64,000 nucleotides of DNA, taken from positions 96,001 to 160,000 of the forward strand of contig CBDEUM010000039.1 of assembly GCA_965242925.1 (NCBI GenBank), in the 5' to 3' direction. The notes under the pieces are model-generated. The model saw nothing but the letters and a program-made list of their open reading frames with translations. It was not told where the DNA came from and searched no databases. Shown here piece after piece: positions 1 to 64,000 of this stretch (position 1 is its first letter; every line of letters begins with the position of its first letter). The DNA comes from Roseibacillus sp. GTDB taxonomy: Bacteria; Verrucomicrobiota; Verrucomicrobiia; Verrucomicrobiales; Akkermansiaceae. The position numbers and the translations under genes were made by a program.

Positions 1-560
<560 letters not shown>

Positions 561-625
561 TGATCTAGTTTTGATGTCTTATAGCAAGACGACCTCTACC
601 TGCTGGCAGCAGGGTCATCAATGAA

Positions 626-1363
626 TTATATCTGAAAATCCTGCTGTCTCGAATCGAGATGCAGTCCGCACTCATACTTCTCTCCGTTGAAACGCGTCGA
701 CTCCTTTGACCCCTTGCTCCCGGGCCTGGTCGAATGCCAGTCCCCCATGGTGACATAGCCTGCCTCCACAAGAGGATGGCGGGGCAGCCCATGGTCCCGG
801 ATGAAGCATTCCACTTTCTCGTCATCCCAATCGATAATGGGGTAACCCTTCAACGTCCTTGATTGTTTTTCAGCGAATCCGCGTTGAGAACGCGCACTCG
901 ATTGCGAATGGCGCAAGCCGCTGATCCAGACATCCGCTCCCAATTCCTGGAGGGCGCGGTTCATGGGTTCGATCTTGTGGACCCGGGCGTAGTCCGTCAT
1001 CTCTTCCGGTCCCCCTTCCCATTGTTTACCATAGAGCGCCTCCTGCCGCGCAGCCGTCACGGCGGGGGAATAAATCTGAACTTTAAATCCCAGTTCCTCC
1101 TGCAGGTGGGCTGCATAGCGATAGGTTTCCGGAAAAAGATATCCGGTATCGATGAAGACAATCGGGATCCCTGGAGCACGGTCCTTGAGCAACTTCAGCA
1201 TCACTGCAGCCTGCAGACCGAAACTGGTGGTCGCCAGGATGCGGCCTGAGAATTGCTCCGCCAGAAACTCAATACGCTCTCCTGCCTCCAGCGACTGGAG
1301 TCGAGCATTAAGAGAGCCCACATCCTCCCTCGGATCCTGTTTCAAGTTCGTGTCCGTTTTCAT
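626..1363 (-). CDS. cysH: Phosphoadenylyl-sulfate (PAPS) reductase, type without Fe-S cluster
   Basis: TTSFG, IDTGYLFPETY, GLRHSQS, GYVTMGD and C-terminal ECGLH motifs; lies between cysI and cysK. Confidence 0.92.
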   Translation of the reverse strand: MKTDTNLKQDPREDVGSLNARLQSLEAGERIEFLAEQFSGRILATTSFGLQAAVMLKLLKDRAPGIPIVFIDTGYLFPETYRYAAHLQEELGFKVQIYSPAVTAARQEALYGKQWEGGPEEMTDYARVHKIEPMNRALQELGADVWISGLRHSQSSARSQRGFAEKQSRTLKGYPIIDWDDEKVECFIRDHGLPRHPLVEAGYVTMGDWHSTRPGSKGSKESTRFNGEKYECGLHLDSRQQDFQI

Positions 1364-1382
1364 CGTTCCGTCAGGGGATCAA

Positions 1383-3098
1383 TCATTCCGGGAGAACGAC
1401 GTCGCGATGAAAATCTAGCCCGTTGCTGGTGGACTTCACGTAGCACCGGCGGATGACGAAGTCGCCAAAGCGTTCGCCTTCCTCGCGATTCCCGGCATAG
1501 TCCTCGATCACCGGCTTGAGCAGGTCAAGAATCTCCTCACTTCTTACGCTGGCACGGTAGAGCTTGTTCAATCGTTGTCCAAAAAATCCACCGCCCAGGT
1601 AGACGTTGTACTTGCCGGGAGCCCGGCCCACGAAGGCGATCTCCGCGATGTAGGGCCGCGCACAGCCGTTCGGGCAACCGGTCATCCGGATCGTGATCGC
1701 ATCGTGACGCAGGCCACACTCCTCGATGACCTCTTCCAGTTCCGTGACAACGTCCGGCAGATGCCGTTCCGCTTCCGCCAACGCCAGTCCGCAGGTGGGC
1801 AGGGCCACACAGGCCAGCGAGTGAAGCCGCAGGGCGGTATGCCGCTCGTGCACGTCGAGCCTGTAATCCGCGATCAACCTCTCCACCTCGGAACGCTGCT
1901 CCTCGCTCACCCGGGCCACCACCAGGTTCTGGTTGCCGGTCAGGCGGAACTCCCCCTGCAGGATTTTCGCAATTTCCAGGAACCCGCTCCGCCACCGGCA
2001 GTCTTCATTGTCGCCAATCCGTCCCCCCGGCACATAGAAGGTGTAGTTGAAGGTGCCGTCCTGGTTCTCCGACCAGCCATAGCGATCGCCATTTTCAGTA
2101 AACTCGTAAGGACGCTCCTTCTCCAGTTCAAACCCCAGTCGCTCCTCCACCAGCCCGCGGAAGGCATCTACCCCGTGATCATCCAGGGTATACTTCAGGC
2201 GGGCATGCCTGCGGTCGATCCGATCCCCATGATCGCGCTGCACCAACATCACCTTCTCGGCCACCTCCACAACCTTGTCGGCGGGAACGAAACCTATCAC
2301 GTCCGCAACCCGCGGATAGGTCTTCTCCTTGCCGTGGCTCATTCCCATGCCCCCCCCCACCGCAACATTGAATCCCTCCAGACCATTTCCGCTGACAATC
2401 GCAATGAAGGAAAGATCGTTGGCGTAGACATCCACGTCGTTGTTGGGCGGTAGAGCCACCGCAATCTTGAACTTCCGGGGGAGATAATGCTTCCCGTAGA
2501 TCGGTTCCTCCTCATCCTTGCTCGACCTCACCTTTTCGCCATCGAGCCAGATCTCATGATAGGCCCCCGTGGATGGAGTCAGGTGGGTGCTGATAGCCCG
2601 GGCCGCCTCAAGCACTTCGGCGTGCAGGACAGAGGCATCGGGATTTGCGTTGCACATCACGTTGCGGTTCACATCCCCGCAGGCCGCGATGGTGTCCAGC
2701 GCAGTCTCGTTGATCTCCCTGACGGTGCGCTTCAGATTGCTCTTGATCACTCCATGCAGCTGAAAGGCTTGCCGGGTGGTCAATTTGATTGTGTCGTTGC
2801 CATACTCCGTAGCCAGCCGATCGATCTCCATCCACTGCTCCGGGGTGGAAACCCCACCCGGCACCCTGATGCGGATCATGAAAGAAAAGGCCTTCTCCAG
2901 TTTTTGTTTGCGCCGGGCGGATCGCAGATCCCGGTCGTCCTGCTGGTAGGATCCGTGGAACTTGATAAGTTGTTGATCGTCCGCCGAGAGGTCCCCGGTG
3001 GACGAATCCTGCAACCCTTCCGCGATGGTCCCGCGCAGATAGTTGCTGCGCTCCTTGATCCCCTCGTTGGCCGATGGTTTTCCGTCCTTCTTGCTCAT
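1383..3098 (-). CDS. cysI: Sulfite reductase hemoprotein (siroheme/[4Fe-4S]) subunit
   Basis: KFHGSYQQDDRD, TTRQAFQLHG, ACGDVNRN, LPRKFK, CVALPTCGLA and TGCPNGC ligand motifs. Start trimmed to MSKKDG at 3098 (ORF track begins at 3176). Confidence 0.93.
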   Translation of the reverse strand: MSKKDGKPSANEGIKERSNYLRGTIAEGLQDSSTGDLSADDQQLIKFHGSYQQDDRDLRSARRKQKLEKAFSFMIRIRVPGGVSTPEQWMEIDRLATEYGNDTIKLTTRQAFQLHGVIKSNLKRTVREINETALDTIAACGDVNRNVMCNANPDASVLHAEVLEAARAISTHLTPSTGAYHEIWLDGEKVRSSKDEEEPIYGKHYLPRKFKIAVALPPNNDVDVYANDLSFIAIVSGNGLEGFNVAVGGGMGMSHGKEKTYPRVADVIGFVPADKVVEVAEKVMLVQRDHGDRIDRRHARLKYTLDDHGVDAFRGLVEERLGFELEKERPYEFTENGDRYGWSENQDGTFNYTFYVPGGRIGDNEDCRWRSGFLEIAKILQGEFRLTGNQNLVVARVSEEQRSEVERLIADYRLDVHERHTALRLHSLACVALPTCGLALAEAERHLPDVVTELEEVIEECGLRHDAITIRMTGCPNGCARPYIAEIAFVGRAPGKYNVYLGGGFFGQRLNKLYRASVRSEEILDLLKPVIEDYAGNREEGERFGDFVIRRCYVKSTSNGLDFHRDVVLPE

Positions 3099-3196
3099 GC
3101 CTATTCTGAAATGGGGCCTTGGTAGACGTCCCGTTGCTCCCCCCAACCTATCTTGAGAGGGCTCCACGCTGCGCATCGTCGAAGGCGATGTGCCCG

Positions 3197-3227
3197 ACGA
3201 TACTAATCATTAGTAACTTGATCAAGT
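3197..3227 (-). promoter_or_regulatory. Putative sigma70-type promoter of the cysIHK operon overlapped by two palindromes (candidate operator)
   Basis: Minus strand TTGATC-N17-TATCGT (plus-strand 3220-3225 and 3197-3202); inverted repeats TACTAAT-C-ATTAGTA (3201-3215) and ACTTGATCAAGT (3216-3227) in an AT-rich island. Confidence 0.55.
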
Positions 3228-3392
3228 AAGTTATGTTAATAAGTGTCGGGTATTTTAGCCCGAATGCAATCTGAAAGAGACTATTTCTTGCCTCTCTTCC
3301 GGGATGAAGTGGATCAGAATCCCACAAAATCTCGCTCTCATCTCTCCGGAACTGGAACGGCCGTTCCCTCTCTTCGCTCCGGATGGGGAGGG

Positions 3393-3800
3393 CTATTTCC
3401 AGCGCCAGGTCAGGAGCACTTCAATCTCAGGGTGGATACTGTGATGAACCGGACAGCTCAGAGCGGCAGCGTGAAGGGCCTCGCGTCCAGGGTGATCCTC
3501 GGGAATCGGCATATCGACTTCCACTTCCAGCTTGGAGATCCGGCGGGGGGAATCCTCAGACATGTGCTTGCGCACGCCAAGTTTCATGCCTTCGAGGGAA
3601 ATCTCCCTCTGCCGGGCCACAATCCCCATCACGGTGGCCATGCAGGTTCCGAGAGAAGTGGCCACCAGGTCGGTGGGAGAAAAGGTCTCTCCGCGTCCAT
3701 TGTTGTCCACTGGAGCGTCGGTGGCGAGAGAATCGCCAGAGGGACCATGAGTGGCTGAGCAACGGAGTTGGCCCTGGTAGTCGATGCTGATCTCTATCAT
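3393..3800 (-). CDS. OsmC/Ohr family protein
   Basis: TDAP...G.G..FSPTDL...LGTC and second Cys in CPVHHS; start overlaps the kinase stop (ATGA). Confidence 0.88.
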   Translation of the reverse strand: MIEISIDYQGQLRCSATHGPSGDSLATDAPVDNNGRGETFSPTDLVATSLGTCMATVMGIVARQREISLEGMKLGVRKHMSEDSPRRISKLEVEVDMPIPEDHPGREALHAAALSCPVHHSIHPEIEVLLTWRWK

Positions 3801-6565
3801 TTCTCAGGCGCGTCTTCCGGCGCGATCTCGTTTTCGTTCTCTTTTTCGGCAATGACCGGAACCTTGGCAAGGACAACCCGGAAACCGTAGAGACCGGAAG
3901 TATCGGCATTGCCCCCGCCCAGGGAGGGTTTGCGTACGGGTCGTCGCACCGAGGCCTTGAGGTGATTGTCCACGAAGCTCTTCCAGCAGGCCCCCCGCGC
4001 GACGTCATACTCGCCGAAGGAACTGTAATCACTCCCCACCCACTCCAGCACGTTACCCCCGAGATCATACATCATGTGATCACCCAGCAGCCGGCCAGCA
4101 TAGCTGCCCACCGATGACGTGTAGGCCACTCCATCATCGTAGTCCGCAATATGTTCGCCGGCCTCCACGACATCGGCACCCACCAGACTCAAGTCCGCAA
4201 AGTTTCCACTGCGCTCCGACGGCGGCATCTTCGCTCCCCAGAAGAACCTGTCAGCTCGGCCATGCTTCTCCATCGGCCACACCCCGATTTCACCATCCAG
4301 ACCCACGAAGATACTCCACTCCACATCGGTGGGCAGACGATAGTGGTGTCCCACTCCGATCTCACCCTTCTTGCGCTCGTAATAGGTGAGCCACAGGCAA
4401 AACAACTCCGCATCCTCCCGCGTGACATTCACCACCGGATGGTCGGGACCACGGGCCTGCGGATCCTCCCGCGCAAATTCCGGTTGCACCGAAGGGAGAA
4501 CCTTGTCCTTCTGCTGGCTGACGAATCGGGCATAATCCGCCGCTGCGGTCTTGTCATTCCGCTTGGGCACAGGGAGCTTTTCCGCCATGCTTCTGATGAA
4601 AAGGTCATAATCACGCTGTCGGGTTTCCCAGATGCTGGCCAGCAGTTCCAGATCCTCCCGGACGGGTATCAACTGCATGGCCAGGCTGTTTTCGAGTGGT
4701 TCACGCGGATAGGCAAAGAGGTTCTCACGCTGAAGGGGAATGACCATGCCCTCCAGGATCTGGTCCGTGCGCAGATAGAGGGGTTGCTCGTGTCGCCGGA
4801 ACATGGGCAATTCCACGATCAGTTTGAGTTCCCCCTGCCCTTTTGGATTCAGCTCCACCCGCGCTCCCCGCTTTTCCTCGCCTGTTCCTTCGAGAGGAGT
4901 CTGACCCAGGGCCTGCGAGTAGACCTGCCCCTTGTGTGTCCGCTGGATGTACACTTCGGCCCCGGCAGGTCTGCTGGTCAGTTTGAGATAGGCATAGGCC
5001 GTCGTACGCACCATCGCGTAAAAGGGATGGATCTTCCGTTTCTGGGGATCTTCCGGACTGAGCCCGGGAATGAGCCGGTTGTAGTCCAGCTTGAACTCAA
5101 GCCACTGATCTTCTTCCAGGTGAGTCTCCCGGCACTGTTTCTCCAGCCACTTGACGTACTCCCGAGCCCCTTTCTCATTGACCAGGACAACCTCGTTCTC
5201 GATCCCGTTCTCGGTCAGGGTCCTCACCAGTCCCACCTTCCGATCGGTCTCCTGCCGGTAGTAATCCCAGGCCTCCGCGGTCACGTAATACTGGCTGATA
5301 TGATAGTCCTCCTCGGGCTGGTAACGCGTCCCGAAGACATCCACCCAGGGCTCAAGCTCAAGGGGCGGGTTGAATTCCACCAGAGACGGTCCGATTACCG
5401 CCCCCTTCTCGCCAACCTTCTCCGTCACGGTCTGCTCCCGATAACCTTTCAGTTTGAGCGTGAAGGTCACGGTACTCCCCTCGGGATAATCGATCGGATC
5501 CAGAGGCGTGAGCCCCAGGGACTCCCCCTCCTCGCTGTAAACCACTGCCCCCGGGGGATCGCTGAGGATGGTCACACCCCGCATCTGCAATGGCGGCGGC
5601 TCCAGGGCCTCCGCACTGGAGGGGATCTCAAGCGGCTTGAGGGCAATCAGCTGAGCTGCCGTAGCCATACCAATCACGGCGGCGAGCACGCCAGCCACTA
5701 CGCCAGCCCGCACGCGAATGGGCCGCGGTTGACCCTGCTCCAGACGGTGCAGTTCACGGGCCAGTTCCCCCGCCGATCTGATTTTCCGCCGCGAAATCTT
5801 CGGCTCGCAAATATCGCAAATGGTCAGGTTGAGTGCGCGCCAGCGTTTGAGCTTGGAACCCTTCGGCAGATGGTCAGGCAATTCCGGAAAATCAAGACGA
5901 TCCTTCCCGGTCGCCATTTCATAAAGCACCTTACCGAGGCTGTAGACATCGGCCTGGGCCGAACCTGGTCCTTCCGGGGGCACGAATCCTTCCGTACCCA
6001 CGAACGTCTGCTGACCCCGCAGAGCCACCAGCCCGATATCAGCCAACTTGGCCTTCCCGTCGACGAAGATGACATTGGAGGGCTTCACGTCGCGGTGGGC
6101 CAGTCCATGCTCATGGAGATGTTCCAGAGCCTCCGCCAGGGTTCGCCCGCAGGTGATGCAGTCCTCCACTCCAATCGCATCGCCTTCCGCCTCCCTCATG
6201 TCGCTGCGCAGGGTACGCGGCTCATACTCCACGGGATTGAGGTTCCGCCCCATCGTGATGTCATCGCCCAGCTCCATCACGTAATAGTAAAAGGGTTCGT
6301 CCTCCACCTCGGCACGTCCCACGTGCAGGATGTTTACCAGTCCCGGGTGATCCCGGGAGATGGGCTCGTATTTCAGAATCCCCTCGAATTCGCGCTCAAA
6401 TCCCCGTTCATCCTCAAAATCGTTATGCCAGACAGTCTTCACTGCCCGCAGCGCACCAGTCACCCCGCGAGCGAGCCACACCTCACCGTAGGAGCCGCCG
6501 CCGATCTTCCTCAGAACCTCATGATCTGGGATCGTCGGTTCCGGGCGAACCTTATTGTTTTGCAT
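3797..6565 (-). CDS. Membrane Ser/Thr protein kinase with PEGA-like and FGE-sulfatase (SUMF1)-like extracytoplasmic domains
   Basis: GGGSYGEV, AVK, HRDVKPSN, DIG, PPE, DVYSLG; one TM (VVAGVLAAVIGMATAAQLIAL); PEGA-like SDPPGAVV and SRPAGAEV; FGE-like HPVVNVT, YRLPTDVEW, YDLGGNVLEW, GFRVVL. Confidence 0.9.
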   Translation of the reverse strand: MQNNKVRPEPTIPDHEVLRKIGGGSYGEVWLARGVTGALRAVKTVWHNDFEDERGFEREFEGILKYEPISRDHPGLVNILHVGRAEVEDEPFYYYVMELGDDITMGRNLNPVEYEPRTLRSDMREAEGDAIGVEDCITCGRTLAEALEHLHEHGLAHRDVKPSNVIFVDGKAKLADIGLVALRGQQTFVGTEGFVPPEGPGSAQADVYSLGKVLYEMATGKDRLDFPELPDHLPKGSKLKRWRALNLTICDICEPKISRRKIRSAGELARELHRLEQGQPRPIRVRAGVVAGVLAAVIGMATAAQLIALKPLEIPSSAEALEPPPLQMRGVTILSDPPGAVVYSEEGESLGLTPLDPIDYPEGSTVTFTLKLKGYREQTVTEKVGEKGAVIGPSLVEFNPPLELEPWVDVFGTRYQPEEDYHISQYYVTAEAWDYYRQETDRKVGLVRTLTENGIENEVVLVNEKGAREYVKWLEKQCRETHLEEDQWLEFKLDYNRLIPGLSPEDPQKRKIHPFYAMVRTTAYAYLKLTSRPAGAEVYIQRTHKGQVYSQALGQTPLEGTGEEKRGARVELNPKGQGELKLIVELPMFRRHEQPLYLRTDQILEGMVIPLQRENLFAYPREPLENSLAMQLIPVREDLELLASIWETRQRDYDLFIRSMAEKLPVPKRNDKTAAADYARFVSQQKDKVLPSVQPEFAREDPQARGPDHPVVNVTREDAELFCLWLTYYERKKGEIGVGHHYRLPTDVEWSIFVGLDGEIGVWPMEKHGRADRFFWGAKMPPSERSGNFADLSLVGADVVEAGEHIADYDDGVAYTSSVGSYAGRLLGDHMMYDLGGNVLEWVGSDYSSFGEYDVARGACWKSFVDNHLKASVRRPVRKPSLGGGNADTSGLYGFRVVLAKVPVIAEKENENEIAPEDAPEK

Positions 6566-7235
6566 GCTTTTCGAATTTGGCCAGCTCCCGCTTCAGCACA
6601 GCGCCCACCCGGTGCTTGGCAAGATAGACTTGAGCCATGCTGACGCCAAGGTGCGCCTGCACCTTCTTGGCTTCCCACTGTTTCACGACGTAGTAATCAA
6701 AAATCTGGTATTGCTTCGGTGAAACCTGGGCCTTGACCCGCGCGAGCGCCGCATCCACCAGATTTTTCTTCCACTCCACATCCCACATACGCTCCAGAAG
6801 GTCCCCCTTGGGATCTTCAAACCGGTCAATCACCGCGGTCTTGCGGTCATTATCCCATTCGCCCCCCGCCATCGCAGTGTCCTTCTTGCGCTTGCGGAAC
6901 TGGTCGTTGATCCGCCAGCGCGTCATGTTCATGAGCCATGTCTTGAAGGAACCCTGCCCCGGATCGTAAAGGCGCTTCTTGCTCTGCTTGGCAATCGAGA
7001 GGATTGTTTCCTGGACCACGTCGAAGGCTTCGTCAGAACGCAGACCGGCCTTCAACCCCACCGAGTAGATGAGCCGCCAGTAAGTCTGGTAAAACTCGTC
7101 CCAGGTTCTTTGGTCATCCCAGTTCTCCAGGCGAGCAATGAGACTTTTGCGAGTCCTTGCATAGGCTTTCTCAATACCCTTCTTCCGCGTATCGGCTGCG
7201 GCCTCGACATCTTTTCGCTGGATCTCTTCGGGCAT
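6552..7235 (-). CDS. ECF-type RNA polymerase sigma factor
   Basis: TRKSLIARL..WDEFYQTY, EAFDVVQET, GSFKTWL..RWRIND (sigma2) and C-terminal HTH VSMAQVYLAKHRV (sigma4). Overlaps the kinase start by 14 bp; start trimmed to MPEEIQ. Confidence 0.9.
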   Translation of the reverse strand: MPEEIQRKDVEAAADTRKKGIEKAYARTRKSLIARLENWDDQRTWDEFYQTYWRLIYSVGLKAGLRSDEAFDVVQETILSIAKQSKKRLYDPGQGSFKTWLMNMTRWRINDQFRKRKKDTAMAGGEWDNDRKTAVIDRFEDPKGDLLERMWDVEWKKNLVDAALARVKAQVSPKQYQIFDYYVVKQWEAKKVQAHLGVSMAQVYLAKHRVGAVLKRELAKFEKHAKQ

Positions 7236-7513
7236 TAAATGAAATGGGTTCCTACTATAAAGCGCCAGAGAGGTCGCTGGCGACCTCAGATTTATTGTCA
7301 CAGCCTAAATTTCATAGAGCTCAAACTTTCCTTAATCTCATTGCGTGCACCCGCGGTCCCAGGATCTGGTCCGAGTTTCTCTTACCCATTCCGGGTATTC
7401 ACGGTCTCCGCTCCCGTCGGACCTCCTCTCTTCCTCTCTCGAATCGAGGCATGGAGTTACAAAAAGAATTGCCCCCTCCGCTCCGTATCCCTAAGCGTCT
7501 AGTAACCATAGTC

Positions 7514-8527
7514 ATGAACACCGAATCCTCTCCAGATTGCACCTCCGACGGCACCTCCTCCACCAGTCGCCGTACCTTCCTCCGCACTTCCACCGGTGCC
7601 GCCGCCGGAATTGGGGCTGCCGGTTTTGTCCCTGCCCTCGCCGCCAGGAAGAAAGAGGCCAAGGGCACTCCCGAAACCCTGGTGAAGACCTTTTACGACA
7701 CCCTGAGTGAAGAGCAGCAGAAGGTAATGTGTTTCCCCTTCGATCACAAGCTGCGCCTCAAGGTGGACAACAACTGGCAGATCACCAAGGCCAAGGTGGA
7801 GAGCTTCACCAAGGACCAGCAAGCCATGATCAAGGATATCTTCATGGGAATCCACAGCGAGGAGTATGCCGAGAAAGTCTTTGACCAGGTCGAGTGGGAC
7901 AGCGGAATCGACGGCTTCGAGGGAGGCTCCTCGATCGGCATCTTCGGCAAGCCCGGAACCGGCAAGTTTGAGTTTGTCCTGACCGGCCGCCACTGCACCC
8001 GCCGCTGCGACGGTGACTCGGTGGAAGGCGCCGCCTTCGGGGGGCCCATCTTCTACGGCCACGCCGGCAAGGGCTTCAACGAAGGTCCCAAGCACGAAGA
8101 AAATGCCTACTGGTACCAGGCCGTCACCGCCAACGAGGTCTACCAGATGCTCGATGGCAAACAGCGCAAGACCGCCCTGCTCGGCAAGAGTCGGGGCGAA
8201 AAGGGCAACAAGACGGTCGCGTTAACCGGCAAGAAGACCGGCCTGGAGGGAATCCGGGCAGGGGACCTCAGCGCGGACCAGAAGGATCACCTCATGAAGG
8301 TGGTGGGGGATCTCCTTGCTCCCTTCCGCAAGCAGGACTCCCAGGAAGCCCTCAAATACATCAAGGCGGGCGGAGTCGACAACCTGCACCTCGCCTTCTA
8401 CAAGGACGAGAATATCGGCAAGGATGAGGTCTGGGATGTCTGGCAACTGGAGGGGCCGAATATGATCTCCTACTTCCGTGGCAAACCCCACGTCCACGCC
8501 TGGCTGCACGTCCGCAAGCCCGCCTGA
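7514..8527 (+). CDS. Tat-exported DUF3500-like protein
   Basis: Twin-arginine signal SRRTFLRT; IFGKPG..F.F..TGRH.T.R and C-terminal PHVHAW resemble DUF3500. Start trimmed to MNTESS. Confidence 0.7.
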   Translation: MNTESSPDCTSDGTSSTSRRTFLRTSTGAAAGIGAAGFVPALAARKKEAKGTPETLVKTFYDTLSEEQQKVMCFPFDHKLRLKVDNNWQITKAKVESFTKDQQAMIKDIFMGIHSEEYAEKVFDQVEWDSGIDGFEGGSSIGIFGKPGTGKFEFVLTGRHCTRRCDGDSVEGAAFGGPIFYGHAGKGFNEGPKHEENAYWYQAVTANEVYQMLDGKQRKTALLGKSRGEKGNKTVALTGKKTGLEGIRAGDLSADQKDHLMKVVGDLLAPFRKQDSQEALKYIKAGGVDNLHLAFYKDENIGKDEVWDVWQLEGPNMISYFRGKPHVHAWLHVRKPA

Positions 8528-8556
8528 GAATGCAGCGGGTTTCATAAGGGCCGGCC

Positions 8557-9069
8557 TTACAGGCCCGCTGCCTTCCACTCCTTCCAACCGCCCTTGTAGA
8601 CAGCGGTCGAGTAGCCGAGTCCGGACAACTCGTCCGCCATGCGGAGGCCATCGGGACATTGCTCGTTGGTGCAATAGAGCACGACGACCCTGCCGCCTTC
8701 CAGAGCGGCATCAAATTGCGACTGGAGGCCGGGAAACTCTGAGTCGAATTTCTTCAGCGGCAGGCTGATTGCGCCGGGAATATGCCCCAGCTTGAAAAAG
8801 AATGCCGGGCGAACATCAACCAGGAAGACCCGCCCTTCTTCCCGCAGCTGGAACAAGCTGCCGATATCCACCTGACTGATCTTCCCTTTTCTTCCGGGCT
8901 CCTCCCCCTGCACTACCCTGGGCCGAGCAGGTTCCTCATCCTGTCCCGGCAGCGTCCCCGGCAGCAGGATTTCCTCTTCATGAGTGATCCCGATGCACGA
9001 TACCAGCAGCGCAGCCACCACCAGCACAGGCATATGAAGCCAGATTCTGGTAATCATGGTCCTCTTCAT
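8557..9069 (-). CDS. Rhodanese-like domain (lipo)protein
   Basis: Lipobox-like LLVSC; VDVRP..F..GHIPGAISLP, loop LYCTNEQC, YKGGWKEW. Confidence 0.85.
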   Translation of the reverse strand: MKRTMITRIWLHMPVLVVAALLVSCIGITHEEEILLPGTLPGQDEEPARPRVVQGEEPGRKGKISQVDIGSLFQLREEGRVFLVDVRPAFFFKLGHIPGAISLPLKKFDSEFPGLQSQFDAALEGGRVVVLYCTNEQCPDGLRMADELSGLGYSTAVYKGGWKEWKAAGL

Positions 9070-9185
9070 TAAATCAGTTCAATACCACCCTGGATCTTCC
9101 CGGGGTCCTGCCAGAAAATATCCCGGAACATCATCTCGTCCGGGCTCATGCAGCAATCGGGCGCAAAAAAACAGCCTGCCTTTCC

Positions 9186-10472
9186 CTACTTTGCCCCGAA
9201 GCAGTAGAGATTACGACGCCCCCGGATAAAAAGGTGGCTCCCGATCGCAACCGGCGAGGCATAGAGATTGTCCTCCAGCTTATTTTCCGTGAGGCCGGTC
9301 AACCCCTTGCCTTCCACGTTCCCGCAATAGACGACCCCATCCACCCGGGCAAGATAGAGCTTGTTGCCAGCCAGGAGAGGCGAAGCATAGAATTTCTGCG
9401 CCGCCTTGGGCAGTTGCTCCTCCCAGATCGTCTTCCCGTTCGCCGCATCGAGGCAGGAAACCAGCCCACGGGGCTTTTCCGAGTCATTGAGCACGATAAA
9501 GGTTCCCGTGCCCTCGTCCGCAACCGGGGAAACCGCATCCGCACCGATGCCCTCCCGCTTCCACTCCCAGGCATCCTTGGTGATGTCTCCCGTTCCCCCT
9601 ACCCGAATTCCACCGGTTAACTTCCCGCGGGCGTAGGACACGGCCACGATCCCCTTGGCCGAGGCCGGAGAGGCGATCACGCGCCAGAACTTGTTCTTCC
9701 CCGGGTTGAATCCCCCGCAGGTCCAGAGCAGTTTGCCGTTTGACGGATCGTGTCCGGTCAAGTGGTCTGCTCCCCAGGTCACGAGGGTCTCCTGCCCGTC
9801 GATCTCCATCACCAGGGGTGTGGTGTAGGAGTCCCCCGATTCCGGACCCACCTCAAAGTTGCGCTCAACCTTCCAGGCCACCTTGCCCGTATTCTTCTTG
9901 AGACCGATCATGTAGGATCCCCCCTCGGTCTGCATGACTGCCACCACGAGGAACCCCCCCGCGATCACCGGGGAAGTGCCCTCGTCCCACCACAGGGTGT
10001 CCCTGCCATACTTGTCCTGCAGGTTGAACTCCCACACCTTCTTGCCTCCCATCGTAAGGGCCGCCACCCGCCCCGACTTGAAATAGGCAAAGATCCCCCG
10101 TCCATCCGTCACGATCGAGGAATTGGCTCCCGTTCCCTTCTGCTTGTTATCCCCCTTGCCCGGGGTCTCACTGCCAAAGGTGGTCCGCCAAAGCTCCTTG
10201 CCGGACAGGCTGTAGGCTACCACGGCGTCATTCCCATCGATCCCACAGGTCACCAGGATCCTGTCGTTGCTGATGATTGGGGTTGAATTACCAGGGCCCG
10301 GGAGATGGACCTTCCAGAGAAGATTCTCCTTCTCGGAAAACTTGGAGACGGTCGTGGCCTCGGGAGCAACCCCGCTTCCATGCGTGTCCCCCCGCCAGCT
10401 TTTCCATTCCTTGGCCTGCACGGACAGGCTTGCTGCCATGATTGCTGCGGTAATAAGGGTCCGGGTGTTCAT
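9186..10472 (-). CDS. Secreted PQQ-binding-like (BamB-like) beta-propeller protein
   Basis: Signal peptide, W..WRG, repeated G...W blade motifs, ASP motifs, terminal LYCFG. Confidence 0.85.
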   Translation of the reverse strand: MNTRTLITAAIMAASLSVQAKEWKSWRGDTHGSGVAPEATTVSKFSEKENLLWKVHLPGPGNSTPIISNDRILVTCGIDGNDAVVAYSLSGKELWRTTFGSETPGKGDNKQKGTGANSSIVTDGRGIFAYFKSGRVAALTMGGKKVWEFNLQDKYGRDTLWWDEGTSPVIAGGFLVVAVMQTEGGSYMIGLKKNTGKVAWKVERNFEVGPESGDSYTTPLVMEIDGQETLVTWGADHLTGHDPSNGKLLWTCGGFNPGKNKFWRVIASPASAKGIVAVSYARGKLTGGIRVGGTGDITKDAWEWKREGIGADAVSPVADEGTGTFIVLNDSEKPRGLVSCLDAANGKTIWEEQLPKAAQKFYASPLLAGNKLYLARVDGVVYCGNVEGKGLTGLTENKLEDNLYASPVAIGSHLFIRGRRNLYCFGAK

Positions 10473-10699
10473 GAATGAATTCTACGCAGGCCAGTGTGCC
10501 GTCTCCCCACAACATGTAAAGACCGCGCAGGCAGAAGGAGTGGATCATCCCTTCGTGTGTCGGGTTCCCCGCCTTTCTACCCGGTCTCTGGTCCTCCCCT
10601 TCTGACCCTGCTTGAGAATCGGATCGCATTTGGAAATTGGCTTGTGGGGTAATCACCGCAAACTTCCTCATCCAACCTCACCAACCGACTGCCCTCCTG

Positions 10700-12245
10700 A
10701 TGCGCTTTCTTCTCCCGATCCTCCTGCTCACCTGCCCGCCCGCCCTCGCCGCCGCTCCCAACATCGTTTTCATCCTCGCTGATGACCTCGGGGTCCGGGA
10801 CCTGTCCATTGAAGGCAGCACCTACTACGAAACCCCCCACATCGATCGCATCGCAAGGGAGGGCGTGCGCTTCACCCACGGCTATGCCACCTGCCAGGTG
10901 TGCTCGCCCTCCCGCGCCAGCATCATGACCGGGAAATATCCCGCCCGCCATGGCGTCACCGACTGGATCGGGGCCGCCACTGGCCTGAACTGGAAACGCA
11001 ACAACAGGATCCTGCCCTCTGAATACGTCCGCCATCTTCCTCACGAGGACACCAGCCTGGCCGAGGCCCTCAAAAAGGGTGGCTACCGGACCTTCTTCGC
11101 CGGCAAGTGGCATCTTGGCGGCGAGGGCTCGTTCCCGGAGGACCACGGCTTTGACCAGAACATCGGCGGACACCACCGGGGCAGCCCCCCCGGGGGCTTC
11201 TTCTCCCCCTTCCGTAACCCCAGGATGAAGGACGGCCCCAAGGGCCAGTCCCTCCCGCTGCGCCTCGCCAACGACACTGCCGCCTTCATCAAGGGCAAGA
11301 CCGACACCCCCTTCTTCGCCTTTCTCTCCTTTTACTCGGTCCACGGCCCCATCCAGACCACGCCGGATCTCTGGAAGAAATACCGGGACAAGGCTGGCAA
11401 GTCCCCCCACGAGGGCAACCGCTTCCTCATCGATCGCACCCTGCCCGTGCGACAGGTCCAGGACTGTCCCATCTATGCCGGTATGATGGAAACCATGGAT
11501 GACGCGGTCGGCATCGTCCTCCAAGCCCTCGATGAAGCAGGAGTTGCAGACAACACCATCGTGATCTTCACCTCCGACAACGGTGGAGTCTCCTCGGGTG
11601 ATGCCTTCGCCACCTCCAACCTCCCCTACCGCGGGGGCAAGGGGCGCCAGTGGGAGGGCGGGATCCGGGAACCCTACTACATCAAGGCCCCGGGAGTCGC
11701 CCGGACCGGGGGCAATCTGCGAGACCCCGGTGACCGGAACGGATTTCTATCCCACCCTCCTCGAACTGGCAGGCCTTGACCCCCTCCCCGCCCAGCACGT
11801 CGACGGCGTGAGCCTCGTCCCCCTCCTCAAGGGAGAAAAGATTCCCTCAAGGGACCTCTTCTGGCACTACCCGCACTATGGAAACCAAGGTGGTGAGCCA
11901 AGTGCCATCATCCGCCGCGGGGACTGGAAGCTCATTCACTACTACGAGGATGGCAGGGACGAACTCTACAACCTCGCCCGGGATATCGGGGAGCAGACCG
12001 ACCTCGCCGCCGGGGAAGGACCACGGGTGAAAACACTCCGCGCCGCCCTCGACGCCTGGCTCGCCGGGACGGGAGCCCGCATCCCCAAGAAGGATGCCCG
12101 CTTCGATGCCGCCCGACGGGCCCAGCAGGATGCCACCATCAAAACGCAGCGTCTTCCCCGGCTCGAGAAGCAGCATGCCAACTTCCTCGCTCCCGGATTC
12201 CAGCCCAATGCAACCTGGTGGGGCAGCAAGGTGACCAGGGACTAA
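10700..12245 (+). CDS. Arylsulfatase-family (formylglycine, Cys-type) sulfatase, split by a +1 frameshift near 11705-11712
   Basis: PNIVFILADDLG, CSPSRAS, GKWHLG, SDNGG, GKG..WEGGIREP in 10637..11779; continuation (TDFYPTLLELAG, LFWHYPHY, ELYNL..DIGE) in 11583..12245. Confidence 0.9.
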
Positions 12246-12312
12246 GCCCAATCACGCCCGGAACCGGAGCTGCGCTCTTGCTCCCGGGCAACCACATCAC
12301 CATCCTCCCACC

Positions 12313-13774
12313 ATGCGTTCACTCCTCCCCTGGCTCCTCGCCGCCTCTCTCTTCCCGGCCTTCGCCGCCGCCAAGCCGCCCAACATCATCTTCATTCTCA
12401 GCGACGACCATCGTTACGACCTCATGGGCTTCCATCCCGATGCCCCCGAGTGGCTGGAAACCCCCGCCCTCGACCGGCTCGCCAAGGAAGGGGCTCACCT
12501 CGCCAACGCCTTCGTCAGCACCTCCCTCTGTTCCCCCAGCCGGGCCTCCGTCCTGACCGGCCAGTACATGCACCACCACCGCGTGGTCGACAACCAGCGC
12601 CCCGTCCCCAAGGGAACCGTCTTCTTCCCCCAGCACCTCCAGAAAGCCGGTTACCGCACCGCCTACGTGGGCAAGTGGCATATGGGCCACGACAACGACG
12701 AACCGCGTCCCGGCTTCCACCACTGGGTCAGCTTCAAGGGCCAGGGCACCTACTTCGATCCGGAGCTCAACATCAACGGCAGACGCCAGGCCTTCAAGGG
12801 CTACAATGCGGACATCCTGACCGCCCAGGCCATCAAGTGGCTCAAGGAACGGCCCGCCGACCAACCCTTCCTCCTCTATCTCGGCTATAAGGCCGTCCAC
12901 TACCCCTTCACGCCCGCCCCCCGCCATGCCACCCGCTACGAGGGCAAAAAAATCCCCTACCCCGCCACCATGGCCAATACCGAGGAGAACTACGCCACCC
13001 AGCCCCGCTGGGTCCGCGAACGCCGTTTCGGCATCCACGGGATCGACCACATGCAGACCGGCCCCCTCGACCACGACCCGGTCCCTGACTTCGACGAACT
13101 CTACTACAACTTCTGCGAAACCATCCACGGCCTCGACGAAAACATCGGTCGCCTCCTCACCCACCTTGACCAGAGCGAACTCACCAAGGACACCCTCGTG
13201 GTCTACATGGGAGACAACGGCTTCGCCCTCGGGAGAGCACGGCTTCTACGACAAGCGCGATGCCTTCGAGGAAAGCATCCGCGTGCCCCTCCTCGCCCGG
13301 GGACCGGGCATCAAGCCCGGCACCGTGGTTGAGGAGATGGTCCAGAACATCGACATCGCCCCCACCCTCCTTGAGGCTGCCGGCACCAAGGCCCCTGCCA
13401 ACGCCCCGGAGTTTGACGGACGCTCCTTCCTCTCCCTCCTCAAGGGCCTCAAACCTCCCACCCCATGGCGCAACCACATCCTCTACGAGTACCACTGGGA
13501 GTGGAACTTTCCCGCCCAGCCCACCACTCTTGCCATTCGCACCGACCGCTGGAAATACGTCTACACCCATGGCCACTGGGACATCAATGGCCTCTACGAC
13601 CTTGAGACCGATCCCCACGAGCGCCACAACCTGATCAGGGTCCCTGCCTTCCGGGAAAAAGCCGACTCCCTCCGCACCCAACTCTTCAGAGAACTCGGTG
13701 AGTCCGGCGGGCTCCTCATGCCCATTCGCCCCCCCGCTGGCGACCCCTACCACGACCGGAAACTGAAGAGATAG
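12313..13774 (+). CDS. Sulfatase (N-acetylglucosamine-6-sulfatase-like), split by a +1 frameshift near 13231-13234
   Basis: PNIIFILSDDHR, CSPSRAS, GKWHMG, GDNGF; removing one base restores GEHGFYDKR..EESIRVP, NIDIAPT, LYDLETDPHE. Confidence 0.9.
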
Positions 13775-13782
13775 CCGGCACC

Positions 13783-14313
13783 ATGGCCCGCAATGTCGAA
13801 ATCAAGGCCCGCCTGTCCGACTACGAAAACACCGCCCGGCGGGCCCGGGAATTGTCCCCCTCCGAACCGGTTGTCATCGCGCAGGAAGATGTCTTCTTCC
13901 CGTGCCCCTCCGGCCGCCTCAAGCTCCGCATCCTCAGCCCCGGGCGGGGTGAACTCATTTTCTACCAGCGCCCGGACCAGGAGGGACCCAAGACCTCCCA
14001 CTACTCCCTTGCCCCCACTTCCGATCCCACCGGAATGCGCCATGTCCTCGCTACCGCCTACGGGGAAAAGGCCGTGGTCCGGAAAGTCCGCCATCTCTAC
14101 CTCGTCGGCCGGACCCGTATCCATCTCGACCGGGTCGAGGAACTCGGGGACTTCCTGGAACTCGAGGTCGTCCTCGCCGAGGGGGATTCCATAGGGGATG
14201 GCGAGGCCGAGGCACACCAGCTCATGCGCTCCCTGGGGGTGACTCCTGAAGATCTCGTTCCCGACGCCTACGTTGATTTACTGGAGAGAAGCCATGGGCC
14301 CGGGGCCCCCTGA
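13783..14313 (+). CDS. CYTH domain protein (class IV adenylate cyclase-like)
   Basis: N-terminal ExExK-type motif NVEIKAR, RLKLR, RIHLDRVEELGDFLELEV. Confidence 0.88.
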   Translation: MARNVEIKARLSDYENTARRARELSPSEPVVIAQEDVFFPCPSGRLKLRILSPGRGELIFYQRPDQEGPKTSHYSLAPTSDPTGMRHVLATAYGEKAVVRKVRHLYLVGRTRIHLDRVEELGDFLELEVVLAEGDSIGDGEAEAHQLMRSLGVTPEDLVPDAYVDLLERSHGPGAP

Positions 14314-14352
14314 CGGGAGGCTCATCCAACGCCCCATCAGCGATCTCCCGCG

Positions 14353-17149
14353 CTAGCGCGTTTTGCGGCTGCGTGAGTTCTTGGCCGCCTCCCGCCGGAC
14401 CGCCTCCGTCTTCTGCCGGCGCGCCGCCGCCTGGGCCTCCGCCCGCGACTTGGCTTCTCCCCGCGCTCTCGCCTCCGCGGCCGCCCGCTGGGCATCTGCC
14501 TGGCGCCGGGCTTGCACGGCTGCGGCCTTCCGTTGCGCGTCCAGTTCGGCACGGCGTTGGGCATCCGCCCGCGCACGGACTGCTTCCGCCCGCCGCTGGG
14601 CGTCGATCTGGGCCTTGCGCCGGGCGTCCAGTTCAGCCCGCCTGCGGGATTCCTCCACCTTTTGACGGGCGAGGGCCTGCCCTCTGGCGTCCTCGGCCTG
14701 CTGACGCGCCATCGCCTGGCGCTTGGCTTCCGTCAACTTCTGTTCGGCCAGGGCCCGGCGTCTGGCATCCTCGGTCTTCTGCTGGGCAAGGGCACGACGC
14801 TTCGCCTCTTCGGCCTGCTGGCGGGCCAGCGCCTGCTTCCTGGCATCGGCCTCCGCCTGCTCACGGGCCAGTTCCGCTCGCTTCGCTTCAGCCTGCTTCC
14901 GCTCGGCCAGAACCCGGCGCTTGGCCTCTTCCGCCTTCCCATGAGCCAGAGCCCGCCTTCCCATGAGCCAAGGCCTGACGCGCCATTTCCTCGCGCTTTC
15001 ATCTGCCTCTGCCTGCTTCTGCTCGACCAAGGCCGAGGGCCCGGCGCTTCACCTGTGCAAGAGCCCGGCGCTTCCGCCTTCTGCTCGACCAAGAGCACGA
15101 CGCTTCACCTCCTCGGAACGCTGACGCGCCATTTCCTCGCGCTTGGCTTCCGACAGTTTCTGCTCCGCAAGAGCCCGGCGTTTGCCTCCTCAGCCTGCTT
15201 CCTCGACCAAGGCACGACGCTTCACCTCTTCCGCTTTCTGCTTCTGCTCGGCAAGAGCACGCCGCTTCCCCTCCTCATCTTTCTGCTCCGCAACGCCTCC
15301 TCAGCCTGCTTCTGCTCGACCAAGGCACGACGCTTCACCTCTCCGCTTTCTGTTCGGCAAGAGCACGCCGCTTCCCCTCCTCATCTTTCTGCTCCGCAAG
15401 AGCCCGGCGCTTGGCCTCCTCAGCCTGCTTCTGCTCGACCAAGGCACGACGCTTCACCTCTTCCCCCTTCTCACGGGCCAAGGCCTGACGTTTTCTTTCA
15501 TCTGCCTCCACCTGCTGCTGGGCCAACGCCCGGCGCTTCGCTTCCCCCGCTTTCTCTTCGTCAGCGTTCCGCCGGCGGCCCTCCCGGAGAGCAGTTGCGT
15601 TTTCACCCCCGCCAGGCCCAGGTCCCACAACTGGCCCCCGCCTTCTCAGCGATTCGCGCACCGCTGCCACTTCCTTCCCGGCCTTCTCGATCATCCGTTG
15701 TGCCTCCGCACGCTCCTTGGGCTGCAATTTCCGGTCCTGCATGCGGCGTTCCGCGGCCACCACCGCTTCGCTGGCAGCACGCAGGCTCTCCTCCGCTTTT
15801 GCCCTCCGCCGCTGCCTGTCCTCCAGGGGATTCTCCTCCTGCTGTTCTCCCGCGGTCCTCCGCCGTTGCAGATTGTTGCGCAGGGCCGCCTGGCATTCCG
15901 TCGTCGCGATGGCTTCCCGCGCGCCCTCATGTCTCCGCACCGAGGCCTCATGATGCCGGTGCCTGAGATCCCGTTTGATTTCCCTCTTGCCGGCCCGCAC
16001 GATATCGACCCGACCGAGGTCACCCGCTACCCGGCTGGGACAGACTGCGGCATTCCAGGGTGCATCGACCCGCGGAGCGAAGACGTGCAACCTGTCCTCG
16101 TGCAGACGATGATGCTGACGGTGGGCGAAGTGGTCGCGGCCGCCCCCGAAGTCGAGCTGGCAGCGACGCCCGGGCCGCCGCGCGTGCCGATTGACCCAGG
16201 CGAAGTCCGGACCCCCGCAATGCACGTGGTTTCCCCGCATCGAAAAGCGCGTTACGTTGCGGGTGTTGATGATGATGGTGATCACCGTCACCCGCGGCAC
16301 GCAGTGCGGCTGCACCGGCTCGTAGAAGTGGTCCACCGGGACAAAGTTGTAGTAGTCGGGAGACACATCGTAGGCCAGGTCGATTCCCGGATCGTAATCG
16401 TATACCTCGTCATAGAGGGTCTCGGGCGGCAGGGGTGCCCATCCCAGATAGTCGTCATTCTGGCGCCATGACACCCAGGCCGGGGCCCAGTCATCCCCCG
16501 GCACCCACACCCAGCCGTGCTCGGCGAGGAGAACCCAGCGACCGTAGTGATAGACCGCCCAGCCAAAGGGCTCGTCCGAGAGCCAGGTCCAGCCCTGGTC
16601 GGAATTCACCCAGCGGCCCCGGGTGTAGGGCCTCCAGGCCGGATCTGTCTGCAAGGTCGATGGCTGCCAAACGAATCCGTAGTCCCGGGTCTCAAACCAC
16701 TCCCCGAACCTCGAGAGCTCCGCAAAGAAGATCTGATGGTCCCCGGTATCGAGCAGCACGGCCGGGACTGTCGCCTCAATTGCCACCGCCTTTTCCTCCT
16801 CCGGAAGAAGTTCCCCATTCCGGGGTGCTTCCTCCACTACGATAGCCCGGGGCACATTCGTGAAATCCGCCGCATCGCCGGGTTCGGCCTCAATGATCCC
16901 GGCATCATCCGGCGCCCCGTCCACATCGGGATCCTCCCCTTCCAGGGCGGTGAGCGCGATCTCCAGCTGGCGACGTGCCTCCTCCAACTCCGCATCGAGG
17001 GCGGCATCCTCGCGCTCCTTCTCGAGCTGCGCGACCTTCTCCTTCAGTTTCCTTGATTCGATATCTGCCGAGAACTTCGCGAAATCACAGGCAGGTAAAA
17101 CACACCCACCAACAAGAGCCAGGGAAAGGAACAGGAAACGCTTCATCAT
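14353..17149 (-). CDS. Putative lipoprotein with Trp-rich DUF6600-like domain and long TolA-like A/E/K/R/Q-rich repetitive tail (several frameshifts in 15000-15350)
   Basis: Signal peptide with Cys; WRPYTRGRWV..DQGWTWLSDEPFGWAVYHYGRW..GWVWVPG..WAPAWVSWR..LGWAPLPP. ORFs 15335..17149 and 14353..15030 share the same EAKRRALAEQK repeat. Confidence 0.7.
14620..15560 (-). repeat. Coding tandem repeat, about 39 nt (13 aa) unit with an approximately 117-nt higher-order unit
   Basis: Peptide units EAKRRALAQQKTE / DARRRALAEQKLT / EAKRQAMARQQAE / DARGQALARQKVE; near-identical DNA blocks starting at about 15184, 15295 and 15414 (gcctcctcagcctgctt...aaggcacgacgcttcacctc). Confidence 0.85.
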
Positions 17150-17291
17150 AATACAAATGGATTCGGTCCATTCGACGGCGATGGCACCCTGTCCTATTCA
17201 CCGAATTCTCCCTATAATTCCCCCTTTCCTTCCCCATTGCCCTATTTGGAGCTTCAGCAAGCCCTCCAATCCATGCAAACTGCTCTACCCC

Positions 17292-18677
17292 ATGGCTGAA
17301 AACCCGTATCGCCTCACCGAGGATGACATCCTCGAGCCCCCCACCACCTTCTCGGGCAAACTTCGCTTTCTCGGACCCGGGTTTATCCTCTCGGCCTCCA
17401 TCGTGGGTTCCGGGGAACTCTTTGCCACCACCCTCCTCGGGGCCAAGGCCGGCTTCGTCTGCCTCTGGGTCATCATTTTCTCCTGCCTCGTCAAGGTCGC
17501 CCTCCAGCTCGAGTTCGGCAAACACGCCATCTACACCGGTCGGACCACCATGCAGGCCCTCAACGACCTGCCCGGGCCCCGCCTCGGCAGGGGACACCTC
17601 TCGATCTGGATCTGGCTCCTCATCATGTCCTTCAAGTTCCTGCAGGTCGGCGGGATCGTGGGAGGAGTGGCCCTCATTTTCATGCAGATCCCGGCCCTGG
17701 CCGACTTTGGCCTGATCTGGTGGACTCTCTTCACCGCCCTCGTCGTGGCAGTCATCGTCTCGGTCGGGCGCTACGGCTTTCTCGAAAAGCTCTCCCTCAT
17801 AATGATCGGGCTCTTCACCATCTTCACTTTGGTCTCGGTGATTGCCCTGCAGTGGACCGACAATGCGTTCAGCGGAGCGGAGATCCTCTCCGGCCTGAGC
17901 TTCCAGTTGCCCACCGCCGCGGTCATCATCGCGGTGGGAGCCTTCGGCATCACCGGGGTGGGGGGAGACGAAATCATGGCCTACAACTACTGGCTGCTGG
18001 AAAAAGGCTACGCCGCCCACACCGGACCCCGCCCGGGCTGGACCAGCGGGGAAGCACACGACATCTGGCTCCGGCGCGCGCGCGGCTGGATCAGGGTCAT
18101 GACCCTGGACGCCATGGCCGCCATGGTCTGCTACACCCTCGTCACAGTGCTCTTCTACATTCTGGGGGCCGCCATTCTTCATCGAAATGGCCTCGTCCCG
18201 GCCAAGACTGAAATGATCTCGCAGCTGGGCACGATCTACACCGAGTCTCTCGGTCCCTGGGCCTTCGGAATCTTCCTTGGCGGGGCGCTGGTGGTGCTCT
18301 TTTCCACCCTCCTCTCCGCCCTCGCAGCCTGGGCCCGGCTCTTCAGCGATGCCTTCAGCCAACTGGGCTGGGGGAACTTCCAGGATCCCGAGAGCCGCAA
18401 AAAATCCGTGGGGACCTGTGCCTTTGTCTTTCCGGCCATCTGGGCTATTCTCTTTCTCCAGTTCCAGGCCCCGGGACTCATGGTCATTATCGGAGGGGTC
18501 GCCAGCGCCTTCATCCTCCTCATCGTGGTCTATGCCGCGGTCATCATGCACCGCAAGTGGGCACCCAGGGAGCTTGAGGGCGGACAGTTCTACAAGACGG
18601 CCTTCCTCCTGAGTTCGGTCGCCATCGTTGCGGTGGCCGTCATCTCATCCGCCAAGGCCCTCAAGTTGATCGGCTGA
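17292..18677 (+). CDS. Nramp/MntH-like (APC superfamily) membrane transporter, substrate unknown
   Basis: About 11 hydrophobic segments; LGPGFILSASIVGSGE, FGITGVGGDE. Start trimmed to MAENPY. Confidence 0.75.
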   Translation: MAENPYRLTEDDILEPPTTFSGKLRFLGPGFILSASIVGSGELFATTLLGAKAGFVCLWVIIFSCLVKVALQLEFGKHAIYTGRTTMQALNDLPGPRLGRGHLSIWIWLLIMSFKFLQVGGIVGGVALIFMQIPALADFGLIWWTLFTALVVAVIVSVGRYGFLEKLSLIMIGLFTIFTLVSVIALQWTDNAFSGAEILSGLSFQLPTAAVIIAVGAFGITGVGGDEIMAYNYWLLEKGYAAHTGPRPGWTSGEAHDIWLRRARGWIRVMTLDAMAAMVCYTLVTVLFYILGAAILHRNGLVPAKTEMISQLGTIYTESLGPWAFGIFLGGALVVLFSTLLSALAAWARLFSDAFSQLGWGNFQDPESRKKSVGTCAFVFPAIWAILFLQFQAPGLMVIIGGVASAFILLIVVYAAVIMHRKWAPRELEGGQFYKTAFLLSSVAIVAVAVISSAKALKLIG

Positions 18678-18692
18678 ACCGCAACGGCCGGG

Positions 18693-19955
18693 TCACCAGA
18701 GGCAGACCAGATGCCTGTCACCGCGGATGAGCACCCTGCCATCCACCACTAGCGGGGAGGCTATCACACCCTCCCCAATGTTGATTTCCTCCAGGTTCTC
18801 GATCCCCTCCGCTGTCAACCTAGCGGTGAAGACAGCCCCGTCCCGGCGCGCGCCGTAGAAGTGTCTGCCCGCCACCACCGGGGAGGCGCAGAAGGTGTGA
18901 ACAGACTTCGGCAGGCTCTCCTGCCAGGCCTTCTCCCCAGTTGCTGCATTCACCATCGTCAGGGTTCCCCGCGTCTTCCCGGTATCGGTGAGCATGAGGG
19001 CCCGGTTCCCGTGCACGGCGGGGGTGCAGGTGTCCGAGCCCCAGCCCCGGGCGCTCCAAAGCCAGGCTGCGCTGGTGATATCTCCCTTGCCTCCCAGCTT
19101 GATCCCCGCCACCCGGTCTTCCCGTCCATAGGGAACGATCGCCACCCCGTCCGTCCCGGAGGGAGAGGCGATGGTCCGCCACACCCGCTCCGGCTTGGGG
19201 TTGAACCCACCGCAGAACCACAGCTGCTTCCCGGTCCCCGCGTCATGCCCGGTCAGGTGATCTCCTCCCCAGGTCACGATTGTCTCCACTCCGTCGACCT
19301 CCGCCACGAAGGGCGACGAGTAGCTGTCCCCGTTTTCCCCAACCGTCCTGAAAAGACGCTCCGTCATCCAGACACGTTTCCCGTTCTCCTTGTTAAGCGC
19401 AGCGAGATAGGAGGTTCCCGCCTGCTGCATGACAGCGATCACGAGATGACCGCCTGCAAAAATGGGCGAAGTGCCCCGGTCCCAGAGAATCTTGTCCGGA
19501 TGGGTCACTTCATCCAGGCTGGTCCTCCACTCCACCTTTCCCTGCAGCGTGAGGGAGGCCACCGTGCCCGACTTGAAATAGACGAAGAGATGCCTGCCGT
19601 CGGTGAGCGGGGACGAATTCGCGCTGCTGCCGATACGCTGCGTCCGTCCCAGCCGGGCCGCTCCGAGCTCCTTGCGCCAGAGTTCCTTCCCACTCTTGAG
19701 ATCGAAGGCCTGGACCGCGTCCTTTTCACCGATCAAACCGGTCACGAACACCTTGCCCTCCCACACCACGGGAGTCGAACAGGCCCGGCCCTCCAGTTTG
19801 ACCTTCCACATGCGATCCGCGGCGAAGCTGGTGGGGCCCTCACGGTCCGGCACCACCCCGTTGCCGTGCGGCCCCCGCCACGCGGGCCAGTTTTCCGCCC
19901 TTGCCCCGGCTCCCACCCAGAGCATCCCCAGTAACAGGATCATTCGCAAATTCAT
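18693..19955 (-). CDS. Secreted PQQ-binding-like beta-propeller protein
   Basis: ENWPAWRGP, CSTPVVW, GDSYSSP, TWGGDHLTGHD; clear paralog of 9186..10472. Confidence 0.85.
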   Translation of the reverse strand: MNLRMILLLGMLWVGAGARAENWPAWRGPHGNGVVPDREGPTSFAADRMWKVKLEGRACSTPVVWEGKVFVTGLIGEKDAVQAFDLKSGKELWRKELGAARLGRTQRIGSSANSSPLTDGRHLFVYFKSGTVASLTLQGKVEWRTSLDEVTHPDKILWDRGTSPIFAGGHLVIAVMQQAGTSYLAALNKENGKRVWMTERLFRTVGENGDSYSSPFVAEVDGVETIVTWGGDHLTGHDAGTGKQLWFCGGFNPKPERVWRTIASPSGTDGVAIVPYGREDRVAGIKLGGKGDITSAAWLWSARGWGSDTCTPAVHGNRALMLTDTGKTRGTLTMVNAATGEKAWQESLPKSVHTFCASPVVAGRHFYGARRDGAVFTARLTAEGIENLEEINIGEGVIASPLVVDGRVLIRGDRHLVCLW

Positions 19956-20094
19956 GGCCCTACTACAGCAAGGCAGCCTCTCCCCTCTCAACAAGAATCG
20001 TAAACCCTCCTCCTGATTACCAATAACAGATAACTAATATCCCCACCGCGATCCTTGACCAACGCCTCCCACTCTGGACACTCCTGCCTGCATC

Positions 20095-21108
20095 ATGGCT
20101 GACATCATCAACAAGACCGACATTGAACTCGGGGTCGTCGCCACCCACTCCGGATGGGTGGGGGGAATCGTTCCCGATGACGACGGGAATGTCCCACGCA
20201 CCAGCGAGGGGGAACTGGTCGTTCTCGCCGAGATGAAAAAGCTCCAGGAGCTCAGTCGTGTCAAACTCGACGGCGTGCAGGTTCCCGTCATCCCCGGCAC
20301 CAGGGGTGAGGATTTCGACGAGATCTGCAACGGATTCAAGGATCTCGACCTCAAACTCTACTTCGTCCTGATGGTGGGCGGCGCCGATCCCATGAACCCC
20401 GAGGACGAGTCCGCGGTGGCGGATCAGCTCCTCCTCGGCCTGGAAGCGGCCAAGACCCACGGCGTCACTATTGTCTCTTCCACCTCCATCGAGGAGTGGA
20501 TGAGCGGCTCGCCACGCAAGGATGGCACTGACTTTGAGGCCGCCGTTGAGCAGAACGCCAGGCTCCACCACCGCTGCTACACCGAGGCCGGTCTTGCCGA
20601 TTCCTGCGTCAGTTCGTGGCACGTCGAGTTCCTGCGTCCCGGCGAGTTCGCCACCTTCACCGACCTTGGCCGCCTCTGGAAGTTCCTCCAGGCCGCCAAT
20701 TCCCTCGTCGGCAGTGATGACAAGTTCTTCAAGTCCCTCACCGATGCCGCCCACTGCGGGGACTCCACCCTCACTATTCCGGAGAACGAGGACCTCATCG
20801 CGCAGATGGGTGCGGCGGGCGAACTCGGCTGCTTCCACGCTTCCGCCATGACCACCCGGGGGTGCCTGTCCACCGACGATGGCTGGATCGGCTCCCTCCT
20901 CACCGCAGTGGCCAAGACAGGCACCCTGGAACATGTCTTCGTCGAACTCTTCCGGCACGATGACGCCGCCCTCCAGGCCCTCCGGGACCTCGATCCCGGG
21001 CATGGCATCGATACCACCGACGGACGGGACTACAACGAGTGCACTGCCGACGGTCTTGAAGACATCGCCCACCGCCTCAACAACCTCAAGGCCCGCGGCA
21101 TCCTCTAG
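20095..21108 (+). CDS. Xylose-isomerase-like TIM barrel protein (ketose 3-epimerase-like)
   Basis: Metal-ligand pattern E(FLR)...D(AAH)...H(AS)...E(LF), typical of the AP-endonuclease-2/epimerase superfamily. Confidence 0.6.
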   Translation: MADIINKTDIELGVVATHSGWVGGIVPDDDGNVPRTSEGELVVLAEMKKLQELSRVKLDGVQVPVIPGTRGEDFDEICNGFKDLDLKLYFVLMVGGADPMNPEDESAVADQLLLGLEAAKTHGVTIVSSTSIEEWMSGSPRKDGTDFEAAVEQNARLHHRCYTEAGLADSCVSSWHVEFLRPGEFATFTDLGRLWKFLQAANSLVGSDDKFFKSLTDAAHCGDSTLTIPENEDLIAQMGAAGELGCFHASAMTTRGCLSTDDGWIGSLLTAVAKTGTLEHVFVELFRHDDAALQALRDLDPGHGIDTTDGRDYNECTADGLEDIAHRLNNLKARGIL

Positions 21109-21138
21109 CGGGAGTCGCAATCCACGGCTCGCCGGCCG

Positions 21139-22365
21139 CTAGTTCGAACCGATACAGAACAGGTGCTCCGCTCCCCGGAGGATCCACTGGCCCTGCGTGA
21201 TCACGGGAGAAGCGTGCATCTCCTCGCCCAGTGTATTACGGGCCACCTCCACGAATTCCTCACCGGGCCTGATCACAGTCATGACGCCGCTTTCTGAAAC
21301 AAAGCAGACATGCCCCTGTACCGTGACCGCGGAAGCACCGTGCTCGCGCCCAATCCGTTTGTTCCATGCCAGTCTCCCGGTCCTGGCCTCCAGGCAACTC
21401 GCCTTCCCGCTGTCCGAGACCACCACGAAATACTTCCCGATGCTGGCGGGACTGGGCACGTAGGAAGGATCCTTCCGGGTGCGCCACCTGACGTGTGTCC
21501 TGGTCACATTCCCCGAGCCCCGCGGATCGATTGCCAGCATATGCCGCTGCGGAAATCCGCAGGTCATGAAGAGCAGGTCTCCATTGTAGACCAGGGAAGC
21601 CACGAACTGGTCAGTGGGGCCGTCGATCACCCAGTGTCGTTTCCCGGTATCGGGATCGTAGCTGGCCACCGTCTTGTCCCCCGCGAGAACCATCTGGTTA
21701 CGCCCCTCGATGGTCCAGATCACCGGGGTGCAGTAACTGCGGGTTCGGTTGGCCCGCCTGGTCTTCCAGACTTCCTTCCCACTCTTCTTCTCCAGGGCCA
21801 CGAGATAGGACTCCCCATCGTGATCCCCATTGATGATCACCTTGTCCTTCCAGAGGATGGGACTCGAGCAGTAGCCGTGAACACTCGAGAATACACCCGG
21901 GCGTTTCTCCCACCGTCTCTTGCCCGTCAGGCTGTAGGCCACCACGCACATGTCCTGTCCATCCAGGAAACTCACGTAAACCTGCTCTCCGTCCGTCGCA
22001 GGAGTGGAAGAGGCCAGGCTGTTGCGCCGGTGAATGCGTTCCTGCGGAGAGGTCAATACCGTCTCGGACCACTTCACCTTCCCGCTCCGGCGGTCCAGGC
22101 AGAGTAGTTGTCGCCTGTCCTCCACCGCGGTTACGACAAAGACGTCGTCCCTCCACACGATGGGCGAGGCGTGCCCCTTCCCCGGCAGGGGTGTCTTCCA
22201 GACCGTGTTCTTCTCCACGCTCCATTTCAAGGGCACCACCTTGTCCGGACTGGATCCGTCACCCCGGAGACCCCGCCACGACGGCCAGACATCCTCTGCC
22301 CCCGCAGGCAGGGTTGGTCCGAAAACCACGATGACAAGGGAAAGAATGAGCAGGGCCATCTTCAT
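21139..22365 (-). CDS. Secreted PQQ-binding-like beta-propeller protein
   Basis: WPSWRG, GHASPIVW, ASSTPATDG, SYCTP, YVPSP, LFCIG. Confidence 0.85.
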   Translation of the reverse strand: MKMALLILSLVIVVFGPTLPAGAEDVWPSWRGLRGDGSSPDKVVPLKWSVEKNTVWKTPLPGKGHASPIVWRDDVFVVTAVEDRRQLLCLDRRSGKVKWSETVLTSPQERIHRRNSLASSTPATDGEQVYVSFLDGQDMCVVAYSLTGKRRWEKRPGVFSSVHGYCSSPILWKDKVIINGDHDGESYLVALEKKSGKEVWKTRRANRTRSYCTPVIWTIEGRNQMVLAGDKTVASYDPDTGKRHWVIDGPTDQFVASLVYNGDLLFMTCGFPQRHMLAIDPRGSGNVTRTHVRWRTRKDPSYVPSPASIGKYFVVVSDSGKASCLEARTGRLAWNKRIGREHGASAVTVQGHVCFVSESGVMTVIRPGEEFVEVARNTLGEEMHASPVITQGQWILRGAEHLFCIGSN

Positions 22366-22448
22366 GGACTCATCCTACACTCTTACCCACGGCAGCTATC
22401 AAGCATCCCCGCCCCGGATTGGAAAAAAACTACCCTGCTGTCATTCCT

Positions 22449-25400
22449 CTACCCCAGCAGCCTCCCAAGTTCCTTCCCGGCCTCCTCCACCCAGGCGTTT
22501 CCAGGCAGGGCATAGGGCCGGAAGGTCTCCAGGGAGCCTTCGTGCTCATTATAGAAGAGAGCGCGGTGCATGCCGAGGTTGCTTGCCGCCGGACTGTCCA
22601 CCAGGGCGGCCGAATCGTTCTGGCTCATCTGGAAAATAACCCGCATCTCGAATTCGCTCAGCGCCTTCCGGCTCAGGAAACGGTTCACATTGTTGGAGGT
22701 ATCAACCGTTGCCATCACGTGCAGCCCGTACCCCGTCCCCTCCGTCACGATTTCGTTGAGCTGCGCCCCCGGGTTGGGACCCGCATCGTCGCTGTCGAAC
22801 GAAAAATCGAAGTCATCCTCGTGCTTGAGATTCTTGAACTTCTGCAGGTTGTGGATCAGCAGGAAGACCGGCGGGTCATTGGCGGCGATCTCCTCGTCCG
22901 CCGCCCTCCGTTTCATTTCCTCGCCCAGCTCGCCCATCACACGTGGCAGATCGTTGTTTTTGACGACCTCCACCTGGTGTGGCACCGCTTCCACCACTCT
23001 CTGCAGGAACGCGGACTCGGACGACCCGGGGGTGGTTCCGTCACATACAATGAACCGGATCCCACCCTTCGCAGACTGGGCGGAAAGGGAGACCAGCGAA
23101 ACGGCCAGCATGGCCAGGGCCGCCTCCTCCCGCTGGCCGATCACGATCAGGTTGTTCCCACTCTGGCGATGGAAGGTTGCCTCCGTTGGACCCTTGATGG
23201 AGTTGGGAGAACCCAGCCAGGACCGCTTGGAGAAAGAAGATTCGACCGCCTCGGCGTGCAGGAGTCCGTGGAGTAACCCGTTCTCGCCAACATCAGCCGG
23301 AGAGTTCCCCTCGAAGACAATGGGAGTGGAACAGTCATACGAGTTCTCCTCCGCGATCTTGAGGACATGCTGAAGAGACTGATCCCGCTCTTCATCCGGC
23401 AGCCAGACCACCTGGAACGGGCTGTTGGCTTCCAGGGCACCGGCGCTGTCGTTGTAGATCCCCTCCCCCGGGCGTGTCAGCATGCGTGGGGCAGGGTTGG
23501 AGTCATCCATGATGAGATAGGCATCCGACTCATTGCACTGAAGCGCCACCCGGATGACCATCTGACCCATCGTGGTACGGGCCATGCTGTAGGCGCCGCC
23601 CAGTGTCTGTGACCCAAGCAGCACATGAATGCCGAAGGCACGGCCCTGGCGCACAATGCGATCCAGAAGGACCGAGGCATCCTGTGCGATGCGATCGTCT
23701 TCCACGAAGAGTTCCTGGAACTCGTCGATAATCAGGAGGGATCGCGGCACCGACTCGCTCCCGCCCGCCCTCTTATAGCCAGCCACGTCCTGCACCCCCA
23801 GCTTGCGGAACATGTCCCCCCGCCGCTTCAATTCCTCGTCCACCCTCTTGAGCACGCTCAGGCCGAACTCCCGGTCACTCTCGATCGCCACCACCCGCGC
23901 GTGCGGCAGACGCGCCGCCGCGTAGCATTTGAATTCCACCCCCTTCTTGAAATCCACCAGGTAGAACTCCACCTGGTCGGGGTTGCACCAGAGCGAGAGA
24001 TTCGAAATGATCACATGAAAGAGCGTCGACTTACCCGATCCCGTTTTCCCCGCAAATAGAGCGTGCTGCCGGGTTCCCTTCCCGATCGCAAGATACTGCA
24101 GCTTGGTCGCTCCAGTTCTCCCGATGGGCACTCTCAACTCATTGGTGGTGTCGCTGCTCCAGAATTCACCCTCCTTCGGAATGACGTGCTGGAAAGGCAC
24201 TTCCACCCGGTTCGCATCGACGCTGCTGGCGCCGATCTTGTGAATGAACTCGATCGCAATCTCGGGATCGGGTGCGGGGTCGAACTCCAGCGGCGTCCCG
24301 TTCTGATCGTTCGTGCCCACCAGGAAGCGATCGCCCTCGCAGCGGATGCGGATGCTGTTCTCGCGGAGAACCTCCGGCATCATCTCAGCCGGACCGCCGG
24401 TCTGCTGGTGATCCCAGTGCATCAGGGTGTAAATCCCGCAACGGGGTCCGCTCATCGCGATGCTCTGCAGGCGCTTGGCCGCCGTCTCGCTGAAGCCCGA
24501 GGGAAAGTCCGCAATGACGAGGAAGTGATACTTCTCCGCAATATTGCCCGCCTGCTCGTTGTAGTCCGTAATGGTATCGTACTCATTGCGGAGATACATC
24601 TGGATCACTTTCTCGATATGCTCGTTGAGCTCACCCAGCTTCTCCTCGATCTGCCCCCGCTGCGTCCAGATCCTCCCGTTGATCACACTGTCCTCGTAGT
24701 CAGCCAGATGCATGATCCCCGCGAAGTTTTCCCCCAGCCCAACCGGATCGATAATGGTGAAGTTCAGCTTGCCCGGCGGGGTGGTGGCCAGCAGGCGCAG
24801 GATGATGTTGTTGAGCGCCTCAAGCGCCGTTTCACGTCCAAACCCGTCAGTCTCGAAAAGCAGCGATCCGTCGTGGGGCAGTTGCAGGGCCATGGGAACC
24901 TCGATCGCTCTCGCATCCGGAAGGCTCAGGTTGAGCTCCTCTGCCAGCGTATCCCCGGCCACGGAAACCCGGCCGAAGCGCGCCACATCGTGCAATTCGG
25001 CGGAGGGCTGCCACCGCTCAAGATAACTCTGCTCCCACGGCGGGGTGAGGGGCGCCAGCGACTCCGCTATCACTCCCGCCTCCTGGTAGATCGACTGCAC
25101 CCGCGCGGTCCACTCCGCCTCCATTTCATTTCGAGCCTCCTCGTAGGTCTCTTCTGCTTCCCCCACCTCCTCATCGTGTTCCGCCTGCAGGCTGGCGATA
25201 CGGTCAGCGGCTCCCTGCTGCAATTCCTCCAGACGCCCTTCGTGGAGGGAATTTAACGGACCCACGATGCGATCGCGCATCTCATCATTCCTGGCCCGGG
25301 CGCGCTGGTATTTTTCTTCGATCCTGCCTCCGCCCTCTTCCCGCAGTTTGCTTGCAGCCTCATCGGCCTGCACCCAACGGTTCTCCCCCGCTGCTTCCTC

Positions 25401-26333
25401 GGCAGCCAGTTGCTCCTCCTCCTCCTGGAAGCGCTGGGAAATCCGCTCCGAACAGACAGCCCAGGCCCGCCTTGTCCTCTCAATCTGCTCCGCCACCGCC
25501 CCAGCCGCCGGCTCTGCTCCTCCGCCGGTGGCCAATTGCAGCAGGAAAATGAGAAGGACGGTACCCCCGGCCACCCAACCCGCAAGCGACCAGACCGCTT
25601 CTCCTCCCTCCCAGAAGTTGGAGAGGTAAACAGCGGCACCCCATCCCAGAACCAATAAAAGCCACCAGGGGAAAACGCTCAGCAATCGCGCCAGGCCGTT
25701 TTTCCTGAAGACGGCCAGCTTCTCTTCTCCCTCCGCAATCCCCTTCCGCACACGTTCCAGGAAGTCCGGTGTCTGTCCGGAGGTGTCCAACTCACCCAGC
25801 TCGAGGGATTCTCCATAGGCCGGGTTGAGCTTCTTCTGGAAACGCGGATAGCCGCGCATCGCACCACTGCTCTTCCGCTGTAACTTGTGAAGGTTCTGTT
25901 TTTCCTGCTCCAGCTCGGCATGCAACCCCTGGTACATCCCGGTCAGCTTTTCCAGAGACTGTTGCCGCGTGACCTTGTCGGTCACGGACCGGACCTGCAG
26001 CTCGGAGGCCGTCTTGCCCTTCAGTTCTTCCGCCCGCCGGGACAACAGACGCTTGCTGGCTGGAAGCGCGAGCTCAATCCACTCCACCCTCGCTGCATGA
26101 CGGGTTTCGGCGTGTTCCTTCTCGTCAGCCGAACGAGCCTCCGCCGTCGTGATGGCTGTCTCCAGCAGTTCCTTTTCCTTCTCCCCTCCCTGCTCAAAGG
26201 CCCGCTTGGCGGCAAAGCTCCTGGTCCGCCGCAGCTTGGCAGCCGCCTCCTCGCGCTCCGAAAACTCCCCGATCGCCCCCGCCAGTCCATTGGCGAGTTC
26301 CAATCCTCTACTGACTCCAAGTCTAGTCCTCAC
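22449..26333 (-). CDS. Membrane-anchored FtsK/SpoIIIE-family ATPase, EccC/EssC-like (1294 aa)
   Basis: N-terminal coiled coil, two TM helices, second coiled coil, then HALFAGKTGSGKST (Walker A), VDFKKGVEF, LLIIDEFQ (Walker B) and RQGRAFGIHVLLGSQ, flanked by two degenerate ATPase-like repeats. GTG start overlaps the upstream stop. Confidence 0.9.
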   Translation of the reverse strand: MRTRLGVSRGLELANGLAGAIGEFSEREEAAAKLRRTRSFAAKRAFEQGGEKEKELLETAITTAEARSADEKEHAETRHAARVEWIELALPASKRLLSRRAEELKGKTASELQVRSVTDKVTRQQSLEKLTGMYQGLHAELEQEKQNLHKLQRKSSGAMRGYPRFQKKLNPAYGESLELGELDTSGQTPDFLERVRKGIAEGEEKLAVFRKNGLARLLSVFPWWLLLVLGWGAAVYLSNFWEGGEAVWSLAGWVAGGTVLLIFLLQLATGGGAEPAAGAVAEQIERTRRAWAVCSERISQRFQEEEEQLAAEEAAGENRWVQADEAASKLREEGGGRIEEKYQRARARNDEMRDRIVGPLNSLHEGRLEELQQGAADRIASLQAEHDEEVGEAEETYEEARNEMEAEWTARVQSIYQEAGVIAESLAPLTPPWEQSYLERWQPSAELHDVARFGRVSVAGDTLAEELNLSLPDARAIEVPMALQLPHDGSLLFETDGFGRETALEALNNIILRLLATTPPGKLNFTIIDPVGLGENFAGIMHLADYEDSVINGRIWTQRGQIEEKLGELNEHIEKVIQMYLRNEYDTITDYNEQAGNIAEKYHFLVIADFPSGFSETAAKRLQSIAMSGPRCGIYTLMHWDHQQTGGPAEMMPEVLRENSIRIRCEGDRFLVGTNDQNGTPLEFDPAPDPEIAIEFIHKIGASSVDANRVEVPFQHVIPKEGEFWSSDTTNELRVPIGRTGATKLQYLAIGKGTRQHALFAGKTGSGKSTLFHVIISNLSLWCNPDQVEFYLVDFKKGVEFKCYAAARLPHARVVAIESDREFGLSVLKRVDEELKRRGDMFRKLGVQDVAGYKRAGGSESVPRSLLIIDEFQELFVEDDRIAQDASVLLDRIVRQGRAFGIHVLLGSQTLGGAYSMARTTMGQMVIRVALQCNESDAYLIMDDSNPAPRMLTRPGEGIYNDSAGALEANSPFQVVWLPDEERDQSLQHVLKIAEENSYDCSTPIVFEGNSPADVGENGLLHGLLHAEAVESSFSKRSWLGSPNSIKGPTEATFHRQSGNNLIVIGQREEAALAMLAVSLVSLSAQSAKGGIRFIVCDGTTPGSSESAFLQRVVEAVPHQVEVVKNNDLPRVMGELGEEMKRRAADEEIAANDPPVFLLIHNLQKFKNLKHEDDFDFSFDSDDAGPNPGAQLNEIVTEGTGYGLHVMATVDTSNNVNRFLSRKALSEFEMRVIFQMSQNDSAALVDSPAASNLGMHRALFYNEHEGSLETFRPYALPGNAWVEEAGKELGRLLG

Positions 26334-26538
26334 AATCGCGCCGGGCTCTGGTTACAATCTTGTCGATCTCCTCGATCACCCGGATGGCTGCCGAGATATC
26401 GTCGGGAAGCGTTTCAATAAAGTCCTTTTCGAACTCTCTCTGCCTGCTGTCACGCCAATGGGCCTTCACCTGGTCCCAGCTCTGCAGGATGGCCTTGGTG
26501 GACTTGGTCAGTTTCACCGCACTCGCTCTCGCGCTCAT
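26323..26538 (-). CDS. Small WXG100-like helical protein (71 aa)
   Basis: W28-R-D-x5-F-x3-F has the same spacing as the 90-aa WXG100 protein; overlaps both neighbours. Confidence 0.7.
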   Translation of the reverse strand: MSARASAVKLTKSTKAILQSWDQVKAHWRDSRQREFEKDFIETLPDDISAAIRVIEEIDKIVTRARRDCED

Positions 26539-27104
26539 GCCGCCCCCCCTTCCTCTGCAGCGGACCCCTTCTCCGCCCTCTCCTCTTCCTTCTCTGCCCC
26601 CGCGTCCGGTCCATCGCTCCCTCCGCCCTCCGACGCGATGCGGGTGTAATCGTCGAGGGTCCGCTCCGCCTGCGCAAGGGAGGAGACCGCCTTGGGCAGA
26701 TCATGGGACGCAAAGTGCTGCATGCCATCCAGCTTCTTGATCAGAGGCTCGACCAGACTATCGTAATTGCGAATCCACTTCTGCAGCGCCTTGGCCCGCT
26801 CCTCGGTCTCCCTGACCATCCGCCGGAGCCGCGTAACCGCCATCTGCCGTGCCGCACTGTGGCTTGTCATGGCGCTGAGACGCGAGGTGAACAACTCGGC
26901 CTCCGCCTGCTCCAGTTGCTTGCGCAGACGTTTGAGCTGCCCACCCCAGTAGGCCCGTTGATCCACCTGCAGCCACGTCCGCATGCGGCGCACTTCGTCA
27001 CGCACCTCGTCCAGGGCATTCCCCACCGAGCCCATGTAGATGATAAGGCTCGAGCGGAATGAAGTGAGTGCGTCAACTGATGTGACCTTGGCCTGCCGGT
27101 CCAT
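26535..27104 (-). CDS. Extended WXG100/LXG-like coiled-coil protein (189 aa)
   Basis: Helical throughout, W44 and W53-G-G, acidic low-complexity tail; stop overlaps the next ATG (ATGA). Confidence 0.7.
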   Translation of the reverse strand: MDRQAKVTSVDALTSFRSSLIIYMGSVGNALDEVRDEVRRMRTWLQVDQRAYWGGQLKRLRKQLEQAEAELFTSRLSAMTSHSAARQMAVTRLRRMVRETEERAKALQKWIRNYDSLVEPLIKKLDGMQHFASHDLPKAVSSLAQAERTLDDYTRIASEGGGSDGPDAGAEKEEERAEKGSAAEEGGAA

Positions 27105-27129
27105 GCAAAAACGGGGGGTGACAATCTGC

Positions 27130-27402
27130 CTAGCGCTGGTCGAGGTATTCCTCGATCCGCTGCGCCTTGCGCAACAGGAAGGGTGTATGTTTCTCGGAGA
27201 TCTCGATAAACTTCTTCAGTGCCTTCATCGTTCCGACAAACTCTTCCGCGAATTTCTGGTTCTCCTGGTCCTTCCAGGTATCCCCCAGGGCAGTGAACCG
27301 GGACTGCAGGGACGATGCCTTCACCTGGAGTTCGTCATTGAATCGTTTCAGTTCCTTGGCGAACCGCCGGACTTCATCCGGATCCATTATTGCCTGGGAC
27401 AT
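27130..27402 (-). CDS. WXG100/ESAT-6 family protein (90 aa)
   Basis: MSQAIMDPDEVRRFAKEL...LGDTWKDQENQKFAEEF...KAQRIEEYL: about 90 aa helix-turn-helix with central W43. Start trimmed from 27564. Confidence 0.88.
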   Translation of the reverse strand: MSQAIMDPDEVRRFAKELKRFNDELQVKASSLQSRFTALGDTWKDQENQKFAEEFVGTMKALKKFIEISEKHTPFLLRKAQRIEEYLDQR

Positions 27403-27514
27403 AGCTGTGATCGAGTGCGGGAGGTGTTTGAAGTCTGGGATCACCGCCTGCGACCGGCAAGGACAGATCTCTACGTATATCAGTGAAACCCTGCTCCAGA
27501 GAGAAAGTTTCCTT

Positions 27515-27539
27515 AAAGATGCCCCTCCCCGGCAGGGCA
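27515..27539 (-). terminator. Possible weak intrinsic terminator between the heme protein gene and the WXG100 operon
   Basis: Minus strand TGCCCT-gccgggg-AGGGGCA followed by TCTTT, just after the stop at 27545. Confidence 0.3.
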
Positions 27540-27544
27540 CAGAG

Positions 27545-30307
27545 TCACTGCCCGTCAGCTGCAAGGTAGGCCAGCAGGTTGGCCATCTCCTGCAGACTCA
27601 GTCCACTCTCAAGCCCGGTCGGCATGAGGGAACGATTCAGATTCACCAGTCTCGCGATCTCCTTCCGCGCGACCTTGCGTGAGGTGCCGTCAGCGAACCA
27701 GAGGGTCAACTCCCTGGCATCCTCCTCCGAGATCACACCCGCCAGCATTGCGCCATCCTGCAGGTGGACTTCCCACAGGGAATACTGCGGAGCAACTTCG
27801 CGGTCCGGGGCAAGCAGGTTTTCCAGCAGCATGGGGGCACCCTTGTTGCGAAGAGTCGCAAGATCCGGTCCCGCTCCATTCTGTCCGCTCTTGTGACAAA
27901 GGGCACAACGCTGCCCGAAGAGAACCTTCCCCTCCCTGCCGTCACCCTCCAGCCTGAGAGCCGGACGGTAATGCGCCGTGGCCTCATCCCGTGTCAGGAC
28001 TCTCTCCTCCCCGAAAATCGCTACCGCCCGCCCGCTCAATTTCTGATCGAGGTGGGAACGCAGACCCTGCTGTTGCTGGAACCCGACCTCGCTCGCTGCC
28101 ACCCGCTTCTCTTCGATGGCGGAGAGAACTGTCGCTGCCGACATCCTGGTCAGCAGACTCCCCCTCGCCCGCACCGGAATCTTTTCCCACTGGTCCAGGG
28201 CCTCCCCCTCCCACTCACTGGCTGGTCGGCGCAACAGCGCCGGGAAAGCGGAATTCTCCCCTTCACCCTCCACCACCCACGCCAACAGATTCCCCGCCCC
28301 GGTCTCAGGATGATTTGCCAGCACCCACCGGGCAGCGTCCCGTTGTTCCCCCGGCGGTTCTCCCTTGCCCATTTTCTCCCGCGCCTGGACAACCAACGCC
28401 CGGGCCATGGGATGATCACTGGCAACCCCGGCATCCCGCAGGAGCTTCACTGCCCGGGAAAAGTCATCCTGCCTGCCAACCAGTTCCGCCAGGACTCCAT
28501 GAATCCTGGCGGCAGCCAGAGTCACCCCTCTCATCCAGGGATCTTCCCGGGCCGCCTCCAGAAATCGCCCGAGCACTCCCACGGTCACCTCTTCCCCGGG
28601 ATCGAGCGTTCGCAGGACCGCTTCGAAGCGCACACCGTGATCAGCATCCCGCGACCAGGCCTCCAGGCGATCGGCGTCCACCTCCATCCACATCCGCACC
28701 AGCTGCTGGCGCACTTCGGGACTGGATTCACCCTCCCACAACTGAAGGGCCTCCTCTTCCGTCAGTGGCCGGAGCCGTGCCAGGAGCCGGAGCGCCTGCG
28801 TCCGCGCCCGCGGGTCCCGCATCCGGTCCCGTGCCAGCCCGGCCACCAAGTCCGCCGCGCCTTGTTCTTTCCGTTCCAGCAGGAGACGCATGGCCGTGTC
28901 GCGCTCCCAGCCGTTGCCGCTTTCCAGCAACTTCACCAGGCCGGCTACCGTCAACCGGGACCGCTCCGCAGGGGCCGTGGTCCTGAAGTCTTCCGGAACC
29001 ACCCGCCAGATCCGTCCCCGGTCCGTCCCGCTGTAGAGATCGAGGTGTTTCTTGATGGACTCCGGAATCGACCAGGGATGCTCGATGGTCTCACGGTACA
29101 TATCCACCACGTAGAGTGCCCCATCCGGACCATTGGCACACTGCACCGGGCGGAACCAGTTGTCACTGGAAGCCAGGAATTCCGACCTTTTCAGCAGATC
29201 CGGTCTCCGTGCCACCGGCTGCACCCGGTCCTTCGGAAACTCAATCAACTTCTGGTGCACCAGGTTGCTTCCCACGTCCCCTACGAAAACAGTCCCCTGC
29301 TGGTCCCTGTCGAAGGCATCTCCACGATAAACCGTCAATCCGCTCGCGGAGGTAAAGTATCCAGCCGCCCGACCTCCTCCCTCCACCGGCCCCATCACCC
29401 TGCCCTGCACCCGCCACCGGGTCCGCACCACCCGCCACGGTTCCACTCCGCTGATGCGGAAGACCTCCGCCGCCCCCCCGTCGACCGGAATCTCCACCAG
29501 GGGATGAGGCAACCCACCCATCCGATTCCAGGGCCACGAGTAGATCACCGCCATGAGATGCCGGCTGTTGCTGCAGACATAGCGTCGCCCGAAGTCATCG
29601 AAGGTCAGTCCGAACTGCGCCGTTCCCGACTCCGGGCGCAGGATGAGCGACTCCGGGTCGAAGGAAAAATCCGATCCGCGGAGATCCAGTCCCCCGCTCT
29701 TTTCCGACTCCATTCTTACAGTCCCCGCGTTCGAGGAGGTGGAGCCGTAAATCCGCCCGTCCGGTCCCCATTGCAGGTTGTTGACCAGGGCCTGCATGTT
29801 GAGGGGATCCTGGCCAGCGCCGAATCCGGTGAAGACGGTCCTGCGTTCCTCGGCCACTCCGTCCCCGTCATGGTCGCCAAGATAAAGAATGTCTGGCGAG
29901 GCCGTGACGAAGACGCCCCCCTTCCAGCAGACCACCCCGGTGGGCCACTTCAGATTGTCTGCAAATACAGTGGCATGTTCGTAGCGGCCATCCCGGTCAC
30001 GGTCCTCAAGAAGCCGGATCCGACCCAGTGCCTGCTCCCGGCGTTCGGGGTAACCCCGCATCTCAGTAACGAAGAGCCGCCCATCTTCATCGAAGGCGAT
30101 CGCCACCGGATCGACCACCTGCGGTTCGCAGGCAGCAACTTCAATCCGGAAGCCCGATGCGAGTTGGAATGAAGCAGCCGCAGCCGCTGGATCCAGAGGG
30201 GCAATACGCGGTAATTCGGCGGGGTCGGGCTCGGGTTCACCCGCGTCCACAACCCTGCCCGCAAGAAGCACAACCAGAACGAGAGAGGACCAGAATTTCG
30301 TGAGCAT
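27545..30307 (-). CDS. PVC-type membrane-bound dehydrogenase-like beta-propeller + HEAT repeats + c-type heme domain protein
   Basis: EPQVVDPVAIAFDEDGRLFV, WGPDGRIY, WFRPV..GPDGALYVVDMYR, GRIWRV; C-terminal CALCH, GPDL and SLMPTGLE. Confidence 0.88.
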   Translation of the reverse strand: MLTKFWSSLVLVVLLAGRVVDAGEPEPDPAELPRIAPLDPAAAAASFQLASGFRIEVAACEPQVVDPVAIAFDEDGRLFVTEMRGYPERREQALGRIRLLEDRDRDGRYEHATVFADNLKWPTGVVCWKGGVFVTASPDILYLGDHDGDGVAEERRTVFTGFGAGQDPLNMQALVNNLQWGPDGRIYGSTSSNAGTVRMESEKSGGLDLRGSDFSFDPESLILRPESGTAQFGLTFDDFGRRYVCSNSRHLMAVIYSWPWNRMGGLPHPLVEIPVDGGAAEVFRISGVEPWRVVRTRWRVQGRVMGPVEGGGRAAGYFTSASGLTVYRGDAFDRDQQGTVFVGDVGSNLVHQKLIEFPKDRVQPVARRPDLLKRSEFLASSDNWFRPVQCANGPDGALYVVDMYRETIEHPWSIPESIKKHLDLYSGTDRGRIWRVVPEDFRTTAPAERSRLTVAGLVKLLESGNGWERDTAMRLLLERKEQGAADLVAGLARDRMRDPRARTQALRLLARLRPLTEEEALQLWEGESSPEVRQQLVRMWMEVDADRLEAWSRDADHGVRFEAVLRTLDPGEEVTVGVLGRFLEAAREDPWMRGVTLAAARIHGVLAELVGRQDDFSRAVKLLRDAGVASDHPMARALVVQAREKMGKGEPPGEQRDAARWVLANHPETGAGNLLAWVVEGEGENSAFPALLRRPASEWEGEALDQWEKIPVRARGSLLTRMSAATVLSAIEEKRVAASEVGFQQQQGLRSHLDQKLSGRAVAIFGEERVLTRDEATAHYRPALRLEGDGREGKVLFGQRCALCHKSGQNGAGPDLATLRNKGAPMLLENLLAPDREVAPQYSLWEVHLQDGAMLAGVISEEDARELTLWFADGTSRKVARKEIARLVNLNRSLMPTGLESGLSLQEMANLLAYLAADGQ

Positions 30308-30527
30308 TGGGAGTCTCCTTCCCGGACGGGGCAACAGGAGCACGAATTACAGCCCTTGACTACCATTATCACGCTTCCCTGCCACCCAGGACACCTCCTT
30401 CGGAAAGGATTCCAGACCCCGCACCGGCATGACTGTCTATCATCCGTCCCGAACATCCTGAAGCAAGTCCCCCTCTTCTCTGGGCCTTTGACTTTCCCGC
30501 CTGCGATCTCTAGAGCTACCACTGCCC

Positions 30528-31214
30528 ATGCACAAACCCACCGTCCAGATTTCCCTCGATCTCATCGACCTCGATGAAGCAATCGATACCGCCGCCATGG
30601 CCCTGCGGGCGGGAGTGGATTGGCTGGAAGCGGGCACCCCACTTCTTCTCGCCCATGGACTGCACTCCGTCAGCGCGCTCCGCGAGAACTTCCCCCAGGC
30701 TCCTATCGTGGCCGACCTGAAAACGATGGACGGAGGGTACCTGGAAGCCGAGATGATGGCCAAGGCTGGCGCCACTCACGTGGTGGTCATGGCCCGGTCC
30801 CACGAAGAAACGGTCAAGTGTGTGGTTCAGTGCGGGATGGACTACGGGGTGGGGATCATGGGTGACAACCTGGGTTGCCCCGACATGGTCGAGGGTGCCC
30901 GGAAACTGGAGGATCTCGGCTGCGGCTACATTGTTCACCACATCGGCTACGACGAACGCCGCGGTATTGCCGCTGCCGGCAACCGCATGCCCAGCCCGCT
31001 AGACCAGTTGGAAGAGGTGGTCGGAGCCGTTTCCGTGCCCGTCCAGGCGGTGGGCGGATTGTCCCTCGAGCAGGCCGTGGCCTGTCCCTCCTACGGCGCA
31101 CCCCTCGTCGTCCTGGGAGCACCCCTCACCATCGACGCCGACTCCTTCCAGACCGCCTCCGGGGATGTGGAAGCTTCCCTGAAAATGATCTGTGATCAGG
31201 TGCACAGCACCTGA
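30528..31214 (+). CDS. 3-hexulose-6-phosphate synthase / 3-keto-gulonate-6-P decarboxylase-like (OMPDC/HUMPS superfamily)
   Basis: QISLD, WLEAGTPL, VADLKTMDGG, HIGYD, VGGL. Confidence 0.8.
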   Translation: MHKPTVQISLDLIDLDEAIDTAAMALRAGVDWLEAGTPLLLAHGLHSVSALRENFPQAPIVADLKTMDGGYLEAEMMAKAGATHVVVMARSHEETVKCVVQCGMDYGVGIMGDNLGCPDMVEGARKLEDLGCGYIVHHIGYDERRGIAAAGNRMPSPLDQLEEVVGAVSVPVQAVGGLSLEQAVACPSYGAPLVVLGAPLTIDADSFQTASGDVEASLKMICDQVHST

Positions 31215-31236
31215 ATTCGTTATCCAGCAACTCACC

Positions 31237-32013
31237 ATGCGGCTGAAAGACAAACGCATCCTCGTCACCGGTTCCACCACCGGAATCGGAAAGGCCATCG
31301 CCCAGCGTTTCGTGCAGGAGGGCGCCCGCGTTCTCATTCACGGCCTGGAGGAAGACCTGGCCCGGGAAACCGCAGCCGAACTGGATGGAGCCCCCTACCA
31401 TGTCTCGGACCTGTCCGATCCGGCCGTCCCGGCCCAGTTGGTGGAGGCCGCGATCGGGGAACTGGGAGGACTGGACGGTCTCGTCAACAATGCCGGGGTC
31501 GTCACGCGGCGCCAGCCTGCCGACATGACCCTTGAGATCTGGGACTGGACTTACGCCATCAACGTGCGTGCTCCCTTCCTCCTCATCCAGGCCTCCCTTG
31601 AGGAACTCTCCAGCAACAAGGGACGGGTCCTGAATATCGGATCGGTGAATGCCCACGGTGGCGAATCATACTTCGCCGCCTACGCCAGCTCCAAGGGAGC
31701 CCTCATGGCCCTGACCCGCAATCTCGGCGACACCCTCCACCGGGACTATGGTGTGGTTGTCAACCAGATCAATCCCGGCTGGGTCCTCACCGAAAACGAA
31801 TCAGCCCGCAAGCAGGAAGATGGTCTCGACCCGGACTGGCACACCAAACTTCCCAGGATCTATGCCCCCGCCGGCCGCATCCTCAGGTCCGGAGAAATCG
31901 CCGCCGGGGCCGTCTACTGGCTCGACGACGCCACGGGCCCGGTCAGTGGCTGTGTGGTGGAACTTGAGCAGTATCCCGCTCACGGGCGAAACCCGGACAA
32001 GGTCGGGTTGTGA
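31237..32013 (+). CDS. SDR family oxidoreductase
   Basis: TGSTTGIG, NNAG, YASSK, NPGW. Confidence 0.9.
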   Translation: MRLKDKRILVTGSTTGIGKAIAQRFVQEGARVLIHGLEEDLARETAAELDGAPYHVSDLSDPAVPAQLVEAAIGELGGLDGLVNNAGVVTRRQPADMTLEIWDWTYAINVRAPFLLIQASLEELSSNKGRVLNIGSVNAHGGESYFAAYASSKGALMALTRNLGDTLHRDYGVVVNQINPGWVLTENESARKQEDGLDPDWHTKLPRIYAPAGRILRSGEIAAGAVYWLDDATGPVSGCVVELEQYPAHGRNPDKVGL

Positions 32014-32111
32014 CGGTCAATGTGATTCCGGCTGCAGTCGTTCACTGTCCCGCTCCACCCCGGGGCCACCCCTCACCCTGAATACTCGCTCATCCTCACC
32101 TGATCCTGCAG

Positions 32112-32993
32112 ATGCCCAAGCTCGCCACCTTCCCCAAAGCGGAACTGGAAGCCCTCGTCGACGGCTCCATGCGCCTCTCTGACTATCTCGCCTTTGCCTC
32201 CGGCCTTGATGTGGATGGGGTGGAACTCTATCCCCTCATCGTCGACCTTGAGGATCCCGCCACCTGGCCCAGCTATCGGCAAGCGTGCGAAGAGATGAAC
32301 CTTGAGATCCCGATGCTCTGCTGTTCCCCGGACTTCACCCACCCCGATCCCGCCTTCCGGGCACAGGAAATCGAGAAGGAAAAGCGGTGGATCGAGATGT
32401 CAAATGCCCTCGGTGCACGGTTCTGCCGCGTCCTGAGCGGTCAACGCCGGCCAGAAGTTTCACGTGAGGAGGGCATTGAACTCGCCGCCACTTCCATCCA
32501 GGCCTGTCTCCCCTTTGCCGCGGAGCACGGCGTGACGCTCGTCCTTGAGAACCACTATAAGGATGGCTTCTGGGAGTATCCCGAATTTGCCCAGCCGATA
32601 GACATCTTCTGCGATCTCCTGGAGGCGGTGGGCGAACATCCCAACTTCGGGGTCAACTACGACCCCTCCAACACTCTCCTGGCCGGCGAGGACCCCCTTG
32701 AGCTCCTTGCGCGCGTCAAACACCGCGTGGTCACCATGCACGCCAGCGACCGCTACCTGAAGCATGGGACCCTTGAGGATCTCGCCCGCGAGGAGGGCGT
32801 CACCGGATATGCCGAACGCCTCGCCCACGGAGAAATCGGCCAGGGAATGAACGACTACGACGCCATCTTCGCCACCCTCAACTCAACCGGGTTTGACGGC
32901 TGGATCTCCATCGAGGACGGCGTGGACGGACCGGAGCAACTGGAGCGCTCCGTCGCCTTCCTGCGAGCCAAGATGAGGGAGCACTTCTCGTAG
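32112..32993 (+). CDS. Sugar phosphate isomerase/epimerase (TIM barrel)
   Basis: LENHYK, NYDPSN, MHASD, ISIED. Confidence 0.85.
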   Translation: MPKLATFPKAELEALVDGSMRLSDYLAFASGLDVDGVELYPLIVDLEDPATWPSYRQACEEMNLEIPMLCCSPDFTHPDPAFRAQEIEKEKRWIEMSNALGARFCRVLSGQRRPEVSREEGIELAATSIQACLPFAAEHGVTLVLENHYKDGFWEYPEFAQPIDIFCDLLEAVGEHPNFGVNYDPSNTLLAGEDPLELLARVKHRVVTMHASDRYLKHGTLEDLAREEGVTGYAERLAHGEIGQGMNDYDAIFATLNSTGFDGWISIEDGVDGPEQLERSVAFLRAKMREHFS

Positions 32994-33002
32994 CCCCGGC
33001 CG

Positions 33003-33775
33003 CTACAACCTTCCCGCCGACCACAGGATCCCGCGGGTCAGCAGGTTGAGGAAGACCGGGTCGGAAAACGTGTCATTGGTGTGGCCATAGGTCGTGCCAA
33101 ACACCCGGGCCCCTTCAAATTCGTTCACCCAGAACACCGGATGCGCCTTCTGGTTCTTCTCACTCTTGGAAGTCGCAAGCACAGTGGCATTGGGCCACAT
33201 CTTCTCGATGACGTAGAGTTCGTCCTTGGGAGTCACCCAGTCCGCGGGCACGCCCTTCATGATGGGGTGGTCTGCCTTCTCGAGTCTTGACCGGATAGCG
33301 CGCCTGGTGCTCATGCTTTCTGCTCGTCACTCCCAGGAACTGACGCCAGTCGTCTATGCCGGCTGCACGGTAGGTGTGCATCGCACAGTGAATGACCACC
33401 GCCGGCGTGCCCCCCCTGTGCCCGTTTACAATCTTCCTGATGTAATCCGGATTCTTCGTGTTGGCGAAGCACTCGTTGTGCACCACCACATCGAACTTCT
33501 CCGCCCACTTCGGGTCATCGTAGAGATCGATCTGGGCCGTGGTCCCCTTCCCTCCCTTGTTCACCACCGTCCAGTCGATGTCGGCCTTGGCCGAGGATGA
33601 CAGGGTGAGGGCCTTTGACTGAAAGGCGTAGTCGTGGCAGCAGCCCCCCGTCACCAGCAGGCACTTGAGCGGTTTTTCCGACTTGGCAGCGGCGCCTTGC
33701 TGCCTCCGGTCTTATCGGCCGGAGCATTCAGAGCGCAAGGAGGGACAGGACGAGAACAGGAACGATGGTTTTCAT
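33003..33775 (-). CDS. ThuA-like (class I glutamine amidotransferase-like) secreted protein, several frameshifts
   Basis: Signal-like MKTIVPVLVLSLLAL from 33775; LLVTGGCCHDY, VVHNEC, IHCAMH (33160..33654); HPIM..DELY..RVFGTTYGH..RGILW (33003..33314). Confidence 0.75.
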
Positions 33776-33844
33776 GATTCGGGCAATGGTGGGGCGGTCT
33801 GCCCCTTACGCCCGCAGCCTGCCGCACCTATCGATGAATGACAA

Positions 33845-34813
33845 TCAATCTCCGTAACCATCCGGATGGGCCTCGTGCCACTTCCAGGCACTCCGCACCG
33901 TCTCCTCCAGGTCAGTGGCGGGCGCCCAGTCGAACACCGCTGCAGCCTTTTCACTGGCTGCCACCAGGACCGGCGGATCACCTTCCCGGCGATTCCCTTC
34001 CTCCACTGGGATCTCGTGTCCGGTGACCCTGCGACAGGCCTCGATCACTTCCCACACCGAATACCCCCGGCCCGTCCCCAGGTTAAAGGCCCCGCTCACC
34101 TCCCCTTCCACAGCCTGGCGATGCACTGCCGCCAGATCGCAGACGTGAACGTAGTCCCGTACGGCAGATCCATCCGGCGTTTCATAATCCGTTCCGAACA
34201 CCTCTATCGCGTCGCGTTTGCCCTGCGCCACGAACAGGACATTTGGAATGAGATGGGTCTCAATCCGATGGTCTTCCCCGAACCTCGCGGACGCCCCGGA
34301 CGCATTGAAATAGCGGAAAATGACCGGGGTGATCCCGTGGATCTTCGCGAACCACGACAACATGCCTTCAAAGGTGAGCTTGGAGTGACCATAGGGGTTG
34401 ACCGGATTCTGCGGGCAGTCTTCATCGATCGGTACCCTCTCGGGGATGCCGTAGGTGGCGCAGGTGGAGGAGAACACTATCTTCGAAACCTCCGCCCCGA
34501 CCATCCCTTCCAGCAGGCTCAATCCGCCCATTACGTTATTGCGATAGTACTTGGCCGGGTTCTCCATCGATTCCCCCACCAGCGCATCCGCGGCATAATG
34601 GATGACCGCCTCCGTTTCATGATCTCGCAATACATCGGTCAGGCGGGCGGTCTCCCTCAGGTCCATGACCTCCAGTCCCGCCCGCGGGTCAACCGCTCCG
34701 CGATGTCCCTCCCCGAGATTGTCGATGACAATGACGTCGTGCCCCGAGTCGCAGAGCAACTCGACGCACACGCTACCGATGTAGCCGGCTCCTCCGGTCA
34801 CAGCAATTCTCAT
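33845..34813 (-). CDS. galE: UDP-glucose 4-epimerase
   Basis: TGGAGYIGS, VGESMENP..YY.NN, FSSTCATYG, YGHSK, FRYFNA, ETHLIP, VRDYVHV. Confidence 0.93.
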   Translation of the reverse strand: MRIAVTGGAGYIGSVCVELLCDSGHDVIVIDNLGEGHRGAVDPRAGLEVMDLRETARLTDVLRDHETEAVIHYAADALVGESMENPAKYYRNNVMGGLSLLEGMVGAEVSKIVFSSTCATYGIPERVPIDEDCPQNPVNPYGHSKLTFEGMLSWFAKIHGITPVIFRYFNASGASARFGEDHRIETHLIPNVLFVAQGKRDAIEVFGTDYETPDGSAVRDYVHVCDLAAVHRQAVEGEVSGAFNLGTGRGYSVWEVIEACRRVTGHEIPVEEGNRREGDPPVLVAASEKAAAVFDWAPATDLEETVRSAWKWHEAHPDGYGD

Positions 34814-34915
34814 AAAAAGTCGGAGCCCCTACTAAACCGCGCGCTTCAGAGCTTGTCGAGCGTTCCCAAATTCAATTACTTGAAAGACTGGACCAGTTTC
34901 CCCCATACTCCTGCC

Positions 34916-37429
34916 GTGGCACCGAATCTACACACGGGCATTCTGCTTGTATTCATCAGTGCGGTGTCGGTCTCCGCGGAACCTGCCGGGCAACTCGACC
35001 CCGCCCACGTTAGCTTCTTCGAGAAGCGTGTGCGCCCCGTCCTGGTCAACCGCTGCTACCAGTGCCACTCGGCCGGGAAAAAGATCAAGGGAGGCCTCCG
35101 GCTCGACCACAGGGAGGGCGTCGTCCGCGGTGGTGACAGCGGCCCCGTCATCGTTCCTGGCAATCCCGAAAAGAGCCTCCTCATCACCGCAATCCGGCAT
35201 ACCGATGATGATCTCAAGATGCCGAAGAAGGAGAAACTCCCCGAACAGGAGATCGCGGCCCTGACTAAGTGGGTGACCCTTGGTGCTCCCGACCCCCGTG
35301 TAGAAGAAAGCGAACCCTTCAAGGCCGCTGAAATCGATTACGAGGAAGGACGCAAGTTCTGGTCCTTCATTCCCCCAGCCAGGCAGAATGCCCCAGCCGT
35401 GAAGGACACCAGCTGGCCCCTCACTGAAATCGACCGCTTCATCCTCGCCGCCATGGAAGACAAGGGACTGGAACCGGTTGCCGACGCCGATCGCCGGACC
35501 CTGGTGCGACGACTCTACTTTGACCTCATCGGACTCCCGCCTACCATCGAGCAGATCAATGCCTTCCTCCATGACGAAGGCTCCATCCCCGAAGCAGTCG
35601 CCCGACTCGTCGACCAGCTCCTTGCTTCTCCCCATTTCGGAGAGCGCTGGGGACGGCACTGGCTCGACGTGGCCCGCTTCAGCGAGTCGAATGGGATGGA
35701 GCGCAATTTCACTTATCCCCATGCCTGGCGCTACCGCGACTACGTGATCGCTTCCTTCAACAAGGACAAGCCCTACAACCAGTTCATTCGCGAGCAACTG
35801 GCCGGCGATCTCCTCGACGAAACCAGCACCCCGGGCAGCACGCGCGAGGAACGCCTCACCGCCACCGGCTTCCTCGCCCTCGGCCCGAAGATTCTCAACG
35901 AGCGCGACAAGCAGGTCTTCCAGATGGAGATGGTCGACGAACAGATCGATGCCTCCACCCGGGCCGTGCTCGGATTGACCGTCAGCTGTGCCCGCTGTCA
36001 CGATCACAAGTTCGATCCCATCGGAACCAAGGACTACTATGCCCTCGCCGGCATCTTCACCAGTAGCCGCACCCTTTACGGCACCAAGGGCGGTGGCGGC
36101 AACCGCCAGCCCGCCCAACTCCTTGCCGTCGGCGATGAGGATCCCGCCCAGGCCGCCGCCCGGGAAAACCACCAGAAAACCCTCAAGACCGTCCAGGGGA
36201 AACTCACCAAAACCACCAAGCAATACCAGAACCTCAAGAAGCAGAGCGCCAGGAACAAGGGCAAGAAACCTGGCAATGCAAAGAAGAACAGCCCCGGGGA
36301 GAACACTACGGGACCGGAAAAGCGCATGGCGGAGATGCGCAGTCAGATGGAAAACATGAAGAAGGAGGTCGCCCGGTTACGGAAGAGCGCCCCTCCTGAC
36401 CCGGACTTTGTAATGGGCGTCACCGAGGGGACCGCAGCCGATTGTCGAATCTGCCTGCGCGGCGACCCGAAGAAGCGCGGTCCTGCGGTGGAGCGGGGAT
36501 TCCTCAATGTGATCGCAGCGTCCAACCAGCCCCCCATCAATGATGAGTCCAGTGGCCGGCGCGAACTGGCTGAATGGATGGTAGCCCGCGAAAATCCCCT
36601 CGCGGCACGCGTGATGGTGAACCGCATCTGGCACCACCTCTTTGGCGCCGGACTGGTCCGCACGGTCGACAACTTCGGGAAGATGGGGGAGACCCCTTCC
36701 AACCCAGCCCTGCTCGATCAGCTCGCGGTCAACTTCATGGAAAACGGCTGGTCAGTGAAGAAACTCATCCGGGAGCTCACCTCTTCCCGCATTTACCAGT
36801 TGAGCGGAAACCACCATGAGAAGAACTACCAGCTCGACCCCGAAAACCGCCTCTGCTGGCAGATGAGCCGGCGCCGCCTCGGGGCCGAGGCCATCCGCGA
36901 TGCCATCCTCCAGGCCGGCGGGCAACTCGAAACATCGCCATTCCCCGGCTCGGTGCTGCAGGAACTAGGTGACGTCAACTACGGCCGCAGCAATGCCGCG
37001 TCATTCGGCAAGGAGGTTGCCAGACACCGCAGCATCTACCTCCCCATCATCCGCAATGCCCTGCCGGAGGCTCTCCGGGTCTTCGACTTCGCTGAGCCCA
37101 GCCTCATCGTGGGGCGCCGCCAGATCACAACCGTAGCCACCCAGGCCCTCTATCTGCTCAACGATCCCTTCGTTCTTGAGCAGACCGATGCCATCGCCCA
37201 GCGCCTGATCGACTTCAGCACAGAGGAAACGGAGCGCATTGACCTTGCCTACACCCTGACCCTCGGCCGTCCGGCCACCACCCTCGAACGCGAGCGCTCC
37301 CTCGCGCTGCTGCAGGATATTGGAGCCGGTCTCAGCACGCGAAGAACGACCAGGAATCGCCAACGCGTGGCCTGGGCCACCCTGGCCCAGGGCCTCATCG
37401 CCTCGGCGGAATTCCGCTATCTGAACTAG
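34916..37429 (+). CDS. Planctomycete cytochrome c + DUF1549 + DUF1553 (PSD1) protein
   Basis: FFEKRVRPVL..CYQCH, GERWGRHWLDVARF, CARCHDHKFDP, RVMVNRIWHHLFG, QALYLLN. Start placed at GTG 34916 (uncertain); the longer ORF-track start overlaps galE antisense. Confidence 0.9.
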   Translation: MAPNLHTGILLVFISAVSVSAEPAGQLDPAHVSFFEKRVRPVLVNRCYQCHSAGKKIKGGLRLDHREGVVRGGDSGPVIVPGNPEKSLLITAIRHTDDDLKMPKKEKLPEQEIAALTKWVTLGAPDPRVEESEPFKAAEIDYEEGRKFWSFIPPARQNAPAVKDTSWPLTEIDRFILAAMEDKGLEPVADADRRTLVRRLYFDLIGLPPTIEQINAFLHDEGSIPEAVARLVDQLLASPHFGERWGRHWLDVARFSESNGMERNFTYPHAWRYRDYVIASFNKDKPYNQFIREQLAGDLLDETSTPGSTREERLTATGFLALGPKILNERDKQVFQMEMVDEQIDASTRAVLGLTVSCARCHDHKFDPIGTKDYYALAGIFTSSRTLYGTKGGGGNRQPAQLLAVGDEDPAQAAARENHQKTLKTVQGKLTKTTKQYQNLKKQSARNKGKKPGNAKKNSPGENTTGPEKRMAEMRSQMENMKKEVARLRKSAPPDPDFVMGVTEGTAADCRICLRGDPKKRGPAVERGFLNVIAASNQPPINDESSGRRELAEWMVARENPLAARVMVNRIWHHLFGAGLVRTVDNFGKMGETPSNPALLDQLAVNFMENGWSVKKLIRELTSSRIYQLSGNHHEKNYQLDPENRLCWQMSRRRLGAEAIRDAILQAGGQLETSPFPGSVLQELGDVNYGRSNAASFGKEVARHRSIYLPIIRNALPEALRVFDFAEPSLIVGRRQITTVATQALYLLNDPFVLEQTDAIAQRLIDFSTEETERIDLAYTLTLGRPATTLERERSLALLQDIGAGLSTRRTTRNRQRVAWATLAQGLIASAEFRYLN

Positions 37430-37453
37430 TCAGCCTGTCACTCCGTCCCAACC

Positions 37454-38828
37454 ATGTCCGACCTCCATTATCTGACCCGCCGCCGGGCTCTCCAGTCTCT
37501 CTCCGCCGGTTTCGGTTACATGGCCTTCACCGGGCTTGCTTCCCAGGCCAGCGGTCGACCCGCCCTCGCCACCAACCCCCTCGCACCCAGGAAGGCGCAC
37601 TTCCCGGGGAAGGCCAAGCGGGTGATCTTCGCCTGCATGCGCGGAGGCCCGTCCCACGTGGACACCTTCGACTACAAACCGGAGCTCTCCGTCAACAATG
37701 GAAAGAAAATTGACGGGCGTTCGATCATGGAGAGCCCCTGGAAGTTTGAGCCACGGGGCGAAAGCGGTCTCCCCATCTCGGAACTCTTCCCGCACCTCTC
37801 CCGGCACGCCGATGACCTCTGCCTCCTCAACGGCATGTACGGCGACGTCCCCGCTCACCCACAGGCCTTTGTGCAACTGCACACCGGAAGTTTTCAATTC
37901 GCTGCGACCCTCCATGGGATCGTGGGTCCTCTACGGCCTGGGAACCGAGAATGAGAATCTTCCCGGCTTTATCAGCCTCTCTCCCCCGGCCCGCGTGGGC
38001 GGGGCCCAGAATTACGGCAGCGCCTTCCTCCCCGCCCTCTACCAGGGCACGGCCATCGGTGCCCTCGGGCGTCCCATCAAGGATGCCAACCTGCAGAATC
38101 TCGAGAGCAAGCGCCTCACCAGCGACCTCCAGCGCCGCCAGATCGACTTCATCCAGGAGATGAATCGCGACCTGAAAAACCGGCAGGACACCAACAACCA
38201 GATCGACGGGGTGATCAAGTCCTACGAGCTGGCCTTCCGCATGCAGGCCGCCGTCCCCGAGGTGATGGACCTCGCCAAGGAACCCGAGGAGATGAAGGAC
38301 AAGTACGGCATCGGTCAACCCGGGACCGATGACTTCGGCCGCCAGTGTCTCCTCGCCCGCCGCCTCGCCGAATCTGGAGTCCGCTTTATCGAGCTGGGAC
38401 ACGGCAACTGGGACCAGCACGGGGGCCTGCGCAAGAACCTTGCCAAGAACTGCACTGGCATCGACCAGCCCCTGGCCGCCCTCCTCGAGGATCTCAAGGA
38501 GCGTGGCATGCTGGATGAGACCCTCGTCATCTGGGGTGGAGAATTCGGCCGGACCCCTCATGTGAAGAAGCAGGACGGGCGCGATCATAATCACAAGGGC
38601 TTCACTTTCTGGATGGCGGGCGGCGGCATCAAGGGCGGCCTGCGTTTTGGTGCCACCGACGAGAACGGAATCGCGGCCGTGGAAAACCGAACCCACTTCC
38701 ACGACCTGCACGCCACCATTCTCCATCAACTCGGCCTCAATCACGAAGAACTCACCTATCGTTATGCCGGTCGCGACTTCCGCCTTACTGACGTCCACGG
38801 CAAGGTCCTGAAGGACATCCTTGCCTAG
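37454..38828 (+). CDS. DUF1501 domain protein with Tat-like signal, +1 frameshift near 37901
   Basis: TRRRAL, KAKRVIF..M.GGPSHVDTFDYKP, RPSMGSW..YGLG, FGRQCLLARRL, WDQH, GEFGRTP, GRDH, DLHATILH. Confidence 0.9.
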
Positions 38829-39258
38829 CGTCCGGCCTGTTAAAACCTGCTCCCTGCCTTCAGACGGATCAGTTCAATCGACACGTCCGCGTCGGAGGCC
38901 CATAGTCCAGCCTGCCTGCCACTCGTGAGTTCCGCTCATGTGTCGTCCACCAGGCCTCCGCCACGAGACTCTCCTGTTAGGCCCGGAAGCCCGGTGGGCA
39001 TTTCGGGGCAACGCTTCTCAGGCATCCTCCCACCTTGAGGATGAGCACCCCGGCAGACCACTTCCACCGAATGCCCATGCCACCCTTCCACCACCAACCG
39101 TTCGTCTTGCCCCTCAAAACCCTACTCGAACGGGTAAGTCCCGGGTTCAAAATGCCTCCATTTCCACCCTGCCCCCCCGGATCTAATTGACGAATTGAGG
39201 CTCAGGAGTTTAGCGTTTTCCGATAATCAGACCAACAAGCTAACCCCCACTCGATCTG

Positions 39259-42200
39259 ATGCCCCTGCTCTCTCATTTCGCGGCGTTCGTGTTCCTGTGC
39301 GCTCTCTCACTGTTCCCCGCTTCTCTTCAGGCCCTCACCGTTCTCGGAACCGGAACGGGCGCCCTTCTCGGCGGAGATCTCACCGACCCGGAAGACGATG
39401 GTAATGATGGCAACGGCAGCGGCTTCAATTGGCTCTCCACCGCCGCCTCTTCCGAGAACAACTTCGGAGGCGAGGGCGCCCTCGACGTCTTCGACAACCA
39501 GGTCGGATCCGGCAACACCAAGTGGTGCTGCAACGCTCCGCCCCAGTGGGTCGCCGTGCAACTCGACAAGCCCTACGTCCTCACTCACTTCACCCTCGCG
39601 GCAGGAAATGATGTCCCCAGCCGCGATCCCAACATCTGGTCCATTGAGGGATCAAATGATGGGACCAACTGGACCCCGATTTACCAATGGACCAGCGGAG
39701 TCTCTCCCTTTTCCAATCGCCTTGAAGTCATTCGCTTCGACGGCAACGGCCAGGACTTCGCCTCTCCCGCCCCCTTCAGCTGGTTCCGCTACCGTGTGAC
39801 CTCCACTGACAGCGGCCACCAACTCAATGAACTGGAACTCTTCGGCGTTCCGGTAGTGGTCTTCAACGACTTCTCGATCGACAAGCCTCTTATCCCCACC
39901 GGCGAGCCCATCACTCTCTCCTGGGATCTCGACCCGGGCGTAACCAGCATTTCCATCGACAACGGCGTGGGAGACGTCACCGCTCAGACTTTCAATGGTA
40001 TCGGACAGATCACCCTCAATCCCGGTCCCGGCAGCAATACCACCTACACCATGACCGCGATCCACCCGGAGTCGACCGCGCAGCAATCAGTCCATGTCAC
40101 GGTCACCAATCAACCCATCATCAATTCCTTCGCCGCCACCCCGGCCGTCATCGCTCCCGGGGGATCCACCACCCTCCGGTGGGATGTCTTCAACATCAGC
40201 TCCCTAGATCTAAACGGCAGCGACGTGACCGGACAGACAAGTCTGGCGGTCAGCCCCGCCAGCACCACCGTCTACACCCTGACCGCCAGCAATCCCAATG
40301 GCTCCGACGTCGCCAACCTGAACGTCACCGTGGTCGTGCCCGGTGAGCCCATCATCAGCGAATTCATGGCGTCCAACGGAGGCGCCTCTATCGTGGACGA
40401 AGACGGCGATTCTTCGGACTGGATCGAAATCCACAACCCCAGCGGGAACATCGCCATGCTTGACGGCTACTACCTCACTGATGATCCGGGCGACCTTCAG
40501 AAGTGGGCGTTCCCCGCCGTCAATCTGGCCCCCCTCGACTACCTCATCGTCTTTGCCTCCGGAAAGGACCGGGTCAACCCCGCCTCCGAGCTGCACACCA
40601 ACTTCAACCTGGACGCCAACGGCGAGTATCTCGCCCTCGTCAACCCCGATGGCGTCACCATCGTGAGCGAATTCGGCCCGGCCGGCACTGATTACCCGGA
40701 GCAGGAAGCCGATCTCTCCTTCGGCAACTTCGGGAATCCTCCCCAGCCCGGATATTTCGACACTGCCACCCCGGGTGCAGCCAATAACGTCGGCTTCCTC
40801 GGCTTCGTGGCCGACACCAAGTTCGACCTCAACCGCGGGTTCTACAACAGTCCCCAGTCGGTCACCATTAGCACCGCCACGCCTGGTGCCTCCATCCGCT
40901 ACACCACCGATGGATCATGGCCCAGCGAGACCTCCGGCACGCTCTACTCCGGTCCCGTTCTCATCAATCGCACCACTCCCCTGCGCGCCATCGCCTACAA
41001 GGCCAGTCATCGTCCCACCAACGTCGACACCCACACCTACATTTTTGTCGACGACATCATCACCCAGAGGTCCTCCACCACCCAGTCGATTTGGGGATTC
41101 CCCTCCAGCTGGGATGGCAACTCGGTCGACTACGGCATGAACTCCAGCGTGGTTTCCCTTCACAACCGCACCATTCGCAATGATCTCAAGACCGTGCCCA
41201 CGCTCTCCATCGCGATGGACTCGGACGACCTCTTCGGAAGCAGAGGGGTCTACTCTCATCCCCAAAACAGCGGCGTGAGCTGGGAACGGGCCACCTCGCT
41301 CGAACTGATCGATCCCGCCAATCCCGACGGCAGCAGCGACTTTCAGCACAACTGCGGCATCCGCATCCAGGGCGGAGCCTTCCGCAGTTTCGGACTGACC
41401 CGCAAGAAGTCCTTCCGCGTCCTCTTCAAGGACATCTACGGGACCAGTAAGCTGCGCTATCCCTTCTTCGGGCCCACCGCAGCCCAGCAGTTCGATACCC
41501 TGATTTTCCGCATGGAGTCCAATGACGGCTACCAGTGGGGCAACCGGACCAACGTGCAGTACGCCCGCGATGAATTCGGGCGCCGCTCGCAGCTCGCCAT
41601 GGGCAGCCCTTCCCCCACGGCCGCTTCATGCACATCTACCTCAATGGCGTCTACTGGGGACTCTACAACGTGGTCGAACGGCCCGACGACTCTATGGGCG
41701 AAAACTATTTCGGCGCCCGCAAGGAAGACTGGGATGGCGTCAACTCCGGCAATGCCACCAACGAGGGAAGCACCTCCTCCTGGAACCGGCTCAAGAGCCT
41801 GGCAAGCGGTATTCCCAACGCGGGCAGTGAGTCCTCCCGCACTGCCATCTACATGGAAGCCCAGGGCCTCAATCCCGACGGCACCGACAACCCGACAAAG
41901 GCCGACTACATCGACATCGACAACTACATCGATTACCTCCTCGTCAACTGGTACATGGGCAATAACGACTGGCCCCACAAGAACTACTACCATGGTCGCG
42001 AACGTGACCTTCTCGACAACGCGCCCTTCACCGGCACCCGTAGCAGCAGCGGAACGCACTTTTTCTGCTGGGACGCCGAATGGGCCCTCTTTCTCAATTC
42101 AAGCAGCGACAAGACCGGTTCGACCTCCGGGGTGGCCGAGCCCTACGGAGACCTCCGCAGCAGCAGGGAATTCCGCGTGCGCTTCGGGGACCGGGCCCAC

Positions 42201-44189
42201 CGCGCCCTCTTCAACGACGGCGCCATGACCCCGCAGAAGTGCCTCGATCGCTACGCCGAGATCTGCCAGGACCACCAGAGCATCCTCATCCCCGAGCTCG
42301 CCCGCTGGGGCGATCAACACGGCACCCAGCGCACCATTCAGCACTGGATCAACGAGTACAACCACATTCGCGACGACTGGCTCGCCACCCGCACCCCGGA
42401 GTTCGTGAGCGTCCTGCAGGGCGCCAACCTCTACCCGCAGCTCGGTGCAGTAACCTACAGCCAACATGGAGGCAACACCCCTGCCGGAGGCGTCACCATG
42501 TTCACCGACGCCGATACCATCTATTATACCCTGGACGGCACCGACCCACGCCTCATCGGTGGAGGCATCCGGCCCGGGACTCTCAACGCCACCTTCGGCG
42601 GCGGAGGCCCGACTTCGCAGACCTTCATGACCACCGGTCATTCCTGGAAGTACTGGGACCAGGGCACAGACCCCGGTGCCGGTTGGAAACTGGTCGGATT
42701 CAATGACAACGCCTGGCCAAGCGGTCCCTCCCAGCTCGGTTATGGCAGCAACGATGAAGGCTCCGGCACCACCGTAAGCTTCGGCCCCAATTCGGGTGCC
42801 AAGTATGCTGCCACCTACTTCCGTACCACCGTTAATATCCCCGACCCATCGGTCTACGACCACTTTCTCCTGCGCGTGAAGTACGACGATGCCTGCGGAC
42901 TCTACGTCAATGGCACCCCGGTCGTGCTCACCTCCAACCTGCCCAACGGCGCGAACTCCGCCTTCAATCAGTATGCCAATCGCACTGTTTCAAATGAAGA
43001 CGCCTGGAAGGACTTTACCGTTCCCACCAGTGACTTCGTGGCTGGCACCAACACCCTCGCCGTGCAGATCCACCAGGCAAGCGGAGGCAGTTCCGACATC
43101 CGCCTCGATGTGACCCTGCGCGGGGAGATCACACCGGTGGGTGGCGGCAGCAACGAAAGCGATCCCATCTTCTTCTCCGACCACACTGTGCTTACCGCCC
43201 GCTCCTACGACTCCGGCTCGGGCGAATGGAGCGCCCTCAACCAGGCCCTCTTCACCGTCGATGTCATCCCGGCTGACAGCAGTTCCCTCGTCATCTCGGA
43301 GATCAACTACCATCCCTACCAACCGATCGCGCCAGGGGAAGTCGCCATCTCGACAGACCGCGACGACTACGAGTTCATCGAGTTCCTCAACGTAAGCGGC
43401 TCTACTCTCGACCTGACCGGTGTCCGTTTCGATGCCGGAATCACCTTCACCTTTGCCGACAACACCTTCCTTCCCTCCGGCCAGCGCCTCCTGATCGTAC
43501 GTGACCTGGCCGCCTTCCTCGAGCGCTACCCCGGTGCAGACTCCGCGAATATTGGTGGCGTCTATTCCGGCCGGCTCAGCAATGACGGCGAACACATCCT
43601 CCTCACCGGTCCGGGTGGAACGATCCACGACTTCACCTACAACGACCAACTCCCCTGGTCCACTGCCGCCGACGGGGCCGGCCCCAGCCTGGTCCTGGTC
43701 AATCCCTCTGGAGATCCGGACCACGACCAGGCTGCCAGCTGGACTGCCAGCCGGAACCCGGGCGGTTCTCCCGGAACGACGGAGTCCAGCGGGGTGGACT
43801 ATGCCTCTTGGGCTGCCACCAGCAATGTTCAGGGTGGACCCAACGATGATGATGACCACGACACCATCAGCAACTTCATGGAGTTCCTCCATGGTTCGCG
43901 CCCGGATGCTGCCGGTGATGCTCAGGGACTGCAGGTCAGCGCACAGAGACTTGAGGTCAACGGTGAAGAGGGAGACTACCTCGTCATCACCTACCAGAAA
44001 AACCTCAACGCCCTGGGCACTCTCACCATCGAACTCTCCAGCGATCTCATCACCTGGAACTCCGGTTCCAACCTGACCGAACTCCTGACACAGGTCGACA
44101 ATGGAAACGGCACCGCCACCGTAACGGTACGCCTGAAGAACCCGGTGCGTAGCCCTGGCAAATCCTTCACCCGGTTACGAGGAGAGTAA
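39259..44189 (+). CDS. Large secreted multidomain protein (discoidin-like, Ig-like repeats, lamin-tail domains, Fn3-associated, CotH kinase-like), frameshift near 41612
   Basis: Signal peptide; ISEFMASN..DWIEIHN (LTD); IRYTTDGS.P; KKSFRV.F, YLNGVYWGLY..ERPD, DWPHKNY, WDAE (CotH-like); ISEINYHP..EFIEF (LTD). ORFs 39259..42228 and 41628..44189 join at a C5 run. Confidence 0.85.
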
Positions 44190-44479
44190 TCCTGCAGGTT
44201 CAAAGGATCTCCGGGAGAAAGGAGTCTGCCATTCGATGAGGCTATCTTGACCCGGAGTGAGTTTCCCTCCCGGCAGGCTGCTCCGGCAACTGCAGTGATC
44301 CTGGGGAAGGGGCCACGATTCGACTGTCCATGCCGCCGTCATCAGGCAGCGTCATGAAACAGGCCCTTGTCTTGCCATGACAGGACTGTGTGATTGAAAG
44401 AGGTTCGGATTTCTACGGTAACTTCGCGAAGCACATGAAAATTCACCCCCCCGGCCCCACATGGTCCTGAACAGCATCG

Positions 44480-45412
44480 TCACCCGGTGATCCGGGACAA
44501 CATGTCGTCAATTTCCCCTCTGACCGGCATCGCCTCCTGTGCACCCGGCCTGAGGGTGGCGAGGGCGGCAGCGGTGTTCGCCATCCTGACGGAATCCAAC
44601 AGCCCGAGACCCTCCGCATGGGCGAGAGCAAATACACCGGCAAAAGTGTCCCCGGCACCCACCGTATCGACGGGCGAGACCGAAGGAGGCTCCGCCTCCA
44701 AAGTCCGGCCCTCCGTGAGGACGCACGTGGATTGTGCCCCACGCGTCACAATGATTGCCTCACATCTTTCCTGGATGCAGGCCATCCCGTTTCCAGACCG
44801 CAACCCCTCCTCTTCCCGCTCGTTGACGATGAGAATGTCAAATGGGATGTTCCTCTCCATACTCTCCGGGTCCCACGGGGACGGATTGAAGATCACGGTC
44901 GCGCCCGCCTCCTTTGCCACTCCGGCTGCACGCGCCACGGCATCGAGGGGACACTCCAACTGCAGGAGGGTCACCGCTGAATCCCTGAAGTGACTCACAA
45001 GTCCATCCATCCTTGCCTCGGTAAGCTCGTGGTTCGCACCAGGATGCACGACAATGGTGTTCTCCCCTTCCCCGTCCACCGTGATAAAGGCCGTCCCCGT
45101 TGGTTCGGCCCCTGCCAGCACCCCGGCGTGATCGATACCCTCTCCCGCAAGATAATCGCGATAGCGCTTCCCGGGTTCATCGTTGCCTAGACACCCGATC
45201 ATCCGCACCCGGGCACCCGCCCGCGCAGCCGCCACCGCCTGATTCGCTCCCTTCCCTCCAAACGCAGTCAACGCCTGCGAGGCCGTCAGGGTTTCCCCCG
45301 GCCCCGGGAAACGGGACACCCGAAAGGTGAGGTCGACATTCAGGGAGCCCACCACCGAGATTAGGGGAGCCTCCTTCACAACCTCCTCAAAGAAGGAACC
45401 AGCCTGTCCCAC
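44480..45412 (-). CDS. rbsK: Ribokinase (PfkB family)
   Basis: VVGSLNVDL, GGKGANQAVAAARAG, NPSP, VNE.E, DTVGAGDTF. Confidence 0.85.
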   Translation of the reverse strand: MGQAGSFFEEVVKEAPLISVVGSLNVDLTFRVSRFPGPGETLTASQALTAFGGKGANQAVAAARAGARVRMIGCLGNDEPGKRYRDYLAGEGIDHAGVLAGAEPTGTAFITVDGEGENTIVVHPGANHELTEARMDGLVSHFRDSAVTLLQLECPLDAVARAAGVAKEAGATVIFNPSPWDPESMERNIPFDILIVNEREEEGLRSGNGMACIQERCEAIIVTRGAQSTCVLTEGRTLEAEPPSVSPVDTVGAGDTFAGVFALAHAEGLGLLDSVRMANTAAALATLRPGAQEAMPVRGEIDDMLSRITG

Positions 45413-45431
45413 CGGAATACGTCCCCTTGCC

Positions 45432-45971
45432 TCACTTCCTGCTCAACTGCCCCAGGGCGTGAGTGATGGCAACCTTGGCGTGCCCCTGCGCGTCCTTGCG
45501 AGCTCCTTCCAGGATCTTCTCCGTAGCACTGCCCATTGAAACCATCACCGCCGTCACCGCATCAAGGACCAGCGGATCATCGTCTTTCAAAAGGGGCGCC
45601 AGCCTTGGTGCGAGAGACGCCCCGGCAACGTAGCGCAGCTGTTGCAGCAGAAAACTTCGCACCGTGCCCGGACGATCACCCAGGGCAACCGACGCGTAGA
45701 TCTCCGTCAGGATCTTCCGGTCATTCGCACGGGCGGGAACGCTGCAGTGCGTGGCCAGTTGGTGCAGCAGCAGGCGCTCCTGCCAGTCCTCCCCGCTGTC
45801 CACCTCCTTCAGGCCGTCAATAAGTTCCCTGACCGCATTCATTCCCTCCTTCAGAATGTCAGCTACCAGCCTGTCACCCTCCTCCTTCTTGATTCCTCCC
45901 CACCTGCTGTTTCTCAGAGCCGGCAAGCGCTCCACGAAAACGCTCCGTTTGATCTTGGTTTCTTCTGCCAT
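45432..45971 (-). CDS. Hypothetical HEAT-repeat-like helical protein
   Basis: Helical, LLQQLRYV..LAPLLKDDD; follows the oxidoreductase on the same strand. Start at MAEETK. Confidence 0.6.
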   Translation of the reverse strand: MAEETKIKRSVFVERLPALRNSRWGGIKKEEGDRLVADILKEGMNAVRELIDGLKEVDSGEDWQERLLLHQLATHCSVPARANDRKILTEIYASVALGDRPGTVRSFLLQQLRYVAGASLAPRLAPLLKDDDPLVLDAVTAVMVSMGSATEKILEGARKDAQGHAKVAITHALGQLSRK

Positions 45972-46011
45972 TGTTCCAATTCGTTGCTGACTTAAATCCA
46001 GGATCCCAATC

Positions 46012-47241
46012 CTACAGATGCCAGGGGGCCCGCATCGGCTGGTCGATAAGGCGGTTTGCCTCCTCGTCACCGATCGCACGCTCGGTCCTGGGATCGAACT
46101 TGATTGACCGCCCCGTCCGGAAGGCGACGTTGGCGAGATGCATGAGACTCACGGTGCGGTGAGCCACCTCGGGATGTCCCCCGGCAAGCACCCGCGTCTT
46201 CACCGCCTCCCCGAACCCGACCAGGGGTTCCTCATCGGGAATCGCGTCAAACGCACGGCGCTCCTCTTCGTTGAGGTCCTCCCGGCTGATATTCTTCGCC
46301 TTCAGGCCATGCGGCTCGCCCCACTCCCCACTCTCCAGGACCAGCTCCACTCCATCCTCATACTTGAAGCGCACCCATCCCCACATCCCGGCCACCTCGG
46401 GATGCGCCGGCGGCGCATGAGCCGTGACTTCAACAGGCGAGGTCTCGTCCTTACCCATGCGATAGGTGATGGGGTCAAGGGCATGCTGTCCCATGTCCCC
46501 CAGTCCACCGCCGTCGTAGTCCCAGTACCCGCGATGCATGCCGCCGAAACGCGGCGGATGAAACGGCTTCAGGGGAGAAGGTCCGCAATACATGTTCCAG
46601 TCGAGATAATCGGGCACTGGTTGGGGTTTTATCTGCACGGGACCGGACCACTGTCTCACCTTGAATCCTCCCCGGTGGACCACCCGCACCTCCCGTCCGT
46701 TCACAAGCCCGGCCCGTACGATCTTACGCATGTCGTTCCGGCCATTGGAGGCGCCGAAGCGCCCGTAGGTCCCGACCTGGAAGATCCGCTTGGTGCGACG
46801 GGAGGCTTCCACCACCGCACGACCTTCGGCAAGGAACCGCGTCATGGGCTTCTCGCACACCACGTCCTTACCTGCCTCCATCGCCGCAATCGAAATCAAG
46901 GCATGCCAGTGGGGCGGCGTGCCGATCGCGACGACATCCACGTCGTTTCGTTCAAGGACGCGTCGGAAATCCGTGTAGCGCGTCTTGTTATCGGACTTGC
47001 CCACCCACTTCACGTCACACCGTGCAATCTCCCGGATGGCCAGCTTGTGCTTCCGGCTGAGATCCCCGAAGGTGCCCGGCCCCCGGCCCCCGGACCCGAT
47101 GAGGACCGCCCCAAAGGTCTCACTGGGCGGCGTGCGCTCCCGTCCACCCAGGACGTGGGGAGCCACGATCTGGAACAGACCGGCCCCGGCTGCCCCCTTT
47201 ACGAACGAACGCCGCTTGGTCACGACCGATCCGCCCTTCAT
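46012..47241 (-). CDS. Tat-exported Gfo/Idh/MocA oxidoreductase
   Basis: KRRSFVK, IGSGGRG, GTPPHWH, CEKP, DMGQH. Start uncertain. Confidence 0.88.
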   Translation of the reverse strand: MKGGSVVTKRRSFVKGAAGAGLFQIVAPHVLGGRERTPPSETFGAVLIGSGGRGPGTFGDLSRKHKLAIREIARCDVKWVGKSDNKTRYTDFRRVLERNDVDVVAIGTPPHWHALISIAAMEAGKDVVCEKPMTRFLAEGRAVVEASRRTKRIFQVGTYGRFGASNGRNDMRKIVRAGLVNGREVRVVHRGGFKVRQWSGPVQIKPQPVPDYLDWNMYCGPSPLKPFHPPRFGGMHRGYWDYDGGGLGDMGQHALDPITYRMGKDETSPVEVTAHAPPAHPEVAGMWGWVRFKYEDGVELVLESGEWGEPHGLKAKNISREDLNEEERRAFDAIPDEEPLVGFGEAVKTRVLAGGHPEVAHRTVSLMHLANVAFRTGRSIKFDPRTERAIGDEEANRLIDQPMRAPWHL

Positions 47242-47427
47242 TGTTTCTGTTTCCGAATCATTCACTTCTGCCACCGTTCCTGTTCTGCTGAGGTTCTCAA
47301 TCGATCGACCTGATACCAAGGCCCTTTTTACGCCCACTCGGACAAAAATCGATCAAAAGATCATATCTTCAGGCACAAAAATCCGCTTCCCACCTTCGCC
47401 CGGCCCTCTACACTCCCCATCCAAGTC

Positions 47428-48819
47428 ATGAAGCAATTCACTCGCCGTAAATTTGTCAAAAAAACCGGTATCACTGCCGGTTCCGTTCTCGGGTTCCCTG
47501 CCATCGTGAGCGGACAAAACCTGAACTCCAAGATTCGCGTGGCCTGTATCGGGGTCGGAGGCAAGGGCAGCAGCGACACCGACAACGCCGCCCGGGAGGG
47601 CGGGGAGATCGTGGCCCTCTGCGACATTGATCGCAACATGCTCAAACGAAAGGCCGGGAAGTTCCCCAAGGCGAAACAGTATCAGGACTTTCGGAAGCTC
47701 CTTGAGGAGATGGAGAACCAGATCGACGCTGTCACGGTCTCCACCCCGGACCACTGCCACGGCGTGGCCGCCATTACCGCCATGGCCATGGGCAAGCATG
47801 CCTACGTCCAGAAGCCGCTCGCCCAGACCGTCTGGGAGTCACGGATCATGCGCAACCTGGCCCGGGAAAAGAAACTCGCCACCCAGATGGGCAACCAGGG
47901 CAGCGCCAACGAGGGACTGCGTCGCGGAGTAGAAGTGATTCACTCTGGCGCAATTGGCAAACCACAGGAACTCCATGTCTGGACCAACCGCCCCGTCTGG
48001 CCCCAGGGCATCAATCGCCCCAAGGGCTCTGACCCGGTCCCCGGCCACCTCGACTGGGACCTCTGGCTTGGACCTGCCCTGCCGCGTCCCTACAAGGCCG
48101 GCGTTTACCACACCTTCAAGTGGCGCGGGTGGTTTGACTTCGGCACGGGTGCCCTCGGCGACATGGCATGCCACACCGTCAACATGCCCTTCCGGGCTCT
48201 CAAGCTCGGCTACCCCGACCGCATCGAATGCGAGGTGGCCTCCCGCCCCTACAAAGAAACCTTCCCGCTCAGCTCAAGGGTCCGCTTCGATTTCCCCTCC
48301 CGTGGAGACTGGCCAGCCCTCAAGTTCTGGTGGTATGACGGCAATCCCCGTGATCGCCAGGCTCCCATCCGCCCTTACAGCGATATCACTGCCAACCTGG
48401 TTGCCAACCAGGGCAACAAACTCCCCGCGAGTTGCTGTCTCATCAAGGGTTCCGAGGGTGAGATCTACTCCCCCGACGACTACGGGCAGAATGTTTTCCT
48501 CATGCGTAAGGGGGAAAAGAGCTACACCAACATCAACAACCACCCGGCCTGTAAGGATATCCCCAAGGTCATTCCCCGCTCCCCCGGTCACGTGAAGGAG
48601 TGGTTCGAGATGATGAAGGATCCCGACAAGCCCGCCTACTCGAGCTTCGAGATCGCGGCCTATCTCAACGAGGTCATCCTCCTTGGCTGCCTTGCCAACC
48701 AGATCGGGGAAGGACGCCCCATCGAATGGGACGGCCCGAACATGAAGTCCAAGGACAACGAGGAAGCCTCCAAGCTCGTCAAGCGCGACTACCGCCCGGG
48801 CTGGGAACCCAAGATCTAA
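47428..48819 (+). CDS. Tat-exported Gfo/Idh/MocA oxidoreductase
   Basis: TRRKFVK, IGVGGKG, STPDHCH, QKPL, TQMGNQG, WRGWFDFGTGALGDMACH. Confidence 0.92.
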   Translation: MKQFTRRKFVKKTGITAGSVLGFPAIVSGQNLNSKIRVACIGVGGKGSSDTDNAAREGGEIVALCDIDRNMLKRKAGKFPKAKQYQDFRKLLEEMENQIDAVTVSTPDHCHGVAAITAMAMGKHAYVQKPLAQTVWESRIMRNLAREKKLATQMGNQGSANEGLRRGVEVIHSGAIGKPQELHVWTNRPVWPQGINRPKGSDPVPGHLDWDLWLGPALPRPYKAGVYHTFKWRGWFDFGTGALGDMACHTVNMPFRALKLGYPDRIECEVASRPYKETFPLSSRVRFDFPSRGDWPALKFWWYDGNPRDRQAPIRPYSDITANLVANQGNKLPASCCLIKGSEGEIYSPDDYGQNVFLMRKGEKSYTNINNHPACKDIPKVIPRSPGHVKEWFEMMKDPDKPAYSSFEIAAYLNEVILLGCLANQIGEGRPIEWDGPNMKSKDNEEASKLVKRDYRPGWEPKI

Positions 48820-48836
48820 CTGGTTTCAGGTTCAAG

Positions 48837-48868
48837 GTTCCAAGCCGGAGTCTATCCCGGCTTGGAAC
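48837..48868. terminator. Perfect 12-bp stem-loop after the oxidoreductase stop (terminator or mRNA-stabilising hairpin)
   Basis: GTTCCAAGCCGG-agtctatc-CCGGCTTGGAAC, extendable imperfectly by TTCAAG/TTGAA. Confidence 0.55.
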
Positions 48869-48897
48869 TTGAATCCTCCCACCTGCCAATCCACAGA

Positions 48898-49386
48898 ATG
48901 AGAAACCGTATCTGTCGATCCCTTCTCCTGCTTTGCTGCCTGCTCAGCCTTCCTTCCTGCCTGAGCTACCACGCCCGCTTTGACAAGGCGGTGGCCCAGG
49001 CTGTGGCAGCTGGCAAGCCCACCGATATCACCGGGCCCTGGAAGGGGAACTGGAAGAGCAAATGGAACGGCCACGAGGGACCGCTCTGGTGCATTGTCAC
49101 TCCCACTCCTGAGAAACCAGGGACCTATGATTTCCGCTATCGTGCGGGCTGGGGGATCGTCCAGTTTGGAAACTACGTTCACACCATCCCGGCAAAAAGG
49201 GCCCCCGACGGCTCTTTCCTAGTGAAAGGCGAGATGGTCCTCCCGAAACTGGTGGGAACCCATTCTCTCGACGGCAAGCTCGATGCGGAAACCTTCGATG
49301 CCTCCTACAAATCCGACAAGGGCGACCATGGCATCATGACCCTGCGGCGTCCCGGAAAGAAGGAAAACCCTGCCCCGGAAGAGTAA
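48898..49386 (+). CDS. Hypothetical lipoprotein
   Basis: MRNRICRSLLLLCCLLSLPSC lipobox-like signal; beta-rich GPWKGNWKS. Confidence 0.7.
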   Translation: MRNRICRSLLLLCCLLSLPSCLSYHARFDKAVAQAVAAGKPTDITGPWKGNWKSKWNGHEGPLWCIVTPTPEKPGTYDFRYRAGWGIVQFGNYVHTIPAKRAPDGSFLVKGEMVLPKLVGTHSLDGKLDAETFDASYKSDKGDHGIMTLRRPGKKENPAPEE

Positions 49387-49546
49387 GGTCGCTGCTTTTC
49401 TTCCTCAAGGTTTCAAGCCCTGACGTCCTGGTTTGAGCCGGGTTACAGGCACTCCCCGCCAATTGACGTTTCAGATCGAACTCCCCTCCGGGTAATTGAA
49501 CCATGGATCCCGGGGTTGCATGACCCGGTCATGATGAGATCTGTTG

Positions 49547-52500
49547 TCATCGAAGCCGGGAGCGCAGACGGAAGTAGAGTTGGGGCGCCTGGTGAGTCGG
49601 CTGCGCTGCCCGCCACGTGACCAACGCGGTTCCGTCTCCCAGATTCACGGTGGCGACAGGAACGGCATACTCGGATCCGGAATTCCAGTTCTCCAGATCC
49701 TCCGACACTTCCACTAAATCGATCACATCGTCAGCGGCCAGGTTACGGCGATACGAAAACGTGAAGTAGTCCTCTGTCAATCCCCCCACCCCGCCCGCTT
49801 CAATTCCGCCGCTCGGACGCGCCTCATCCGGAAGGAACAGGTTTCCCAGGACATGGTCAATCAGGTCGGGAAGCCCATTGGAGTCGCGGTCGGCATTTAC
49901 GTTTCCTGCAAAGACGATCGCATCGGAGGCATCAGGGTTGCCCCCGGCTGATACGCTGGATCGCCAGTTCAGAGGATCGGCATGATCCGGATTGCCCTCG
50001 GGATGAACCAGGACGAGGGAAGGCCCGAGTCCGTCCGCCGCGGCAGGCCAGGGTGGAAGATCCCTGTAGGTGAAGCTGCGGATCGTGGTCTCATCCGTTG
50101 CCACCAGCAAAAGAGCCTCCCCGGCGTCACTCAGGTTGCCCGTGAACTCTCCGGCAATCGCTGCTGCCGGAACCGCCGGGTAGCGATGCGAGAACGCCAC
50201 CAAGTCATTGACGATTGCGATCCGCTCACCGGCCGCCAGCACGGTACCGGTCAACGATTCAGTGAAGTTGAACCTGATGCCCTCAGTAAACCGCACATTG
50301 GTCAGGTCGATCGTCCCGCTCGAAATATTCATGAGCTCCACGAACTCGAACCTGCTGCGGGCCTCGAAGCCGAGTCCCTCCTCCTCAATGGTGGGCGAAC
50401 CGGGGCGATAGTGGATCTCCGTGATCGCGAGATTCTGATCCGAGGCAGGAGGGATGACACTGGTGTTGTCGATCGTGATGGAGTCACTTCCCACCAGGTT
50501 TCCTGAGAAATCGAGCGCGTCGAGGGTGTAGATGTGCCGTCCCGGCAGGAGAGGAAGAGCCACCTCCCAGGAATCGGTGTCCGACCACGACAAGGAGAGC
50601 GGAGAGCTCCCGCCATGCACCCGGATTTCCCGGACATTCACCCAGCCGGACCCCGTCACCGACGCACTGCCGGCATCCACCGTAAGCGGACTGTCGGTCG
50701 TGACGGAGAACTCCACCGGGCCAATTCCGCTGCTGATCTGGGACAGGATATTGTTGGAACGGTTCGCGATGTAGTTGAGATGGCCTCTCCAGTTCTGGCT
50801 GGAATCAAAGGAAGCCAGGTGAGTGGTCCACATCGACATGTAATCGCGATTGTAGGTTGTCGATATGATGTCGTGCAGGTGACCGAGATAGATTCGCCTG
50901 CGCGCGGGATCGGCAGTGAGCCTGGAACATTCCGAGTTGGCAAAGATGCTGCGGGTTGTGCTGAACGCAAAGTCCATGTCGTGCGGCAGGAACATCACCC
51001 GCCCGTCCGGGTGCGCGTAGTACATCCCGTTGTGCTGACTGTTGGCGCCGGCATTGTCACCCGCTCCCGAGAGAACCGCGTAGGCCATGCCGCGGAGCCA
51101 GCCATCGATGTCGACTACCTCCTCCAGTCCGTTCTCGAAGGCCGTTCCGCCCTGGCTGAACTTCTTGTTATAGGCGATGATGGGACCAAAATCGTCCGCT
51201 TCTCGATTGTTCTTTTTCAGGAAGAACCAGCGGTAGTTCTCCTTGCTGTCGCCAAGGTTGCTCACGGAAACCCCGTTCACGCCATCGGGATTTGGCAGCT
51301 TGAATCCGCTCGCGTCGGCATTGTTCGGAGAGTAGATCAACTCGTATTCGTAAAGGTTTCCGTCCGCACCGTTCTCAAACTGCGACTCGAGAAAGACTTC
51401 ATCATAGCGCGCCATCTGCAGCACGGCAGACCGGGTATGCACGTCCTTCGGCGCCAGCACCCTGACGAAGTCGTAGTAGCGGCTCACCACTCCTCCGGAA
51501 TTGGCGATCATGAAATCGAACAGGATCTCGAACTGCCCCTGTCCAACCCCTTCGGAACGGTCGATCGCGACGGACCTGTGAATGCCGCGGTAGAGCTGAT
51601 CGCGACCGAAACGCATGTTGTAGCCGACGCGGTTGTCCTGGAAACGGGCCCGCTCACTGCCCTTGAGACGGAGTTTCACATCGTAGTAGATGTCCTCTTC
51701 GCGGTCGATGATGGTCGCCCCGATGCGATCATTGCTCATCACTTCGGTCCCCACATGGAGGAAATCGCGCTCCGCATTGGTGACCACGAGGCGGAAATTG
51801 TGCTGACCGTTGGTCGCGGCGAGTCCGTCATCGATCTTGTAGAGCGCGCGGGAGTCCGGACCGGCGGCAGGAAAGAACGAGGTGACGCCGAGGCCATCAA
51901 CGGCCTGCACATAGAACTGAACAACACTCCCCGCAGTCCGTCTCCGGATCGTTCCCGTGTAGAGCCCGTCCGCCCCCGCACTCATCGGCACGATCCGGTT
52001 GGCAGATCCGTTAACGGAATAAAAGAGGGTCATTCCAGCGACCGAATCCGGGTCGGTGGCCTGGGCTGTCACGGTGACCAGCTCCCCCGGGGCCGGAACG
52101 GCGGGAGAGTGCCTGAAGTTGCGGATCGAGGGTCCGATGTTGACCTCCGCCCTTGAGTTGGCGGCCGATGGCGTGCCCGCGTGCACCGGCCGATCGAGGA
52201 AGGATACCTGTGGCATGCGATTGAAATACAGGCGCGAGTGCAGCTGGTTCGAACCGCTCACCCAGCGCGCGCGGAATGAGATCTCGTAAACCTCGCCGTT
52301 GCTTACCTGGCCGAGAAGCGTCGTTTCGATCTGGTTGTGCATGTGCCCGGTTGCACCGGTCGCCACCACCCGCAGCACGTTGTTCCCTGGTTCGTCGGGG
52401 TCCTCTACAATCGTGGAGTGCCGATGTGTGCCCCGGAATCGCCAGCCGGTTGCACCACTGCTGAAATCCGTATTGCTGATCTTCGGGATCGACCGGTTCT

Positions 52501-54007
52501 CGACGACCGTGATGTCGTCGATCAGGATCTCACCCGCACCAAGCAATCCCAAGTTGAACTCCCTCCATTTCGAGTCAGGTCCGCGGCTCGCCGCAGACCT
52601 GGCACGGTATCTGTAATTCTGCCAACCGCCTTGCTCCCTCTCGTCACTCGCGGCCCAGGATTCCGCCACGCTGTTGTCGGCATCGAGATCCCGCAGCTCA
52701 AGACTCGATCCGCCGCCATCCGCAGTCTCCGGCCAGCGACCACTGTCGAAATACCTCACCTCATCGACTGGATTCCTGCTGCTGTCACGCAGGTGGATTC
52801 GTTCAGAAGAACGGGAAAGGCTGCCTTGAAACTCTCCCAGCAGCCGTGCTCCGGGATAGGCATCCGCGAACTCCACCGCATCTCGCGCAATGCAGGCGTG
52901 CTCCCCGGCCGCAAGACTCACCCCGGCAGGAAAGGTAAAGTTTATCCCGTCACTGAATTTCCAGCCATCAAGAGAAATCGGACCAGCACTTCGATTCGCG
53001 ACCTCGATCCACTGGTTGTCCGAATTCTCGACCGCCCGGGAAGAACTTCGGCCCGCCTGAAGAGCGGGCGGATTGTACATGATCTCACTGATGACCACCT
53101 CGTCGTGAAAGGCAAAGGTGTTGGGCGTCCCGGGCGTTGCCACATCCGGGTAGAGCCAGGCCCCGCCGCGCGCCCCGGCCCGGCCCCGCAGACTCCCCGT
53201 CAATTCGCGCCCATCCAGCACAAGGGATTCGGTGGAGTCGTAAAGGAACAGCTTTTCATGCTCCAGGGGCCGGAATCCCAGCTCCGTTTCCGTCAACACC
53301 AGCCTGGCCCCGGCTGCCAGCGACTGCGCCGGAATCGCATGCCGGCGGAGGGGGTCGGCCCCGGCGGTCAGAATCATGCCTTCCAACTCGGCATCCAAGG
53401 CCCCGACATTCACCAGTTCCACCCAGAACGGATCCTCGCCGGCGGACGGCATTTCATTGATCAGGACCGACGAAGCGGCAGCCGGTGAAGGAAAGTTTTT
53501 CGCCCCGGGAGTTCCCCCCACCTGCGCGGCAGCGGTCCAATTTCCGGGTGGTTTGTTGGCGGTGTAAGGTCGGCGCTTGGCGAGAGTCACGCCCGATCCA
53601 TCGGCCTCTTCCGGCCAGCGGCCATCATCGCCGTAGGTGATCTCATCCATCAGGCGATGGGACTGGTTGATGAGCCGCAATCGCTCCCCCCCGTTTTCGA
53701 GGTTGCCGGTGAAGGGGCCGTGCTGGCCGGCCAGGGGAGCCTTCGCCACTACCAGGTAACCCCCCGGATCGATCACCGTTCCCGGAGGAAAGGTGTAGTC
53801 AATTCCCTCGATGCGCCAGCCGGAGACATCGGTCTTGATGCCCATCTGATTGAAAAACTCGATCCACTCTCCCTCCTCCGACTGACCCACCGGGTTATAG
53901 TGGATCTCATTGAAGACCACTACCGCATCCGGGGAGGCGCGGAGACCCGGTCCGGTCAGAACGACCAGGATAACTCCAAGCAGGACAGGAATCGGCGGGG
54001 GGTTCAT
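49547..54007 (-). CDS. Large secreted lamin-tail-domain / CotH kinase-like protein
   Basis: Signal peptide; four LTD-like starts (VVFNEIHYNP, LINEM, VISEIMYNP, AITEIHYRP); VKLRLKGS, HNGMYY, LPHDMDFAF (CotH-like). Start trimmed to MNPPP. Confidence 0.85.
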   Translation of the reverse strand: MNPPPIPVLLGVILVVLTGPGLRASPDAVVVFNEIHYNPVGQSEEGEWIEFFNQMGIKTDVSGWRIEGIDYTFPPGTVIDPGGYLVVAKAPLAGQHGPFTGNLENGGERLRLINQSHRLMDEITYGDDGRWPEEADGSGVTLAKRRPYTANKPPGNWTAAAQVGGTPGAKNFPSPAAASSVLINEMPSAGEDPFWVELVNVGALDAELEGMILTAGADPLRRHAIPAQSLAAGARLVLTETELGFRPLEHEKLFLYDSTESLVLDGRELTGSLRGRAGARGGAWLYPDVATPGTPNTFAFHDEVVISEIMYNPPALQAGRSSSRAVENSDNQWIEVANRSAGPISLDGWKFSDGINFTFPAGVSLAAGEHACIARDAVEFADAYPGARLLGEFQGSLSRSSERIHLRDSSRNPVDEVRYFDSGRWPETADGGGSSLELRDLDADNSVAESWAASDEREQGGWQNYRYRARSAASRGPDSKWREFNLGLLGAGEILIDDITVVENRSIPKISNTDFSSGATGWRFRGTHRHSTIVEDPDEPGNNVLRVVATGATGHMHNQIETTLLGQVSNGEVYEISFRARWVSGSNQLHSRLYFNRMPQVSFLDRPVHAGTPSAANSRAEVNIGPSIRNFRHSPAVPAPGELVTVTAQATDPDSVAGMTLFYSVNGSANRIVPMSAGADGLYTGTIRRRTAGSVVQFYVQAVDGLGVTSFFPAAGPDSRALYKIDDGLAATNGQHNFRLVVTNAERDFLHVGTEVMSNDRIGATIIDREEDIYYDVKLRLKGSERARFQDNRVGYNMRFGRDQLYRGIHRSVAIDRSEGVGQGQFEILFDFMIANSGGVVSRYYDFVRVLAPKDVHTRSAVLQMARYDEVFLESQFENGADGNLYEYELIYSPNNADASGFKLPNPDGVNGVSVSNLGDSKENYRWFFLKKNNREADDFGPIIAYNKKFSQGGTAFENGLEEVVDIDGWLRGMAYAVLSGAGDNAGANSQHNGMYYAHPDGRVMFLPHDMDFAFSTTRSIFANSECSRLTADPARRRIYLGHLHDIISTTYNRDYMSMWTTHLASFDSSQNWRGHLNYIANRSNNILSQISSGIGPVEFSVTTDSPLTVDAGSASVTGSGWVNVREIRVHGGSSPLSLSWSDTDSWEVALPLLPGRHIYTLDALDFSGNLVGSDSITIDNTSVIPPASDQNLAITEIHYRPGSPTIEEEGLGFEARSRFEFVELMNISSGTIDLTNVRFTEGIRFNFTESLTGTVLAAGERIAIVNDLVAFSHRYPAVPAAAIAGEFTGNLSDAGEALLLVATDETTIRSFTYRDLPPWPAAADGLGPSLVLVHPEGNPDHADPLNWRSSVSAGGNPDASDAIVFAGNVNADRDSNGLPDLIDHVLGNLFLPDEARPSGGIEAGGVGGLTEDYFTFSYRRNLAADDVIDLVEVSEDLENWNSGSEYAVPVATVNLGDGTALVTWRAAQPTHQAPQLYFRLRSRLR

Positions 54008-54215
54008 CGTGAATTGTAAGGAGGCATTCCCTCCCGATTTCAGGACCTGGGAGCGCACAACTCCCTTCCCTTACCCTCCTGCAGAATCCATATTCCGGGA
54101 TTCTCCGCATTCTTGCGCCAAGCGGCGTGCATAACAGCTGAATAGTGCGATCTTGTCCAAACTTTCTATGGGATAAACTATCCAACCATGCCCGCACCTG
54201 GAACAGCGCGGGCTC

Positions 54216-55877
54216 TTACTGGTTCTCAAGGTATCCCCTGGCCATCACTTCGCCCAGCTGCACGATGCCTCCAGTGGTGATGACCAGCATTTTTTCCTGG
54301 GGCGGAAGATTCAAGGCCCTGAGGTGAATGAGGTTCGGATCCCCTGCGGCGACCTCGGCCATGTTGCCGACTACATCAATAGTATTGAGTTTTTCCACAT
54401 CCGTCGGGGGCTGCTGGCTCACAAACCACCTCAAACCAGGTTGCGCCAGATCCTTCCGGCTCTGGTTAACAATGGCCTGCACCCGCGCGGCCGCTTCCCT
54501 GCGGTAGGGGTGGAAGGACATGTCGTTTTCCCCCAGGTGATAAAAGACGCCGGCAATCTCCACCTGCTGCCCCCTGGCAGTCAGTTCCCGGATGGAGTCC
54601 TTCACGAACTGGATGAACTTCGGATAAAGGTGCCGGCTTTTCGCCATGCTGCCTTCCGGGGTCCAGTCGATGATCTGCGAGCCGCTGTGGGTGAACTTGG
54701 CAATAGCGAGGTTGCCCTTGACCCGGCTGCCCAGGGTGTGGCCAAAGCTCAGCTCCGGGCCGAAGGTGTCGTAGTAACCGGTGAGGCCCAGTGCTTCCCA
54801 TCCCCGGGAGCGGTGGTAGCCTCCACCCAGGTCATACTTGTAGGCGATCCTGGCATTATCCTTGAGCAGAGCCCCCTGCCCCTTGAGCTCCTTCAGTTCC
54901 TGCACGAAGGCGCGCTCGCCTTCCATGTTGCGGTGGCCGGCCAGAACAAAGAGTTTCACCGCGCTGCCTTCCCGGTAGGGCCATTTTTTCAAGGACCGTG
55001 GCGGCCTGAGCTTCAGGCCGATCGTGCGCAGGTAGGCAGTGGCATAGTTTTCTCCATGCTGCAGCTGACCCAGGGTGCCGTAGTGATAATGCAGCCCCAC
55101 CGGTCGACCGATCTCCGCCCCCACATGGGAGGTGAGCACGTATTCGGCGCGGGGATCGGCCCCCGTCACCTCGCGCTGACCGAGACTGATAGCATACATG
55201 CGGGGACGCAGGTCCATCCCCCAGATGGTCTTGGTGCAGAGTTCGCCGATGTAGAACTTGAGAGCGGGGGTCTTGAGATCCCGACGCCAGCTGGCCAAGA
55301 AGTTTTTCAGGTTCCTCCCGTAGCCCTTCATGTACTCCTCGTTGAACATGTCGTTCTCGCCCTGGTGCCACATGAAACCTTCGAGGCGGTACTTGATCTT
55401 GCGCTGATCCAGATCCGCCAGGGCTTTGCGGATGGCTTCCAGGGCGAGGGGATACATCTTGAACCCGATGGGCTGGTCAGGGTTCCAGTCTCCTCCCAGG
55501 TGCGTGCCCCCGGCCGCCACCTTGATAATGGCAATGGGTGCCTTGATATGCCGGGTGACCTTGCGAGCGAAGCTAAGCTCCGGACCAACCACGTTATTGA
55601 CGTGCTGCAGGGGCACCCAGCCTTCCGAACGCCTCTTGTTCTCCCGGCCGATGCAGTAGGTGAAGAGCACCTTCTCCTGCGGTCCCTCCAGTCCGCCATA
55701 GGGGGGGAAACGCCTGATGTCCCCTACCTTCGAATCAGAGCCCACCATGTTGGACTGGCCCGCAAAGATGAAGACCCGCAGGGTCTCCTGGTCGTCATTG
55801 GTCTGGGCCACAGCTGGCAGGGTCAGGACCCACAGGAGAATCGCGGCCAGAGCAGGGGCGGAATATTCTTGAATCAT
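54216..55877 (-). CDS. Sialate O-acetylesterase (SASA, SGNH)-like protein with two tandem domains
   Basis: FIFAGQSNMVG, GPELSF, WHQGEND; second copy FVLAGHRNMEG, GPELSF, YHLGEND. Start trimmed to MIQEYS. Confidence 0.85.
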   Translation of the reverse strand: MIQEYSAPALAAILLWVLTLPAVAQTNDDQETLRVFIFAGQSNMVGSDSKVGDIRRFPPYGGLEGPQEKVLFTYCIGRENKRRSEGWVPLQHVNNVVGPELSFARKVTRHIKAPIAIIKVAAGGTHLGGDWNPDQPIGFKMYPLALEAIRKALADLDQRKIKYRLEGFMWHQGENDMFNEEYMKGYGRNLKNFLASWRRDLKTPALKFYIGELCTKTIWGMDLRPRMYAISLGQREVTGADPRAEYVLTSHVGAEIGRPVGLHYHYGTLGQLQHGENYATAYLRTIGLKLRPPRSLKKWPYREGSAVKLFVLAGHRNMEGERAFVQELKELKGQGALLKDNARIAYKYDLGGGYHRSRGWEALGLTGYYDTFGPELSFGHTLGSRVKGNLAIAKFTHSGSQIIDWTPEGSMAKSRHLYPKFIQFVKDSIRELTARGQQVEIAGVFYHLGENDMSFHPYRREAAARVQAIVNQSRKDLAQPGLRWFVSQQPPTDVEKLNTIDVVGNMAEVAAGDPNLIHLRALNLPPQEKMLVITTGGIVQLGEVMARGYLENQ

Positions 55878-55983
55878 GGTCTTGCTACTGCCTTGAACAT
55901 GACGCTTCCAGTTCCATTCCTTCAAGCGTTTTTGCGTTGATGCCAACGTTGGCTTTGGCCGGATTGTGTTTCCGGAGCATGGA

Positions 55984-57138
55984 TCAACCGGCCCAGTCCA
56001 ATCCCTCCCCCACCGGAGAAAGAACCTCGTGGCCGGTCGGGGTGACCAGAACCATGTCTTCGACTCTGACTCCGCCGAGGGTCGCCGAATACAATCCGGG
56101 CTCCACCGTGAACACCTCGCCAGCCAGAATACCACCCCCACCGTGGTCGAGAAGGATGGGCTCATGAACCTCCAGCCCGATCCCGTGACCGGTTCCGTGC
56201 CGCATGGAAGGGGTTTCGCATTCATTCCGTGCATCGCCGCGCACCAGAGAATAGCCATGTTCTTCAATCACGGCGGTGGTTGCCCGATGGACGGCCTCGC
56301 CGGTCGTTCCCGGCTTGAGCGCGACACACCCGGCCGCTTTCGCCTCGCAGACGGCGACGTGCATTCGCCGGAGTTCCTCGGACGGCGTCCCACAGACGAC
56401 GGTTCGGGTCATGTCGCCATGGTAGCGCGTGGCGTTGTCCATCGGAAAGATGTCGATGATCACCGGGAGGTCCACCTTCAGCGGGCCCGCCCCGAAATGG
56501 TGGCAGTCGGCAACGTGGGGAACAGTCACCACGATCGAATCGTGGGCGTTCGAAAAATTGCGGTCGATCAGGAAGGCCGTGATCATCGCGCGGACCCGTT
56601 CGGAACTCAGAACCGCACCGTCGTGATGGAGTTCTCCATGCCGGTCCGGCGTGGCGTTTGAGATCAAACGACAGGCGTAGGTCATCGCGTCGCCGGTGAT
56701 CTTCTGCGCGTGGCGCAAATGCTCGATCTCCCCGGGACGCTTGATACGACGCTCTTCAAACCCGAGGTTTTCCGAGTATTCGATCCCGAGGCCAGCCTGC
56801 AGGATGAAATGGGCATACAGGTAGGGTAAGGTCCGATCAACCGTAACCGAATGTTCCCCGGCACGCCGGAGGCATTCCGCTGCGGCCTGGGCCAGAGCCG
56901 TATCCCGGTCTCCCGAGAGTCCGCCTTCCGGTTCGAAGTCTGCCGCACAACAGATCCGGTCGGCCCGGACTTCCTTTCGCGCCCGATCCATTTCGATATC
57001 ACGGACGATGAAGATCGATGTTCCGTCCGCGAAATCCACGATCACTGCCGCATCCGGCGCCAGAAAGCGAATCCGGTGATAAAGGGTGGCGTTGTTCGCG
57101 GCGATCCCCGCGAGAACCGTGGTGGCATGGGAGACCAT
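55984..57138 (-). CDS. Xaa-Pro peptidase (M24B family)
   Basis: IIDIFP, YHGDMTRT, HGTGHGIGLEVHEP, TVEPGLY, GVRVED. Confidence 0.92.
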   Translation of the reverse strand: MVSHATTVLAGIAANNATLYHRIRFLAPDAAVIVDFADGTSIFIVRDIEMDRARKEVRADRICCAADFEPEGGLSGDRDTALAQAAAECLRRAGEHSVTVDRTLPYLYAHFILQAGLGIEYSENLGFEERRIKRPGEIEHLRHAQKITGDAMTYACRLISNATPDRHGELHHDGAVLSSERVRAMITAFLIDRNFSNAHDSIVVTVPHVADCHHFGAGPLKVDLPVIIDIFPMDNATRYHGDMTRTVVCGTPSEELRRMHVAVCEAKAAGCVALKPGTTGEAVHRATTAVIEEHGYSLVRGDARNECETPSMRHGTGHGIGLEVHEPILLDHGGGGILAGEVFTVEPGLYSATLGGVRVEDMVLVTPTGHEVLSPVGEGLDWAG

Positions 57139-57312
57139 GCAGCGAGGGAAGCAGGTAATCAATTGTCTGGAAACTGCATTTGCTCACCTCCGCAAATCAA
57201 CCAGTCTCCCATCGTTGCAGGAGTGGCATTCTTCCGCCCCGGCAGCATCCGGGAAAAAACGGGCCCAGTTGCTTGTTGTGAACCCGCTCGCTTCCCGCTA
57301 ACGAAGGGGTCC

Positions 57313-58650
57313 GTGGACAGGAACTTCCGCTCCCCGCTCACCCGCTACCTCGACCGGTCCCCGGACCTGGTCTTCTCCCTCTATGCCGTCGCGGCCGCCT
57401 TCACGGCCTACTTCTGCATGTACGCCTTCCGCAAGCCGTTTCTCGCCACGTCCTACGAGGACACCGAGCTCACAATCCGTCTCCTCGGCAAGTCCCTCGA
57501 CCCCAAGACCATCTTCGCGATCTCCCAGATCATCGGCTACACTACCTCCAAGTACCTCGGCATGAAATTCTGTTCCGAGGCCCACCGGGACAGACTGTGG
57601 CTCTACCTCATCCTCCTCATCATGATGGCCTGGATGACCCTCCTTCTCTTCGCGGTCCTCCCTCCCTATCTTAAGATCCTGGCCATCTTCTGCAACGGCC
57701 TTCCCCTCGGCATGGTCTGGGGTGTGGTGGTGCGCTACCTGGAAGGCCGCCACACCTCCGAGCTTCTGCTCGCCGGTCTCTCCTGCTCCTACATCCTCGC
57801 CAGCGGTGAGGTCAAAAGCGTGGGGGCCTGGCTGATGAAGGACCTCGGGGTGCACGAATTCTGGATGCCCTTCGCCACCGGGGCGATTTTCCTCCTTCCC
57901 TTTTTCCTGGCCGTCTTCCTCCTCTCCCGGCTCCCACCCCCCACCGAGGACGACATCCGCCTGCGCTCGGAACGCAACACCATGGGACGCAGTGAACGAT
58001 GGAAATTCCTCAAGACCTTCCTCCCGGGCATGATCCTGCTGTGCCTCGCCTATTTCTTTCTCACCGCCTACCGCGACTTCCGGGACATCTACCAGAATGA
58101 ACTGTTTGTCGAGATGGGCATCACCGACTCCTCGGCCTTTTCCCGGACCGAACGCCCGATTGCGTTCGGGGTCATGGCCTCCCTCGTAGTCCTCTATTTT
58201 ATCCGCAACAACCGCCTCGGCCTGATCGGGGCCTATGTCATCATGCTCGCCGGCCTCACCCTCATGGGAGGATCGACCCTCCTCTTCCAGGCGGGACAGA
58301 TCGGGGGCGAAACCTGGATGATCCTTTCCGGCCTCGGGGCCTACCTCGCTTACGTCCCCTACGGCAGCGTTCTCTTCGACCGCACCATTGCCTATACCCA
58401 TTTCGCGGGCACCGCGGTCTTTGCCATCTATCTCACCGATGCCATCGGCTACACCGGTTCGGTGGGCATCCAGCTCTTCAAGGACCTTTTCCAGGCCGAG
58501 TCCTCCCGCCTCGACTTCATGCTCGGGTTCACCAACTTCATGGCCATCCTTGGCTTCGTCCTCCTGCTCTTATCCCTGCTCTATTTCCTGCGGGTCAAGC
58601 CAGCTTCCGCCTCGCCAGAGGCGTCCCCGGATCCGGATTCCTCCGCCTGA
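57313..58650 (+). CDS. DUF5690-like MFS-type membrane transporter
   Basis: YFCMYAFRKPF, SQIIGY..SK..G.K, NGLPLGMVWG...YLEGR, RDFRD, Y..DAIGY.GS; about 11-12 TM. GTG start preceded by GAAGGGG. Confidence 0.78.
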   Translation: MDRNFRSPLTRYLDRSPDLVFSLYAVAAAFTAYFCMYAFRKPFLATSYEDTELTIRLLGKSLDPKTIFAISQIIGYTTSKYLGMKFCSEAHRDRLWLYLILLIMMAWMTLLLFAVLPPYLKILAIFCNGLPLGMVWGVVVRYLEGRHTSELLLAGLSCSYILASGEVKSVGAWLMKDLGVHEFWMPFATGAIFLLPFFLAVFLLSRLPPPTEDDIRLRSERNTMGRSERWKFLKTFLPGMILLCLAYFFLTAYRDFRDIYQNELFVEMGITDSSAFSRTERPIAFGVMASLVVLYFIRNNRLGLIGAYVIMLAGLTLMGGSTLLFQAGQIGGETWMILSGLGAYLAYVPYGSVLFDRTIAYTHFAGTAVFAIYLTDAIGYTGSVGIQLFKDLFQAESSRLDFMLGFTNFMAILGFVLLLLSLLYFLRVKPASASPEASPDPDSSA

Positions 58651-58673
58651 TCCTACGGGTCCGGTCCGCCGGA

Positions 58674-59738
58674 TCAATCGTCCTCCCGGGGACGGACCGC
58701 CACCCGGAAGTGCTCTCCCGGTAGCGCGCTCTCAACAGCATCGTCAATCCGGGCCAGAGGGTAGCTGGCTCCCACCAACGCTCGAAAGGGAAACTGTTCA
58801 TGGGCCTTCGCCAGGAACGCAAAGGCCTCCACCAGGTCCGCTGGCGTGTAATTATGGACCCCTTCAATCCGCAGGAGTCGGCGTACCAGTTCATCGGCCT
58901 GCACCGAGAGCGCCCGGGTCGGGAACACCGACCCAACGAGGATAACACGCCCTCCGATCCTGACCTGGCTCACGGCCTCCTCAACGGCCTCCGGAGCCCC
59001 CGAGAGATCCATGACGAGATCGGCCCCGCGGCCCTCGGTCAACCCAGGCAGATCAGCGGCGGTCACCGGGTCAGCCCCGAACTGCTCCGCCTGTCGCCGG
59101 CGGTCCTCGCGGGGATCGCTCACGATCACATGGCGTGCGCCCCGGACCCTCGCCATCGCGGCGGCGGTCAGCCCCAGCATCCCGGCCCCGTGAATCAAAA
59201 CCGTCTGATCACCACACGGACCTGCCGCCCGGAAGGCGGCCGCCACCGTCGCGGTCGCACAGTTGGCCGGACTGGCGACCTCATCCGGTAGCCCGGTCGG
59301 GATCTTCACGATGCTTGTTCCCTGTGCCAGGAGGCAATGGGTCGCCAGGCCCCCGCTGAGAGGATGCCTATCGCTGAGTTGCTGGTGGCCGTACTTGAAC
59401 AGGGCCTCACATTTCTGTGGCAACCCCTCGCGGCAGAAGAAACAGGTCCCACAGGACGCCGCCAGGGACCAGCTCACCCGGTCTCCCACCTCCAGCGAAA
59501 CTCCCGCCTCATCGTGCAGGTCACCGCCCAGGGAACTGATCCACCCCACCATTTCGTGGCCAAGGATGGAGGGCGTTTCAACCGGTCGGTCACCCCGGAT
59601 GGAATGCAGGTCACTCCCACAGAGCGTGCAACACGAAATCTCCACCACGGCCTGCCCTTCCCCAGGGCACGGATCCTGAAAGGATCTCAGGCTCAATGGC
59701 TGGCCCGGACCCTCGAAAACGGCCGCTAGGGGAGGCAT
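58674..59738 (-). CDS. Zn-dependent alcohol dehydrogenase, resembling the phosphonate-catabolism-associated (HpnZ-type) subfamily
   Basis: CGSDLH, GHE, CGTCFFC..GLPQKC..LFKYGH, LSGGLATHC, CATATV, GAGMLG, GVHNY. Confidence 0.8.
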   Translation of the reverse strand: MPPLAAVFEGPGQPLSLRSFQDPCPGEGQAVVEISCCTLCGSDLHSIRGDRPVETPSILGHEMVGWISSLGGDLHDEAGVSLEVGDRVSWSLAASCGTCFFCREGLPQKCEALFKYGHQQLSDRHPLSGGLATHCLLAQGTSIVKIPTGLPDEVASPANCATATVAAAFRAAGPCGDQTVLIHGAGMLGLTAAAMARVRGARHVIVSDPREDRRRQAEQFGADPVTAADLPGLTEGRGADLVMDLSGAPEAVEEAVSQVRIGGRVILVGSVFPTRALSVQADELVRRLLRIEGVHNYTPADLVEAFAFLAKAHEQFPFRALVGASYPLARIDDAVESALPGEHFRVAVRPREDD

Positions 59739-60051
59739 GGCAACGTGACGGATTCAAATCGGCGCCCAACTCGACAATCCCGTCGAAACGGGCACCACAG
59801 CACTTTGAGAACTGGTCAGATTGGATACCAGCTCAGCAGGCGAAACCGAACTTATTCTGCCGCGATCTCGAATGCACGGCAAGCGGGGGAGAAGAGAGTC
59901 ATTCCATCATGACGATCAATCGCACCAGGGCGCCGCGGGGCGGCGCGGAGGAGTTTCAGAAAGCCCGGGCTGAAAAAGGGATTTCTGGTAGTAACTTTTG
60001 TCTGTTGCTCCTTCTCAGACTAAATCAAAGTGCCCTTAATCCACAAAATCC

Positions 60052-61623
60052 ATGAACACTCCCCGAGCGAAAATCCTGCCCCTCTCACACAGTTCCCTTT
60101 GCATTGCCTCTGCCTTTCTCCTGGCCTTGACCTCCGTCGTAACGGTCCCGGCACAGGGAGAACCACCCAGCATCGAAGCGGTATTCACTTCTTCCAAGCC
60201 GATTCTGGACGCCAGGATCGACCCCGGGGAGTGGGATTCCGCCGAGCCATCCATCATCGAGCACCTCCTGCGTGCACCCGAAGGATCCAAGCCAGCACCG
60301 CACTATCAGTTCCGCCTCCTATGGGACGCTGAGGCTCTCTATGTCCTCTTCGAAACCAACCTCACCAACTGGCCGGGGGGCACCAGTGGATTCGGTGGCA
60401 ACAACAACCTCAATTTCTACATCGATCCAGATAATGACGACGAACCGAACGGCAACGGCGGAAACTTGTTCGATGGCTACCATCCCGTCATCTACCCGGA
60501 CATCGGAAAGACGAGCCGCTTCGATCGATCATTTGACCCCGGATTCCGATCGGCATTTCACGAAGCGAGCATCAACGCCAATTTCGGCGGGAGCAACTGG
60601 CCGGCGGGTTCGTCCCAGGAGGAGGGGGTGGCCATCGACTATGTCTCCGAAGTCGGCGCCAACGGCGGAGTCATCGAACTTTGTTTCCCGTGGGCGATTT
60701 TTGATTCCGAAGCCGGAACCGACATGGAGATCTACCACCCAGACCCCCCTGAAGTGGGTGACAGCTGGTTCCTGAATATCTGCATGATCAGTGCCCTGGG
60801 CGACCTCCCGACCTGGAGTTGGAATACGGGCCAGTTCTTTGCGGAGCGCCCCCACGGGGTGATCACCTTCGTCGCAGATCCAGTGCGCGCACCGCTCTTC
60901 GTCTCCCACGACGCCGTGGCAGACACGGTTACCCTCAGCTGGGACAGTCAACCGTTCAAGCTCTACAACCTGCGCAGCGAGACCGACCCCGCTGTGGGCC
61001 TGCCCGTGAGCTGGCCCATCTTCGGCGGTCACGAGAACGTCGTCGCCACTCCCCCCAGGAACAGCGTGACCTTCCCCCTGGACGGGGAGCCAACCCGGTT
61101 GTTCGCGGTGGAAGAGTTTCCCGCTCCACCCGAAATCATTTTCTCCGCCGACTTTGAAGACGGCGGAACGGGGTGGCAAACCGACTCCACTGGTGAAGCC
61201 GGCACCGTCTGGGAGATTGGAACCTCGACCCTCTACGAGGCGCACGGGGGACTGAACTTCGCGGGAACAAATCTGAATGGAGAATTCGAAATGGATGCCA
61301 ACGTCGTCCTGCGTTCGCCGGCCATTGATCTCTCCCAGGTCCCCCCGGAGATCGGTGCCACCCTGCAGTATCACCAGATCGTAGACACCGATGGAATCGG
61401 CGACTTCGGCACCGTGACGATTCTCGACGCAACAGACGACACGATCCTGGCCGTCCTGGATGACTTCGTGAGTGACTTCGACCTCAGCTGGAAGTCAGAG
61501 AGCTACAGTCTGCCAGTGGAAGCGCTCGGGAAGACCGTGGTGATCGAGTTCCGCTTCCAGTCCGACAATATCGAGACCTTTACGGGATGGTATATCGACG
61601 AGGTGGAGTTGACCATGCCGTAG
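60052..61623 (+). CDS. Secreted protein with CBM9/DOMON-like N-terminal domain and MAM/immune-inhibitor-like C-terminal beta-sandwich
   Basis: Signal peptide; PILDARIDPGEW, LLWDAEALYV, IEL.FPW; FSADFEDG..GW, LRSPAIDL, FRFQSD..GWYIDEV. Confidence 0.6.
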   Translation: MNTPRAKILPLSHSSLCIASAFLLALTSVVTVPAQGEPPSIEAVFTSSKPILDARIDPGEWDSAEPSIIEHLLRAPEGSKPAPHYQFRLLWDAEALYVLFETNLTNWPGGTSGFGGNNNLNFYIDPDNDDEPNGNGGNLFDGYHPVIYPDIGKTSRFDRSFDPGFRSAFHEASINANFGGSNWPAGSSQEEGVAIDYVSEVGANGGVIELCFPWAIFDSEAGTDMEIYHPDPPEVGDSWFLNICMISALGDLPTWSWNTGQFFAERPHGVITFVADPVRAPLFVSHDAVADTVTLSWDSQPFKLYNLRSETDPAVGLPVSWPIFGGHENVVATPPRNSVTFPLDGEPTRLFAVEEFPAPPEIIFSADFEDGGTGWQTDSTGEAGTVWEIGTSTLYEAHGGLNFAGTNLNGEFEMDANVVLRSPAIDLSQVPPEIGATLQYHQIVDTDGIGDFGTVTILDATDDTILAVLDDFVSDFDLSWKSESYSLPVEALGKTVVIEFRFQSDNIETFTGWYIDEVELTMP

Positions 61624-61788
61624 CAGCTATCCTGCTCGCCGATTGGACAAACAGGATCCACAGGGCGCACCCCCTCACAGGCCTCCGGGTAGTCGACTGG
61701 AAAAAGGAACTGCCCGGCAGTTACTTCAATAGGGAAAACATGCTCCCGCCGGTGGTTGCATCCGGGTGCACCGCCGCCAGGAAGCGGA

Positions 61789-62670
61789 CTACTTGTCAGA
61801 TGTCGGCGGCACGCCTGCTCCGGCCGGCTGGATTGCCGGAACGGGTGTGTCGCTCAACAGTTTCCTGAGCGTCGGCATGACAGCCTTTGACCAGGCGTCG
61901 GCGCCAGCGGGACTGGGGTGAAGCAGGTCCCACATCAGTTCCGTATTGATGCTGCCATCGGGTTGGAGAAAGACGTGGTTGACGTCCAGCCAGAAGACTT
62001 TTTTACCGTCCGCCAGCCGGCTGGTGAGTTCGCCCGCACGACGACAGGCCTCAATACACTTGGCCGACGAATTGAATGCTGGCGGACTGACGCCTTCCTC
62101 ATCATCACCACCGCGAGGAAAGATCCTCAGCACCAGGATCTTTGTCCCTGGGTGACGTTTCCGGATCGTTCCCACGATCGCCTTGGTGCCGGCGAAGACC
62201 TGCTCAGCGGTGTGGACTTTCTTGAAATGACGATCGTCGGTATTGTTGGTGCCGATCAGGAGCATGACCACTTTGGGCGCTCGCTTGAAGTCGAGTTCAC
62301 CATTCTGCAGGTTCCAGAGAATCTGTTCGGTCCGATAACCGTTGTGCCCGAGGTTGATGGCGTTGAGGGGGGCGAAGTGTCTGTTCCAGACGTCCTTCAT
62401 CGGCTCGTACTTGCCCCCCAGTTCACCGATTGTGTGAGTGATCGAGTCGCCGACGAGAACCACGTCATAACTCCCGTCTCCAGCCGCCTTCACTTTCTGA
62501 TCGTGCCGGGCACTGGGCGACGGGCGAGGAAAGTCCGCATCACCGAGTTCAGGCATCCGGCATTTCATCTTAACCTCGGCACCCGCGGCGGAAACGTTCA
62601 GGAACAAAGGCAAGAGTGCGGCGGCAAAAAGCAGCATGTTTGTGGTTGGCATCAGGATAGACCTTCTCAT
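61789..62670 (-). CDS. GDSL/SGNH hydrolase (PAF-acetylhydrolase IB-like)
   Basis: VGDSIT, LIGTNN, DLLHP; signal peptide. Confidence 0.9.
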   Translation of the reverse strand: MRRSILMPTTNMLLFAAALLPLFLNVSAAGAEVKMKCRMPELGDADFPRPSPSARHDQKVKAAGDGSYDVVLVGDSITHTIGELGGKYEPMKDVWNRHFAPLNAINLGHNGYRTEQILWNLQNGELDFKRAPKVVMLLIGTNNTDDRHFKKVHTAEQVFAGTKAIVGTIRKRHPGTKILVLRIFPRGGDDEEGVSPPAFNSSAKCIEACRRAGELTSRLADGKKVFWLDVNHVFLQPDGSINTELMWDLLHPSPAGADAWSKAVMPTLRKLLSDTPVPAIQPAGAGVPPTSDK

Positions 62671-62798
62671 GATGGGACCTGTTAGTAAACAGCCTGTAAG
62701 TTACAGTTTAGTGAGAAATTGCACCCGTTTTCAATGGGATTTCATTGCATGACAAGAATCCTCATAAGCACATTGATCCCGGTCATTGTGATCGTGGA

Positions 62799-64000
62799 AT
62801 GAACTATAAAAATGCCAGTTCTTTTTTGTTCTTCCTCTTGGCAAGCCATGGGTTCGCCGCTCCCAAAGCGGATCTGGCCGGGCAGGCCGACTTCGAGGAA
62901 TTCCGCGACCGCTTGCCCTGGATCTGGCAATCGCCCCGGCAGGTTGAGCTGCCCAAGGTAAAGGACCCGGCCTGGCCGACGGATGCGGTTGATCGCTTTG
63001 TGCTCCGGAAGCTGGAAGCTGAGAAGCTGAAACCCGCTGGACCGGCCAATGACCGGGTGTGGGTACGGCGCGTGTCCTTCGCTATCACCGGTTTGCCGCC
63101 GAAGCCGGAGGATATCCAGGCCTTCCTCAATGACACGTCCAAGAATCGCAAACGCACGCTTGTTCGCGCCCTGCTGGATTCTCCCCACTACGGCGAGCGC
63201 TGGGCACGTCATTGGATGGACCTCGTGCGCTATGCGGAATCGCGCGGACATGAAGGCGATTCCATCCTGCCCAATGCCTACCGGTATCGCGATTACCTGG
63301 TTCGCGCGTTCAATGCGGATCTGCCCTACGATGCCCTGGTCACAGAACATCTCGCAGGCGACCTGTTGAAAAACCCGCGGCTGCATCCTGAAACGGGAGC
63401 CAACGAATCCATCCTTGCCACCGGTTGGCCCTTCTTTGGAGAGCTGAATCACGCCCCGGTGAATCTCCGTAAGGACGAATGCGAGCAAATCGACAACAAA
63501 GTCGATGTGATGAGCAAGACCTTCCTTGGCTTAACCGCGGCCTGCGCCCGCTGCCATGACCACAAGTTTGATGCCATACGGCAGCGCGACTACTATGCCA
63601 TGGCGGGCTTTATCCTTAGTTCCAGTTACCGCCAGGCTCGGTTTGAATCGATGGAACAGAACAAAGCGGTCGCGAAGAAGCTGGAAGCATTGCGACAGGA
63701 CCACCTGCTGAAAATCGCGAAAGCCTTTGCTGCAGCCGCGCGGCCGGTGGTCGATGCACTGGACGACGATGTGCCCGTCGAGCCGATCTCTACACCATTG
63801 CCCCGTTGGACGAGACTGATCATGGCAGTGGATCCGGGTTCCCAAGGCGAAGCTTGGTCCAAGCTTTCCTTTGATCACGCCAAGTGGAAAACCATGAAAC
63901 TGCCCGGTCATTTTGAAAACGCCGGGTTGCCCGGCCACGATGGCGTGGTGTGGTTTCGAAAAACCATCGAATTGTCTGCTGGGCAGGCCAAGTCCAAGGC
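62799..64000 (+). CDS. DUF1549 (PSD1-family) protein, runs off the right edge
   Basis: Not in the ORF track. Manual translation MNYKNASSFLFFLLASHGFAAP...WPTDAVDRFV...HYGERWARHWMDLVRYAESRGHE...CARCHDHKFD...DGVVWFRKTI. Confidence 0.88.
   Translation, partial: MNYKNASSFLFFLLASHGFAAPKADLAGQADFEEFRDRLPWIWQSPRQVELPKVKDPAWPTDAVDRFVLRKLEAEKLKPAGPANDRVWVRRVSFAITGLPPKPEDIQAFLNDTSKNRKRTLVRALLDSPHYGERWARHWMDLVRYAESRGHEGDSILPNAYRYRDYLVRAFNADLPYDALVTEHLAGDLLKNPRLHPETGANESILATGWPFFGELNHAPVNLRKDECEQIDNKVDVMSKTFLGLTAACARCHDHKFDAIRQRDYYAMAGFILSSSYRQARFESMEQNKAVAKKLEALRQDHLLKIAKAFAAAARPVVDALDDDVPVEPISTPLPRWTRLIMAVDPGSQGEAWSKLSFDHAKWKTMKLPGHFENAGLPGHDGVVWFRKTIELSAGQAKSK

Follow-up and report, generated by a model that had tools for sequence, protein, structure and literature searches.

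What does a cassette of small helical proteins and an EccC/EssC-like ATPase do in a bacterium with two membranes? The question is raised by four adjacent genes in the window, the 64,000-nucleotide stretch of a Roseibacillus sp. contig analysed here. Our main reading, with a probability of roughly 0.55, is that the cassette belongs to a stand-alone, minimal type VII-like class and carries two extra helical proteins. Its parts differ in strength. The family assignment is very probable on sequence grounds, because the WXG100 protein passes its cut-off, the ATPase is nearest to EccC/EssC, and the three-module layout is that of a printed description. The export step, drawn by analogy, is tentative.

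As the initial annotation described, four co-oriented genes of 90, 189, 71 and 1294 aa span 27402 to 22449. A gap of 25 nt parts the first two, and the later junctions overlap by 4 nt (ATGA) and 11 nt; the ORF coordinates, all on the minus strand, agree with this layout.

27403..27413, minus strand: possible 5' transcript end, a weak hint only, from RNA-library contig ends
27130..27402, minus strand: 90-aa WXG100-like protein, bend W43-K-D45 (Pfam WXG100)
26535..27104, minus strand: 189-aa long helical hairpin with a disordered acidic/Pro-rich tail (AF2)
26323..26538, minus strand: 71-aa small helical protein (family alignment, predicted complex)
22449..26333, minus strand: 1294-aa EccC/EssC-like membrane ATPase, GTG start (FtsK_SpoIIIE match)

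The longest ORF of the first gene extends to 27564, and the 90 residues are counted from the ATG at 27402, which is taken as the family start because each of the 28 homologues in the alignment starts with M-[ASP]-Q-A. RNA-library contigs from 4 studies lie on all four genes; those from two studies both end at 27413, without loose ends, and a sigma-70 consensus scan found no promoter-like site at 27403..27413. A neighbourhood survey, proposed as a check in the initial annotation, found the four-gene order kept in 63 of 66 related loci, counting those with a complete ATPase ORF and over 1300 nt of upstream sequence. Carriers of the cassette include the cultured Chthoniobacter flavus Ellin428 (locus L071). 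Chance ORFs are excluded by this order and by the Pfam scores of the 90-aa protein and the ATPase; the four genes are conserved together and closely packed in operon fashion.

The host was presumed to be a diderm relative of Verrucomicrobia, and profile searches of its genome bear this out: LpxC (305 bits), Omp85 (33 bits) and a PVC-type heme protein mark this marine bacterium as a diderm verrucomicrobium. The absence of EccB/D and EsaA/EssA/EssB, first noticed around the locus, extends to the whole 89.9%-complete genome, in which profile searches found no EccB, EccD, YukD, YukC/EssB, EssA, EsaA or LXG. EccE is left off this list, as its control gave no match anywhere. Nor was a toxin-immunity pair found among the flanking genes scanned, in line with the earlier observation. 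The locus thus differs from both actinobacterial ESX/T7SSa, with its EccB, EccD and YukD-type genes, and firmicute T7SSb.

Of the three small proteins, only the 90-aa one is a demonstrable WXG100. It scores 39.1 bits against Pfam WXG100 (cut-off 27.3), and the best solved relative of its family profile is Helicobacter pylori HP0062 (3fx7, E 2.7e-10; also 2gts), followed by EsxB (4j42, 1.6e-7). HP0062, an ESAT-6-like protein of 86 aa, forms a dimer of hairpins whose bend reads W-R-D, and together with HP0066 it is one of the closest known systems. An FtsK/SpoIIIE gene lies in the same cluster; as a difference, the H. pylori island is reported to contain a DnaK homologue and an HNH nuclease (PMC3397514, PMC4978471). 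Across the family studied here the bend reads W-Q/K-D (W-K-D in the window) and lacks the glycine of W-x-G. By our own reading of the family alignment, the 90-aa protein has no complete YxxxD/E or HxxxD/ExxhxxxH export pattern, and sequence prediction found neither a signal peptide nor a TM segment in it. Copies from 55 loci share a mean pairwise identity of 0.73, which is unusually high for a secreted product.

The fourth gene had been annotated as a two-TM FtsK/SpoIIIE ATPase, and its Pfam FtsK_SpoIIIE match (100.5 bits, E 1.2e-28) and two hydropathy peaks (residues about 217-237 and 246-268) support that description. Its segments run as follows.

25860..26315, minus strand: N-terminal long helix, residues 7-158 (AF2 pLDDT 82.2; identity 0.24)
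25530..25685, minus strand: membrane hairpin, residues about 217-268 (hydropathy; identity 0.22)
25047..25529, minus strand: post-membrane long helix, residues 269-429 (AF2; identity 0.24)
24174..24896, minus strand: D0, degenerate FtsK-like module without the P-loop lysine (FtsK_SpoIIIE, scanned alone)
23334..24173, minus strand: D1, predicted active ATPase module (FtsK_SpoIIIE 84.7 bits alone; identity 0.78)
22452..23333, minus strand: D2, degenerate duplicate of the ATPase module (hhalign of D1 and D2 profiles)

The order is therefore a cytoplasmic N-terminal helix of ~150 aa, a two-helix membrane hairpin, a helix of ~160 aa, D0, D1 and D2, with the post-membrane helix modelled as continuous with TM2 (AF2 helix 246-429). 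D1 holds the single Walker A (GKTGSGKS, 762-769, at 24027-24050; lysine K768) and the single Walker B (866-871), and is the sole intact module of the three, predicted to be active. D0 scanned alone just misses the FtsK_SpoIIIE cut-off (21.7 bits, E 1.5e-4; cut-off 24 bits) and has an invariant DPVGLGxNF at the P-loop position. D2 alone gives weak EccC-type matches only, with GQREEA in place of Walker A and IHN/IHG in place of Walker B, but its profile aligns with that of D1 over 202 columns (probability 96.6%, E 5.7e-10).

Could this enzyme instead be an FtsK/TraB-type DNA translocase for chromosome segregation or conjugation? Its Pfam membership and the JGI names of homologues, such as 'DNA segregation ATPase FtsK/SpoIIIE', would suit that role, which we nevertheless consider highly improbable. 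The best solved relatives are EccC (4nh0, 4.4e-29), EccC5 (7np7, 2.6e-27) and YukB (5.6e-20); an EccC match of E 1e-29 against 1e-7 for FtsK places the ATPase far nearer to EccC/EssC. The NCBIfam FtsK model gives 26.9 bits (cut-off 1566), a true FtsK is encoded separately (217 bits, contig C33), the ATPase is always linked to WXG100-type genes, and no relaxase or other transfer gene was found among 120 flanking proteins. Matches to the EccCa/EssC/EccCb equivalogs are partial and far under their cut-offs (114 versus 509 bits). Actinobacterial EccC shares the succession of membrane hairpin, degenerate module and active D1, whereas in the window's copy D1 is followed by one module fewer, and the hairpin lies between an N-terminal helical part of about 215 aa and a helix of ~160 aa. 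Firmicute EssC/YukB shares the homologous ATPase core and a linked homodimer-type WXG100 protein; the Pfam scan found no FHA domain in the window's ATPase.

Three Trp-centred WXG100-like proteins had been proposed in the initial annotation; this stands for the 90-aa protein but not for the other two. The 189-aa protein has no Pfam or NCBIfam match, and its Foldseek matches were confined to generic coiled-coil hairpins with E above 0.001. Its AF2 model (pLDDT 87.6) is a single long hairpin (2 x 75 aa) of helices 2-76 and 80-160 with the turn at residues 77-79, not at W53-G-G, and a tail (161-189) of low confidence. The 71-aa protein likewise matches no Pfam or NCBIfam family and has no significant WXG100 similarity; W21, W28, D30, F36 and C69 are invariant, its C-terminal end is D-C-E, and it behaves as a hairpin partner in the predicted complex alone. 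The two genes are present in 70 of 80 and 73 of 80 loci, respectively.

Structure prediction of the small proteins, suggested at the outset, thus failed to support a WGG bend in the 189-aa protein and instead pointed to a 189/71 complex. Its ipSAE is 0.81, versus 0.51 for the best control, in which the 189-aa chain was replaced and the 71-aa protein scored on the 90-aa chain. Among solved complexes, 116 of 157 attain that mark, as against 2 of 215 mismatched pairs; these counts apply only approximately here because our own alignments and three chains were used. At least 96% of contacts are shared between runs, and the partner pLDDT is at least 90. The 71-aa protein packs on residues 3-56 and 103-146 of its partner, and the conserved W44 and W53 (189-aa) and W21 and W28 (71-aa) lie within the predicted interface. 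The pair is predicted to form a four-helix bundle of two antiparallel helix-turn-helix hairpins, as in EsxA/EsxB dimers, with unequal arms (2 x 75 aa versus about 2 x 30 aa) and no significant sequence similarity to WXG100; the score may be partly owed to solved dimers of that type. PE/PPE and LXG/Lap bundles are presumably a further likeness.

The novelty of the locus had been placed in its organisation and function. As to organisation this is overstated, as both the class and its stand-alone form are already in print. Footnote 6 to Table 1 of Zhang 2012 (Biol Direct 7:18) records a solo WXG protein with a distinct three-module YueA-like ATPase, the middle module alone active, in verrucomicrobia and planctomycetes, and the stand-alone form is noted by Bell et al. 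2024 (eLife 13:RP94800, citing Anantharaman 2012). The window's cassette is likewise verrucomicrobial and stand-alone, its WXG gene adjoining an ATPase with the middle module intact; the 189/71-aa genes, the helix-flanked membrane hairpin and a function go unmentioned in that footnote. Our literature search found neither an experimental paper nor a demonstration of export for any member of the class.

Bell 2024 also describes the relatives that raise the possibility of a mobile, stress- or phage-triggered conflict or defence module. The EssC-like ATPase of CoCoNuT type III-A/TerY-P shares with the window's copy three domains, the central one alone predicted active, and an N-terminal coiled coil longer than 200 residues; its loci encode, as here, two proteins of WXG100 type, of which one lacks the WxG motif. 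These copies are described as without transmembrane helices and in defence operons with a coiled-coil nuclease, so anchorless relatives are known there; the window's copy has a hairpin, housekeeping surroundings and a 189-aa long hairpin in place of the nuclease fusion. Printed sources speak for defence: they connect WxG+FtsK pairs with TerY-P triad islands and with type III-A CoCoNuT systems, and name the operon a likely mobile element. In our phylum sample, two more distant relatives (30-36% identity) adjoin PP2C and a kinase (L102) or VWA (L103), which also speaks for defence. So do a patchy distribution (12 of 301 sampled genomes at E<=1e-30), flanks that are not conserved, and a quick tree with Verrucomicrobiales in at least three places. 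We nonetheless judge this role improbable. The clades of that tree largely follow orders; the window's flanks and the 120 flanking proteins of 30 loci are ordinary, heterogeneous, housekeeping or metabolic, with 1 DruA, 1 kinase, 1 VWA and 0 PP2C, and neither a nuclease nor a toxin partner was found among them; the PADLOC match is to a generic ATPase domain only; and defence specificity parts evolve fast, unlike the very highly conserved 90-aa protein. No conserved extra neighbour emerged, the commonest real flanking family occurring in 9 of 80 loci.

For a type VII-like cassette, EccC/EssC biology suggests an ATPase that would form an inner-membrane-anchored hexamer, in which D1 would hydrolyse ATP while the binding and gating of helical-bundle clients would fall to the degenerate modules. 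The clients would be the 90-aa protein, probably a homodimer like HP0062, and the 189/71 pair, in which the 71-aa hairpin is predicted to lie in antiparallel orientation against the open half of its 189-aa partner, leaving a protruding tip and disordered tail. They might cross the cytoplasmic membrane into the periplasm, a step proposed by analogy, or be handled on the inner side of that membrane. The WXG100 proteins characterised so far are substrates of export, and all characterised close ATPase relatives (EccC, EssC/YukB) are secretion motors.

Conservation bears on this choice. The 90-aa protein and D1 are conserved together, at 0.73 and 0.78, whereas the hairpin, the least conserved part, and the stalk reach only 0.22-0.24. 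In a Prosthecobacter clade the hairpin is cleanly deleted (7 of 68 ATPases), with Walker A and all three small genes kept, which weakens the export reading. These facts favour a membrane-tethered cytoplasmic remodelling machine, in which an FtsK-like ring on a coiled-coil stalk assembles, disassembles or threads 90-aa dimers and 189/71 pairs and the hairpin only determines location. The modelled ~150- and ~160-aa helices, if paired, would put the ring far from the membrane; furthermore, no signal peptide was found in the small proteins, and the surveyed flanks revealed no linked outer-membrane component or additional membrane partner. Remodelling is still unlikely, if somewhat less so than defence: besides the record of its relatives, in 61 of 68 ATPases the hairpin position still holds one or more strongly hydrophobic segments, and we know of no cytoplasmic target or polymer.

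The cassette, read as a minimal type VII-like system, is common in the host's phylum, and what is new here is the predicted pairing of the 189- and 71-aa proteins, the profile of conservation and the hairpin-less Prosthecobacter clade. The last of these argues against export via the ATPase's own hairpin as the conserved core activity.

The four minus-strand genes of the cassette lie exactly where the initial annotation had placed them, with its 25-nt gap and its overlaps of 4 and 11 nt confirmed by the open reading frames (ORFs).

Genes of the cassette and the gene upstream of it
27402..27130, minus strand: 90-aa WXG100-like protein (ORF)
27104..26535, minus strand: 189-aa protein (ORF), after a 25-nt gap from the 90-aa gene
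26538..26323, minus strand: 71-aa protein (ORF), overlapping the 189-aa gene by 4 nt
26333..22449, minus strand: 1294-aa ATPase with a GTG start (ORF), overlapping the 71-aa gene by 11 nt
30343..27545, upstream of the cassette: PVC-type heme-binding CxxCH protein (NCBIfam)

Contigs from RNA libraries (four runs from four studies, marine metagenomes) cover all four genes at ≥95% likeness. Contig X3 (831 nt, 26583-27413) bridges the junction between the 90-aa and 189-aa genes, and contigs X5 (26085-26503) and X6 (26035-26351) bridge that between the 71-aa gene and the ATPase gene; such contigs may contain DNA and do not prove a single transcript, and runs X3, X5 and X6 leave parts of the stretch without contig cover. 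Since contigs from two studies both end at 27413, 11 nt before the ATG, there is a weak hint that the 5' end of the transcript lies there. A promoter and terminator consensus scan detected nothing promoter-like ahead of the first gene, and terminator-like sites were no more frequent than in shuffles.

The core of the original proposal, a WXG100 protein accompanied by an EccC-like ATPase, is borne out by both partners. The 90-aa protein matches the Pfam WXG100 family (PF06013) with 39.1 bits against a cut-off of 27.3, and NCBIfam TIGR03930 with 30.5 bits, under its cut-off of 44.85. Its family is highly uniform (mean column identity 81% over 28 sequences), and the bend, W43-K-D45 in the window, reads W-Q/K-D in all 28 aligned sequences in place of W-x-G. 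This W-x-D bend is shared with HP0062 of H. pylori, which is described in the literature (PMC3397514, PMC4978471) as an 86-aa hairpin dimer with a W-R-D bend and an FtsK/SpoIIIE protein in the same gene cluster; HP0062 also ranks first (3fx7, 2.7e-10) when the 90-aa family profile is compared with solved structures, followed by EsxB and EsxA. At the C-terminus of the 90-aa protein, inspection of the alignment by eye revealed neither of the export patterns YxxxD/E and HxxxD/ExxhxxxH, only a truncated A80-E84-L87.

All three small proteins had been called WXG100-like, which was wrong for the set as a whole: the description stands for the 90-aa protein and falls for the 189-aa protein, which bends at residues 77-79 and not at a Trp, while the 71-aa protein has no Pfam match and gave at most a hint of kinship. 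The 189-aa protein matches no Pfam family, and its hits are limited to two chance-level NCBIfam matches (E 0.004 and 0.009, far under the cut-offs) and one weak PADLOC match to JetC (E 0.0028). A family for it may already exist in a newer Pfam release, since one homologue (P0234) bears the precomputed label PF28217.1. Its AF2 model (pLDDT 87.6, pTM 0.64) is one long hairpin of 2 x 75 aa, with helices at 2-76 and 80-160 and a tail of low confidence. A WXG100 hairpin of ~100 aa bent at the Trp motif was rejected for this protein because W53-G-G lies inside helix 1 and no family or profile matches. A Foldseek search of the model against the PDB gave nothing at E≤0.001, and no homology is drawn from the generic hairpins it returned (HP0958, EmrA, YscO, CdvB, Vipp1).

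The 71-aa family has invariant W21, W28, D30, F36 and C69, ends in D-C-E, and carries a W-R-D bend-like motif, with no match in Pfam, NCBIfam or PADLOC. Neither the 189-aa nor the 71-aa family profile found a PDB match below E 0.01, EsxA appearing for the latter at E 0.63. When a very small database was searched with the 71-aa HMM, it picked up the WXG100 proteins of the variant loci L102 (E 6.7e-5) and L103 (E 3.8e-4), which hints at a possible kinship of the 71-aa family with WXG100. Profile-profile comparison (hhalign) of the three small families among themselves gave nothing significant (probabilities of 3.2%, 4.3% and 0.4%, the first for the 71-aa against the 90-aa family).

Prediction of a three-chain complex pairs the 71-aa chain with the 189-aa chain at an ipSAE of 0.81 in 3/3 runs, with contact agreement ≥96% and partner pLDDT ≥90. 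The controls reached 0.00, 0.00 and, where the 189-aa chain was swapped out, 0.51. The mark is attained by 116 of 157 solved complexes and by 2 of 215 mismatched pairs, counts that are only rough for own alignments and for more than two chains, and the score may be inflated by likeness to solved complexes, among which are EsxA/EsxB-type dimers. In the predicted interface, the entire 71-aa chain packs antiparallel, helix on helix, against residues 3-56 and 103-146 of the 189-aa protein; the open half of the long hairpin thereby becomes part of a four-helix bundle. The 90-aa chain touches the 71-aa partner by residues 86-90 only, and a 90/71 pair is not claimed, the 71-aa chain having scored 0.51 on the 90-aa chain once the 189-aa chain was replaced.

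The ATPase matches Pfam FtsK_SpoIIIE at E 1.2e-28 and has two hydropathy segments (~217-237 and 246-268), in keeping with the two-TM FtsK/SpoIIIE protein first described; hydropathy indicated no membrane segment in the three small proteins. Among solved structures, the whole protein is closest to EccC (4nh0, 4.4e-29; 7np7, 2.6e-27) and YukB (5.6e-20), with FtsK at 1e-7. Matches to the NCBIfam equivalogs are partial and below cut-off (EccCa 114.1 against 509.15, EssC 95.6 against 778.4, EccCb 87.3 against 346.55). PADLOC reports only generic ATPase-domain likeness (SspH, mad8, HerA) for it and, JetC apart, no match for any of the small proteins; no FHA domain was found by Pfam. The FtsK DNA translocase was considered as an identity for the protein and rejected, with NCBIfam FtsK at 26.9 bits against a cut-off of 1566; the only true FtsK beside it in the genome (217 bits) is encoded on another contig (C33). 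An AF2 model of residues 1-480 (32-row alignment, pLDDT 82.2) begins with a single helix, 7-158; after a linker predicted with poor confidence come TM1 (223-240) and a helix (246-429) whose first part is TM2. From this model we infer that the two long helices may pair as a cytoplasmic stalk.

Three FtsK-like modules (D0, D1, D2) follow the second long helix. By itself, D1 (721-1000) matches FtsK_SpoIIIE with 84.7 bits, and the single Walker A (GxxxxGK[ST], 762-769) and single Walker B (866-871) recovered by the motif scan mark it as the active module. D0 (~480-720) scores 21.7 bits alone (E 1.5e-4, slightly below the cut-off) and has an invariant DPVGLGxNF at the expected P-loop position. D2 (1001-1294) has no Pfam match by itself, and hhalign pairs its profile with that of D1 over 202 columns (probability 96.6%, E 5.7e-10), setting GKTGSGKST against GQREEAxLA and IDEFQE against IHN/GLQKF; these replacements of the Walker motifs, GQREEA and IHN, are conserved across the family. 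As single sequences, D0 and D2 gave no matches in the PDB. Because Walker A and B occur in the middle module only, with DPVGLGxNF in D0 and GQREEA and IHN in D2, the module order reads as degenerate, active, degenerate.

These features coincide with a class described by Zhang et al. 2012 (Biol Direct 7:18): a WXG-domain protein encoded beside the ATPase in the same operon (here the 39.1-bit protein), three HerA/FtsK-type modules (D0 and D1 by their bit scores, D2 by hhalign), and Walker A and B in the middle one only. The cassette is real, well conserved, and a member of a class already in print, the solo WXG protein with a three-module YueA-like ATPase. The novelty of organisation suggested initially was overrated; Bell et al. 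2024 (eLife 13:RP94800) credit the stand-alone form, too, to Anantharaman et al. 2012. No experimental study of the class was found in the literature searched, most subscription journals being outside reach, and a 2026 review still assigns type VII secretion systems (T7SS) to Actinomycetota and Bacillota.

The nearest ATPase homologues among the matches listed are named Verrucomicrobiota and Roseibacillus (89-93% identity), and a quick tree clusters the window with two Roseibacillus records. The host assembly (4.58 Mb, 42 contigs, 89.9% complete) encodes LpxC (305 bits) and an Omp85 protein (33 bits, above the cut-off), so the host is, judged by these genes, a diderm; together with the PVC-type heme protein upstream, this agrees with the diderm PVC host presumed at the outset. 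The absence of EccB/EccD or EsaA/EssA/EssB had been noted near the cassette and extends to the 89.9%-complete genome, which, in distinction to canonical systems, returned no EccB (PF05108), EccD (PF19053) or YukD-like protein (PF08817) of T7SSa, no EssA (PF10661), EssB/YukC (PF10140), EsaA (TIGR03929) or EsaB/YukD (PF08817) of T7SSb, and no LXG substrate (PF04740). EccE was likewise not matched, a search that is uninformative because its control matched in no genome. The cassette's WXG100 gene is the only one in the genome.

The ATPase family is large: among 8000 candidates scored, 5211 proteins match at E≤0.001. The 120 best relatives listed are 49-93% identical to the window ATPase, and 117 of them are 1250-1330 aa long, shorter ones including proteins of 1036 and 792 aa. 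In the species-genome collection, at least 586 stretches carry an ATPase relative (586/589 matched). In an even sample across the phylum, 12 of 301 genomes (genome G000 included) gave a match at E≤1e-30, and eight of these 12 align over ≥970 residues at ≥40% identity. Carriers include Chthoniobacter flavus Ellin428, Prosthecobacter, Luteolibacter and Limisphaera. Some records are named Acidoferrum, Sulfopaludibacter, Bifidobacterium, Bacteroidetes or Omnitrophota; these labels are not trusted, because the sequences nest among verrucomicrobial ones on the tree.

Gene order was followed in 80 loci kept from the at least 586 with a relative, where phmmer found the ATPase and the 71-aa gene equally often, in 73 loci each, the 189-aa gene in 70 and the 90-aa gene in 68. 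A complete ATPase ORF and >1300 nt of upstream sequence are available for 66 loci; in 63 of them the three small genes are all present and ordered as in the window, L021, L052 and L083 being the exceptions, so the four-gene arrangement recurs in related loci. Extra DNA parts the cassette genes in four loci (L036, L039, L055, L061). In L036 (3063-3966), two ORFs of ~98 aa that resemble a toxin-antitoxin pair lie between the 189-aa and 71-aa genes, and in L055 (4053-9923) ~6 kb with transposase-like and other ORFs separate the 71-aa gene from the ATPase, both judged by eye. Conserved accessory genes were rejected as an account of the four insertions, which by eye look like mobile or toxin-antitoxin DNA.

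In ORF clustering of the 80 loci, nothing apart from the four genes, with their shadow frames, reached more than 14 loci, and the most frequent real neighbour family reached 9. Pfam analysis of 120 flanking proteins (two per side, 30 loci) returned ordinary, unrelated functions, apart from one DruA, one protein kinase, one VWA, two subtilases, two IS200-type transposases and one Fic. These 120 proteins included no T7SS part and no toxin-immunity pair, which generalises the earlier observation that no such pair lies nearby. As to mobility, a further trait of the class of Zhang et al. 2012, the unconserved flanks and patchy distribution would point towards it, yet the clades mostly track orders (quick, unfinished tree with submitters' labels).

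Several features of the window deserve record in their own right. Three minus-strand genes for BamB-like PQQ_2 beta-propellers with signal-peptide-like N-termini lie at 22365-21139, 19994-18693 and 10472-9186, with ORFs of 367 and 488 aa, both unknown, between the first two; the first propeller gene also follows the cassette in another Roseibacillus record (L019). A 1187-aa PSCyt1/PSCyt2/PSD1 protein (planctomycete cytochrome C, DUF1549, DUF1553) is encoded at 33866-37429 on the plus strand, and the same architecture flanks the cassette in two Prosthecobacter loci (L082, L092). Two plus-strand ORFs, 39259-42228 (989 aa) and 41628-44189 (853 aa), have ~600 nt in common, read in different frames, and both bear LTD/CotH-type domains, as does the intact 1503-aa gene at 49547-54058; the pair looks as if a frameshift or sequencing error had broken up a single large gene. 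At the 3' end of a DUF6600 gene (17149..15335, minus strand), a tandem repeat (15157-15461; 39-nt period, 7.8 copies) encodes charged repeats of the KRRALAEQK type, continues beyond the stop codon at 15335, and has the oddest composition in the window (GC 0.67, AT skew -0.34).

More distant variants occur within the phylum. L102 (5142-12999) and L103 (5272-11375) combine a WXG100 gene (91 and 89 aa; Pfam 33.1 and 29.3 bits), an unknown protein of 436-442 aa, and an FtsK-like ATPase of ~1060 aa with 30-36% identity to the window's. The neighbours are a PP2C and a kinase in L102 and a VWA in L103, all being parts of the TerY-P triad. L100 (802-10725) and L101 (6817-10665) encode ATPases of 40% identity, and the ~6.8 kb upstream of them contain no copy of the three small genes; in L100, the ATPase is preceded at a distance of 10 nt by the end of a 2015-aa ORF that begins like a signal peptide and matches no Pfam family. 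L104 (4539-9508) has ORFs of 95, 113 and 181 aa without a family directly before a 1255-aa FtsK_SpoIIIE protein of 27% identity. Bell et al. 2024 describe copies in CoCoNuT loci that lack TM segments, have a coiled coil of >200 residues, and are accompanied by two WXG100 proteins, one without WxG. Whereas TerY-P triad and CoCoNuT operons carry adjacent VWA, PP2C, kinase or McrBC genes, Pfam found no VWA (TerY), PP2C with kinase, or McrBC-type gene in the window's flanks, and the 120 flanking proteins of the 30 loci include one VWA, one kinase and no PP2C.

Conservation is spread very unevenly over the cassette, the membrane hairpin (ATPase residues ~217-268) being its least conserved part.

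Mean pairwise identity by part, 55 loci with all four genes
90-aa protein: 0.73
189-aa protein (1-160): 0.42
71-aa protein: 0.41
ATPase 1-215: 0.24
Membrane hairpin: 0.22
ATPase 271-440: 0.24
D0: 0.60
D1: 0.78
D2: 0.53

The length of the stalk is maintained even as its sequence diverges, Walker A falling at 758-805 among the 21 hairpin-bearing ATPases listed. Of the 68 ATPases that reach 1150 aa, seven lack any hydrophobic segment ahead of their ATPase modules (L067, L075, L079, L080, L082, L083 and L092, labelled Prosthecobacter or Verrucomicrobia), their maximum KD19 being 0.89-1.10 against >1.5 elsewhere. The alignment has a clean deletion of ~55 residues precisely at the hairpin, with both flanking helices retained. 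All seven keep Walker A, six of the loci keep the three small genes (90, 165-166 and 66 aa), and L083 keeps only the 66-aa gene. Ordinary genes surround these loci, and another Prosthecobacter record (L049) has the hairpin. The hairpin-less clade offers a natural control.

By analogy with EccC, the cassette most likely encodes a hexameric motor, sited at the inner membrane, that would handle helical bundles of two kinds, and export to the periplasm is the leading guess for its purpose. That guess loses ground because the hairpin is poorly conserved and one clade lacks it. These two observations, namely a least conserved hairpin that is cleanly deleted in a stand-alone Prosthecobacter clade, together with the strong constraint on the 90-aa protein, the 189/71 pair and the D0-D1-D2 ring, lend some weight to a different conserved job, which we nevertheless rate as improbable: in place of export through its own hairpin, the module would be a machine of a new kind that handles proteins in the cytoplasm and is optionally tethered to the membrane. 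Four-helix bundles of two kinds would then be loaded, threaded or taken apart by an FtsK-like ring on a stalk of ~150 residues, with canonical type VII secretion as one derived application of it.

The importance of the cassette lies in an experimental opening and not in the discovery of a new kind. Its ATPase relatives, in at least 586 species, stand alone without the accessory membrane proteins that canonical systems need. Because a cultured and harmless carrier exists, Chthoniobacter flavus Ellin428 (locus L071), there is a practical route to testing the smallest working EccC-type machine. The cassette would allow one to ask whether EccC-type hairpins alone can form a channel, and what role WXG100-type proteins play in a cell with an outer membrane.
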